From Anthoceros angustus (Eukaryota > Plantae > Anthocerotophyta), in the NCBI GenBank assembly GCA_010909165.1, contig MU008158.1, positions 1,823,478-1,887,477 on the forward strand: a stretch of DNA of 64,000 nt, written 5' to 3'. This document shows positions 1 through 64,000 of this stretch, piece by piece. Under the pieces are notes generated by a model that did not search any database, was not told the origin of the DNA, and was given only the letters and a program-made list of their open reading frames with translations. A program made the translations under genes and the position numbers. How positions within the stretch are numbered: position 1 is the first letter of the stretch; each line of letters opens with the position of its first letter.

Positions 1-480
1 GTGCACGCAGGTGCTGCCGCTAGATGCTAGTGCTAGCGATGCTAGTGCTAGGCGATGCTAGGCGATGCTAGGCTGGGCGAGGTAGCTAGGTGATGCTAGC
101 ACCCAGGCCATGCTAGCGAGGCGAGGCTGGCACGAGCCAGCTCAAGTAGGCAAGGGACTCTCAAGTGTGCCCAAGGCTTAAGGCCAAGGAGAGAGGAGGC
201 GAAGCCCAAGTCCAAGGCGAGAGGAGGAGAAGAAGCCCAAGCCCAAGGCCAAGGAGAGGAGGAAGCCCAAGTCCAAGGCCAAGGAGAGGAGGCGAAGCCC
301 AAGTCCAAGGCCAAGGAGAGGAGGAGAAGAAGCCCAAGCCCAAGGCCAAGGAGAGGAGGCGAAGAAGCCCAAGTCCAAGGCCAAGGAGAGGAGGCGAAGA
401 AGCCCAAGTCCAAGGCCAAGGCCAAGGAGAGGAGGCAAAGCCTACCAAGGAGAGGAATGAGGCCTCCAAGGCTGGCCTTT
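1..480. repeat. Low-complexity tandem repeats (GCTAG/GATGCTAG-type at 1-125; ~30-45 bp AAGCCCAAGTCCAAGGCCAAGGAGAG(A)GGAGGCG units at ~165-450)
   Basis: Units directly visible; they generate the repetitive shadow ORFs at 96-536. Possibly LTR/leader of the downstream retroelement. Confidence 0.8.
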
Positions 481-599
481 AAGGCCAACCAACCAAGGGA
501 GAAACAAGAGTATTTTACTCTTGGGCCTGATTCCAAGGGATAAGGGGAAGTATAGACATGGGTATGTCATCAGTCCATTTGATTTCACTTTCGTCCAAA

Positions 600-662
600 A
601 CTCCTAGTTAGCGACCCCATCCTGTATCGATCCACCCACGGGTGCTTAACTGGAGTTCTATG
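600..662 (-). other. Degenerate 5S rRNA-like internal control region (A-box/C-box-like), Cassandra/SINE3-like fragment
   Basis: Minus strand reads CATAGAACTCCAGTTAAGCACCCGTGGGTGGATCGATACAGGATGGGGTCG, versus plant 5S CATCAGAACTCCGCAGTTAAGCGTGCTTGGGCGAGAGTAGTACTAGGATGGGTGACC. 5S 5' and 3' ends are absent. Confidence 0.4.
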
Positions 663-1351
663 CCTTTGCTATCCAACTCACCCAGCTCACATTTTTGAAG
701 ATATAGCAGAGTATTTGTATGATTTTAACATGCATAGATACTTAGAGGTTTCACTAATCACGATCTAAGATAGCGGGTGTTAACCTTGATTAAGGGTTTG
801 ACTAACCGCCTGGAGTGCATGCTCGACACACTCGATCCGGACGGAGCTACCAACCAGAAGTCCATCGAGCGAATTCAAGTCCCGACCAAGAGGAGAAGTG
901 CACCTCGATTTTGGTACCACAAGGACGCGGAGGAACCCAACACAATCAACAATCTTTGAAGGATCCGTGAGTGGCAACACACAAGACACGTTAGACAACT
1001 CAACAAGCGATAATGAGGAGGACTTGTCTCTTGAGTCGCCAAGATGGGAGGAGACAAGGATCGAATGGAGTTGTTCAGTGACGAGCGCACCTTTAACGGA
1101 GGACTTCATCGAGAAGTACGGCGGTGCGGAGATGGAATTGAAGACCGGATACACGAAGCATACGGCTTCATCCAAATGCCAAGTACTTGGGGATGAAGCA
1201 TTGGCGTTATCGCGAGCACAAGGCGAGGGTTGAGGCACATGGAGGACCAGGAGTAGTAGCTCAAGTTCAGGAACCAAGGAGCAGCGAGAAAGTGGGCACG
1301 ATCCCATCAAGAGATGTTTGACATCTTCCTACCGGAGTTTCGCAAGCACGG

Positions 1352-1810
1352 ATGAGAAGATCTCCGGTGACACACTTCAAGATGAAGTCGAGACCGCTAA
1401 GATGGCTTATCAAGAATCGACTGGTACGTGACACCAAGATCATGAGTGACCGATCGCAGAGAAGTACTTGTGCATTGCCATATGCACTGCATGAAGGTGC
1501 AACAAGCGTGCACAAGACGAAGGCAACACTACACCTCAAGGAAGTGTACGAGATGGTCGACAAGATAGGGCCCGACACTTTCTCTCGTGTGCAAGTGATT
1601 AGACAAGTAGTGGTGGACATGACCGACGCGGAGGTCGAGTGGAGGAGCTCGGCGAGACAAGCCACCCCACCCCAAGTGACGAGCCCCGCGTGAGGTGCCG
1701 AGGGAGACCATTCCCTCATGAGTGCGAGCATGCATTCGGAGGAGTCAAGGGTGAGGAGCCATGCCCTAGGTGTGGAGGTACGGGCACAATGAAGCGGCAT
1801 GTTGGAGAAG
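1352..1810 (+). pseudogene. Retrotransposon gag with CCHC zinc knuckle (frameshifted)
   Basis: ORF 1352-1693 is gag-like. TGC CCT AGG TGT GG/AGG TAC GGG CAC AAT GAA GCG GCA TGT TGG gives C-x2-C-x4-H-x4-C across one frameshift. Confidence 0.55.
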
Positions 1811-2499
1811 CATCCGAATTGCGGCTCACGGGTTATCGAAAGCAACCCCGCCAATGCATCCGCCAACCTCATCCACAAAATCAAGAGCAAAGGCGCCTGG
1901 AGGAGGCAGCAAGTCCCGTGGACAAAAGAAACGGGAAGCATCAAAGAAGACGATGGACAGCTACGTGGCACGCCTTGCAAAAGCGGAGAAGTTGGCGCGA
2001 AGGCGAAGATCAAGGAGAGCAGCTCATCATCGAGGACGAAGAAGATGAGCACAAGCTTGGATACATGGCGACTGACCGGATCCAAGGGCAGGAAGAAACC
2101 TCCGCGCCTACGAGAGAAGATAGCTCGAGGAAGAAGAGGATGTCTTGACACCGGCGGAAGACACGGAAGGAAGCTTGGATCCTCTTCCCGAACCTATGCC
2201 AAGATGCCAAAGTCGTTTGAGCCATTGCCAACAGAGCAACCGTGGGAGCAACATCAAAGTCCGAGTGGCGATGTGGAGAAACCCATGCGCAGATTGTCGA
2301 CGAGACGATGGCACAAAAGCTCGGAGATGCCATGTTTCAACAAGACATGGGGTTGAGCGTGAAGGAAGTCGGGTTTGACTCGGATGTTGACAACCCTTGA
2401 AGACAAGCAAGTGTCCAAATGTGCCACAACAGTAATGATGTCATTGCGACCTCGAGCCAAGCATCTCGTGGAGAAGAAGCCGCACGAGTGGGAGTGGCT

Positions 2500-2900
2500 T
2501 TGGTCAACAATCGGAGAGGCACATTGAAATCAATGGATTCGCACCAAGAGGGTTGATTGACACCGAGCACACCGGTGATCGTTGGAAGAAGAGTGAAGGA
2601 AGCGTTGGGTCTCCACCAAGAAAGGTTGAAGGAAACCAAGTGGAAGATCCACTGGGACCACGAGCATGTGTTGGGGTGACAAGACAAGGTCAAGGTTTCA
2701 TTCAAACCAAGAACACAGACTTCACCTTTGTCGAGGTACACCGCTTGGTCACCGATGCGACACTTTTGATGTCTTGCTGGACGCTTTGTACAAACCGAGT
2801 CATGGTGGATTTGTGGACGGAGATCTACTATCGACAGCCGGAGAAGCGGAGCAAAACCGATGAACGGATTGCCCGCATCCCTCTGCATGGCAAGGATCAT
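2500..2900 (+). pseudogene. Retroviral-like aspartic protease remnant
   Basis: 'GLIDT' followed ~70 codons later by '(T)FDVLLD..GGFVD' and 'VDLWTEIYYR' in two frames, resembling D(T/S)G ... YDVLLG-type retropepsin motifs. Position between gag and pol fits. Confidence 0.45.
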
Positions 2901-3230
2901 GAGAACCTCATTGCCAGCGTCTACCCGGTTTGGCGCAGAGTGAAGGACACGCCATACGTGCTTGAACCTCTTGGCGTGTCTAACAACCGAATCGACGATG
3001 GAGGATTTCGACGAGGAGGAGGAAGACAAGCTAGGGTTGCAACCACCCTCGGAGGAGGTTCTTCAAGTCACCGGAGAGCCGGGTGATCAGAATGAGCCGT
3101 GCAAAAGCGTGGAGGATGGTGCAAGAGGACCAGTGTCCTATGAGCCGGAGAACTCTGAAGTTCTTGCCTAGGGTTGAGCCTGTTGTGACCTAAACACCTG
3201 TGTCATCACATGGCGACCTCGGAAGACGGC

Positions 3231-4110
3231 ATAGTGCTCGTGGAACTCTTTGGAGGCATCGACGGCTTCAAGCAGTGTGGCATCAAAGTGCGAAGATCGT
3301 GCATTGTGACCCGGATCCAAAAGCAAGGATTGTGTCACGTGGGCGTAAGAGACTTGATGGGGAGTACCTAACCTCGACGTGGGAGTCGTGAAGGGTTACC
3401 GCCGATGGATGTTCGCATGATAGGGTTGTCCCATTTGAGTTGTCTTGGGCAACCGGTGGACCTTGTCATCGCAGTTGGGAGTGTCAAGGACTATCCTCCG
3501 CAGGGGTCAAGGTCGAAGGATCCACGGCAAAGATTGTTCTATGACGATGAGGATCTTGCGCTTGATCCGAAAGGGCAAGAAAGGCCTTGTGGATACATGT
3601 TGGAGAATGTGCCAAGATGCATGAGCGTGAAGAAGCAAGTTCGGAGGACTTTGCCACGATCCGAGGAGTGTTGGGTCGAGCTTCTATTGGATGCACTCAA
3701 TTTGGTTCGAGGGCTCATAGGTTGAGGTCCATGTGGACTAACCTTGCTCCCTTGGAACATTTGAAGTGTGCGAGGTCGCTCACCAAGCGACCTAATCATG
3801 TTGTCAAGGATGTGCTAGCATCGGAAGGCATGCCCAACAAGTCATCAAGACCGACAAGCCGCCGCACTTCCGTGAACACGCCTGACACCCCATGGCGGCT
3901 TGGCCAACCTTTGTGTCCAAGTCCAAGTCTTACGCCTTCGGAACCATGGCCCGTTGTGGTGGATGACATGGCGAGGTTTTGGGAGAGCCAATACCAGAGA
4001 GGAGTTGGCCATGGATTTGATGGAGCCACGAAGACACCGGAGTGACCGAAGGAAGGTGTCGATTGCTTGGGCAAGCATTTGACGTGAACATGATGACTGG
4101 TTGTTTAGCT
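3231..4110 (+). pseudogene. C5-cytosine DNA methyltransferase domain (frameshifted) inside retrotransposon
   Basis: Motif I IVLVELFGGI (3231-3260). Motif IV PVDLVIA(G)WECQGLSSAG with one-base slip (~3454-3504). DPRQRLFYD. Motif VI GYMLENVP (3591-3614). Motif VIII LLDA/QFGSRAHRLRSMWTNL (~3681-3745). Motif IX-like ELAMG(F). Motif X RCRLLGQAFDVNMM (~4054-4095). Canonical order. Confidence 0.85.
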
Positions 4111-4651
4111 ACCGAGTCGCTACCAACTTCAAACCAAGAAGGCGGGGTTGAAGCGGGTTCGGTGGGTGAAGGATTCCAGACTCGCATCTCAACAGGAGAA
4201 GGCGAGTTTGGAGGGCAAGGAGAGCGAGCACGAGAGGAAGCGTGCAAGCCATCGAGCCACAACCACATGAGTGGTTTGCGCCGAGTTGAAGAGCAATCAA
4301 CGGCGCCTAAAGGAGTTGTTGGAGGCATCGCGACATGTGTTTGCTTTCACGCTATGGAGATGGGGAAGTACACCAAAGGGAAGTTCCACATAGAACTAAT
4401 CAAGAATGAACCAAGGTTCCGCAGGAGGCACTCGAAGGCAAGAAGAAAAAAGCAACCTACTGGGGAGAGTAGTCCACATGAGGCCCATAAGGATATGTCA
4501 AGACAAGCCTCCACTCATGGACAAGGTTCATAACCTGACGACATTCCGAAGGAGATTGGTTTTGTGCACAATGCGCTACATGAGGTGCGACGTGTAGTCC
4601 TACTAATGATAATGTTTTGACTTAGAGTCTCACATTATCGGGGGATTGGTT

Positions 4652-5373
4652 GCACCTATATATCTGCGTATTCGATTTGTTGCTTGGTTGTTGGTCGAGG
4701 AAGTGCTTATATGAATTCAAGTGCTTCGCGGCTGTACCGTCATGCCGTGTGATACTAATCTGCACTTGGGTTTAGTGTTTGATTAGCATTAATTAATCTA
4801 ATTACTTATCTTTAAGTAAGTAATTAGTGTTAATTAATCTAAGTGCTTAATTAAGCATTGATTAGTGTTAATTAATCTAATGTGCTTATGTTAATTAAGC
4901 ATTGATTAGTGTTAATTAAACATGGTTAGCACATGGGATAGTAATATGCTTGGCATATTCCTTGCATATTATAGTGTATTCTTAGGATACAATAGCTGGG
5001 AAGCTCAAGTAATATGCTTTGGCATATTCCTTGCATATTATAGTGTATTCTTAGGATATTTCGCATATGTCATGCCAATAGGATATCTAATACGTCACGC
5101 CGTGGTCCAAGATACATATAGACCCTTCCATTGAGGACAAGCTCGGATCATAGCTTGTCCTCTGAGACATAAACGCAAGAAGAGCATTGTGAGGAGGCCA
5201 AAGCTATGACTCAGGAGGCGATGTGTGAGGAATTTGCGTGTTGTTCTCGGAGAGGTGTTTGTGCCACCACGGAGCTACCTCCCGTCACATTTATTGCACC
5301 TATATATCCTCACGTATTCGATTTGTTCGCTTGGTTGTTGGTCGAGGAAGTGCTTATATGAATTCAAGTGCTT
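4652..5373. repeat. ~80-bp direct repeat (4652-4735 / 5296-5373) enclosing AT-rich tandem repeats (TTGATTAGTGTTAATTAA, ~4780-4920) and a duplicated ~50-bp unit (4945-4990 / 5012-5060)
   Basis: GCACCTATATATC...GTATTCGATTTGTT(C)GCTTGGTTGTTGGTCGAGGAAGTGCTTATATGAATTCAAGTGCTT occurs twice. Confidence 0.75.
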
Positions 5374-5379
5374 ACCTCG

Positions 5380-7800
5380 CATGACAAATTGCGATATAGA
5401 ACCTAAGTAAGCCACAACATATGTATGTATCACATCTTGGATAACGACATATGGTTAAATTAGCATCATTCCGCAAATTTGCGAGTGCGATACGCCCGAC
5501 TTGAACGTGTGATTGTGGATCATACACCCCACCACATGGACAAGAATACCAGTCTTCTTTAGCCCTTAGGCCATCTAAGTATATGCGGTAAGGATGTTTT
5601 TTCTCGATCCATGCCATCGATACATAACAACATGTACTTGTGAGGCTCGGTGTATCCTTTCGCTCGATGTTTTGTCAACTTCTTCCGCCTCCTCCATAAG
5701 CTTTATGCGATGTTTGTTCAACGCGTCCCGATATATATCCGCCTTCAACCAAACATCATGTCGTGTCCATCCATGAAATATAACGCCATGCGCTAACCAG
5801 ACCAACCAACGGAGTTCGACATAACCCGTAGGGGCAAAGGGGCAATAGCATGATGGCAACCCTCGGAAGGGTCATGCCCCCAACAGCGAACCTAGGGATC
5901 CACCCGTTGTATGGCCCAGGCAGATCTAGTGTCCTTAAATCCCATCTGGTAAGGGCGCCGGCTGCCCGCCGGCCCCCTCCCCTACCGCCCCTCAATTACG
6001 GATGTGGCATGCCGGCGCCCTCCCAAGCTCCTTTAGGGTTTAGGGTTACTGCATGTTGCCGCCCTCCTCTCCCCCATTGCACACCCCCTCAACCCACGAG
6101 GGCGCCGGCATGCCGGCGCCCTCCTCCTCTCCCCCTCCCACAACACATGAGGGCACTGCATGCCGGCGTCGAACCCCGCGCCCCCGCCTCCGCAATGAGG
6201 GCCGTGGCATGCCGCCTTCCCTACCTCCTTTAGGGTTTAGGTCCCCGCATGCGCCGCCTCCCTCCGCACACTCCTGCACGCCTCCCTCCCCTCACCCATG
6301 AGGGCGCCGGCATGCCGCGCCTCCTCCTCTCCTCCCACGACCGAGGCGCCGGCATGCCGGCGCCCTCCTCTCTCCCCACTCGATGGCGGCGCGACCGCCC
6401 GCCTTCATCTCAGGGCCGAACCGGTTGTGCCTCGACCAAGGTTCAACCTCCACCATCACAACGCCCACCGTTAGATATCGATGGCCGCCACTTCTAACCT
6501 TTCACCTGCTTATACCATGCCGAAAAACGGTGTGGAGCGATGAGCTTACCTTGATCCGTCTGCGATCCAAAGGTTCAATGTTGAACTTTAGACCGCGCAA
6601 AGAGAACATGATTGGATTTGGGTATCTTCACGCTTGAAGTTCTCGCCCCATAGTCTCGTAAAGTATAATGAAATATCAGCCCTTTTGCTCCATGCCACAT
6701 TTGTATTGTGTCCACACTTCTAGTTTGGTGAAAGTGTCGAAGATTGTAGACTTCAACATTAGGCGCCGCTCGCCAATTGCGTAAATGTTGCATCCATCCA
6801 TGCAATAGCGCCTAATGCATGAGAGGATTTCACCCGGGGCTTGGCTTGCTACAATCCCATGGTGAATTCAAGATCGCCTTCACCTCCTCGCACCTTCCGA
6901 CCCTATGCAATACACCCTTCTGAAGGATTTCAGGCAACACTTGATTGGAACCGGTGCCTTCAGGAAAGTATAGACTTTGTCTTTGCCATTCGACCCATGG
7001 TCAGGTCTTACAAGGGTCTCTAGGAATGTCTCTTGCTCAGACCTTCCCAACCTAAGGAACCTTTGCCTCTCTTCCTGGAAACCCTCCCTCGAAAGTCGTT
7101 GAATACATACTTTGTTGCAACACGGTTTACGGAAATCATCCAGAATTGTGTCCGTCTCAGTCTTCTTCAAGGAGACACCACCGCTACTGCAAACGAAACG
7201 CAAGCTCGTCATAGTCGCAATGTCTCCGACATTGGCTTCGGATGATATGTACACGCAGCCCGTGAGGTGAACGGGAGGGTGGGGAACGTTGTCGTCGCCA
7301 GCAATATCGCTCCCCGATGCACCCAAAACTCCACACGGAGGGCGAAAGAGACCTCTCATTGCTGATGGCTCACTCGAGGGCGGGCGGCATCCTCGCCTCG
7401 GGCTAAGTTCCATAGCCGCATACAAGTTCAAGTTCCGAGGCGCCGGTGGCACATAGGGGTGCACGAAAGGTGATGAGTCCTTCGACCCTCGAGCTCGCAA
7501 GCATGTTTGCCGAATACAAGGTGAAGCTCATCGTCATCCAAAGACGGTGATGATTACCATTGCAAACCCGCATGCCCTGTTGACGGGCGGCTTGAAAACA
7601 TCCGGAACATTTACGAATTATGAAACACGAGCTTTTCAACAAAGACTTAATGTGGTCGCCTCATCGCCGCAAAGTTTGCAAGCGCTTACGGAAATAGATC
7701 GCTGGATGCTCCTTCGTCGCATGCGCGCTGAGTGCAAGACATTACCAAGGGACAAGTTCCTCCCATCTCGCACTGCCGATCAAGATGCATGACACCACGG
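5380..7800 (-). pseudogene. Sola/DUF7869-like DDE transposase, copy A (fragmented)
   Basis: Fragments 'RKPCCNKVCIQRLSREGFQEERQRFLRLGRSEQETFL...CCLKSFRRVYCIGS', 'PNVEVYNL', 'IYRDALNKHR' and 'LRNDANLTIC' match the 58.4-62.2 kb copy in order. Interrupted by a GC-rich intron-like block at ~5850-6480. Confidence 0.7.
5958..6400. repeat. GC-rich block with repeated GCATGC-centred palindromes
   Basis: Perfect 26-bp palindrome GAGGGCGCCGGCATGCCGGCGCCCTC at 6098-6123, plus many variants. Confidence 0.85.
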
Positions 7801-9759
7801 TCGAACAACGACCAAATGGATATACTACATTGAAGGAGGCAATCGCTTTAAGCTACCGTATCCTCATCGGTATGGGTGGAGTGGAGCATGGTGTGTGACG
7901 TCACGTCGCTGAACGCGAACGAGCCACCACAACCAGAGCAACAAACAAGGAGGAGGGCAAATTAGTATGAGACATCGGAGAACAAGCTGGATGCCTTAGC
8001 GTCAATATTTCCAGCATTCACGTGGAGAAGATCTACCTATCAAGTGCCGGATCCGACGCCGCCATTTCAAGCGACATAAATGTTGCGGCCGCTTGGTATC
8101 GGAATCATTTAATGCAGCACGTAACACCACGCTGGAAAACATGGGCACCCGCTTAACGAAACCATGGCAAAGCAAGCGGTGCCGTCAATTAGGGTTCCTA
8201 AAATGGACACTGTCAAACGCGGTGGCGATTACCGCTTTTAACCCGCCCCGACCTTTTAGGCGTTCAACCTTACCGTAATGGAGCGCCCATCACGGCCTAC
8301 ACCGTGTTCACGAAGCGTGAGTTGCGCCCACTTCCGCAAGCGTGAACGCCCGGATTGCGCCGCCCACGCCGCTTGTTCGTGATTTTTGTCAATTGCGCCG
8401 CCGTGACTTCGTGCGCGCGCATCCCGCCTCCTTTTGCATTGAGGGAGAACGGGTAGTCACCGTAATCAATCACCGCTTCGTGCAGGCTATGGCAAGTGGG
8501 CGGCGCAAGAAGGAATTGGCGGATCGAAGAAGAAACCCGCATGTAGACAAACCAAAACGAAAGAGACCAAAAGGGAAGAAGGCGAGCAGCCACGCAAAGG
8601 AGCCGTGTGGAGTGGATGCACACCAAAGTTCGAGCCGACCGGTGTTCCAATTGTGAGCACATTCTTCAAAGGTAACGCCGCCTGATGTCGCAGCGCCCCG
8701 AACTCTCGTGATCCCGCGGTCGGCAAAGGTGAGCAACGAAGGGAGCGGTGAGGGAAATCGAGATGGCCAAGTCACAAAAGCCACCGCCGCGGATTCTAAT
8801 CCTCACCTTTACGCTTGAGGAGACTGCTCAATTGCGCAGACACACTAACCAGATTGATGAGACAATTCTCCGGGAGAAGGACGGCTTGTGACATGAGCGC
8901 AGAGCTCAAGAAGACAATGTGGTGTGGACACCCATGCTGAAATTGTGGATTTATGGCCACAATGGTGCTCAATCGAGAGCTGTATGGGTATGTGGTCCGG
9001 CAACTTTGATAGAAGCGGAAGGAGATCCGGATATTCACGGGTGACTTCAAAGCCTTATGGGTTTGAAGCTTTGCTGGTCGGAAGATTACAGGTTCGTGTT
9101 GAGCATAGGTGCTTGCAGAAAAGTGCGAGCCACGAACCGCCTCTTAAATTCGGAAGCTCTAATCGAGGATTGTAAGTGTGTGTCTTTGGAAGTCATTGAT
9201 TTTGAAGTTTTGGAACATCATTGCATCCACTTAACACTTTTGGCACTTCTAACGCTGTAATGCAAGGAATTTTTATCGATGCTTATGTGAGGTGATTACA
9301 AGTTCTATCATCAATCACCGCCGAGATGTCTTTAGAAGGACCGGCTATCTCGACTATGAACCGAAGGAGATGAGGACGAGGCAGTATGGACCCTCGTGAA
9401 GAGGATGGCCCTATACCGAGCCGCCACGATGATGACGAAATGTCGGAGGAGGACGGTGATAATCCTTGAGGACGGCTGTAACGGAATTTGCTTCCATAAT
9501 GCGGGCATCCATGCGGTGCCCACTATTCCTTCCAATTGATGAGGACATGGGTCAGAATGGAATTGCCCGCAGTGGAGCACATGGAGTTGGGTACCCCACA
9601 GTGCATCGGTTTATATGTGGTATGAAGGCATGGGAGGAGAGGGCGCCGGGCGTGCGCCTTCCTCGGCACAACCGCAGAAGGCATCCAAGTACTATGGGAT
9701 GTGCGGAGGGCACCCAAGTTAGCCGTAACATCCCGAACTAGCCAGCCGGCCGCACTGAG

Positions 9760-12750
9760 GGAGGGCGCCGCATGCCGCGCCGGCCTTGGGACGAGAGGGC
9801 GCGCATGCCGGCGCCCTGGCCTTGGGAGAGGGAGGGCGCGCATGCCGCGCCTCCGCTGGGAGAGAGGGCGCCGGCATGCCGCGCCCGGCCTTGGGACGAG
9901 GGAGGGCGCGGCATGCCGGCCTCCCGCCTTGGGAGGGAGGGCGCCGGCGGCCTGGGAGAGGGCGCATGCCGCGCCCGCCTTGGGAGGGAGGGCGCTGCAT
10001 GCCGCGCCTCCCGGCCTTGGGAGAGGGAGGGCGCCGCATGCCGCGCCGCCAGCCTGGGACAGGGGGCGCCGCATGCCGCGCCCGTGATGCCGGCGATAGT
10101 GGAGGCGATCGGAAGTAGTGGGAAGCGCAAACGGAGTTCGACATATACCGGGTTTGGGGGGGTCAACAAATGTGGAGCCCGAAAGAGATTTGAGAAGGAA
10201 GAAAGGCAAGCGCAGCAGAGCGGCAGACGAACGACATCCGACTATGCATGTCGCGATCGACGGGAGAGGCTGGAGGCCTCCATTCGTGATGAAGATTATT
10301 TTGCGAATATCGAGAGGCATACGCCAAGAAAGTGGTTCCAAAGCCTTATGGGTTTGAAGCTTTGCTGCAATGGAAGATTACAGGTGTTCGTGTTGAGCAT
10401 AGCAGCTTGCAAAGAAAAGTGCGAGCCACGGAACGCTCTTAAATTCCGGAAGCTCTTCGACCAAGGATTGTAAGTGTATGTCTTTGGAAGTCATTGATTT
10501 TGAAGTTTTGGAACATCCTTGCATCCATTTAACACTTTTCGGCACTTCTAACTCTTGGGCAGAATGCAAGGAATTTTTATCGATGCTTATGTGAGGTGAT
10601 TACAAGTTCTATCATCAATCACCGTCGGGAGATGTCTTTTAGAAGGACCAGGGCTGGGCTATCTGACTATGAACTGGAAGGAGATGAGGACGAGGCAGAG
10701 TATGGACCCTCAGGTGAAGAGGATGGCCCTATACCGGAGCTGCTTGGCCAGACAGATGACGAAATGTCGGAGGAGGACGGTGATAACAGCCTTGAGGACG
10801 ACAGAATGGAATTTGCTTCCATAATGCCTGGGGCATCCATGCTGGTGCCCACTATTCCTTCCAATCCAGATGAGGACATGGGTCGCAGTGGGAATTGCCC
10901 GCAGTGGGAGGCCATGGAGTTGGGCATACAGAATCGGTTTATATCGGTATGAAGGCATGGAGGAGAGGAAGGGCGCCGGCATGCCGCGCCTCGGCACAAC
11001 CGCAGAAGGCATCCAAGTACTATGGGATGTGCGGAGGGCACCCAAGCAGCTGACTGCCGGAACCAGCCCGCCGGCGGCCGGAGGGAGGGCGCCGCATGCC
11101 GCGCCCGCCTTGGGACGAGGAGGGCGCATGCCGCGCCGGTGGCCTTGGGACGAGGGAGGGCGCGCATGCCGCGCCCGGCCTTGGGACGAGGAGGGCGCCG
11201 CATGCCGCCTCACCGGCCTTGGGACGAGGGAGGGCGCCGGCATGCCGGCGCCTGTGCCTTGGGAGGGAGGCGCCGCATGCCGCGCCCGGGAGAGGCGCTG
11301 CATGCCGCGCCCGGCCTTGGGAGGGAGGCGCCGCATGCCGCCTCCCGGCCTTGGGAAGCAGAGGGCGCGCATGCCGCGCCAGCCTGGGAGAGGGAGGCGC
11401 CGGCATGCCGGCGCCCTCCGTGATGCTGATGATAGTGGAGGCGTATCGGGAGGTAGTGGGAAGCGCAAACGGAGTTCGACATATGCAGCTGGTTTGGGGG
11501 GCAGGTCAACAAATGTGGAGCCCGAAAGAGATTTGAGAAGGAAGAAAGGCAAGCGCGCAGCAGGAGCGGCAGACAACAACGACATCCCGACTATGCATGT
11601 CGCGACTGACGGGGAGAGGCTGGAGGCCTCCATTCAGGATGAAGATTATTTGCGGAGTATCAGAGAGGCAGCATACGTGAAGAAAGTGGTTCAAACAGTT
11701 CTTCCGAAATTAGAGAATTTAAGGCTGCATCCTTTCTTTCTCCGGATGCATGATTCGGATTGTGGATGAAGCTTGGACCAACTACCCTCGAGTCATTTCG
11801 AAAGGTAGAGTGGAGGAAGGTGTCCTGCCTCATGCATGATTGACCCAGGAGTGCCGACATTCAATCTATAGATCGGATAAGTTTAGAGCCAAGAAGTATG
11901 TCATGGGAGTGCTCGTGGCAATCACACCTAAACGATGAAGCATCCGGACATATCTCCATCAAGGCCGATACCAATGGATGGAAGCCCATGTGTATTGTGG
12001 GCTCACTTTACCGAGATGAGGGTTCGCCACCGACCACAACACTATGTCGACAAACGGAAGATGAATTTCATTGAGCAAGTAAGGTACTTGCGAGATGAGT
12101 TGCAGATTGCAAAGAGAGTTGGTGTCAATATGAGCATGAACTGGAAGTTCAACCTGTATAAGGTGCTAGGCTTGATAGATGATGATGAGGCCAGAGAGGA
12201 TGAGCAGTACAAGCAAAACAAGGTCGACAATCGCACACATATCCTTTGCATCGCCAAACTGGAAGGGAGAGTGTGGGAAAATGTTGATAAGATCTTCACG
12301 AAGTGGGAGGCCATGGAGTTGCCAGAACAAGCCAAACATGTTGCCGCAGAAGGCATCCAAGTACTATGGGATGTGCGGAGGGCACCCAAGGTTAGCGAAC
12401 ATCGGGAACTAGCCGTGGCCGGCCTCAGCGGAGAGGCGCCGGCATGCCGCGCCTCCCGGCCTTGGGACGAGAGGGCGCCGGCATCTCGGGGCGAAGAGGG
12501 CGGCATGCCGGCGCCCTCGGCCTTGGGAGCGGCATGCCGCGCCCGCTGGCCTTGGGAGAGGGCGCCGGCATGCCGCGCCAGCCTGGGACGAGGGAGGCGG
12601 CATGCGCCTCCTCCTTGGGAGGGAGGGCGCCGGCATGCCGCGCCTCCGCTGGGAGAGGGCGCCGGCATGCCGCGCCTCCCGGCCTTGGGAGGAGGGCGCG
12701 GCATGCCGGCGCCAGCCTGGGACACAGGAGGGCGCCGGCATGCCGCGCCC
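9760..12750. repeat. Three copies of a GC-rich minisatellite (9760-10090, 11070-11420, 12430-12750) built from CCTTGGGA(C/G)AGGGAGGGCGCCG(G)CATGCCG(G)CGCC units
   Basis: Direct inspection; same palindromic core as 5958-6400. Confidence 0.85.
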
Positions 12751-14329
12751 GTGATGCCGATAGTGGGCGTGTCGGAAGTAGTGGGAAGCGCAAACGGAGT
12801 TCGACATATCTGGTTTGGGGGCGGGTCAACAAATGTGGAGCCCGAAAGAGATTTGAGAAGGAAGAAAGGCAAGCGCAGCAGAGCGCACGACATCCGACTA
12901 TGCATGTCGGGGGAGAGGCTGGAGGCCTCCATTCGTGATGAAGATTATTTTGCGAATATCGAGAGGCAAGATACGCCAAGAAAGTGGTTGGAAGCAGTTC
13001 TTGAAATTAGAGAATTTAAGGCTGCATCCTTTCTTTCTCCGGATGCAGATTCGGATTGTGGATGAAGCTTGGACCAACTACGGCTCGAGTCATTTCGAAA
13101 GGTAGAGTGGAGGAAGGTGTCTGCCTCTACTATGCATGATTGACCAGGTGACATTCAATCTATAGGCGATAAGTTTAGAGCCAAGAAGTATGTCATGGGA
13201 GTGCTCGGTGGCAATCACACCTATGCAGCGATGAAGCATCCGGACATATCTCCATCAAGGCCGGATACCAATGGATGGAAGCCCATGTGTATTGTGGGCT
13301 CACTTTACGAGATGAGGGTTGCCACGACCACAACACTATGTCGACAAGCGGAGATGAATTTCATTGAGCAAGTAAGGTACTTGCGAGATGAGTTAATTGC
13401 AAAGAGAGATGGTGTCAATATGAGCATGAACGGAAGTTCAACTGTATAAGGTGCTAGGCTTGATAGATGATGATGAGGCCGGAGAGGATGAGCGACAAGC
13501 AAAACAAGGTCGACAATCGCACATATCCTTTGCATCGCCAAACTTGAGGGAGAGTGTGGGAAAATGTTGATAAGATCTTCACGAAGTGGGAGGCCATGGA
13601 GTTGCGAACAAGCCAAACATGTTCTGCGAACAAGCAAGAAAAGCAAGGGGAAACGGAAGATCGCAGATGAGGCGAAGTCGGTGGACCAAAGTTTGTGAAG
13701 CCAAAAGACATGCAAGGAAGCCTTGGCGAAGTTTTGGTATTCCACCGGGTGAGAGGCCAAAAGACATGCAAGGAAGCCTTGGCGAAGTTTTGGTATTCCA
13801 CCGGGTGAGGCGGCCAAAAATGTTGATCGTGTCACCGAGAAGGTCTGACAGTCTCATAGACCTCAATGGTATGGCCAAAGAGATCACTCTTGGAAGAAAC
13901 TACATGTGATCCAAGTGGCTATGGCGAAGCATCTAGGCTGCAATTCATTCGAGATGGTGAGGAAGGAGTACCTGCACTCAACGGATGAAGTCATTGCGAT
14001 TTCGCACCGCTCAAGGGAAGGTGAGTTTCTGCTCTTACCAAGATAGAACTATAAGAGGGCGCCGGCATGCCCTCCCTATTGTCCCCGCAATCGACTTTCG
14101 CAACCTCACTTGTTTTGTGTTATTTTGCAGCAAGTTAAAGATGTTGAAGACCAAAAGCTACTAAGATTTCCGTGCTTTTATATTAGAGGTCCACACATGG
14201 AAAGGGCTGGAGGATGAGCAGAGGGCACTTGGACATGGACATGGAGGAAGGGCTGCAATCATCGCGTGCCCAAAACAGGAGGAGTTAGTGAAGTATCAAG
14301 TGGTGCGCAGATGTGGCGTAAATGAGAGG

Positions 14330-14935
14330 GTTTCTTTGGAGTCAAGTATACAACTGGTGATGGATGTCCCTGTGGGATTCAACAAGGGAAGTATGATGTC
14401 AAACTTGAGCAAAGCAAATGGCAAACATATTTCATTCCTTCCATGACATGACAATGTGCGACGAGATCGAATGATAGTAATGCATGGTGTGGAAGAGCGC
14501 ATATTGTCGTGAGAGTATGAGGAAGTGGTGTGTGGAGGCATGGTCTCATTTGTTTGGGACAAAACTAATATGCACAATGACCAAGGAGGCTTTGACATCG
14601 TGGAGTACATCATCGTGGGGTGTGACCGCACGAGCAAGAAGACAAAGGTGTCCATGTCAATACCTTGCGTGGCTCTTTCAATAATGGGCGAGCTTATTGC
14701 ACACGACGGTGAAGAAGTTATTATACATGTCGGACAAGCGGTTGTTTCCGCATCGAGGCCACCGGGTCTAATGATGAAGTTGATCAAGAACTTCTCCAGA
14801 GAAGGAGATTGGATATTAGATGCATGCGTGAGTGGAACAACGACATTAGCGGCACTCCTTTGTGGCCGAAATTGCATTGCCGTGGAGGTTGACAAACGCT
14901 GCGTAGTTCATTCCGCAAAGGATTCATGGCTATGA
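14330..14935 (+). pseudogene. Beta-class N4-cytosine/N6-adenine DNA methyltransferase domain (N6_N4_Mtase-like), copy A
   Basis: Motif IV-like QLVMDVPVGFN (14351-14383), SFVWDKTN, VEYIIVG, then RPPGLMMKLIKNFSREGDWILDACVSGTTTLAALLCGRNCIAVEVD. This resembles KP..L..LI..S.EGD.VLDPF.GSGTT..AA...GR..I..E.D, with catalytic motif before the SAM-binding motif (beta permutation). Confidence 0.8.
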
Positions 14936-15642
14936 AGTTTTACCGGACGCAGAGGAGGAGTTGACCCATGAGCCACACCGCCGAGGCCCCACCCACCTGG
15001 GCAAAAGAATTGAGCTTGTCCGAGAAGGATGCATCCCAGGCCCAGGTAGTCCCACTTGGGTTGAGCAGGATGAAAGAGAAGACTGGAGATCTTATAGATG
15101 ATCGCCAGCAAACCCTGTCTGCATTGTGGCATCCTGACTATTTGGAGAAGAGCAAGGAGGATTCGGTCGATATCGCCGGAAATGCTATGGTCGAAAACGA
15201 CAATTTCGAGGATCCCGAGGATGCTCGACTCCGAAGGACAGAAGTTGTGTTAGATAGCGTGTCGGGACAATGCCCTCCGGAGCCACAGTCTCAAGCCGAG
15301 AATCCCCCTCAGTAGGGAAGTGAGTCTAGTTTAGTTTTGAAAGTTCCATAACCAATGGTTAGAATTAAGACAGGCCGCATGCCGGCCCGTTCCTCCTTCT
15401 TTAACTATGAGTGACATTGTTATTCGCTTTGTCAAGGATGACTTCGCTGACGGCTGCAAAATATCCAGACCTCGCTTTCACACCTATAAGATATCTGCCG
15501 TAACTGCACGAGAGGTCCGAATGCACCAACATACCCACATTCGTGAAAGCACCACAAACGGGATGCGCAAAACTCAAGCACTAAACTTGCATCACGGACT
15601 GGATGGGGAACCCAATTTGGTCCCGGGTTTTCAAAGCGGGTT

Positions 15643-15674
15643 CGTATATTCCGCGGTTCAAATATTATGGTGTT
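15643..15674 (+). repeat. Terminal inverted repeat of copy A (second, duplicated instance at ~16747-16777)
   Basis: CGTATATTCCGCGGTTCAAATATTATGGTGTT; outer 18 bp identical to the TIR of element 53139-62729. Confidence 0.8.
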
Positions 15675-18600
15675 CTAGTTGCGGGCCGGGGTTGTGATGA
15701 GTGAGCACTAGCGAGTTGGAGCGCAATTGGAAGAAGACCGCACCTTGTACTGTGACTCGAGATTTCAAGGGTCGAGCGGTGAAGTTCGCAACCGGGCGGC
15801 TAGTGAAGTTAAGTGAAGGAGGCGCATGCGATGAGGAGCTCGAATGAAATTTCACGAGCCCAGAACAAGTGGAGACTGGCACCTCAGGAGAATCTTCGGA
15901 TCGAGGCGTGGTAGGAGGCGAGGAACACCCATGGGTCAGTAGCTAGGGCAAAAGAATAACATGAGGCGGCCATGATTTTAGAGGGGGGCGGCATCATAGG
16001 TTTAGGGCTTTCACTTGGATTAGAGGATAAGGTGCTAGGAAAGCCTGTGAACCTGTAGATACCCGAATTGGTAGGCGCGCTCATGGTAGGTTAGCCATCT
16101 TTAGATACTGGAGGTAGGTTAGCCATATTTAGACACTAGAAAAGTGAGTTCTGGCGCTCCGCGGCCGGATGTACAAGAGACCCCTTCGCGTCTCTCTCAT
16201 TAGACAATTTTAGGTGTGAGCTCCCGTGTGTCGAATTTGTGCGCGTGGTTGGTTGGGGGCATCCGATCGATGACGGGTTGATTCGGTGTGCTGTCCTCTC
16301 GTCACAAGAGGGCCGGGGAGATCCCGGGATGGTCGAGAGCTGAGTGACCAAGCTCCGCGTCTGGGGTGACTAGTGGTGAAGGGTGCTCAACGCATGCCAG
16401 GAGAGGGAAATTCCCGTAGGGGACCGGGGTGAGATCGCGGGTGTGTGAATCGCCTGTGGAACCGACCAGTTGTTTTTCCCTTTCCCCAACCCGCCTCAAC
16501 CGTTGTGTCTAATTCTAAGGAGGGGTCCGTGTGGCCCAAGGGGGTCCGTGTGGCCCAAGGGGGGGTCTGTGTGGCCCAAGGAGGGGTCTGTGGCCCAAGT
16601 GAGGCCTGTGTGGCCCAAGAGAGGTCCAGAATGCACCAACATACCCACATTCGTGAAAGCACCACAAACGGGATGCAAACCAAGCACTAAACTTGCGACT
16701 ACCGGATGGATGGGGAACCCGAATTTGGTCCCGGCCAAAGCGGGTTCGTATATTCCGGGTTCAAATATTATGGTGTTCCTAGTTGCGGAGCCGGGGTTGA
16801 CAGTGAGCTGAGCACTAGCAGAGTTGGAGCGCAATTGGAAGAAGACCGCACCTTGGTACTGTGACTCATTGAGATTTCAAGGGTCCAGAGAAGTTCGGCA
16901 ACCGGGCGGGACTGCAGTGAAGTTAAGTGAAGGAGGCGCATGCGAAATGAGGAGCTCCGTAATGAAATTTCACGAGCCAGAACAAGTGGAGACGCCTGGC
17001 ACCTCAGGAGAATCTTCGGATCGAGGCGTGGTAGGAGAGCGAGGAACACCCATGGGCAGGGCTAGGGCAAAAGAATGAGGCGCGCTGATTTTAGAGGGGC
17101 GCATCATAGGTTTAGGGCTTTCACTTGGATTAGAGGATAAGGTGCTAGGAAAGCTCGTGAACTTTGTAGATACCCGAATTGGTAGGCGCCATGGTAGGTT
17201 AGCCATCTTTAGACACCGGAGGTAGGTTAGCCATTTAGACACTAGAAAAGTGAGTTCTGGCGCCCATGCCGGATGTACAAGAGACCCTTCGCCTCTCTAT
17301 TAGACAATTTAGGTGTGAGCTCCTGTGTCGAATTTGTGCGTGGTTGGTTGGGGGCATCCGATCGATGACGGGTTGATTGGTGGCCGTCCCTCTGCCACAA
17401 GAGGGCCGGGGAGATCCCGGGATGGTCGAGAGCTGAGTGACCAAGCTCCGCGTCTGGGGTGACTAGTGGTGAAGGGTGCTCAACGCATGCCAGGAGAGGG
17501 AAATTCCCGTAGGGGACCGGGGTGAGATCGCGGGTGTGTGAATCGCCTGTGGAACCGACCAGTTGTTTTTCCCTTTCCCCAACCCGCTGTCTAACCAGAT
17601 TGTGTCTAATTCTAAGGAGGGGTCTGTGTGGCCCAAGGGGGGGTCTGTGTGGCCCAAGAAGGGGTCTGTGTGGCCCAAGGAGGGGTCTGTGGCCCAAGTG
17701 AGGCCTGTGTGGCCCAAGAGAGGTCTGTGGCCCGAGAGAGGAGGATCTGGGAACATCTTGTGCGTGATGGTGTATGAGGTCCTAGAAGAAAAGGGGTGAG
17801 TGAGTCGTTGTGTGAAGGAGAGTCTAGGAAGTGGTGAGCGCGAGAGTCTGAAGCTTAACCGAGGAAGGGTGGGAATAAATTGTGGGGTCGAGGAAATCAC
17901 GACGGAGTGAGGTGCCGCGACGCGGCGTGGCCATGGTGTGCATCCACCGCTGAGCTCTGGTGTGAATCCACATGAGTGTGACTTGGTGTACTGTGACTCG
18001 AGATTTCAAGGGTCCAGCGGTGAAGTTCGCAACCGGGGGCTGTGAGAAGTTAAGTGAAGGAGGCGCATGACAGATGAGGAGCTCGAATGAAATTTCACGA
18101 GCCAGAACAAGTGGAGACGCCTGGCACCTCAGGAGAATCTTCGGATCGAGGCGTGGTAGGAGGCGAGGAACACCCATGGGCAGGGCTAGCGGCAACAGTG
18201 AGGCGGGCGCGCTGATTTTAGAGGCGCATCATAGGTTTAGGGCTTTCACTTGGATTAGAGGATAAGGTGCTAGGAAGCTTGTGAACTGTAGATACCCAAT
18301 TGGTAGGCGCTCATGGTAGGTTAGCCATCTTTAGATCTTGGAGGTAGGTTAGCCATCTTTAGACACTAGAAAAGTGAGTTGGCCTGACGGATGTACAAGA
18401 GACCCCTTGAGCGTCTCTCGTTAGACAATTTAGGTGTGAGCTCCGTGTGTCGAATTTGTCTTGGCGTGGTTGGTTGGGGGCATCCGATCGATGACGGGTT
18501 GATTGGTGTCTTGTCCTCTCGTCACAAGAGGGCCGGGAGATCCTGGATGGTCGAGTGAGTGACCAAGCTCCGTGCAGGGTGACTAGTGGTGAAGGGTGCT

Positions 18601-19569
18601 CAACGCATGCCGAGGAGAGGAAATTCCGTGAGGGGACCGGGTGAGATCGCGGGTGTGTGAATCGCCTGGAACCGACCATTGTTTTCCCTTTCCCCAACCC
18701 ATGTCTAACAGTTGTGTCTAATTCTAAGGAGGTCATGTGGCCCAAGTGCAATGTGGCCCAAGGGGGTGCATGTGGCCCAAGGAGGGGTCTGTGTGGCCCA
18801 AGTGAGGCTGTGTGGCCCAAGAGAGGTCTGTGGCCCGAGAGAGGAGGATCTGTGGGAACATCTTGTGCGGTGGTGTATGAGGTCCTAGAAGAAGGGGTGA
18901 GTGAGTCGTTGTGTGAAGGAGAGTCTAGGAAGTGGTGAGCGCGAGAGTCTGGAAAAGCAGCAGGAAGGGTGGGAATAAATTGTGGGGTCAGAGGAAATCA
19001 GCGACGGAGTGAGGTGCCGCGACGTGCGTGGCCATGGTGTGCATCCACCAGTGAGCTCTGGGTGTGAATCCACATGAGTGTGACTTGGTGTACCTGTGTG
19101 CATAGGACCATAGCCCTTAACGAGCGTAGCAGGGGAACCGGGCGCCAAATAGCCGATCGCGACGCGCGCGTGCGCCGATCGGGTGGGTCCCACCACGGCG
19201 GTGGTCGAACTTACCACGGTCAACCCACCACGGCGGTGGCGGAATCCATTTCACGGCGGTGGCGGAATCCCACCGGTGGCGGAATCCACCACGGCGGTGG
19301 CGAATCCACGCGGCGGAATCCACCACGCAGTGGCGGAATCCACCACGGCGGTGGCGAACCCACGGCGGTGGTCGAACTTACCACGGTCGTGGGTTCGGAC
19401 ACGGTAGTTGATTATGGCTGGGTAGGAACTGATTGTAGGGGGACTAGAATCCATAGTTTTGGAACATCTTGACACAAAACCATTCCCTTGGGATCGAATC
19501 CTAGGACTATAACGAATAGAGGGTAAATGTGGCCTCCTTGCGTCTTTGGACGCAAAAACCCATTCCACA
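15675..19569 (+). mobile_element. Retrotransposon LTR (~1.6 kb unit) expanded by internal tandem duplications
   Basis: Reverse complement of 50881-52450. Ends in ...AAAAACCCATTCCACA at 19569. Three overlapping partial copies (~15675-16625, ~16778-17985, ~17985-19569) with GTGGCCCAAG and CCACCACGGCGGTGG internal repeats. Confidence 0.7.
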
Positions 19570-20700
19570 ACAACACCAAGCCTGGGAGGCTCAGGTGAAG
19601 GCGGCGCAGCAGGCCGAGTCCGCGGCGAAGACAGACAGGGACCACTACCGGAGAGACAGGAACCGGTGGAGGGAAACGGCAGGCACAGCCGCGGTCAATC
19701 TAAAGGCCGAGCAAACCGCAGCAGAGCAGGCACGGTGAGCCGGGCGGAGGAGGAGGAGGCCAGCAACCGGGAGATGGAGGATCTCCGGACCCAGCTGCGG
19801 GAAACGGAGGAGCGTCGGCAGGAAATGGAGGACCGCAAGGAAACCTTGGAGCTACAGCTCCAAGACACGGTTGAGCGGCATGGAGCCCTCCAGGGAGTGA
19901 TCGCACCATGAGCGGGAGATAGAGCGGCTCCAGCTTTGTTTGAGGACGGAGGAGAGTTGGCGGCGATCCAGGGAGTTGGACCTCGCCGAGTTGGAGAAAG
20001 AGCTGGGGGAAGTCAGGAGCCGGGCGGAGATGCCGGACCGCCTGGAGAGGGAGATGGCGGACCTCCAGGCAAAGATGGACGAGGAGAGGGCTCGAGAGGA
20101 GCGGTCGCTTGTCCGATTGCAGGCGGAGGAGAGCGTGGCTCTATGGCGGCAGTCGGGCCTGCCAGAAACGACGGAGGGAGGTGGAGCAGGAGGAGCAGCA
20201 GCGGAGGCGCAGATGCGGACCGCTGGAGAGGGAGATGGCGGACCTCCAGGCAAAGATGGACGGAGGGGAGAGGGCTCTGAGAGAGGAGCGGTCGCTTGTC
20301 CGAGGAAGTGCAGGGAGAACGTGGCTCTATGGCGGCTTGGTCGGCCTGCTAGAAACGACGGAGGGAGGTGGAGCAGGAGGAGCAGCAGCGGAGGCTGCAG
20401 GAAGTGACGGAGGCCTCCTTGGTGGCCTCACGGGATCGCCCGACTGCAGCTGGCGGGTCTGGCAAGGGAGACGGGCCAACAAGCCGGGCAGCACGCCCAG
20501 CTGCCGGAGCACCTCTGGCGAAGGGAGTATCGGGTGCTCCGGGCGCACGTGGAGGAGGCAATCCAACAAGTCGACTCCGACTTTGCCTTCTACCACGCTG
20601 AACTCCTCAAAGCTCTGGAGGTCCTGCATCAACCACGGTCAACCGACGGCCCTCCAGAAGGATCCGAGGGAGAAGGAGATGAAGGTCCCATGACAAGACG
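19570..20700 (+). pseudogene. Coiled-coil, Glu/Arg-rich ORF remnants, probably retroelement-derived
   Basis: Overlapping frameshifted ORFs (19529-20693) with heptad-like 'REMEDLRTQLRETEERRQEMEDRKETLELQLQD' and an internal ~170-bp duplication. No catalytic motif recognised. Confidence 0.35.
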
Positions 20701-21376
20701 GGAGCGCCTGCTCGGCAACAGCCCGGCGGGGAAGGGATCACATGGACGGCGGGACATGGCGCCCGGGCCCGAGGTAAGTCTTCCGCACCCCGCTATGGAA
20801 GGAAGGGAGGGGGGCCCCGAGAGGGCCATAGAGGGCCAAGTCCTGGAGGACTTGGGACAACGTGGAGGTCCGGTGGAAGAGGATGGACCCCCGGGAAGTC
20901 CACGGGCGAAGAAGTCCAGGGACCGGCAAGTCCGGACCTCGGGGTCCGGACTCCAGAAATAAGGCCGGACCCTGAGGTCCGGACCCCAGAGTCGAGACCG
21001 GACCCCGAGGTCCGACCTCGAGTAAGGCGGACCACAGGTCCGGACGCTGAATCGAGATCGGGACCCCGAGGTCCAGACTCAGGAGGCAAGGGGGAGTCAT
21101 CACCGACCTGCTCAGGAGGAGCAACCTCCTAGGGGACCCGCAGAGCAGGGGCCCACCAGTGAGGCAAGAGAGGAAGGTGAGGAGGATTTGGTGGTGACCG
21201 CCGTTGTTAGGCCGCCTCCGGTGGCCCAACCTGACAGAGTCTCGGGAAGGGGAAGGGGCCCCGCCTCGCGGATCATCCGTCTGGGGCGCCGAACCGAGGG
21301 GATTGGGCCACCAGAGTTTGAGGCGGAACCAAGGGCACTACCAGCCTCACCGCCGACGACGTAGATAGGCGGGTTA

Positions 21377-21600
21377 TGAAGGAAATAGTAGGCGGCAGGC
21401 TAGGGCACACTGAGCTGGCCACCAGCTCAGAATAGGAGTGTAATAAAGACGCCGCCCTTGGGCGTAGTATAAGAGGGCAGGGGCTGCTCTAGTAAAGCAT
21501 CTTTCTCTTGGGGTGTATATCGCGTTTCCTTGTAGACCCTTGTGCGTCTTTTGCTAACGTGAGACCTGAGTCACTAAGCAGGCACGACAGCCCCGGAGAG
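21377..21600 (+). mobile_element. Possible LTR segment
   Basis: Purine-rich GTAGATAGGCGGG followed by TGAAGG..., a TATA-like GTATAAGAGG at ~21468 and a U5-like T-rich stretch. No partner LTR identified. Confidence 0.25.
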
Positions 21601-22844
21601 ACTGATCAAGGTCCTGGTGACGGACCCTAACGTGTGGTGGTGTGTGCACGAGCGGACGATCAGAGACCTCTGCTCTTCCGGAGCAGCGGCCCGACGGACC
21701 GGACGGCAACGTGAGCTGGGGACTCGGGAGGCGTGTAGAGCCGGACGGAGGCCCGGCGTCTGACGGAGGAGGTCCGGACCACGCAGCCCACCCACTCTTT
21801 CCCCAAGAACGACGAGTGTATTGAGAGTGGTGAGGAGAGCGGACTAGACAGACGAGGAACGGACTGATAGGGTACGGACGCGAACGAGTCCTTAATCGTT
21901 TGGCCACACCGGGCCTGTTTGGTGAACGTTAAGAGTAGTCTCGTAGAACCGTGCACGCGTGCGCTCGGGTCCAAACGGTCGCGACGTTAGGGTGAGAATC
22001 GGTTGAAAACGTGCCAAACGGAGCCTATCATTCTCTTGGGAACGGACCCCTTGCTACAACGACACGGGATTGTGCGCGCCCGACTGGCCGTCAGCAAAAG
22101 TCGCGCCACATCAGTCATGCGAAAATGGGTCATGCTGCACACTTGCTCACCTCAGACCTTTTCTACAAATAAGGCAACCTCACACTCTCCCTCACACAGC
22201 AGCCACACCTCCCTGTGCTGCTCCGAAAATATGTCAACCACCAGCCTACAACGCCACGAGGTGGTCATAGGCCCTCCTCTTACCAAGGTAGGTCCACCGT
22301 TGGCGACCAGGGACCCCATGGATCGCGGCGCGGTTTCCTAACTCCACAGGGTCTGGCTCCCCTTACTGCATGGAGCCGAACTCTACTACAGATTTGGGAC
22401 CCCTTCCTTAGGCTCTGCCTCTAGCCTTCTGCTACTACCTACACTCTAATCCTCTATTCAACATCCATTGCCACCTCCAACACCAACCCTCAACTCATCT
22501 CTACACACCTACTCCATTCTATTCCACAATCTCCTACTCTATCACCACCCTCTGACTCATTGATTCCAGCTCGCCCTTATGGCACAACTGCCGGGAGTCC
22601 GCCTATAAATCAATAAGTTCTTCCTTGGGCCGGTTGTTGTGAGGTTTGCAACCAGATAGCGAGAAGCTCCATGGAGTCTTTCCCTGCAGTTTACCCTTAA
22701 ACCGAGAATTCCTTAGGCACCGCCACACACCCAAAGTAAAGCAATTACACATCAACCATTCACAAGGGGAGCAACCCGCAAAGGAGCCCACAGGGAGCGA
22801 GCCCTCCATCAAGCACTCCGACCACCGCAAACTCCCTTTCTACC

Positions 22845-25650
22845 AGACACTCCGTTGGCTTGCAGCTGGCACAAAATTCTTTCACAAGGAGCAAAGGACT
22901 CGCGAATTTGGGAGCGCAGGACACGATACTTTACTTCTTAAAATTGCTCCCTCTTATGGGAGAGACCTCACATCAGCCCTCCCTCAGCGCGCCCTCCACC
23001 ACGTCGTCTTTCCTCTTATAACTGCGGCGCATTGGATTTTGTTATTTGTTGAATTTTTCAGTTGCTTCTCCAAGGCGACATCCAAGGACTTAGAGGCGCT
23101 GGCGACTCGGCAGACAATCCATTCCAGTTCCATAGCTCAGATCGGAGTGGCTAGGTGGCTGGGGTGGATGAGCGATACCAGGGCAGGCTTGCCTCTCATC
23201 CTCCCCACCCACCTACGGTTTGGCATCGGCGACGCCTGCCGACAGTGGTGCTCCTAGCGCTGGTATACGATGTCTGCAAACTCAGCTTCGACGCGGCAGC
23301 CTCCCTATCCATTGCCCCGTTCGGTGAACACCATCGTGCCTTGCTGAAGGCATTGGCTTGCCCCCTTCATGAAAGCTGCCAAGCCAAGGGTCGCTGGCAA
23401 AATTCAAAGCTCGTCATATGAAAAGACTTTGTTTGCAAAGTAGTCGGCCGACTGTCATTTATTGTTTCCGCCGGAGATCAGCGTCCTCACTGTGCACTTC
23501 CTGGCCAGATCTGAAGAGACATAAACATTGGTGTGCCCTTTCCTCTCTGTGTTCCATTCTGTATGTCATTGGTCAGACCAACAGACATATCTGTTCACGA
23601 GAAGGTGGCATGACAGCTAGGGTTTCATTTTTTTTTAAGAGGCATGTAAACGAAACGTTGCTAACCTAATATGAACTGGCATGATGTTTCGTCCTAAGTG
23701 TGTCTTCTTGAGACCTGAGCATACAGAGAAGACCTCGACGGGGAGGTTAGCATGAAGAGCCCCAGGGGCACTGCACCCGTTGCCCTCCAAGCTAAGCCCC
23801 CCCCATTAGGCCTTCCCTACATGCCACAGTTAGCAACATAGCTGACTTGTTTGCATAAAAACTTACCTGGATTGTCAGAGCCATAGCTCCTGTACGTCTT
23901 TGTAAGTAATTATGTCCACAGGATCACTAGACGCATTGATTATGTTGTTCCAAGCCCTTCGCCTTAGGCAAACCTGTAGTTAATACAAACCCACCTATAG
24001 CTATGGCTGCCGCAGCAACCAAGCCATCATATACGTCAGAATTGAAGCAGAAAGACCGTTTCAATGGTACAAAATACCCTGTATGGCGTATCCGCATGAA
24101 GGTTACATTGATAGCTCGACGTGTGTGGAAGATCGTGGATGGAAACACTAAGAAACCAGATCCAAACGCAAATCCAGCTCCATCAGCAGATCAGATTGCT
24201 GAATGGGATAAACTGAATGGCATTGCAATTGCTCTCTTGATAGGAGACCTGGATGCTGATCTCATATCGGAAGTGGAGTTCCTCGAGAATGCTTGAAATA
24301 CGGACACTCCGTTGCACGGTGGCACAAAATTCTTTCTACAAGGAGCAAAGGACTCGAATTTGGGAGGCCTTGGACACGATACTTTACTTCTTAAAATTGC
24401 TCCCTCTTATGGGAGAGACCTCACATCGCCCTCCTCGCGCCCCTCCACCACGTCGTCTTTCCTCTTATAATCAGGCGCATTGGATTTTGTTATTTGTTGA
24501 ATTTTTCAGTTGCTTCTCCAAGGCGACATCCAAGGACTTAGAGGCGCTGGCGACTCGGCAGACAATCCATTCAGTTCCATAGCTCGGATCGGAGTGGCTA
24601 GGTGGTCGGGTGGATGAGCGATACCAGAGGCAGGCTTGCCTCTCATCCTCCACCTACGGTTTGGCATCGGCGACGCTGCCGTGATGGTGCTCCTAAGCGC
24701 GGTATACGATGTCAAACCGACGCGGCGCCTCCTATCCATTGCCCGTTCGGTGAACACCATCGTGCCTTCTTGAAGGCATTGCCTTCATGAAAATTTGCCA
24801 AGCCAAGGGTCGGCAAAATTCAAAGCTCGTCATATGAAAAGACTTTGTTTGCAAAGTAGTCGGCCGTCATTTATTGTTTAGCGAGATCGGCGTCCTCACT
24901 GCACTTCTGGCGGATACGAAGAGACATAAACATTGGTGTGCCCTTTCCTCTCATGTTCCATTACGTATGTCATTGGTCGACCAACGAGACATATACATTC
25001 ACGAAGGTGGCATGTGACTAGGGTTTCATTTTTTAAGAGGCATGTAAGCGAAGCGTTGCTAACCTAATATGGTGGCATGATGTTTCGTCCTAAGTGTGTC
25101 TTCTTGAGACACAGCATCTGAGAGAAGACCTCGGCGGGAGGTTAGCATGAAGAGCCCAGGGCACGCACCCGTTGCCTCAGCTAAGCCCCCATTAGGCCTT
25201 CCCTACATGCCACGATTAGCAACATAGGCGACTTGTTTGCATAAAAACTTACCTGGATTGTCAGAGCCATAGCTCCTGTACGTCTTTGTAAGTAATTATG
25301 TCCACAGGATCACTAGACGCATTGATTATGTTGTTCCAAGCCCTTCGCCTTAGGCAAACATGGTTAATACAAACCCACCTATAGCTATGGCGCCGCGAAA
25401 GCCATCATATACGTCGAATTGAAGCGAAGACCGTTTCAATGGTACAAAATACCACCTGTATCGCATGAAGGTTACATTGATAGCTCGGCGTGTGTGGAAG
25501 ATCGTGGATGGAAACACTAAGAAACCGGATCCAAACGCAATCCAGCTCCAATGGATCAGTTGAGAATGGGATAAACTGAATGGCATTGCAATTGCTCTCT
25601 TGATAGGAGACCTGGATGCTGATCTCATATCGGAAGTGGAGTTCCTCGAG
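22845..25650. repeat. ~1.4-kb tandem duplication (22845-24295 / 24300-25650)
   Basis: ACACTCCGTTG..GGCACAAAATTCTTTC through ...GAGTTCCTCGAGAATGCTT occurs twice, with scattered small indels. Confidence 0.85.
24003..24296 (+). pseudogene. Ty1/Copia gag N-terminal fragment (first duplicate)
   Basis: 'DRFNGTKYPVWRIRMKVTLIARRVWKIVDG...EWDKLNGIAIALLI' is typical of Copia gag; truncated at the duplication junction. Confidence 0.75.
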
Positions 25651-25975
25651 AATGCTTCTGAAATCTGGACACAGCTGGAGAAAACATACAAGGTTACAAA
25701 TGTATTAACACTATGTGCAGTTAAACATGAGTTCTACAACCTAAGAATGAAAGAGGGAGATAAGGTGGCGGTTTTCACAAGTAAATTTCGTCACCTGAAA
25801 GCCCAGATGGCTTCGTTAACTGGAACCAAGATGGAGGAAGTGGCTGCTGTAGCTGAGCTCCTCACACGACTTCCCCCCTCATACCACTCTTTTATCACTA
25901 GCCAGAATGGTCTTCTGCGCACTGCAAACGCTGCTGTTGCTGCTGGAGGTGCTATGAACATCACCCTTGAGGAGG
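25388..25975 (+). pseudogene. Ty1/Copia gag (UBN2-like), frameshifted, no pol
   Basis: 'ASEIWTQLEKTY...EFYNLRMKEGDKVAVFTSKFRHLKAQM...LLTRLPPSYHSFIT' (25600-26007) preceded by a frameshifted FNG/W N-terminus. Confidence 0.8.
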
Positions 25976-26199
25976 TGCATGTATTTCACATGGACATATG
26001 TACATGACTGCATACATGCCCATCACAGGTCATCCTCATGCACATATATATACCCACATGCAGGCATACATGCCAGACACATACACATCCGACAACACAT
26101 GGACACATTACTCAATACAACACTCTGTGTGTCATGACAGTCGCGTCCACATAATCCTGGGTGAAGGCAAGAGGCCCAATCGGGACACCAAGAACCCGA

Positions 26200-27830
26200 A
26201 GCCCCGACGGTGAAGTAATATCCCTCTCCGGATACCGAAGAAAATGCACGAGAAATAATATCCACCCGTGGATAGGGAAGAGGGGGTGTATTGCCGGAAG
26301 GGGACCACACCCTGCTCTTATCGACCTTGACCCTTAACCACATACGAGAGAGCTCCAAGGAGAAGAGATCAAAGACAGCCCTCACCTTGTCCCCTGGCCC
26401 AAGGATATGGGTACCGTCAACCACGGATGGGAAAGGGCACTCCCGGACTGCAGAGGCTATGGAGGACAGCGCCGTGAAATGTGCCATGGCGCAGAGGGCA
26501 CCCCCCAATGGATTCCCTTTCCTTGTGCCGGTTGTCGAGTGGAGAACCGAAACGCCTTCCGTACTTGGACCATGTTGATAGTAGAGATTGGACGAAGAAC
26601 CATAGAAAGAGCGAACAAATGGAATGAGGCCCGCCGGGTGCCCACCTGCATCCCTGAGTTCCGAGAAAATGCCGGCCCTACCTCGACACAGTATTGAAGG
26701 CATTCTTGACATCCACCTATAGGGCAACCCAATGTGGGCGAGACTCGAGGACCGCCTGGATACCAAAGGCCGCAGACTCACAACCTCTCGGAGTGGCAAT
26801 CCCAAATTGGTGGGGTGAAAGGTGCTCCCGGAAGTGGTCCCGAAGTTAAATCGTAATACTGCGGCTGATGAAGCGCAGGAACAACTCTCCGACAGCAATA
26901 GAGCGCAACCTTGATGTAGGTTTCTCCAAAGCTAGTAACCTGCAAGCCCCCAAGACCTGAGAGATTTTGCGACAGGTGCCGTCAGAATGAAAAGCTCTGA
27001 AAAACCACTAGAAATAATCTTAAAGGTGGTCATAAACTGTCCCTGATAGACCATCCGAGGAGAGTCGGGGGGCAATGGAGAGGGCTCGACCAAAGACCGC
27101 GCTGTCTACACAAAAAGGCTCCTCAGGCACGAAGTCGAAGATATCATGTGGAATGCTGTCACAGGGGGCCGGATGAAGGGCACAGAGCACGGCGATGGTG
27201 TCTTTGGAGGCCAGCGTCACCAGCTCCGGGCGAAGAGCCTTAGCGGCCCGCGCGTACTCACCATTCTAACCCAACATATACACCTTCGGAGATGTGCCTT
27301 ACCAGGGTCCGGACATACCTTGTCGACCTTGGGCAACTCCAACCTAGATCTTGCCGCCAAAAGATCCTCCTCCTGTACAGCCTCCCAATCCCTGCCCCGA
27401 AAGCGGGGAGGCGGGAAGCCACCTCCTTGTGACTCGAAGGACCGCCCCTAGAGTGCCGAAGACACCACCTAGGAAAAGAGTCCAAGTCTCCTCATTCCCG
27501 GGGTCCCGCGCAAGACAGTCTAACGGCAGGCGGTACGCAAGGTGAACATTGTCGTGAAGACGCCTCGGGAGCCGCTGAAAAAGATGGGGGCCCAGGAAAT
27601 GGGTATGAAACAGCGCCAACAAGTGGTCGGACTGCCTCCGAAGCCACTCCCAAGACGCTGGCGGCGGCCCAAGGGAGGCTGCGTGTAAAAGCAAGTTACA
27701 CTTGCGCCTCCTAAGTAGTCTTGTCGAAGTCCTTGTATTTGTGCCCGATGTGACATTTCACCCCCTTGACCTCAGAGCAAAGCTGAGAGCAGACCGGGCA
27801 GTCCTTGACAGGTGCAGATTGGGTGGCCCG
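26200..27830 (-). mobile_element. Degenerate non-LTR retrotransposon (CRE/R2-like clade) with N-terminal C2H2 finger and RT
   Basis: 'CPVCSQLCSEVKGVKCHIGH' (~27740-27800), 'RALSIAPRLSSDGLSGTVYDHL', and RT motifs 'GTRKGNPLGGALCAMAH...PSVVDGTHILGP' (degenerate QGDPL and ADD). Internal deletions present. Confidence 0.7.
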
Positions 27831-28266
27831 CATCATATTGGGGAGACCTGGAAAAAGACCTGGAGAAGACCCTGGAAAAGACCCTGGAAAAACGTAGCGG
27901 CCGAGAGGGATGACATACACCATATACACCATGAGGTCAGGGCAGGTTTACCACGTTACCGCTGGTCGGACATAGCTGTTCATCGATATACATATGCTCA
28001 AGGTACATATAAGAGCATTCACATGTTGAAGGCGTAGGAACACTGACAACTCCAACTAAGTGAAGTAATTGATTGAAATTAGAGTACAATGCCACGTGTA
28101 ACGAGTATGGCCAACCACAATGATGATGACCTCAATAGCTTAGCTGCCAAAATAGTGGATACGTATGTGATTCTCCCAACTGCAAAAATAGTGGATACGT
28201 ATGTGATTCTCCCAACTGCAAAGGACAGAAACGCTTTATGTCCTTGCAGGCAAGAACAATGAGGGT

Positions 28267-28796
28267 ATGGCATATGTGGTCTCCAATGTTGACGGAAGTT
28301 GGGCACCGTGCTTATGCCCTTGGGCTGCACAAGGACACACTTGTAAGCACCAAGTTAAGGTGCTAATGCTACTCCACAAGCTCGTGCCCACACTTTCTTT
28401 GGTGCAGGAGCTTATGCACCATAAGCCTCGCGAGCAGTTCTCACAAGACATTGAAACGCTTCAGCTTCTACAACCAGCGGGATGCGAAGAGCAAGTTGAG
28501 GTAGCTAATGTCGTGCTAGGTGAAACCATTCAGGACATTGCTGAGGATATGAACTTGAATGTCGGTTGGGAGCAAGCTTTGGCTCAGTGGAGAACTTACA
28601 AAGCCTAGTTGAGCGGCATCCTCATCTCGTGGACCATGGTCAAGGACTTGTAGTAGGTTTTATGTGGACATTAGAGGGCATAGAGGCTACAGCTGTGGAG
28701 AAGGGCTTGGCCATCACCCCATATATGGTCAAAGATGTGAGAGAGGCTACAAAGAGGAAGCGAGCATTTTGGGAATCTGCAGGGAAGAAAGTGTAA
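28267..28796 (+). pseudogene. SWIM zinc-finger fragment, MULE-transposase-like
   Basis: 'CLCPWAAQGHTCKHQVKVL' = CxC-x(n)-CxH SWIM signature; no DDE core seen. Confidence 0.6.
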
Positions 28797-29050
28797 CACA
28801 AGAAAACGTCCCAAGCCCTTCAGAATGAGAAAACGTCCCAAGCCCTTCAGAATGTCGATAATGAATGGTCTAGGCCTCCTCCATCAAAGGAGAAGCCTTT
28901 TATAACGCAAGCTGGCGCTAGAGAAGCGACGTCATAGCACCTGTTCACCAAGCACTCGATCACGAACTCCCACTGTTCACCAAGCACTCATCACGAACTC
29001 CCACTGTCCTGTCCATTTTGAACACACTGTAATAGATTATGCACACACGC

Positions 29051-29184
29051 GGTGACCAGGTGCGGACGAACGGCATTGAGAGGAGCGCACAGACGGGTGA
29101 CCAGGTGCGGACGGACGGCATTGAGAGGAGCGCACAGACGGGTGACCAGGTGCGGACGGACAGCGTTGAGAGGAGCGCGGACGG
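29051..29184 (+). repeat. 45-bp tandem repeat x3
   Basis: GGTGACCAGGTGCGGACG(A/G)ACGGCATTGAGAGGAGCGCACAGACG at 29051, 29096, 29141. Confidence 0.9.
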
Positions 29185-29603
29185 GAGCCGTTGGGAGGAG
29201 GGCAGAGGGAGCCGTTGGGAGGAGCGACGACGGACTCCCATTGCCGGAGAGGGAGACGCCGGAAAGAAAGAGAGGCATGCCTCGGCTTTGCATCGGGGTG
29301 CGTGGCCACACAGGCGGTACGAATGGCAGGGCTCATTAAGTTTGCGTTAGCCTTAGGCGACGGGCGCTGGTAGCCTCACCGTGCGGACGAGTCGGCGTGC
29401 GTGGCCAGCGCTTTGGCGGCAGCCATGACGAACGCCATCCCGTCGTCGGCAGGAGGCTGCAGGTTAGCGCTCCTCAAAGTCTGAACCCTAGGCCTAAATC
29501 CTAGATTTTGTGCCCGTGGACATTTTGTCATCGTCGTCCGCCGTGTCCAACGACGAGCCCAGTGGTGGCACATACCCTTCTTTCTTGCATATATGCCCTG
29601 TTT

Positions 29604-32600
29604 TTAATCCCCGACCACAAAACGATGGACTGTCCCGGCCATATCTGTCCACCAGCTTTGGCCTGGCTGCTTCCACGCGCCAATTGATGTTCTCCTCACA
29701 TGCATCTCCTCTGCCTTCTCCCACATCTGGGCGCCAGTGTAAATGTTCGACATCAAGACATATGCTGATGCATCTTTTTCGTCGAGCTTCATTGCTTCAT
29801 GGAAAGCATAACGACCAACCTCCACGTTGCTCCACTTCTGACAAGCGCCCAACAGAGTGTGCCAAACTGCACCATCGAGCTGTACAGGCATTGCCATCAC
29901 CACCGCCAGTGCCCGGTCCAGATGGCCTGCACGACCCAGGAGATCCACCATGCACGAGTAGTGCTCCGCGGTGGGACTGATGCCGTAGTGGCTGCTCATA
30001 GCCTCGAAGTACTCTTGTCCCTTATTCACTAGACCTGCGTGACTGCATACTGTTAGCAGACTGACGAATGTGATGCTGTTTGGCTCAATGCGAGCCTCCT
30101 GCATTCTGTGAACCAGGTCAAAGACTACTTCGCTGTCCCCTTGACGGCTGTACCCTGCAATCATGGTATTCCAGGTGACTACGTCTCTCTTGGATAATGA
30201 ATTGAACATCTGTTGTGCGTCCACCATGCTGCCGGACTTTGCATACATGTTTATCAAACTGGTGGCTATTGCCGAATCACCTTCGAGACCTTGCTCTTCA
30301 ATCCGTGCGTGAAGCTGTTTTCCTGCGTGCAATGCTGCCAAACTTGCACATGCCTGCAGGAGACATACAAATGTCACAACATCGGGTGGAGCCAGACAGC
30401 CTTGCTGCATAGCATTGTAGACAGAAAGGGCTTCCTCATCCATCCCCTGCTCAGAGTATCCTGCTATCAAAGCTGTCCAGGTCACAACATCTTTTTGAGG
30501 AAGCCTGTCAAAAACGCCCTGAGCATCCTGTAGGCTGCCACACTTTGCGTACATGCTTATCAAACTGTTGCCCACAAACAAATCAGCTTGAAGCCCTTCT
30601 TCTCCAATCTGTGCATGAAGCTGCTTGCCATTTCCTAAAGCTGGGGAACCCACAGCTGCACATGCCTGCAGGAGGCAGACAAACGTCACAGAGTCAGGCG
30701 CCTGGAGGCCTTCTCCTTGCATGGCGCTGTAAAGTTCAAGGGCTTCTTGACCCATGCCCTGCTGAGAATACCCTGCTATTAGCGCAGTCCAAGTCACCAC
30801 ATCTTTTTGACCAAGCCCATGAAACACACTCCGAGCATCCTCTAGGCTGCCACACTTTGCGTACATGTTTATCAAATTGTTGCCCACAGCCAAATCACTT
30901 TGGAGTCCTTGTTCTCCAATCTGTGCATGGAGCTGCTTCCCCAACTCCAAAGCTGGGGTACCCACACACGCACATGCCTGCAGGAGGCAAACAAATGTTA
31001 CAGAATCAGATGTCGCTATGCCTGCTTCTTGCATGACGGTGTATAGTTGAAGGGCTTTTCCACCCATGCCTTGCTGGGAATATCCTGCTATCATGGCATT
31101 CCACGTCACTACGTCCTTCTGACCAAGTCTGTCAAACAGACTCTGTGCCTCCTCTAGGCTGCCGCATTTTGCGTACATGTTCACCAGGCTGCAGCCTAAG
31201 ATTAAGTCAACCTCAATTCCTCTTTCTCCAATCTGTGCATGAAGCTGCTTCCCATCCTCCAAAGCTGCGTCACCAATTCCTGCACATGCCTGCAGGAGGC
31301 ACACAAATGTCACCGAGTCGGGTTCGGCAATGCCTTCTTGCTGCATAGCACTGAAAAGATAAAGGGCTTCTTGACCCATACCCTGCTGGGAATATCCTGC
31401 TAGCATGGAATTCCATGTCGCTACATGTTTTGGACTAATTCCATCAAACATCCTCTGAGCTTCCTCAAGGCTGCCACACTTTGCATACATGCTTATCAAA
31501 CTGTTCGCTACAGGAACATTAAGCTGAAGCCCTTGTTCGTTTATCTGTGCATGAAGCTGCTTCCCATTGTCCAAAGCTTGGGTACCCAGGCTTGCACATG
31601 CCTGCAAGAGACACACAAATGTCACCGCATCGGGTGCAGCAATGCCGTCTTCCTGCATAGCCCTGTAAAGATGAAGTGCCTCCTCGCCCATTCCTTGCTG
31701 AGAATATCCTGCGATCAGGGCAGTCCAGGTCACCACATCCTTAACATCCAGTCGATCAAACACCATCCTAGCATCCTCCAGACTGCCACATTTTGCATAC
31801 ATGTTTATGAGATTATTGCCTACAGCCACATCAGCTTCAAGTCCTTGGTCCTCAATCTGTGCATGAAGCTGTTTCCCCTGCTCCAAAGCTCGGGTGCCCA
31901 CACTTGCACATGCCTGCAAGAGGCACACAAACGTCACAGAATCGGGCGCAATGGTTCCCCCTTGCTGCATGGCCCTGTAAAGATGAAGGGCTTCCTGACC
32001 CATGCCCTGCTGAGAGTATGCTGCTGTCATGGTATTCCAAGTCACAACATCTTTTTCACCAAGTCTGTGAAACACGCTCTGAGCATCCTGTATGCTGCCA
32101 CATTTTGCATACATGTTGATCAAACTGTTGGCTACAAACACATCAGCTTGAAGTCCTAGTTCTCGAATCTGAGCATGAAGCTGCTTTCCCTTCTCCAAAG
32201 CTTGAGTACCCACACTTGCACATGCCTGCAGCAGGCAAACAAGTGTCACAGAATCAGGTTCAGCAATGCCTTCTTGTTGCATGGTACTGTAAAGACGAAT
32301 GGCTTCCTGACCCATACCCTGCTGGGAATATCCTACTAGCAGCGAGGTCCACGTCACCACATTCTTTTGAGGAAGTCCGTCAAACACTCTTTGAGCGTCT
32401 TCCAAGCTACCACACTTTGCATACATGTCCACCAGGCAGCTGCTAACAAACATATCAGGCTCAAATCCACTGGCCAAAACATCATCATGCACCTGTTGCC
32501 CAGTTTCGAGGTCGGCTTCCTTTGCACAAGCCTGCAGAGCTGCTACAAACACATGGCCATCTGGCCTCACACTTGATCTTCGCATCTGGTGATACAGTTG

Positions 32601-33302
32601 TATAGCGTGCTTAGCTTGTCCATTTTGAGCATGCGAAGAAATTATGGAAGACCACATGAAGACATCTGGTTTAGCAACCACGGTGAACACATCCATCGCT
32701 TCTTGTAACCTGGCATGAGAAGCATACATTCGCAAAATGTGATTGCACAAGAACGTGTCCGACCCGTACCCCTGTACCACTGTGAGAGCATGAACACGGC
32801 GACCCAGAAACACATCCTTTTCAGCCTTGCATGCTTTTATGACAGTATAAAACAGAGATGTGGAAATATGATGGTATGTCTGCACCAGGATTCCCAGAAC
32901 CTCCACGGCCTTAGTAATCTGCCTGTGCTGACACAGCTTGCTCACGGTTTCAGGAGATACCACGGTTTCGTATCTTGCAGCTCGGCAAGGGCCAGGATGA
33001 TCCGGTGAACTCCAGTTGTTAGTATGAAGACGGCGGTGATCCATCTGCCCGTTCAGAGCAGCCAGCTGTTCTGATGAACATCTTTCTCCAGCTAGACATT
33101 CTCTTGAACGGGCTGGGTGCCTTGCAAGGCTGCTGCCTCTGGTGGCTTCGTTGTTTGCCAGCTGGTGGCTTCTTACATTCAAGCGAATGGGTCTTCCTGC
33201 AATTCCTTGCAACCCTCTAATTTGTCGGGTCCACGAAAACGGTCCCAACAGAAATTCCTGTTGCCCTGTGCGTGAATCAAATGCAGCGCTACAAACAGTC
33301 AT
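29604..33302 (-). CDS. PLS-class pentatricopeptide repeat protein with E domains and WW-type PG box; DYW domain truncated (organellar RNA-editing factor family)
   Basis: Uninterrupted 1232-aa ORF, nine P-L-S triplets (MYAKCGS.. periodicity), HYSCMVDLLGRAG, E1/E2, ending KQPGQSWWTDMAGTVHRFVVGD*. An out-of-frame 'KKEGYVPPLGSSLDTADDDDK' follows. Start codon uncertain. Confidence 0.9.
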   Translation of the reverse strand: MTVCSAAFDSRTGQQEFLLGPFSWTRQIRGLQGIAGRPIRLNVRSHQLANNEATRGSSLARHPARSRECLAGERCSSEQLAALNGQMDHRRLHTNNWSSPDHPGPCRAARYETVVSPETVSKLCQHRQITKAVEVLGILVQTYHHISTSLFYTVIKACKAEKDVFLGRRVHALTVVQGYGSDTFLCNHILRMYASHARLQEAMDVFTVVAKPDVFMWSSIISSHAQNGQAKHAIQLYHQMRRSSVRPDGHVFVAALQACAKEADLETGQQVHDDVLASGFEPDMFVSSCLVDMYAKCGSLEDAQRVFDGLPQKNVVTWTSLLVGYSQQGMGQEAIRLYSTMQQEGIAEPDSVTLVCLLQACASVGTQALEKGKQLHAQIRELGLQADVFVANSLINMYAKCGSIQDAQSVFHRLGEKDVVTWNTMTAAYSQQGMGQEALHLYRAMQQGGTIAPDSVTFVCLLQACASVGTRALEQGKQLHAQIEDQGLEADVAVGNNLINMYAKCGSLEDARMVFDRLDVKDVVTWTALIAGYSQQGMGEEALHLYRAMQEDGIAAPDAVTFVCLLQACASLGTQALDNGKQLHAQINEQGLQLNVPVANSLISMYAKCGSLEEAQRMFDGISPKHVATWNSMLAGYSQQGMGQEALYLFSAMQQEGIAEPDSVTFVCLLQACAGIGDAALEDGKQLHAQIGERGIEVDLILGCSLVNMYAKCGSLEEAQSLFDRLGQKDVVTWNAMIAGYSQQGMGGKALQLYTVMQEAGIATSDSVTFVCLLQACACVGTPALELGKQLHAQIGEQGLQSDLAVGNNLINMYAKCGSLEDARSVFHGLGQKDVVTWTALIAGYSQQGMGQEALELYSAMQGEGLQAPDSVTFVCLLQACAAVGSPALGNGKQLHAQIGEEGLQADLFVGNSLISMYAKCGSLQDAQGVFDRLPQKDVVTWTALIAGYSEQGMDEEALSVYNAMQQGCLAPPDVVTFVCLLQACASLAALHAGKQLHARIEEQGLEGDSAIATSLINMYAKSGSMVDAQQMFNSLSKRDVVTWNTMIAGYSRQGDSEVVFDLVHRMQEARIEPNSITFVSLLTVCSHAGLVNKGQEYFEAMSSHYGISPTAEHYSCMVDLLGRAGHLDRALAVVMAMPVQLDGAVWHTLLGACQKWSNVEVGRYAFHEAMKLDEKDASAYVLMSNIYTGAQMWEKAEEMHVRRTSIGAWKQPGQSWWTDMAGTVHRFVVGD

Positions 33303-33739
33303 GACTACTCCTGCTTGCCAGCTGGGCTAGTTGCTCGATGTAGATAGCATTCTTGAGCGCTAAAGCTCAAGTCGAGTCTATGCCATGAATCCAGATCCTG
33401 GCTTCCACCATTGTACCACCCAAGTCTAAAACCAAGCTGCCTTGACCCACTCAGCAAGAATACCGTCTTGTGAGAGCTGTGCTGGGAATGACATTTGTGA
33501 AGGCCATCAATTGCGTATTTGTTTCTTCGAACCCACGAACGCCAGCCACAACCCGTGTGGGACAGGCTCGCTTGGGACTTCTACAAGATGGCGAAATGTT
33601 TCAGCTGTGCATCGATCCCTGTAGACTGGACGATACTCTGCGGTGAACAGAATGTTCTCCAAACCTAGGCGATGGGATTGTAGAGCAGAGCAGAGTGGAA
33701 TTGTGGGTCCGCTCTTAGGAGTCATGGCTATCTCCAGCA

Positions 33740-36583
33740 TTGCACTTGATTGATGCACAGGGCGAGAGGTTGTTGGAGGGACAGGTTTCCTGCACACCAC
33801 AGATTGGGCCGTTGACCAAGTACAGCAGCATTGCAGGGCACCCAGCCCGTCCACGAGAGTGTCTGGACGGCCATGGGGAAAGAGATTCCAGCGAAAGTGG
33901 TTGTCAACATCACGTGTCGCCACATTGTTGTAGGGGCGGTGCACTGTCTCAGAGTAATAGGCAGCATAGGAAGAGCTATCGGTCGCCCCACTTCCGTGGT
34001 AAAGAGTCCTGGCTGGGTAACTTTTCCAAGTCGACCTCTGTAGATGGAGAGTTGGCTTCTCCAGACATGCAGGTAGATCATCTTCTTCTCCCGCAATCCA
34101 GCGGGTGGATGGCGGATCATCATGATCTTCGCGGGCCTCCAGGATCTGAAAGAGGAGTAACTCCAGAAACTGCGAGCAAGTTATGTCAGCAGGGGCAGCT
34201 CACGGAGGCCGTTGAGGTTGTGGGAGTTCTCGTGAAGACAGACTACCGTATTTCCAAAACTATGTTTCACAATGTGTTGAAAGCATGTAGGGTCCAGCAG
34301 AATCTGATTGTGGGTCGCCGGATTCATGCTCTCACCGTGCAACAGGGGTATCAGTCGGACACATTCTTGTGCAACCACATCTTACGAATGTATGCATGTC
34401 ATGCCAGGTTGCAAGAAGCGATGGATGTGTTCACCATGGTCGCGAAACCAGATGCCTTCATGTGGTCTTCCATAATATCAGCGTATGTTCAACATGGACA
34501 AGCTAAGCAGGCCATTCAACTATATCATCAAATGCGCAGGTCAAATGTTAAGCCGGATGGCCATGTGTTTGTAGCAGCCTTGCAGGCTTGTGCAAGGGGA
34601 GCAGACCTGGAAAGTGGGCAGAAGGTTCATGCTGATGTGTTGGCTAGCGAGCTTCAGCTTAATGTGTTTGTCTCTAGTTGCTTGGTGGACATGTATGCAA
34701 AGTGTGGAATGGGTCAGGAAGCCCTACGACTATACAGTGAAATGCAAAAGGAAGGCATTGCTGCACCGGATTCTGTAACATTTTTGTGCCTACTGCAAGC
34801 ATGCGCAAGTTGGGGTATCCCAGCTTTCAAGACGGGAAAGCAGCTTCATGCACAGATCGAAGAACAGGGGCTTCAAAGTGATGTTATTGTAGCCAACAGT
34901 CTGATTAACATGTACGCAAAGTGTGGCAGCCTAAATGATGCCCAAAGCGTGTTTGAAAGACTTTGTCAAAAAGATGTAGTGACGTGGAATGCCATGTTCG
35001 CCGCATACTCCCAGCAAGGCATGTTTCAGGAAGCTATTCGTCTTTATAGTGCTATGGAACAAGAAGGCAGGACAGGACCTGATTCTGTGACGTTCATATG
35101 CCTTCTGCAGGCATGTGCAAGTGTTGGTATCTCGGCTCTACAGAGCGCAAAGTACTTGCATAGACAGATTGAAGAACGAGGACTTCAGGTTGATGTGGTT
35201 CTGGGTTGCAGCCTGGTAAACATGTACGCAAAGTGTGGCAGCCTTCATGATGCTCAGAGCGTGTTTGATGGACTTGATGAGAAGAATGTGGTGACGTGGA
35301 ATGCCCTGATAGCAGGATATGCCCAGCAGGGCATGGGTCAGGAAGCTCTCGATCTTTATGGCACTATGCAAGAAGAGGGCATCTCTGCTCCCAATTCTGT
35401 CACATTTGTGTGTCTCCTGCAGGCATGTGCAAGTGTGGGTATCACAGCTCTGGAACAGGGGAAACAGGTTCATAGACAGATTGAAGAACAAGGTCTTCAG
35501 GTGGATGTGGCTTTAGGTTGCAGTTTGGTGAACATGTATGCAAAGTGTGGCAGCCTACACCTTGCTCAGAGCGTCTTTGACAAGCTTCCTCAAAAAGATG
35601 TGGCAACGTGGACTGCCATGATAGCTGGCTATTCCCAGCAGGGCATGGATCACAAAGCCTTTTGTCTTGTCAGGGCCATGCAACTGGACGGCTGTGTTCC
35701 ACCCGATTCTGTCACATTTGTGTGCCTCTTGCAAGCATGTGCAAGTGTTGCAGATCTGCATGTGGGCAGGCAGCTTCATGCTCAGATTAAGGAACAAGGG
35801 CTTCAAGCTGATGTGCCTGTAGCCATTGGTTTGATAAGTATGTATGCAAAAGGTGGGAGCATGGTTGATGCCCAGCGAGTCTTTGATGCATTGCCTGAAA
35901 GGGGCATCGTTGCCTGGAATGCGATGATTGCAGGGTACACCCGCCAGGGCGACAGCGGCGTAGTATTTGACTTGGTTCAGAGAATGACAGAGCATGGCAT
36001 ACATCCAAATGGCGTCACTTTCCTATGTGTATTAACAGTTTGCAGTCATGTGGGCGCAGTGAACAAGGGGCAAGAATACTTTGAGACTATGAGCAGACAG
36101 TTTGGCATCCGTCCCACCATGGAACACTACTCATGCATGGTGGATCTCCTAGGTCGTGCAGGCCAACTTGATAAAGCACTAGACGTGGTAAGGACAATGC
36201 CTGTACAGCCTGATAAGGCAGTTTGGCGCACACTATTGGGTGCTTGCCAGAAGTGGAGCAATGTTGAGGTGGGACGCCATGCTTTCGATGAAGCAGTGAA
36301 GCTAGAGGAACCAGATGCTGCAGCGTATGTCTTGATGGCGAACATATACATGGGTGCCCAGATGTGGGAGGAGGGTTTAGAGATGCAGTTGAGGAGAAAA
36401 AGAAGTGCTGCTTGGAAGCAACCGGGCCAGAGCTGGTGGACAGACATGGACGGACTCATGCATACGTTTTCAGTTGTGGACAAGAAGCATCCAGAGAGTG
36501 GAGGTGTATATATAAGGCTGAAACAACTCATTCCCAAAATGAAAAAACTTGGGTATTCATCACATCTATCTTGGAACATATGA
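33740..36583 (+). CDS. PLS-class PPR protein (E/E+, WW-type PG box, no deaminase HxE motif), paralog of 29604-33302
   Basis: Uninterrupted 947-aa ORF ending [55 protein letters not shown]. N-terminus aligns with the neighbour. Real ATG may be downstream (34067 or 34109). Confidence 0.9.
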   Translation: [947 protein letters not shown]

Positions 36584-37939
36584 GGGAACGGAATCTGAAT
36601 TCTCTTCGAGGGTTGGAGGTTTATCCACTTGAGGCTTTAAGGTACGAAACTGCCTACTTTGTACATACGTTCGTAGTAACACAACTCCCAGCAATTCGGT
36701 GTAGCCTCGTAGTGTTGCACTTGGAGCTGTCGGTGCCTCTTACACAAAGAATGACGACAATATGAAGCACGAACTAACAAACGACGAGAATTTCAAAAAC
36801 CACCAGGACCTTCACATACATACTTCTACAGTTCCAAAGGAGGTAGAAAAAATATTAGCCTGATATGCATAGAAAGAGAAGTGCATGTAATTCTGGTAGG
36901 GACTGATGTTGCTTGTTGTGTCCGAGAAGGAACAAATCCAATCAGTTGGTGCCACAACCTTGCTTGCCGAACCGAGCTCCAATCTTCTTCTGTAGTTTTA
37001 TTTCGTAGGGGTGCCACGGTTTGTATTGCACAAGAAGCCAAAAGTGAAATCCAAATATGTTTTGCAGTTCCTTATAAGGAACCCGACGTGATTCGAACAC
37101 GCAGCCTCACGCTATGGAGCCAAACGCGCTACGTTTGCGCCACGGATCCCAATCAGTCTTGTACAGTTGCCAGGTTTGCTCCGCCACCTCAATCAACTTT
37201 TGTCCAAGTACATACAAGCACTCGGAGCTGGACTACAGTAGTTATCAGGGTTTCAGATTCACCGGCTACGCTATCTGTGGTCCCCGGGAGAAACGAGGGA
37301 CCGGGACCGGGACCGGGATCGGGTTCAGGACCGGGCTCGGGCTCGGGATCGGGGTCGGCAACTTCACCGACCACCGGTCCCGAACTTTTTCTGATACAAT
37401 CGCGGACCGAGACCGAGGCCGGGACGCGGCCAACCTGAAACCGTGGTAGATATGTACTCTAATTCACGGTGCCGTTCAGGGGTTTCCCCTTGGCACTATG
37501 TAGGGTGGTGTGGATGGGACCACGCATCTATCTTCTACAGTACATACAAGCGCTAAAAGCATGTCCAAGATTTTGTTAAACGGCCTGTAAGGATGGAAGT
37601 AATCTAGCCGGTTGAGATCAGGCCGTTGAAGTTGGTGAAACGAGGTATGGAGATAGTGAACACATCCATCGCGTCTTGCAACGATCCTTGAGCATATGGA
37701 CTGTGGATCGAGTCAGGGTGCCTCTAAGACTCATGGCTGCATGGATTGTTGCAAGACGCAAGGGATGTGTTAACCGTGGTTGCCAACGACGTCATGTGGT
37801 CTTTCCCATGATTTCTGTGCTAGGATGTCACACACAAGCAGGCAATGCGACTGTCCCACCTGCTCTGCGAGTCGAGTTTTTATGATCATGGCTTTCAGCA
37901 GCTCTTTAGGCAGCGGACGGGTAGCTGACTCGGGAGACT

Positions 37940-38300
37940 GGCAAGATGATGTGTGTGGTTGTGTCATTTTTCACTTTTGGCCAAGGCAACCGGTTGCATG
38001 CTGATGTGTTGCAAGGATTGTTTAACCCTAGTTTGTTTTGTGCTCGGGTGCTTGGTGGAAATGAAGGCCAAAGTGCAGAAATACGTGGAGGACTTGGTCT
38101 CATGCAACAATGTCTGATCGGCACCATCGGCCCATCGGCCCTGATCCTGTCACATTAGAGTGCGGTGTTATAAGCATGTGCAGGTGTGGGGAAAGCAAGC
38201 TCCTGGTCAGCAAGGGCGGGATAGTCGACTCTTGGATACTATTCCCAGGAGGGCAGGGGCCACAGTCTCCTGATGCAGCGTGTCACAGTTTATTGAGTTC
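37940..38300 (+). pseudogene. Highly degenerate PPR remnant
   Basis: Scrambled 'HADVL', 'PDPVTL.C..', 'GYSQEG.G' and 'PDA' peptides matching the neighbouring PPR motifs. Short PPR-like pieces also at 37654-37682 (minus). Confidence 0.45.
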
Positions 38301-38929
38301 AATGTGTCAAGAGCCAAGGTAGAGATGGGACGGCATGCTCGGCCTTGGATCAGCCAGGCCGGAGGTGATTGAATCAGGGCAGGGAAGCAGCCCTGGGGGC
38401 TACAGGTCGTGGACTTCCAAGGTCGGAGGCCCCTCATAAGGCCTTGCCAAGAAGAAGCCAGCAACGGCATGCATCAAAAGGTGCCTGGCGAACTGTCGTT
38501 GAGCACGAGGCATCGTCTGCTCTGTAGAGCGGGAGGAGGAAGCCATGGCCATTTGTGCGGGCATGTTGAGAGACAAACGTGGGGCCTTCCACTGAACGAT
38601 CTGGACGTTCGGCCAAACCCTAAGAAGCACCCTTGGACTAGCTTCTTGGTGGCACGTCCCGGAGAAGAGAGAAGCCTCGCAGTGAAAGCCCCTACTGTAA
38701 TCGTGAGTCCAGAAAACACCAAAACACGGCCTGCGCCGGCGAAGCTTAGAAATCACACAACGGTCTGCGCGAAATCAGGCGAGAGCGGCCGCCGCCGGCA
38801 ACACTCCGCATGCCGCCAAGGTTTAGAAATGACGCAAACTTCCTCTACGGGACCGAGGCCCTGAGATGGGCCATTCTGGTCTCCAAAGGAAGGGAAAGAT
38901 GGGAGTGTTAGTTTTTGATTTTGCTTTCT

Positions 38930-39273
38930 CATGCTTCCAGCTGTGAACACATGCACTGCCTGTAGCAACCTGCCACGACCGGCAAACCTAAATTGGCAGG
39001 GCACGATTGCTCAAGAACGTAGCCAACACATGGCGACCCTGTTACCACATGGCGACCCTGAGTAACATCTTCAAGAGTAACACGCATTCCTTAAGTACAG
39101 TAAAACGAAGTTTGTGAAATACATGAAGTATTAGTAACAGCCTGCATCAGAAGTTCCGGAGCCTCCACGGCTGGATGAGTGAGCAGCCCTTGGTCGCACA
39201 GGTCTGTAACTTGCACACAGTTCTTTCCATCCTTGCAGACAGGACTGCAGGGCCCATCTGCTATCTGCTGCAC
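38930..39273 (-). pseudogene. PPR N-terminal remnant (third paralog)
   Basis: 'VTDLCDQGLLTHPAVEAPELLMQ..ISQTSFY' ~ '[23 protein letters not shown]'; 'TFLSN..GRLLQAVHVFT' ~ 'TFLCN..[11 protein letters not shown]'. Confidence 0.6.
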
Positions 39274-39903
39274 ATCCAGATTCCAGAGCAGCTAGCTGCA
39301 AAGCTGGCGTATACAACTCGTGCATCCACGTTATTTATGTACAGTGCGCCGTACATCTCTCTTGGCCCCGTCACCCGCCAGACTGTTCCTGCCATCCATA
39401 AGAGATGGGCAGCCAACCAACTCGGGTGCCTCGGGTTTGTACTTTGTAGCATGGGCAGCCATAAGAGGCTGTGCCACTAACTCCTTCAGCTCTTCATCAT
39501 CCAAATCTTTCCTTCGTCCTTTCTTCATCGGGGCTTCCACTGCAACACAAGTGAAGCGCGTCGGCAGGTAGCCATGGAGCCGATTAAATTTTGAAGCTAG
39601 CGCGGAATGCTCGAGGCAAAATCCGACTTGGACTGAGATTCTTAAGATTCAAAGCAGATGCGTTTTCGTCTGTAGCCGAGCTCTGGAACCTCCCGAGTCC
39701 GCCGTGCTTGAACCATCTCCCAAATCAGCCGCCTTCCCTCTAAAACTAGTCGGCTATGTACATACATACATCCGGACATGTTCATCCGACTGGAGCCTGC
39801 TGCTCGTGCGGGCACGACTGAACAACTTTTCATGGTTGCAGCATCCTTGTGACGAATCTGCCCGGTCTTAGAACAGCCAATGCACGGCCTCATCCCGCGG
39901 TGA

Positions 39904-44100
<4,197 letters not shown>

Positions 44101-45484
44101 GCAGTTTGCCACTAGGTTTTGGCGTTTCCTTGTGATATATGTACATTTCGAATCAAATTTATATTTAGGTAAATTTTATATGTAGGTTATTTATTTTCGT
44201 CGTGCTCTTCTATGAGTCATGTAAATTTGTATGTAGTGCTATCTTATTATAATTTGCATTTTTCTAGGTTGATATCTAGCAAAGGGGGTATTTGAAGTTG
44301 GTATTCCCAGAATTGTTTCCGGGATGTGTGCGTCTAAACATGCACGTGCCACTTCAAATCCATGAAGGAATACCTCTGTTCTCGATTTTAAGATATTTTA
44401 TTTATATAAAGAATTTTAAAATATAATATTTTCATCATTTCTACAACATGTTAAAAAACAAGACTTCACGCCGCCATGCTTCCAACAAGCATTGTCCCCA
44501 CATTTAACAAAGCTGTACAAAATAAATCTTACTACCACAAAATCTTATTTTTGTATGTTATCATTCTCCATCTCTATGAAGTCTTCAGCTATGTACTTTC
44601 TAGACTTCGTATCCAGGACCATTTCATATTGCATGTAAGGTGCCCAACTTCCTCAATCACTATGACGTCATTTGCTACAAGAGCCACAAACTCCTCACTA
44701 GGGGATTCCTAGAGCTCCTGCTTTATGAGATTATCTCATATGTCAAACGGAATGCGATGTTTCACAAGGGAAGCATCAAAAATATCTTTACACTTGTCTC
44801 TAGATTTTTCAAATGGCAAGCCTAGCATTTGAGCTTTCAACGTCGCCAACTCTCTTGCGCTCAACTTTTTGGCAAAAATTTTTGTCGAGCATAGCCGATG
44901 AGGAGCCTGCTCGTAATCACTTCCTACGCATCAGGCAATGCTTCAAATCCATGTATTTTCTAGGGTATGAATTAAACTAACACATGTTCTAATTTTATTA
45001 TCACCTTGCACTCTTGTCGATTAACTTGTTGCACCTCCATCTCAAACCCCTCATCTGTCTTTAAGGTTTCATGCATATGACGTACGAGCTCCACCTTCCT
45101 CTCTGCCTCTCCCTCCCGCTCTTTTGTCTTTGTTTCGTTGGAGAGAGCCATGACTTCAGGCTGGAGCGTGGTGCATGAAAACTCGCTCGATACTCATGGT
45201 TGCGCATTTCTATTTGCGCCGTCTGCTTCACACTTGCTTCTTCCAACATTGTCTTGGCTTCAGCCAATTCGAGGTTAAATTCCCGAGTCCACATCTCAAA
45301 TATCGAGATTACTGCAATCGCCCTTTCCAGGATAAGAACGTTGGAGGGAAAAGCTGTGTTCTCTATTCTTTGCGAACAAAGAATTAAGCCATGTCGAGAC
45401 AATGTAATCATTTTTTGGACTTGTCAGTGAGGTTTTACTTGTAAAAGAAAAGATTTTACTCTCCATCCTCTTAGTATGTCATAA

Positions 45485-46738
45485 CTATGAATATGCTAGC
45501 TCTTTCATACTTTTTACGCCCCAATTTGAATTATGTGGAAATGTATCGTTCCAAAGCTTTTGAGCGATTATCTTTTGAACAGTTTCACTTGGATGATATT
45601 GATCAAACCAAGGATATTTTTTGGTGTCAAAACATGCTAGCTTCTCACTAACGCAAGCAAATTGGCCATTAAAAGGTCCATCGCCACAACATGCTGCATT
45701 TTTTTTAAATCCGTGCTCTGTAATATTAGACATGATATCCTTTAATATGTTATATGTTGGTCCAAAGTAAAAATAAGAGTCCATGAGACCATCACGACCA
45801 TTGAATATCTCATTTAATGTACTCATAGTAGCATCATTATAGTGCTCCATGTCGGCATTCACAAAATCTATGCATTCACCATGTGGAATATACCTGAATC
45901 TATACAATATATTTGGCATACATCCCATATTTGCAAGACCCATGATGGCAAACTTTCTTGCACCCATCCGATGCAGCTTCTTGATCCCATCCGATAAGTT
46001 TTGAAGAAGAGACATAGTAAAATTGTTCCTAGTTTCTTCATAATTAGCAACATGCAGCTGGCACCCTTCACTTGGATAATGCATGAATGCCCAATCACTG
46101 TAGCCAACTGAAATAAAAATGATTGATTCTTTCAAATGCTTTCGAACTGCATTGGAACCTAATATTTGTTCAAGATTTCGAATTACTACTTGTTCCATTA
46201 ATATTATTTGATCATGAAAGGGAATAACATCTCCTAGTTGATTAAGTCCCGTTTTAAGCAATAACCCAGCACCAGCAGAGGCAAAATTTATACCTGGTGA
46301 TGCGATACTAGACTGATTACGTGATTCGAAGGGAGATTGGTATCCACTCAACTTGAGATACTTGGTGGCTAATATGTCTATTGCAAGCTTACCATCAGTA
46401 TATCTTCCAGTTGAAAGATATGTATCAAAGTTTCTGCCATATGGACCATGATCAGCTTTATAAGCAACTTGACGATTTATATTATTCCCAACATCTACTG
46501 ATGAATCACCAAATACGTAAAGTGCTTTGACGTCGTGAGAAGCATCATTTTCATTATCATTATCATTATTCACAAGGCTATCTTGCGCTTTAGACCTCGC
46601 ACGAGGAAGGTTGCGAGAAGCATGTACATGTGGTATGCTATTCAATACCATGCTAGAAAGTAATATATATATAAATAATTTGTGGAATTTCATCCCATAT
46701 CTATTATATGTAAATAATACGATACCCATTATTAGCAA
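45485..46738 (-). CDS. Secreted GDSL esterase/lipase, intronless
   Basis: VFGDSSVDVGNN (block I), GRYTDG, GINFASAGAG, FDQYHPSE (DxxH). Likely start ATG at 46693 (MKFHKLFIYILLSSMVLNSIPHVHA signal peptide) or 46729. Confidence 0.9.
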   Translation of the reverse strand: MLIMGIVLFTYNRYGMKFHKLFIYILLSSMVLNSIPHVHASRNLPRARSKAQDSLVNNDNDNENDASHDVKALYVFGDSSVDVGNNINRQVAYKADHGPYGRNFDTYLSTGRYTDGKLAIDILATKYLKLSGYQSPFESRNQSSIASPGINFASAGAGLLLKTGLNQLGDVIPFHDQIILMEQVVIRNLEQILGSNAVRKHLKESIIFISVGYSDWAFMHYPSEGCQLHVANYEETRNNFTMSLLQNLSDGIKKLHRMGARKFAIMGLANMGCMPNILYRFRYIPHGECIDFVNADMEHYNDATMSTLNEIFNGRDGLMDSYFYFGPTYNILKDIMSNITEHGFKKNAACCGDGPFNGQFACVSEKLACFDTKKYPWFDQYHPSETVQKIIAQKLWNDTFPHNSNWGVKSMKELAYS

Positions 46739-48879
46739 ATAACAAGCTATAGAAAATTATGATATAGTACCATTCAATACATCACAAGCAAAGTAGACTA
46801 TAAGAGTCTAGCTTTTGTCCCTCTATTTATACTAGATAGGTACATATCTCAAATAAGGTTAACAACTTCTAATTTAAAATTTCTCGATCATTTCCATTGT
46901 GGTTGGACGATCCAGAGCCAACATCTTGCAATACGTTTCACAAGATCACTGACTGCCTAGTGGCTTTGCTGTTTGGTTTGACAAACAAGCCAAGCAGCAG
47001 CACTGGCTGTTCTATGTCTTTGCTTGTAGAATATGATTTGTGGCATGGGCAAATGCTCGAAGGGAGACCTTGTTGTTTGGTGTTAGTGCTTCAGGAGGAA
47101 GAGTTAATTTGGATGAGGCACATTGTACTCGAATAACCTCCCCCTCCAATTTTGTTTCCTTCCCTTGTGGCTCCTTACCTGTCTCATTCCAAAAAGACTC
47201 GTATTTGCATGTGATGAACAATACTCTACCTACATTCTAAGAGATAATAAATACCTTACATAGTTTGGGTAGGAGGAGGGTTGATAACATCTTAATATAC
47301 AACAGGCCTACCCTTGAGGAGTACATCAGCATTATTAGAGAAATAATCCTCTTATAATGTATGCAAACAAAAACTTTACATTTAGCGAATGTATAATTAA
47401 AAATTTTACTAAATCGGTAATTCGTTAATTTGTTAATTTACTAATTCGTTATAAGAATCATATATTACGTATAACGATACTGAATTAAAGAGAAATAAAA
47501 CTTGGTTATTTTTTTGGGTGAATGATAATTGAGTGTATTAAAATTGAGAGGATCGAGAGAGTCGAGTACAAGGAAAATGGTTCAAAGATCCATCGGAGAG
47601 TGCAAAACCACAAGAGTGCTGCTTAAAAAAATGGTTACTTAGAACTGCCGTACTAACCCCCAATCACGGAGAAAGACAAAAATCAGAAGACAGATATATA
47701 CGCGCTGCAGACAAAACAACATGCGCTGCGAAAAGAATCCACAAAGCTGACCAATCACACCACCATAAAGAAGCAGGCCAACTCACAAAGGTCTTCAGCC
47801 AAAACTATCATCCAACACACTTAAGTTGTATGTTAAGAGTTGTACATGTTAAGAGAGTAAGACTAGAAATCAAAGTAAATGTATGTTATGTACCAATATT
47901 TAAGAGGGTCCGAGGCTGCTGCCGAAACCGTTACTCTATTGGTTTGTTGTTCATTCACTCATCAAATGTTATGAATTTATGGAAATTAAAAAAACAAATT
48001 TCAAGACACAGAAAAATTGGTGTTTCGCCCTTCTCCAAATCAACTTGGTAGCGAAACGTGGAGTGACATATAATCAAAGTATAAACATTACACATTTCAT
48101 TTCGTGTATGGCATCCTAGCGTTGGCATTCAATTGGCTTCCGGTGTTGAATCTGCTGCGAAGCTGTGCCGCTCTGGCGGGATGTAGCAGCACAGGCACCT
48201 CCTGGTCGTGTCTTTCCTATGCTGGGTGCAGTGCAGTGGTTCCGTCCGTGTCCGATTGCGGCCCTGCGTTCGGCCTTCTCGGTGGCGGTAGGCGGTGAGC
48301 TGGTACGGTCTTCCTTTCCCCGTTTGCTTCCCAGCTTTCATCCTGGCTCGGTGGCCCCCAGCCTGCTTGTGCTCGAAGTCTCCGGGCTTTGTGTGACTTG
48401 CAATCAAGGGTCATGGTGTGAGTCCCGCCCGTTTTAGAAGGTGAGCTTTTGGTGCACAGATTGTGTGGGTGCTGAGGTTTGAGTGGTGTGTTGCATGCGG
48501 GGCAAACTCATAGATGAAGGTAGCATGTGGACTGACGCATAGGCGCGCTGAGAGGGTAATTTGGAAAGCTGGCCGAGAGCATCAGAACTCGACGAAATTG
48601 CGGATGGCTTGTGGACACTAGATTGCCGATGGGTGAGCTCAGGGTTGTGAGCGTTATCCATGGTGGCACATCTGACTACTGAGGCGAAGGTAGAAGTAGC
48701 AGTAGGGGCGAAAACAAAGGTGACCGCTCGGAATTAAGCAGCATGAATTGTTGTGTCAGCAATGGGAATCACGATGAGGCGAAGGAGGGGAACGGCGTGG
48801 TTTTCCACGTTTGTATCGCGCGGTCGGAGAGCTATCACCGTTTCGCCTCCATCGAAGGCTACGAGTCCAAGACGAACCT

Positions 48880-49090
48880 GGTCTCCTGAGAATGTGGACG
48901 GCTTCTTCAACATGGCAACAGCCTAGAGCGTGCTGTCCTTCGACCTGATTCACAACAAGATAAAGTCTTGCAAGGAGGTGCCGACCACGGTAGGGCTTTA
49001 TGCTAACTTCCAGGGAGGGCAGAGGCTGCGGCAAGCCATTGCAACGATGATGGAGAGAACGTTTATGGGGGTGACTGTCCATGAGAATCT
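48880..49090 (+). pseudogene. ACC-synthase-like (class I/II aminotransferase) N-terminal fragment
   Basis: 'WSPENVDGFFNMATA*SVLSFDLIHNK...LYANFQGGQRLRQAIATMMERTFMGV' resembles the ACS pattern N.DG..QMGLAENQLSFDL...YQDYHG...LR.A.A.FM. TAG replaces the expected Glu codon. Confidence 0.6.
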
Positions 49091-49713
49091 GATTGTGGGT
49101 CGCCGGATTAATGCTCACACCGTGCAATAGGGGTATCAGTCGGACACATTCTTGTGCAACCACATCTTACGAATGTATGCATGTCATGCCAGGTTGCAAA
49201 AAGCGATGGATGTATTCACCTTGGTCGCGAAACCAGATGCCTTCATGTGGTCTTCCTTGATATCAGCGTATGTTCAACATGGACAAGCTAAGCAGGCCAT
49301 TTGACTATATGATCAAATCCGCAGGTCAAATGTTAAGCCGGATGGCCATGTGTTTAGAGCCTTGCGAGCTTGTGCAAGGAGTAGACACGGAAAGTGGGCG
49401 AAGGTTCATCTTGATGTGTTGGCTAGCGAGCTTGACAATATGTTTGTCTCTAGTTGCTTGGTGGACATGTATGCAAAGTGTGGCATGGGTCAGGAAGCCC
49501 TACGACTATACGGTGAAATGCAACAGAGGGCATTGCTGCACCGGATTCTGTAACATTTTGTGCCTAGTGCAAGCGTGGCAAGTTGGGGTACCCCAGCTTT
49601 CAAGACGAGAAAGTAGCTTCATGCACAGATCGAAGAACAACAGCTTCAAAGTGATGTCATTGTAGTCAACAGTCTGATTAACATGTACGCAAAGTGTGGC
49701 AGCCTAGATGATG
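49084..49713 (+). pseudogene. Degraded partial copy of PPR gene 33740-36583 (matches ~34298-34941)
   Basis: Near-identical DNA (AGAATCTGATTGTGGGTCGCCGGATT ... AAGTGTGGCAGCCTA(A/G)ATGATGC) with stops and frameshifts. Shares the [10 protein letters not shown] deletion. Confidence 0.9.
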
Positions 49714-50880
49714 CTATTGACCCTCATTAGCAATAGCTCCCCATCCAAAACCTTCAATTGCACAGACCCGTTCGCATACACTACTACGACCCCATATACA
49801 CTACTACGACCTCGTAAGGAGTTGTCTTCCGATTGTCAAATATTGAAGTAGGAGGTGAGGGACTCAATCACGAGTTGAGGAAATGAATTCCCGTATCGCC
49901 GCCTTGCTTGGCTGCTTGCTTGCCTTGCCCCGCCTTGCTTGCCTTGCCCCGCCTTGCTTGCCTGCCTCGCGTCGCTACCCTGCATCGATTGCCCGGCCCA
50001 GTCGCCCGTCTCCAAACGCTTGCCTCAAACACGCCTATTTCAATCAAACAAATGGAGTATATTACGCACCTAATATTTCAGACGCAATAGGACGTTTTGA
50101 TTACTACGGGATGTCAGAAGGCAAACTTTTCAGGCTTCACAGGCCTCATGGGTAGGTGAAGCCTGCCAATACCACATTGACGCCATGCATCCGCTACATT
50201 TATGCAACCAGTGGTGGGTGTAAAACCGGTTTGAAGTGCCTATCCAATGCCCTTTGACCACATATACACCAATGGTCCAATGTAAAACCACCCTAAGAAC
50301 TTGAGAACTTTGTAATGTTGAGCTTCCGACACCCCGCTTTTATCTTGTGTGAAAGACTACTTAATTGTATCTCTACTGGTGAGTGCCGAAAAGCCTCTCT
50401 TTCGGCACTCTTAGACCCTAACGGACCCTAGGGCCGTGGCATGTGGGATATGTTTAATTTAGATAATGCCTTTCAAATACAAAGAGTAAAGTCTAACCTC
50501 CCACCTTTGCTATGTAGCATGCTGAGTTTGCCAATTTTCGATCATGCTAAGTTATGCCAAGTCCAACCTCCCCTCCTTGAAAGCATGTGAAACTGACCTT
50601 TTACCCAGCAGGGTCGGAAATCGAAAATTCAAGATTGGCCCAAACAGTAACACCCCTCACTGCGTAGCCAGTAAGGAAGCGACAAGTGCTGGCTTCCCAG
50701 CGGTCTAGGACCTCGGCAATTCACTCCACAAGAGACTTGCACGATTCTCAACGCTCTCAACCTCACAACACAGCACTAGGGTCCAAGTAGCCCGCCGTCC
50801 ACTGACGACTCGTAGACCACCTCCTCGAGGTGCTGCTCTTTATTGCAAGAATACAACAATGGAATCTGGCTATCTACGCC

Positions 50881-52450
50881 TGTGGAATGGGTTTTTGCAT
50901 CCGAAGACGCAAAGAGGCCGCATTTACCCTCTATGTCGTTATAGTCCTAGGATTCGATCCCAAGGGAATGGTTTTGTGTCAAGATGTTCTAAAACTATGG
51001 ACTCTAGTCCTACCACAATCAATCGCTACCCCCCCGTAACCAGCTACCATGCCCAAACCCACCACCGTGGAAGACTCGGCCACCACCGTGGGAGGTTCAA
51101 CCATCGTAGTGGCTGATTCAACCACTGTGGCGCCCGCGGCGCGCACTCGTGCCGCGGGAGATTATTTGTCCCCCGGCTTCTCTGGCGCGGTCCTTGGGGG
51201 TTATGGTCATGCACACACCTACATGTACTCTTACTTCTCTTCCAGGAATACCCGCAATCGGATCTTCTCCAAGGGTTATGCCCCACGACCTCGAACGCCG
51301 TGGCACCTCACTCCGCCGCTGGTTCCCCGGGATCTCACCCTTCACTCCCACTCTTTTCGATCATTCCACGTTTTCCCCAAACGCATACACAATCCCCTAC
51401 AGCGCACACTCGTCCGCCCTCCGGGGACCTCCCCCTCCACAAATAAATCCTCTCTCTCACAGGCCACACAGACCTCACCTCGGGCCACACAGACCTCACC
51501 TCGGGCCACACAGACCCCCCATGGAATAAAACACATTCTGGTGGCAGCCGTTGCCACCAGAATGTGTTTTATACCATGGGGGGTCCTTCCTTCCCAAACC
51601 GCTGCGGTTTGGGAAGGAAGGACAGGAAAGAAAACACTGGTCAGTACTTGGGCGATTTTGCGGCAGTCCCACCCTAGCCCTCCGGAAATTGCATTCTCCC
51701 TAAGATGCGATTCCTCACCGCTCACCACTCCCAGACGTGGAGCTTGGCCACTCCGCTCTCGACCGTCCAGGGATCTTCCCGGTCTTCTTATGACGAGAAG
51801 ACAGTGCATCGAACCAGTTTGATGCTGATCAGACGTCTCTAACCAACCTCGCGCGTAGGTCCAACACACGGAAGCTCACACCTGAAATTGTCTAACGAGA
51901 GAGACGCGAAGGGGTCTCTTGTACATCCAGCCGCGGAGCGCCAGAACTCACTTTTCCAGTGTCTAAAGATGGCTAACCTACCTCCAGTATCTAAAGATGG
52001 CTAACCTACCATGAGCGCGCCTACCAATTCGGGTATCTACAGGTTCACAGGCTTTCCTAGCACCTTATCCTCTAATCCAAGTGAGAGCCCCTGACCTATG
52101 ATGCTGCCCCCCTCTAAAATCAGCTACTCACTGCTTTGCCTAGCCCTGCGGCCCATGGGTGTTCCCCTCGCTCTCCTACCACGCCTCTGATCCGAAAGAT
52201 TCTCCAGAGGTGCCAGCGTCTCCACTTGTTCCTGGGCTCGTGAAATTTCATTCTGGAGCTCCTCATTCGTCGCATGCGCCTCCTTCACTTAACTTCACTG
52301 CAGTCCCGCCCGGTTGCCGAACTTCAGCTCGCCTGGACCCTTGAAATCTCGCAGAGTCAATGTACCAAGGTGCGGTCTTCTTCCAATTGCGCTCCAACTC
52401 TGCTAGTGCTCAGCTCACTGTCAACCCCGGCTCCGCAACTAGGGTTGTTA
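50881..52450 (-). mobile_element. ~1.57-kb retrotransposon 3' LTR with adjacent polypurine tract
   Basis: Minus strand: PPT AGGGGGGAGA (52451-52460), then TAACAACCCTAGTTGCGG..., ending ...CCCATTCCACA at 50881. Same family as 15675-19569. Confidence 0.7.
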
Positions 52451-52794
52451 TCTCCCCCCTGGCCTGTATCTGTACGTTCCATATTCGGCCATTGTTGTGG
52501 AACTAGCCACCTCCCCACTTCCCTGTGCCACTGTTGCTGAATGAAGGATCCCCCACCTTATATAGACAGTTTTTATTCCTAAAAATCCCAAGGTCCAGGG
52601 ACCTTCTAGCCTGGCCTGACATTCACAGGTTCGAGGTCCAAGGACTAAAAAGTAATATTGTCATGGGCCAAGGACCACTTTCACTATAAAAGGCCTTGCC
52701 TCGGACATTATTTCCTAAGCACTCCATCACACAAAACATAAGAAAAACAAAAAAGAACATTCAAACCAACAGTCCAGGGGACGGTTAGTGTACA

Positions 52795-53138
52795 TGTGGT
52801 CTTCCACAACGCCCAACTGGCTACTGCCCTTGATTCCATGACAAGCTCACTAGCTAGCTCTCCACAGCTCTCTCAACACAAGGCTTGCAACGCACACTTG
52901 CCTGCTCTCTGGAAGAGTGAGTCCCACTTGTTCCTCAAAGCCCTTGCTCTAGCCCTTATATATCCACTGACCTTAACTAGGCGGTGTTAAATCTAGGGAT
53001 TCTTACAGACCACTAATCACTAAGAGTCCTCTCTAGGCAGCTCTTCATTTGTGGCTGTAGCAATTCCTCTCTAACAAGAGATTGCATGAAGTATGCAACA
53101 TATGCATCTTCTTAACATGCCAGCTACTAACTTAGCTT
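52795..53138 (-). mobile_element. Distal part of the 3' LTR of the Gypsy element at 62730-64000, separated from it by the DNA transposon insertion
   Basis: Rejoining across the GCTT TSD gives a continuous LTR-like sequence with TATATAAGG (52955-52963, minus) ending ...GAAGACCACA. Confidence 0.55.
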
Positions 53139-53171
53139 AACACCATAATATTTGAAGCGGCTGAATATACA
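53139..53171 (+). repeat. Left TIR
   Basis: AACACCATAATATTTGAAGCGGCTGAATATACA = exact reverse complement of 62697-62729. Confidence 0.95.
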
Positions 53172-53469
53172 AACCCTCTTCCGCAAATCAGAAACCCTCA
53201 TGTTCAAATCTTGACAGTACCTATAATACATGATTAAGCATGATTTGATTCTAAGGGGATGGGTGTTATGTCATCTCAATGCAATTTCCGCATTAGTTAA
53301 ATCGCCTCTAGTTATGGTGGTTGCCTTGAAATAGGCGTTTTGGACGAAGCCGTTAAAGGCTTTTGAAGGTGAAGGCGCGCATGCGCATGCGCCCACCGCT
53401 CAAATCGTTACACATAAAACTTTCAACCCATGAAACAAAGAAATCGTACCTACTCGCATCACAAAACAA

Positions 53470-56400
53470 GGCTGGGACTCAGGCACCGCCTGACACGCCA
53501 TCCATGACTACTTCTACGGTCTTGACGCGCATGATCTGGGTCTTCAAAGTTGTCGTTCTCCTCCATGATATTTCACGTGTCCGAGGAGCCACCTCCACAA
53601 CGATGGCTTGTCTGCTGGAGGCCACACCGTGTCCAATGTTTGCTGCCCAACGTCAAGGATCTCTGATCGGCGCTTTCCTCCTGGAAGACCCCAAAGAAAC
53701 AACTTGAGCTTGTGACAAACCTTTTTCCGACAATGTCACTTCTTTAGCCTGAATCGGACCACGGCGGTGAGGCTCGTGGGTCAACTCCTCATCGGCGTCC
53801 GCAAAACTTCATATCCATGGATCCTCCGATGTATGAACTCTGCGCGTTGTCCACATCCACGGAATGCAATTCCGACCGCATAGGAGAGCGACCATCGTTG
53901 TCGATCCACTTCGCACATGCGTCTAAAATCCAATCTCCTCCTTCGAGAAGTTTTTGATGATTCTCATCATCAGGCCCAATGGCCTCTGATACGCACACAC
54001 CACCAGTTTATCGAGGGATGTGTATAGCAGCTTCTTCACGACAGTGTCATGCCCAATGACTGCACGTCCGTTGTTGAAGGAACCCTGGACATTATTGGGG
54101 AGCATGGAAATTTTGGCCAGCCTGCTGTGCGATGTTAAGCCCCACCCAACTGTAATGTATTCCACAGTGTCGTAGCCCCCTAGGTCGTTCTGCATATTAG
54201 TCTTGTCCCATACAAATGACACCAACCCTCCCCCAGTGCACCACTTCCGCATTGCCTCCCTCACTGTGTGGTGCTCCTCCACACCGTGCATGACTATCAT
54301 CCGTATCTCATCGCAACTTGTCATATCATGGAAAGCATGGAAAACCGCATACCGCCGCAGCCATAGTGACATCATGTTTTCCTTGTTAAATCCTCGGGGC
54401 ACATCCATGACCATCAATGTGTATTTCGAATCCAGAAGCCCCTCATGTCAACGATATCCCTTGCCATAACTGGTACTTCACAATATTCTCTGTTCGAACT
54501 GTGAAAGATTGCAGGCCTTCTTCCATGTCCATGTCCGCCATAGCCCTCTGCTCCTCCTCCAAGCCTTTCCAAGTGTGCACTTCAAGCACAAAAGCTTGAA
54601 AAGCGTCAGTAGTTTCTTCAGTCATCCACATCCTTTACTTGTCAGAACGACAAAGATTATGTCAATATAGCAGACGGACATTCAATGGAAGGACATTCCT
54701 CACGGGACAAAGGCATATTGGAAGATGGCGGGCGCCGGCATGCGGCGCCGATCGTCGCCATTCTGAGACAACTCGAATGGGAGGCGTGGCGCCGGCATGC
54801 CGCCATTAAGAGTCCTCAAGTCTATCACGGACTTGGAGGCTGCTGGACCGGGCGCCGGCATGCGGCGCCGGCATGCGGCGCCCCATTCGGCAACGAAGTG
54901 CGAGAGCACCGGGCGCCGCATGCGCGCCGGCGCCGCCCGCATCTGCTTCGAATGGGAGGCGGCGGCATGCGGCGTCGATGCCCCTCAGGAAAGCAAACCG
55001 AGGTGGGCGGCATGCCCTCTCTGCTAACAGAATGGAGGATAAAAGACACCTACCTTTCCCTCAAACGCCGTTTGAAATCTTGCGATGACCTCGTCCGTAG
55101 AGTGTTGAGGATATTCTTGCCGGACTTGGTCGAATGAGTCACACCCCAAGTGTTTGGCCATCGCCACCTGAATCACATGAAACTTCTTCCTCAGGGTGAT
55201 TTCCTTCGCCATCCCATTGAGGTCCAGAAGCCGTCAAAACCTTCTCTGTTGCACTTATCAACATTTGTTGCCCACTTTCCCCAGGTGGGATGCCTTGAAA
55301 ACTCCTCCAAGGCTTGCCTTGCATCTCTTTAGGCTTCAACAATGCGCCATCCCCTGCCTTCGGGTCATCAGTGACTTTACGTTTGCCCTTGCTCTTCTTG
55401 CTTGTGCCTGCTGCAACATGTTTCGCCTGTTCCGGCAACTCCATGGACTCCCACTTGCTGAATATCTTGTCCACATTCGCCCACACTTTGCCTTCCAACC
55501 GAGATGCATAGAATGTGGGTCCTGTTGTCTACCTTGTTCTGCTTTATCCGCTCCCTCGCGGCCTTCGTCGTCGATCGCCCAAGCACCTTGTACAAGTTGA
55601 ATTTCCAGTTCATGGTCATGTTGATACCATCCCTCTTCGCGATTTGCAGCTCATCTCTCAAATACCTCACCTGCTCAATAAAATTCATCTTCCGCCTCTT
55701 GTCGGACATGGTGTTGTGGTCAGTGGCTAAGACTCTCATTTCCGGAATAGTCAGACCACAATACACATGAGCCTCAATCCACTGGAGGCTTGCCTTCCCG
55801 AGTGATATGTCCGCAAGGTGTCTTTGCATTGCATATGTATGGTTTCCTCAAGCACTCCCATCACATATTTTTAGCCACGAACTTCGCCAATCCAAATGAC
55901 TTGATATCATTGCATTACGGATCAATCATGCAAAGCGAGGCAAGACTCCTTCCTCGATTCTCCCTTTGAAATCACCACAGCTAGGTAGTTCGTCAAGCCT
56001 CGTCCACTTTTCGGATCCGGGCATGAGTCGGAAAGAAGCGGTCTCAAGTATTCCAAACCAACCGGTTTAACCACTTTCTTCCCATATGCGGCTTCTCTAA
56101 TCTTCAAATAATCCTCATCCAACGACGCCTCAACCTTTCTTCATCGATCGACACATGAAGTGTAGGAATATCTTGGATGGCGATGGCTTGCCCATCATTG
56201 TGCCTTTCTTCCTCCCCATGGTATGCGCTGGTTCCCCTCGCTCGATCACATCCGCGGGTGCTGCTGCCTGTAACATCCGAGGATACTCGGGCACCACCTG
56301 TATAACATCATGGGCGCCGCATGCCGCGCCTTCTTCCTCCCGGCCGTCCGCACTGCGCTGACGCTGCATGCCCACTGCCCCTTCCTCCTACCGGCTGTTC

Positions 56401-57500
56401 CCACTCCCACATGACCCTTGGTTGGCTCCGATTCCAAAGACCTGCGTCTCCATATGTCGGGTGCCGCTTTCCCATGAAGGCACATCAGGCGCCGGCATGC
56501 CGGCGCCTTCTTCGACCGCTTGTCCAGCAAAACCAAGACACTTGGGGTGCCCACCACGCATGGCATGGAGGGCGCCGGCATGCGCCCTCTCCCCCTCCTC
56601 GTCGTCCCGGCGTATGCTGCAGGCTGTGAGCCGGAGGTTCGAGAAAGTCCATGATGATATCCGCCTCCTTCATGCATCTTCCTTCGGACCCGCCCGCATC
56701 CATTGTCCAGTACATCCGGTATAGGGCCATCTTCCTCGTCGGGAGCCCGCTCGCATCAACATGAGGAGGGTATCGGTCCTCAATTGCGAACTCGGCGGCT
56801 CTTGTTCTTCGGAAAGACATCTCCCTCCTGTGATTAATCACAGACTCTGTGATGACCCCACAGAGGCATCTGTAGAACAGTCTTCCTGGCTGCAAACAAT
56901 AGTGTTGAAATGTCAGATATCAGGATGGGGGAGGAAAGGTGCGAAGTGAATTTGAAGGCCTAAGTGGCCACTGACCGGTTTCCGCGTAGGCTTTCTCGAA
57001 ATTGCATTGCCAGCTCCTTTGGTTCACATTTCTTCGCTTGAAAGCCATCTATCCTGAAGAGGAACACCTTGTAATCATCTGGGGTGTGCGGCAAATTATC
57101 AACGCCATAGGGTCTTGATGTGCAGAGCACTTGCACCTCCGGATGCAATGTGTCCATCTCCAAACTTGCCCACAATACCCATCCGGCTCTTGAGCATTGG
57201 GCGAGCCCTGTAGCTGTAACCCACAACTTCAACAGGGGGGTCCAGATTGCCCCATCTTCCTGTGGCTCACTTGCAGGTTAGAAACCATTCTTTGTCCAAT
57301 GCCGCAGCTTTCCTCAACTGGCTTGTGTGTCTCCGCAGTAGCACTGTCTCCTCATACGTGTATGGCGATGGATTGGGCTCTGGGGTGCTCTTCTTTTTGC
57401 TCCGAGACATTCCACTCTTCTCCTCTGTTCCTCCATGCGCTTTGGTGCTGCTGTCTTTTGCTGAATTCAGAGACCCAGCCTTCCGAACACCCTGTACAGG
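53470..57500 (-). pseudogene. Transposon cargo gene, copy B (ParB/Srx-like GGNH domain + N4/N6 MTase), fragmented
   Basis: TSRPYG..DDYKVFL, MSFRRTRA, DEDYLKIREAAY, KYVMGVL(G)GNHTYAMQRH (~55815-55875), KMNFIEQVRYLRDELQIAKR, VWANVDKIFSKWESMELPEQAKHV, MTase, ENDNFEDPD; colinear with copy A. 5' limit approximate. Confidence 0.7.
53790..54420 (-). pseudogene. Beta-class N4/N6 DNA methyltransferase domain, copy B
   Basis: LMVMDVPRGFN...SFVWDKTN..VEYITVG...YQRPLGLMMRIIKNFSKE (ORF 53923-54417), then after single-base slips GDWILDACA(G)SGSTTMVALLCGRNCI.VDVD. Confidence 0.8.
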
Positions 57501-58399
57501 AGTTAAAAAGCACGGGAAAAGATGGATTCAGTTGACACCAACATGCCCTGGAAAAACGCTCACCGGCAATGGAGATTCGGCAACGCATCTCCCGCGCCTT
57601 CTTCGCCTTCACCACAATCCGGGGTTGTCGGCATGCCCAGTCTTTCTTGCTACGCCGTCCACTCGCCATAATCCGCACTTAATCGTGAACGCACACTGTG
57701 GCCGTGAGTTGGAGCAAAAGCGATTGCCACAATACCTTCGATTTCGCCCGATGATCGCCTCTAGCCCATGCGTCGCGCCAATCGCCCACCAGATGGGATT
57801 AGCGCCGAATTGGGCGAGTTGCGCCAAGGTGCCAGGCCGCGATGGTGTGCTTCCGCTGTGGATTACGCCCGCCAGCCCTCCGTGAGCACTCCGTCGAGCT
57901 TCACCTGCAAGAAACGCGTATGACGGGGCTCCTCTCGAAGTTATACCCTTTTTAGAAGCGGACATCCGTAAGAAACCCTAATGTGGTGACGGCCGTCGAA
58001 ATATAGACCACTGCCAATATTTAAACCCCAATACCTGTCTTATTTATACGGATATGACACTATCTCGATCATTACATCGTTATATCACAATAAATGCAAT
58101 CTATTTTCACTGGATATCCTCGCCGCCACCGAACCATCGATGCAATGGCGGCGGCGGGTGAGTCGGTAGGCATGTCTTATGCCCTCTTAATTGAATAGCG
58201 CCGGTGTTGGGGCGGCAATAAGAGGGAGGTTTGGGTGGTTGAAGACCCATCCGGTATGTTCCAAGCTTGATGTTCGTTGCGCTTTTGCCGATCGTCTAAG
58301 TCGCCAAGATGCGCATTCTATCCATGGCTTGGACGAGGATGAGGTATTCTCTGAAGTCGACCTGGTGATCATTTACGCTACGAATGTGGAAAGTCATTG

Positions 58400-61300
58400 C
58401 ACGTCTGCTTTGTTCTAACGCTCCGTTGCGGAGGTCCTTGTTCATGGAGTCCGTGGGTGCAACAAGGTCCCTTCTCATTCATGCAGAGAAGAAGAAGGTC
58501 TTGGAAGGACGGAAGGAACTCAGCGGCACCATCGCTACGCCCTAACTCAAGCCCGCACTCCCTACTAGAAGGTCATTTCTTTGATACCCACTCCATGCCT
58601 TTGCAAGACCAAATGTCACAATGGCTGGATCCGTGTATGGTTCACATTTTCTTGTTTGACTTGAATAGCAAGGTGTCACAAACGCGTAGAAATGGTGCTT
58701 AATCGTGCTTTGTTCCATGGGATGAAACCGATGGTCTTCCTTTGCGGGGCTAGGAGAACACACGCATCGACCAATGTAGGAATACACAGATTTGCCACCT
58801 ACTCCCGGAACTTGAATAGGTGTGTGTGGGTGGAAGCCTGTGTCGGAGGGAGAAAGGTCGTCGACAAATCCAGCCTCCCAAGGGATCGGATCGGATGTCG
58901 CGCGCGTAACACCATGGTGGGCGGCAGTTCATTCCGTTGATGTGCCGCATACACCTCGGAGGAAGCGAAATGGTGTCTCTTATCACCGCGATGAGTCGAC
59001 AATGCGTGAGACGAATGTTTTGCCGATTCAAAGAGGCGCGCAGTGTCTCTTCTGGAAACCCAGCGGCCGTGATGGCGACGGCCATCTTGCCGCAACAAGT
59101 TGTGTCTTCCTATTTTGTCAAGGGATGGTCTTGAGCAGAGGACAAGGTTCTTGAGGCTAGGCAGCAGAGAGTTATTCCTTCAATCTCTTGTTAGACCGGA
59201 TGTGAATGCCAAATGCGAGACAAGGTTGTCACCTACATTATGGGAGAGCCCCGCGCTGTTGTTCTGAAAGCATTTCGTCGAGTTCTCGCATAGGCTCGCA
59301 AGATACGACGAGTTGAAGAGTGGTCTGAACGCACCTTGGGATGGGGCCAAGCAATCCTCGTGTGCAATCCTCACATGCTCTTCGCGATCGCGTGGATGGA
59401 CTCAACATTTCTTGTTGGCGAAAGGTTGCCCAACGTTGAAGTGTACAACCTTCCGGACACATTCACTAAACTTGAGGTTTGGAATCGATTATCACCGACA
59501 TGGAACAAGTGGGCTGCGGTTTGTGTCATATGCATATTTCCGAGGCTATGGACGAGAAAATTTTAAGAGGGTGAAAATTCAAGTCCAACGGTTTCGACAT
59601 GCGCGCGTGGTTGAAGTACAACATCCGAGTACGGGTCATCGGATTGATCAAGGTATACCGTTCTCCGTCATTTCGCATAGAATCTTGTAATAGGTATCAT
59701 ACTCTTCCGGAGAGCTAACCCTCTAACGTAGCCGCCGTAGATGCAAAGGCGAATCACCGCCCTAGCTTCCACGGCGAGCCCATGTTGGAGCCATGGAATG
59801 AAGGGCGACAGATGCCGGTTTGAGGAAGTGCGCCGACGCAGCGCCGAGAGACCGGGCGTGGCCGGAGGGCGGCGCTGCATGCCGGCGATGCCAAGTCCGG
59901 GGCCGGGAGAGGGGCCGAGTGCCGCGCCTCTAGGGCGCCGATGCGTCTGGAGGCGCATGCCTCGCCGCAGCCGCACGCGATGGGCGCGGAAGTGCGGCGC
60001 CGGCCGCCCCTACCCACCGGTCGGCGCCCCGACCGGATGGGAGGCCGGCAGCCGGCCGGTCGGGCCGGTGCGCACCCACGGCTCACCGGGCATTCAGCGC
60101 ACCGGATGGGGGCCGGCGGCGTCGATGGGCGCGGGCACCCACCGGCCGCGGCATCCACACCGGATGGGAGGCCGGCAGCGGGCGCCGAGCGCGCCGACCC
60201 ACCGGCACGGCCCTACATCCGACGGATGGGAGGGCGCAGCGGCGCCCGGTCGGCGGCGGCGGCATGCCGCGCCTCGGTTATAGGCCGCCAAGAGTCTCTC
60301 GCATAGTTGCACACCGGATGGGGCGCGAGCCTTCCTCCGCCTGTCATGCCTATGCCGTGAATGATATTGGCACGCGGGTGCCTCGATGACATGTTTCCGC
60401 ATGGTTGGGGAATAAAATGTTTGTATTTTTGAATGGGCTAACCCATTGTGGAACTAACTCATTGTCCTTTCTAATCGGTTCGGTCTTGTGTTTAGCGATG
60501 TATATCGACGCTTTAAATAAACATCGAACAATTGATGAACGAGAGGAAGAAGTTGATGAAGCATCGCACTAAAAGCCGTCTCTAAATACATATTACTATG
60601 CATTGATGGATGGAAGAAGACGAGTTGCCGCATATTTTGAGATGGTCAAGGACTCAAGGAGGATCGCTGCATAGCACCACAGGGCTGCATGGTACACAAT
60701 TATACTTTGAAAGCCGGGCGTATCTCACTTTGCGAACTGAGGAATGATGCAAACTTGACTATTGCTATTATTCGTGACGTTATCCACACGTATAATGGGT
60801 TCCTTCCGAAAATTCTATATTTGCTGGATAACACATGCCGGGAGAATAAGAACCAGCTTTTATGCACCTCAATATGCTTGTTGAGGTGGGCACCTTTGAA
60901 AAGGTGAAGGTCGGATTTCTCCTCGAGGGCATACACACGACCAAGTGGACCAGATGTTCTCTTGCTTTTCTAAACATCCAAGCACAAGGAGGTGAAAACC
61001 CTACCTATGGATGGAACCTTGATAAGCAACAGATACGCCCAACCCGGAGGTTCGGTGTTGACCGAGGTTCCGATTTTGACGTATGTCCGGCCTATAACAA
61101 AGGGCGGGATATCAAGATAAGGCGCAGTGAAACAATTGAACAATCTATCGCTTTCAACATCGTTCAAAATCACACGAGAGGAGAAATCGAATCGTGGAAA
61201 GTAGATCCGAGTAAGCGTGATTCAACCTCTCCTCGTGGGAGTCAAGATGGCTTGGAGTTCTCGACGTTTGTTCCACAATGATATTAGCCCGGCACCTTTG

Positions 61301-62250
61301 ATGGCGCCCAAGCCAAGGACAAAAGAGGTGGTGTTGCGGGGATGACGCTATTCAGGGGTTGCTTACATGGAAAGGAATGCTAAATCTACCAACATATGTC
61401 AATGAGAAGAAGAACAATGGTGGACAATGTTCGAAGGATCGAGGAGATTGCATGTATCGAGACAACAATATTGGTCTTGTCTGGAAAAACCATGGAAGTG
61501 GTAATGACAGAAAGCCGACGAACTCACTCCACCTCCGTGGGGGGTTGTTGTTCTAGATGAAGCATTGTTATGGAGATTCCCCAAAGGGACATGTACTTAG
61601 GACCCCACCGTGGTGATCGTCAAGGACAAGAGTGTGAAAGGATGAATGGGGATATCATGGAGATAGAGAAAGGCATGTTCATTATAACGCCTTGTGAGGG
61701 TGACATACACAATGAGCTTTCGGCTCGCAAAGGTTGTGGAAGTCCATTTCACCCGATCCTTACTTACTTGTGCATTGGTGGAGGATGACCACAGACGATA
61801 CGAAGGGAAGTATATGGCGGAAGTCATCCTCGAGTTGAGAACAAGGCCACACCCGAAAAGGAAGAGGGCAAACAACACAATCCACCTAATATACGTGTTA
61901 TTCGCTCGGAAAACGTTATCGCTTATTATGGGTTCAAGCCGAACGCAAGGAAACATCAGACGCCGACAAGAAAGCGATCAAAGAGAAGATGAGTGCTCTG
62001 AGCCCACCTCAAGCCTCGCAACCCCGGATGGTGTAATGGATGCGATGAATCAGCGACGGCCGACATATCTGGCGGGAGGACTCGAGTCAGCGAGGAATGA
62101 TCGGAATATGTGCCTTGTTCCGAACGGGTTTGCAAGGTGCCTTGTCCACGCCCACTGGAGGAAGCAACTTTTGTTCATTTTGTATGTTCGCGATCCCCGT
62201 CGGCAAATGACTAGTCCTCTAAGGCCGCATGCGCTTAAACTGCTTTGAAG
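58400..62250 (+). pseudogene. Sola/DUF7869-like DDE transposase, copy B (fragmented, intron-like GC block at ~59710-60420)
   Basis: Cys-rich 'SCRNKLCLPILSRDGLEQRTRFLRLG', 'PNVEVYNLP', catalytic-type 'LRNDANLTIAII..LY/LDNTCRENKN..VKVGFLL.G/HTHDQVDQMFS' (60735-60965), and a C-terminal 'GMFIITP..FRLAKVVEV' segment. Confidence 0.75.
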
Positions 62251-62696
62251 AAGTGAGTCCTGTTGGCATCGAAAGTCATTCAACGCGCGCACACGCCCGC
62301 TCGACAAGTCCTTCTGGGCGGACGTGCGCCGGCATGCCGCCGGATCGTTTCTTCCGCTCGTCCTTTTAACCCTATCGTTGTTCAAAACCTCGTCCACCAT
62401 GTGCATATATGGGTGTATAGCAAGAGAGTATACATATGTGTACGCATTCCTCCAAAGGGGCCCTGTGGGTCGCTCGGTCATTAACGGATCCTAATCGTAT
62501 CGCATGGTCTAAGGACATGGGCATCGTTTCTAGCAAAAACAATGCTCGTGCGATTAGGCGCTTCCCTTCTGTGCGTCATATAGCATGTATAGGCGGTCAC
62601 GACACCCTTATTCATGCCATCTTCGTGTATGCTCAAATATGGCTGCCGATACCCATCGAAAACCACGTTGCCGTCAGATATTCAGGTGCCGCTTCA

Positions 62697-62729
62697 TGTA
62701 TATTCAGCCGCTTCAAATATTATGGTGTT
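62697..62729 (-). repeat. Right TIR
   Basis: TGTATATTCAGCCGCTTCAAATATTATGGTGTT, preceded by a subterminal partial repeat TATTCAGGTGCCGCTTCA. Confidence 0.95.
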
Positions 62730-64000
62730 GCTTTTTATCTTTTTCAACTTTTCACCTTTCTACCTTATTTCACCAGTGCCGTTACTCTCTCCCCCACTGG
62801 GAAGATGTCATTGTCCTCAATGACCTCTAGTGTAACGCGAGATCATCCATGATCCTTGTTGCACATCTTCAAGTGAAACCCAGACAGGATCTGCATAACC
62901 ACGAAGCCTTACCAGATACTCTGGTACATTACCACGGACAATAGGCGCTTCTCTCTCTGCCAGGAATTCAACAATCTCCCGCAGACCATGATTGTATTGA
63001 ACCAGGATGACATAATCCTTCCTGTTCATATCTTCATTCTCTTTCGAAATCACAAATGGTTTCAGCAAAGAGACATGAAAGGTGCATTAGTGAGTCCAAA
63101 TGGCATGACAAGGAACTCAAAAGATCCACACCTTGTTCTACAAGCAGTCTTGTATTCATGTCCTTCTACGATGCGAATCTGGTAATAGCCTGCCATTAGA
63201 TCCAGCTTGGTGAAATACTTAGCACCTCTCAATCTGTCAAACAAGTCATCCATCCTTGGTAAAGGATAAGAATTCTTCATCATTATCCGATTGAGTGCTG
63301 TAATCCAAGCATAATCTCAATCCTCCATTCTTCTGCGTGAACAACAGGCGCACCAAATGGGGACTTTGAGATTCTCACATAGCCCTTGGCTGTTAGACAT
63401 CTGTCTCTTGCCTCTTGTAGCTCATCCTGCGATAATCTATATGGCGCTCTTAAAGGCGGTGTACTTCCTGGCTTGAGATCAATCTCATGATCTACAATTC
63501 TTGTAGGAGGTAAAGGAGGCAACTCATCGGCATCAAGTCCTTGAACTCATTCAAGAGCACTTCCTTGAATCACGCCCCGAGACTCCATCTCAAGACCATC
63601 TTCTAGTCCTTGCAAGACAAGTAAAAAGAGTTCCTCTCCATCCTTTACACAACATTTGAGCTCTTTCTTAGAGATGATATCATCAATGTTGTCTCCAAGC
63701 CTCGCTTGAGAACGCACAACTCACTTTGTGCTCTTCATCTCCTAAGATCTCGTATGGTGAGTCCACGCTCACACATACCTTGTTGGCCTTCATCCATTCT
63801 AAGCCCAAGATGATTTCATGATCATCCATATCTACAACCGTGAAGCTCACCGCCCATTCCAATTCCCTATCTCGCACTTTGCAATTCACCTTGTGTTGCA
63901 AAGATTCCTTTAGCTTGTTTCACTCTACATGGCTCGATGTACTAGCCCATGTCAAACCAAGCTTGCTTGCCTTGCTAGGAGAAATGAAATTATGTGTTGC
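62730..64000 (-). mobile_element. Internally deleted Ty3/Gypsy chromovirus: protease-RT start joined to chromodomain, PPT, start of 3' LTR
   Basis: ATHNFIS..DMDDHEIILGLEWM (protease), [62 protein letters not shown] (RT), then 'EIVEFLAER..EYLVRLRGYADPVWV' (chromodomain), PPT-like AGTGGGGGAGAGA (~62786-62798) and LTR start GTAAC. Confidence 0.85.

Follow-up and report, generated by a model that had tools for sequence, protein, structure and literature searches.

The closest described relative of the locus analyzed here comes from the brown alga Ectocarpus: Sola1-1_Ec32, a giant DNA transposon of the Sola-1 group with the same gene pair, whose authors propose that its ParB-methyltransferase protein binds and modifies its own element (Genome Biol 2025, PMC12477816). 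The idea of a self-labelling transposon is already in print for a brown alga. The Ectocarpus element resides in a stramenopile and spans 21.5 kb, with a protein of 1104 aa, whereas the element described here spans 9.6 kb in a land plant; the likeness is one of architecture, taken from the published description. The same pairing of domains as in the Anthoceros accessory gene is found in phage and prophage ParB-methyltransferase genes, known from ParB-Tls loci (Iyer et al. 2016, PMC4738411), although these are prokaryotic and intron-less, have canonical DPPY-type motifs, and are thought to serve in modifying and packaging phage DNA. Among viral profiles, the methyltransferase domain best matches the phage DNA methyltransferase families phrog_67 and phrog_498 (E down to 1.5e-27), and these phage and prophage genes and families are the likely ultimate source.

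Other systems share one theme or another. The accessory genes PAG2 and PAG3 of Plavaka (EnSpm/CACTA-like) elements in the red alga Bostrychia include a protein with a ParB-like N-terminal domain beside tandem inverted-repeat arrays and, separately, an N6-adenine methyltransferase-like gene, and the same self-targeting hypothesis was proposed for them (bioRxiv 10.1101/2025.02.11.637652). These elements belong to another superfamily, however, with ParB fused to a 2OG oxygenase and the methyltransferase fused to a SET domain. Retrotransposons can also bring their own DNA-modifying enzyme, as with Gypsy-DNMT3 in streptophytes and DAM-type enzymes in diverse retrotransposons (bioRxiv 10.64898/2026.05.21.726589), but these are Class I elements with C5 or alpha/gamma-class Dam methyltransferases inside a polyprotein. 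The 4mC writers MpDN4MT1a/b of Marchantia and N4CMT of bdelloids have the beta-class PF01555-type fold in common with the accessory protein (N4CMT ranks 29 among the fold matches, TM 0.64), but they are host genes, not transposon cargo. MpDN4MT1 has a canonical TSPPY and no ParB-like domain, and this analysis found no link between these writers and the Anthoceros element family.

The window, meaning the whole 64,000-nucleotide stretch of Anthoceros angustus DNA that was analyzed, holds a 9.6-kb element (copy 1) at 53139-62729 with perfect terminal inverted repeats (TIRs), GCTT flanks, and two divergent gene remnants, as well as a second, diverged copy. Copy 1 is very probably a land-plant cut-and-paste transposon of the DUF7869 (Sola1) type that is complete in structure but dead in its coding sequences, with autonomous kin that carry head-to-head transposase and ParB-methyltransferase genes. 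The initial annotation knew of no description of this architecture; Sola1-1_Ec32 was published with exactly this gene pair (PMC12477816), and the Anthoceros element therefore adds a host to an already known kind of element. The locus adds that the ParB-methyltransferase Sola-type family also occurs in the streptophyte line (Chara, Ginkgo, Anthoceros) and that its accessory gene was held by selection over a long divergence.

53135-53138, no strand: left putative 4-bp target-site duplication (TSD), GCTT, read directly from the letters
53139-53171, plus strand: left TIR, starting AACACC, 33 nt, 100% complementary to 62697-62729
62697-62729, minus strand: right TIR, 33 nt, pairing 33/33 with the left arm
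62730-62733, no strand: right putative 4-bp TSD, GCTT, adjoining the right TIR
5375-15674, minus strand: copy 2, an inverted and diverged member of the family (blastn 70-73% identity; PF01555; tblastx)

The exact ends proposed initially were confirmed, with a fully complementary 33-bp TIR and GCTT at both flanks. Identity of 4-bp flanks has on its own a chance of 1/256, and the TSD is backed by copy 1 only: the flanks of L002, a complete environmental element, differ (ATGG and GATA), and copy 2 has only one end. A 4-bp target-site duplication is reportedly what Bao et al. described for Sola in 2009. The AACAC terminus is common to copy 1, copy 2, and L002. The host is a land plant, as first thought, with two intact PLS-E PPR genes in the window.

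59073-61280, plus strand: transposase pseudogene (DUF7869 match; phmmer with the L002 transposase; three-frame reading; tblastx to copy 2)
59073-59264, plus strand: N-terminal Cys-rich transposase segment
60641-60992, plus strand: DUF7869 DDE/D core, spread over three frames

The piece 60641-60904 (plus strand) matches Pfam DUF7869 with E=3e-11 (43.7 bits, cut-off 26), and together with the TIRs this bears out a cut-and-paste element with a DUF7869/Sola-type transposase. The DDE-type transposase first read from the strings LLDNTCRENKNQ and GHTHDQVDQMFS stood in that both strings are present, but each has a reading frame of its own, VKVGFLLEG takes up the remaining one, and the catalytic core is split over all three. 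The transposase motifs MDG, LLDNT, and GHTHDQVDQ align with the intact L002 transposase. The Sola1 assignment is based on DUF7869, which is equated with Sola1 in PMC12477816, on the 4-bp TSD, and on the published classification of the same architecture; the transposase is accordingly Sola-type by domain and classification rather than by comparison with reference transposases. In a feature-based Atlas search, DUF7869 clusters occur across eukaryotes.

53500-57277, minus strand: ParB-like/beta-class amino-methyltransferase pseudogene (segments shared with copy 2; collinear profile matches; pN/pS 0.22)
55380-55847, minus strand: ParB/Srx-like segment (GNHTYA ... YCGLT ... HN ... FIEQVRY), profile positions 185-262, E=1e-9
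55027-55233, minus strand: conserved stretch in the middle of the accessory protein, matched at profile positions 397-453 with E=5.5e-8
53926-54447, minus strand: methyltransferase domain, running from motif IV (VMDVPRGF) up to the YQRP block that precedes motif I, matched at profile positions 533-695 with E=4.8e-15
53790-53960, minus strand: methyltransferase motif-I (AdoMet-binding) region, frameshifted by three 1-bp indels relative to copy 2

The accessory gene survives in several segments broken by stops, frameshifts, and probable introns. With a family profile built from relatives only (Chara braunii, Ginkgo, and environmental sequences), the copy 1 matches are collinear and in the expected order of ParB-like, middle, and methyltransferase regions, and nothing in the window outside the two element copies matched. 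The ParB/Srx-like segment aligns with the N-terminal domains of the Chara and Ginkgo proteins, and the middle region reaches 81% amino acid identity between the copies over its best 26-residue block. The GGNHTYA motif reported at first was right in part: copy 1 has *GNHTYA, directly after a stop, and the full motif is in copy 2 (VLGGNHTYAA). The beta-class methyltransferase call stood on the family profile and on the PF01555 match of copy 2 piece 14513-14932 (E=1.6e-8, 35.2 bits, cut-off 26.7; relatives reach E=7.6e-18), but the quoted motif-I string is readable only across the three indels. The blocks follow the beta permutation, with D-x-P-x-G N-terminal and QKP ... LD.CSGSGTG C-terminal. 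The suggested Pfam check thus gave DUF7869 in copy 1 and PF01555 in copy 2, with no PF01555 match for the copy 1 pieces alone and no ParBc (PF02195) match for the window pieces or for P0018, an environmental relative.

Copy 2 is truncated on the transposase side and retains the methyltransferase-side TIR (15634-15674). Its methyltransferase pieces lie at 14165-14443 and 14513-14932 (plus strand), with motif I one residue short, and its ParB block is duplicated (11637-12349 and 13058-13755). Comparison of the accessory gene between the copies gives a pN/pS of 0.22 in the sense frame vs 1.2-1.4 in shifted-frame controls, with differences at 53% of third codon positions and 19-21% of first and second positions. 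This shows that the accessory gene was kept by purifying selection in the past, while the window lineages diverged by ~30% in DNA.

The gene pair is also found elsewhere. L002 has DUF7869 on the minus strand and the ParB-methyltransferase gene on the plus strand, inside TIRs of 28 nt (96%) that start AACAC. The two genes also stand head-to-head at a Chara braunii locus (L005), with element ends not delimited there. Chara has at least 11 ParB-methyltransferase paralogues and Ginkgo biloba has Gb_37443. The Chara proteins (e.g., CBR_g66820 and CBR_g3587) and Gb_37443 are direct sequence homologues over the ParB-like, middle, and methyltransferase regions; their annotations go no further than hypothetical or "DNA methylase N-4/N-6 domain," and a literature search found no paper describing them as transposon genes.

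Predicted structures clarify what the two ends of the accessory protein resemble. The N-terminal domain of P0018, modelled (pLDDT 80.6) with two window pieces in the input alignment, has ParB, Noc, KorB, and sulfiredoxin as its best fold matches. All 50 listed PDB matches are ParB, Noc, KorB, PadC, Srx, or the uncharacterised Atu1540 (best E=4.7e-4), and all 30 listed Swiss-Prot matches are ParB, Noc, or KorB. TM-scores are low against full ParB (0.3-0.4) and, by target, range from 0.62 to 0.67 against Srx. A profile search of PDB sequences with the N-terminal domain gave nothing relevant, and DUF6551 matched weakly in Ginkgo only (E=0.0097). The models support membership of the second gene in a family with a ParB/Srx-like N-terminal domain. 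The methyltransferase domain of the closest intact relative, P0001 (pLDDT 82.9, pTM 0.83), best matches CcrM, M.MboIIA, M.BceJIV, and M.RsrI. Both the ParB-like domain in the second, divergent gene and the beta-class PF01555 fold in that gene, as initially read, therefore find support in the models.

Autonomous members would have two head-to-head genes, one for the DDE/D transposase and one for an accessory protein with a ParB/Srx-like DNA-binding N-terminal domain, a conserved middle, and a C-terminal beta-class (PF01555) amino-methyltransferase fold of prokaryote/phage type. In intact members, the ParB-like domain may dock the protein on the element's own internal palindrome arrays, and the methyltransferase module may then mark or occupy the element DNA. 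The outcome could be tuning of the divergent promoters or of transposition, or a shield against host silencing. By carrying a protein of its own that binds and modifies DNA, a transposon could label or protect itself, or govern its own activity, without relying on the host 5mC machinery, and such transposons could supply domesticated amino-methyltransferases.

54700-55000, no strand: decayed GC-rich palindrome array (GGCGCCGCATGCCGCGCC type), between accessory-gene exons
56250-56650, no strand: second palindrome array, within the accessory gene's 5' portion
59750-60300, no strand: third palindrome array, separating the N-terminal segment of the transposase from its DUF7869 core

The palindrome motif is confined to the two element copies (33 matches vs 0.04 expected), and the arrays are well preserved in copy 2, where the equivalent of the third array is at 5950-6400. 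L002 has an array at the equivalent of the third-array position (2254-2373), and the window copies and L002 place their arrays alike, both within the transposase intron and inside the accessory gene or upstream of it; in L005, the arrays are upstream of the ParB-methyltransferase gene. These arrays are candidate sites for the ParB-like domain, and binding there is a serious possibility that falls short of probable. Having candidate targets inside the elements makes the self-targeting hypothesis directly testable. The arrays may also have nothing to do with the ParB-like domain, being instead subterminal repeats bound by the transposase, promoters or enhancers of the two divergent genes, or a minisatellite that hitch-hikes, and this too deserves real weight without being the expected outcome. 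They occupy introns and the central region, the expected site of promoters, and the arrays differ in sequence between lineages, those of L002 and L005 being unrelated. Lineage-changing sequence is, however, the expectation for co-evolving binding sites, and positions are kept between ~70% identical copies and also in a distant relative. The sites bound by ParB proteins are inverted repeats that often occur in arrays. The same idea has been raised for the red-algal Plavaka PAG3 (bioRxiv 10.1101/2025.02.11.637652).

What the methyltransferase module does is a separate matter. Motif IV reads DVPRG in copy 1, DVPVG in copy 2, DLPRG in the closest relatives, P0001 and P0005, and DIPHG in Ginkgo, whereas Chara and L002 retain D-F-P-Y-G (DFPY or DIPY among Chara, L002, and others); DPPYG appears in one distant match only. 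The canonical (D/N/S)-P-P-(Y/F/W) tetrapeptide was not found in copy 1 or copy 2, where the second proline and the aromatic are missing. In solved beta-class enzymes, the aromatic residue of motif IV stacks on the target base; with no Y in motif IV, the clade of the window copies, P0001, P0005, and Ginkgo has lost it. The altered loop makes "writer or pseudo-enzyme?" a concrete question for the plant clade. The module may be a pseudo-enzyme that keeps the fold and possibly AdoMet or DNA binding and performs no methyl transfer, leaving the accessory protein as a DNA-binding or bridging factor only, a reading we regard as possible but rather doubtful. Against it, the whole domain, including the QKP/QRP and motif-I blocks, remained under purifying selection, and the modelled fold is a compact, confident methyltransferase. 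Non-canonical catalytic loops can also be active in other methyltransferases.

By fold and ancestry, the module is of the beta-class amino-methyltransferase family with putative enzyme activity, and real methyl transfer in this plant lineage can be advanced only tentatively. If it occurs, N6-adenine is a more likely target than N4-cytosine. The suggestion of a 4mC writer finds no support, given DVPRG/DVPVG vs TSPPY in Marchantia DN4MT1 and N6-adenine enzymes as the nearest solved folds to the P0001 domain. Taken as a whole, it is an unlikely proposition that the Sola-type elements of streptophytes and land plants carry a self-addressed epigenetic module, in which the ParB-like domain would read lineage-specific arrays at fixed places, and a methyltransferase-derived domain, its loop drifted from DPPY through D-[FI]-P-Y to D-[VL]-P-R, would write an unusual mark or act as a non-catalytic DNA clamp. 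If true, the transposon would in effect arrive in a plant genome equipped with a cis-acting chromatin or partition-like system of its own.

That copy 1 itself is intact and potentially active, with its frameshifts being long-read assembly indel errors, is quite improbable. Its TIRs are perfect, its TSD is kept, and in a DNA run roughly half the depth of related contigs at 53936 has an extra C that would remove one frameshift. However, these contigs are 85-99% identical pieces of other family copies, which have the extra C after 53936, and not of the 53139-62729 locus. Disruptions are many in both genes and include in-frame stops and multi-base indels, whereas the PPR genes of the same window run uninterrupted for 1232 and 947 codons, so the assembly is not generally full of indels. 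The picture of an element that carries its own DNA-marking enzyme does not hold for copy 1, in which both genes are broken as assembled (frameshifts, three-frame transposase core). Copy 1 now encodes nothing functional and is a fossil without present function; because its TIRs are intact, it could at most be mobile in trans via a working transposase.

It is hardly credible that the ParB-methyltransferase gene is a passively captured passenger (Pack-TE style) or part of a second nested element that does nothing for the transposon. Capture of host gene fragments is common among DNA transposons, and a Chara locus (L004) has the gene with no transposase within 10 kb. In both the window and L002, however, one set of TIRs encloses the two head-to-head genes, the pair appears again in L005 and in the description of Ectocarpus, and the ParB-methyltransferase gene was under purifying selection across the divergence of the window lineages. 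The DNA run also shows a multi-copy family covering the TIR end and exons.

Copy 1, a TIR element of 9,591 bp at 53139–62729, has 33-nt inverted repeats at its two ends that are 100% complementary, with the tetranucleotide GCTT directly next to each. An open piece at 60641–60904 (+) matches the Pfam profile DUF7869 (E=3e-11, 43.7 bits, cut-off 26), and the minus strand holds the remnant of a multi-segment accessory gene. The initial annotation had read a TIR transposon whose cargo combines a ParB-like domain with a DNA methyltransferase (MTase), and this identity of element and cargo was right and is confirmed. The transposase strings that it quoted are present but do not share one reading frame: LLDNTCRENKNQ lies in one frame and GHTHDQVDQMFS in another, with VKVGFLLEG in the remaining one. 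Comparison with a relative's intact transposase (…LDNTTKENKN…LLVGHTHEDIDQMFS…) shows at least two frameshifts that break the catalytic core of copy 1.

The MTase and ParB pieces of copy 1 alone give no Pfam, NCBIfam or PDB sequence match. A profile made from relatives only, with zero window sequence, was run on the complete six-frame set of window fragments (1,875) and finds three collinear pieces in copy 1.

Matches of the relatives-only profile in copy 1
55847–55380, minus strand: ParB-like part, profile positions 185–262, E=1e-9
55233–55027, minus strand: middle region, profile positions 397–453, E=5.5e-8
54447–53926, minus strand: MTase part, profile positions 533–695, E=4.8e-15

The same profile matches 14513–14932 (E=6e-13) in copy 2, a diverged and inverted family member at 5375–15674, and zero matches fall outside the two copies among the 1,875 fragments. 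The copy 2 piece, which reads …RPPGLMMKLIKNFSREGDWILDACVSGTTTLAALLCGRNCIAVEVD…, passes PF01555 (N6_N4_Mtase) with E=1.6e-8 and 35.2 bits (cut-off 26.7); this match covers the end of the profile that contains motif I, and weak PDB sequence matches are to CcrM, M.MboIIA and DpnA. Among 1.84 billion representatives searched, a two-sequence profile of MTase pieces found 75 proteins, about 12 of which span the whole MTase domain and carry PF01555, Ginkgo biloba Gb_37443 being one of the whole-domain matches. A profile of full-length members found 11 or more proteins from Chara braunii, and several of these are named "DNA methylase N-4/N-6 domain-containing."

The suggestion that the element carries its own DNA-marking enzyme was too optimistic for this dead copy, with both its transposase and its accessory gene interrupted. 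In a DNA alignment of the two copies, the motif-I region of copy 1 has three 1-bp indels, which is why the motif-I string originally reported can be read only by changing frame. Two long PPR genes of the PLS class, with E motifs, lie intact and uninterrupted in the same window (29604–33302, minus strand; 33740–36583, plus strand) and argue against pervasive indel errors in the assembly. The 312-bp tandem periodicity of these genes comes from P-L-S repeat triplets. PLS-E PPR proteins are specific to land plants, and the two genes support a land-plant host. The short, high-depth contigs of a low-coverage DNA run, at 85–99% identity, cover only the conserved exons and the TIR end, as is characteristic of a multi-copy family; the contigs represent other family copies, not the copy 1 locus. 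A deletion after 53936 breaks the frame in copy 1; about half of the related contig depth has one more C there, so at least that lesion is either specific to copy 1 or an assembly error.

Copy 2 lies in inverted orientation, is 70–73% identical to copy 1 in the coding parts (blastn), and has at 15634–15674 a terminus that matches copy 1. Over 341 codons aligned in sense-frame tblastx blocks, the two copies differ at 20.5% of first, 18.5% of second and 53.4% of third codon positions (chi-square p=4e-19). The pN/pS ratio is 0.22 in the sense frame versus 1.20 and 1.39 in the two shifted frames of the same blocks; the figure is biased by the choice of blocks on protein similarity, but the shifted-frame control still shows a real signal. 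The excess at position 3 and the sense-frame ratio show that purifying selection acted on the accessory gene during divergence of the two lineages; each copy decayed later. An alignment built from four incomplete pieces was too disordered for use. Within copy 2, the ParB-like exon block and a palindrome array are duplicated (11637–12349 and 13058–13755), and the MTase-side terminus of copy 2 (15400–15720) is repeated about 1.1 kb downstream at 16500–16820. A third "terminus" at 16738–16777 was rejected as an independent insertion; it is a local tandem duplication, because its outside flank (CTAGTTGCGG…) is the same as that at the copy 2 end.

A model of the MTase domain from the closest intact relative (pLDDT 82.9, pTM 0.83) has its best fold matches among beta-class N6-adenine enzymes, namely CcrM (TM 0.72), M.MboIIA, M.BceJIV, M1.HpyAVI and M.RsrI. 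N4-cytosine enzymes stand lower in the ranking (M.PvuII 24th, bdelloid N4CMT 29th), and a role as a 4mC writer, as raised in the initial annotation, is unsupported. The best viral profile matches are the phage DNA-MTase families phrog_67 and phrog_498. Motif IV comes first and motif I last, which is the beta permutation. The canonical catalytic tetrapeptide is absent throughout the close family.

Motif IV in family members
Chara and L002 (an environmental contig with a complete relative element): DFPY
Several environmental members: DIPY
Ginkgo: DIPH
P0001 and P0005, the two closest relatives: DLPR
Window copy 1: DVPR
Window copy 2: DVPV
One distant match: DPPY

If the enzyme works, 6mA would be the more likely product, because motif IV begins with aspartate and the nearest folds are N6-adenine enzymes. 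The plant clade has lost the aromatic residue of motif IV, which makes activity uncertain, and this altered catalytic loop is one remaining point of interest. A link to Marchantia DN4MT1 was rejected: DN4MT1 has a TSPPY motif, and the text of its paper makes no mention of a ParB-like domain.

The N-domain was modeled on P0018, an environmental relative (pLDDT 80.6); the underlying alignment comprises nine sequences, two of them window pieces. All 50 listed fold matches among solved structures are ParB, Noc, KorB, PadC, sulfiredoxin (Srx) or the uncharacterised Atu1540, with a best E of 4.7e-4 and a TM for Srx of 0.62–0.67 by target; in Swiss-Prot, all 30 listed fold matches are ParB, Noc or KorB. 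The N-domain has no match to Pfam ParBc and a weak DUF6551 match in Ginkgo only. What supports the label "ParB-like" is the predicted fold together with the GG(G/N)H block; sequence profiles do not support it.

The environmental contig L002 (8.9 kb) carries a complete element, with a DUF7869 transposase (−) and a 789-aa ParB-MTase gene (+). Its 28-nt TIRs (20–47 and 8844–8871) are 96% complementary and start with AACAC, as in the window. The flanks, ATGG at 16–19 and GATA at 8872–8875, give no clean 4-bp TSD, and GATAT occurs on both sides with an offset of 2 bp. A BLASTP comparison of a 385-aa ORF of L002 with the copy 2 N-terminal transposase segment found no significant similarity. The Chara locus L005 has a head-to-head pair, with the transposase at ~5581–8088 (−) and the accessory gene at ~13807–16048 (+); 574-nt "inverted repeats" flanking it were rejected as TIRs, being microsatellites beside assembly gaps. 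At a second Chara locus (BFEA01000077.1), a DUF7869 transposase was not detectable within 10 kb on either side of the full-length ParB-MTase homologue CBR_g66820, which may be a non-autonomous or domesticated copy.

In the Ectocarpus element Sola1-1_Ec32, the accessory gene likewise runs opposite to the transposase, and its authors proposed self-binding and self-modification (PMC12477816). The initial annotation knew of no such architecture and allowed that an existing family with this cargo would remove its novelty; with the gene pair already published for Ectocarpus, the novelty is therefore removed, and copy 1 is a new member, from a new host lineage, of a known element type. The resemblance seen between the Ectocarpus gene and the window accessory gene is one of architecture: single-domain homologue searches with P0018 gave only near-identical, Chara or P0018's own matches and no Ectocarpus or liverwort protein.

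Both window copies contain internal palindrome arrays. In the window, GCCGGCATGCCGGC occurs 21 times with up to 2 mismatches (0.4 expected) and GGCGCCGCATGCCGCGCC 33 times with up to 3 mismatches (0.04 expected), every occurrence being inside copy 1 or copy 2. The copy 2 arrays consist of tandem units of ~35 bp, GC-rich palindromes with either sequence as core. Arrays occupy corresponding places in the two copies: the interval between the N-terminal transposase segment and the DUF7869 core, and the 5' part and an intron of the accessory gene. In L002, the 17-mer ACCGATAGCGATATACG, unrelated to the window motifs, occurs 7 times (0.01 expected) in both orientations, one instance being a clean palindrome.

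Internal arrays
Copy 2, palindrome arrays: 5950–6400, 9750–10150, 10975–11420, 12430–12750
Copy 1, decayed palindrome arrays: 54700–55000, 56250–56650, 59750–60300
L002, ACCGATAGCGATATACG arrays: 2254–2373, 3613–3642, 5676–5930; transposase intron and directly upstream of the accessory gene

The layout in L002 is as in the window family, with a different sequence. Arrays at Chara L005 are intergenic, lie upstream of the ParB-MTase gene, and include a palindromic 31-bp unit. We infer that these arrays are candidate binding sites of the ParB-like domain, and as candidate targets they are a remaining point of interest. A like observation of arrays and a like binding hypothesis have been made for the ParB-like PAG3 of red-algal Plavaka.

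A Ty3/Gypsy-type reverse-transcriptase fragment (63062–63522, minus strand; RVT_1 match at 63062–63283, E=3.4e-9) lies immediately to the right of copy 1. Gypsy-DNMT3 is known from streptophytes. A C5-cytosine MTase had been placed in a Gypsy-like pol at 3231–4110; ATG/GTG/TTG-started ORFs of 1799–4533, the only ones covered, gave no Pfam match to it. Short tandem arrays of a 19–21-bp unit (…GGGTCTGTGTGGCCC…) at 16520–16627, 17614–17729, 18752–18855 and 51462–51516 apparently come from another dispersed repeat family.
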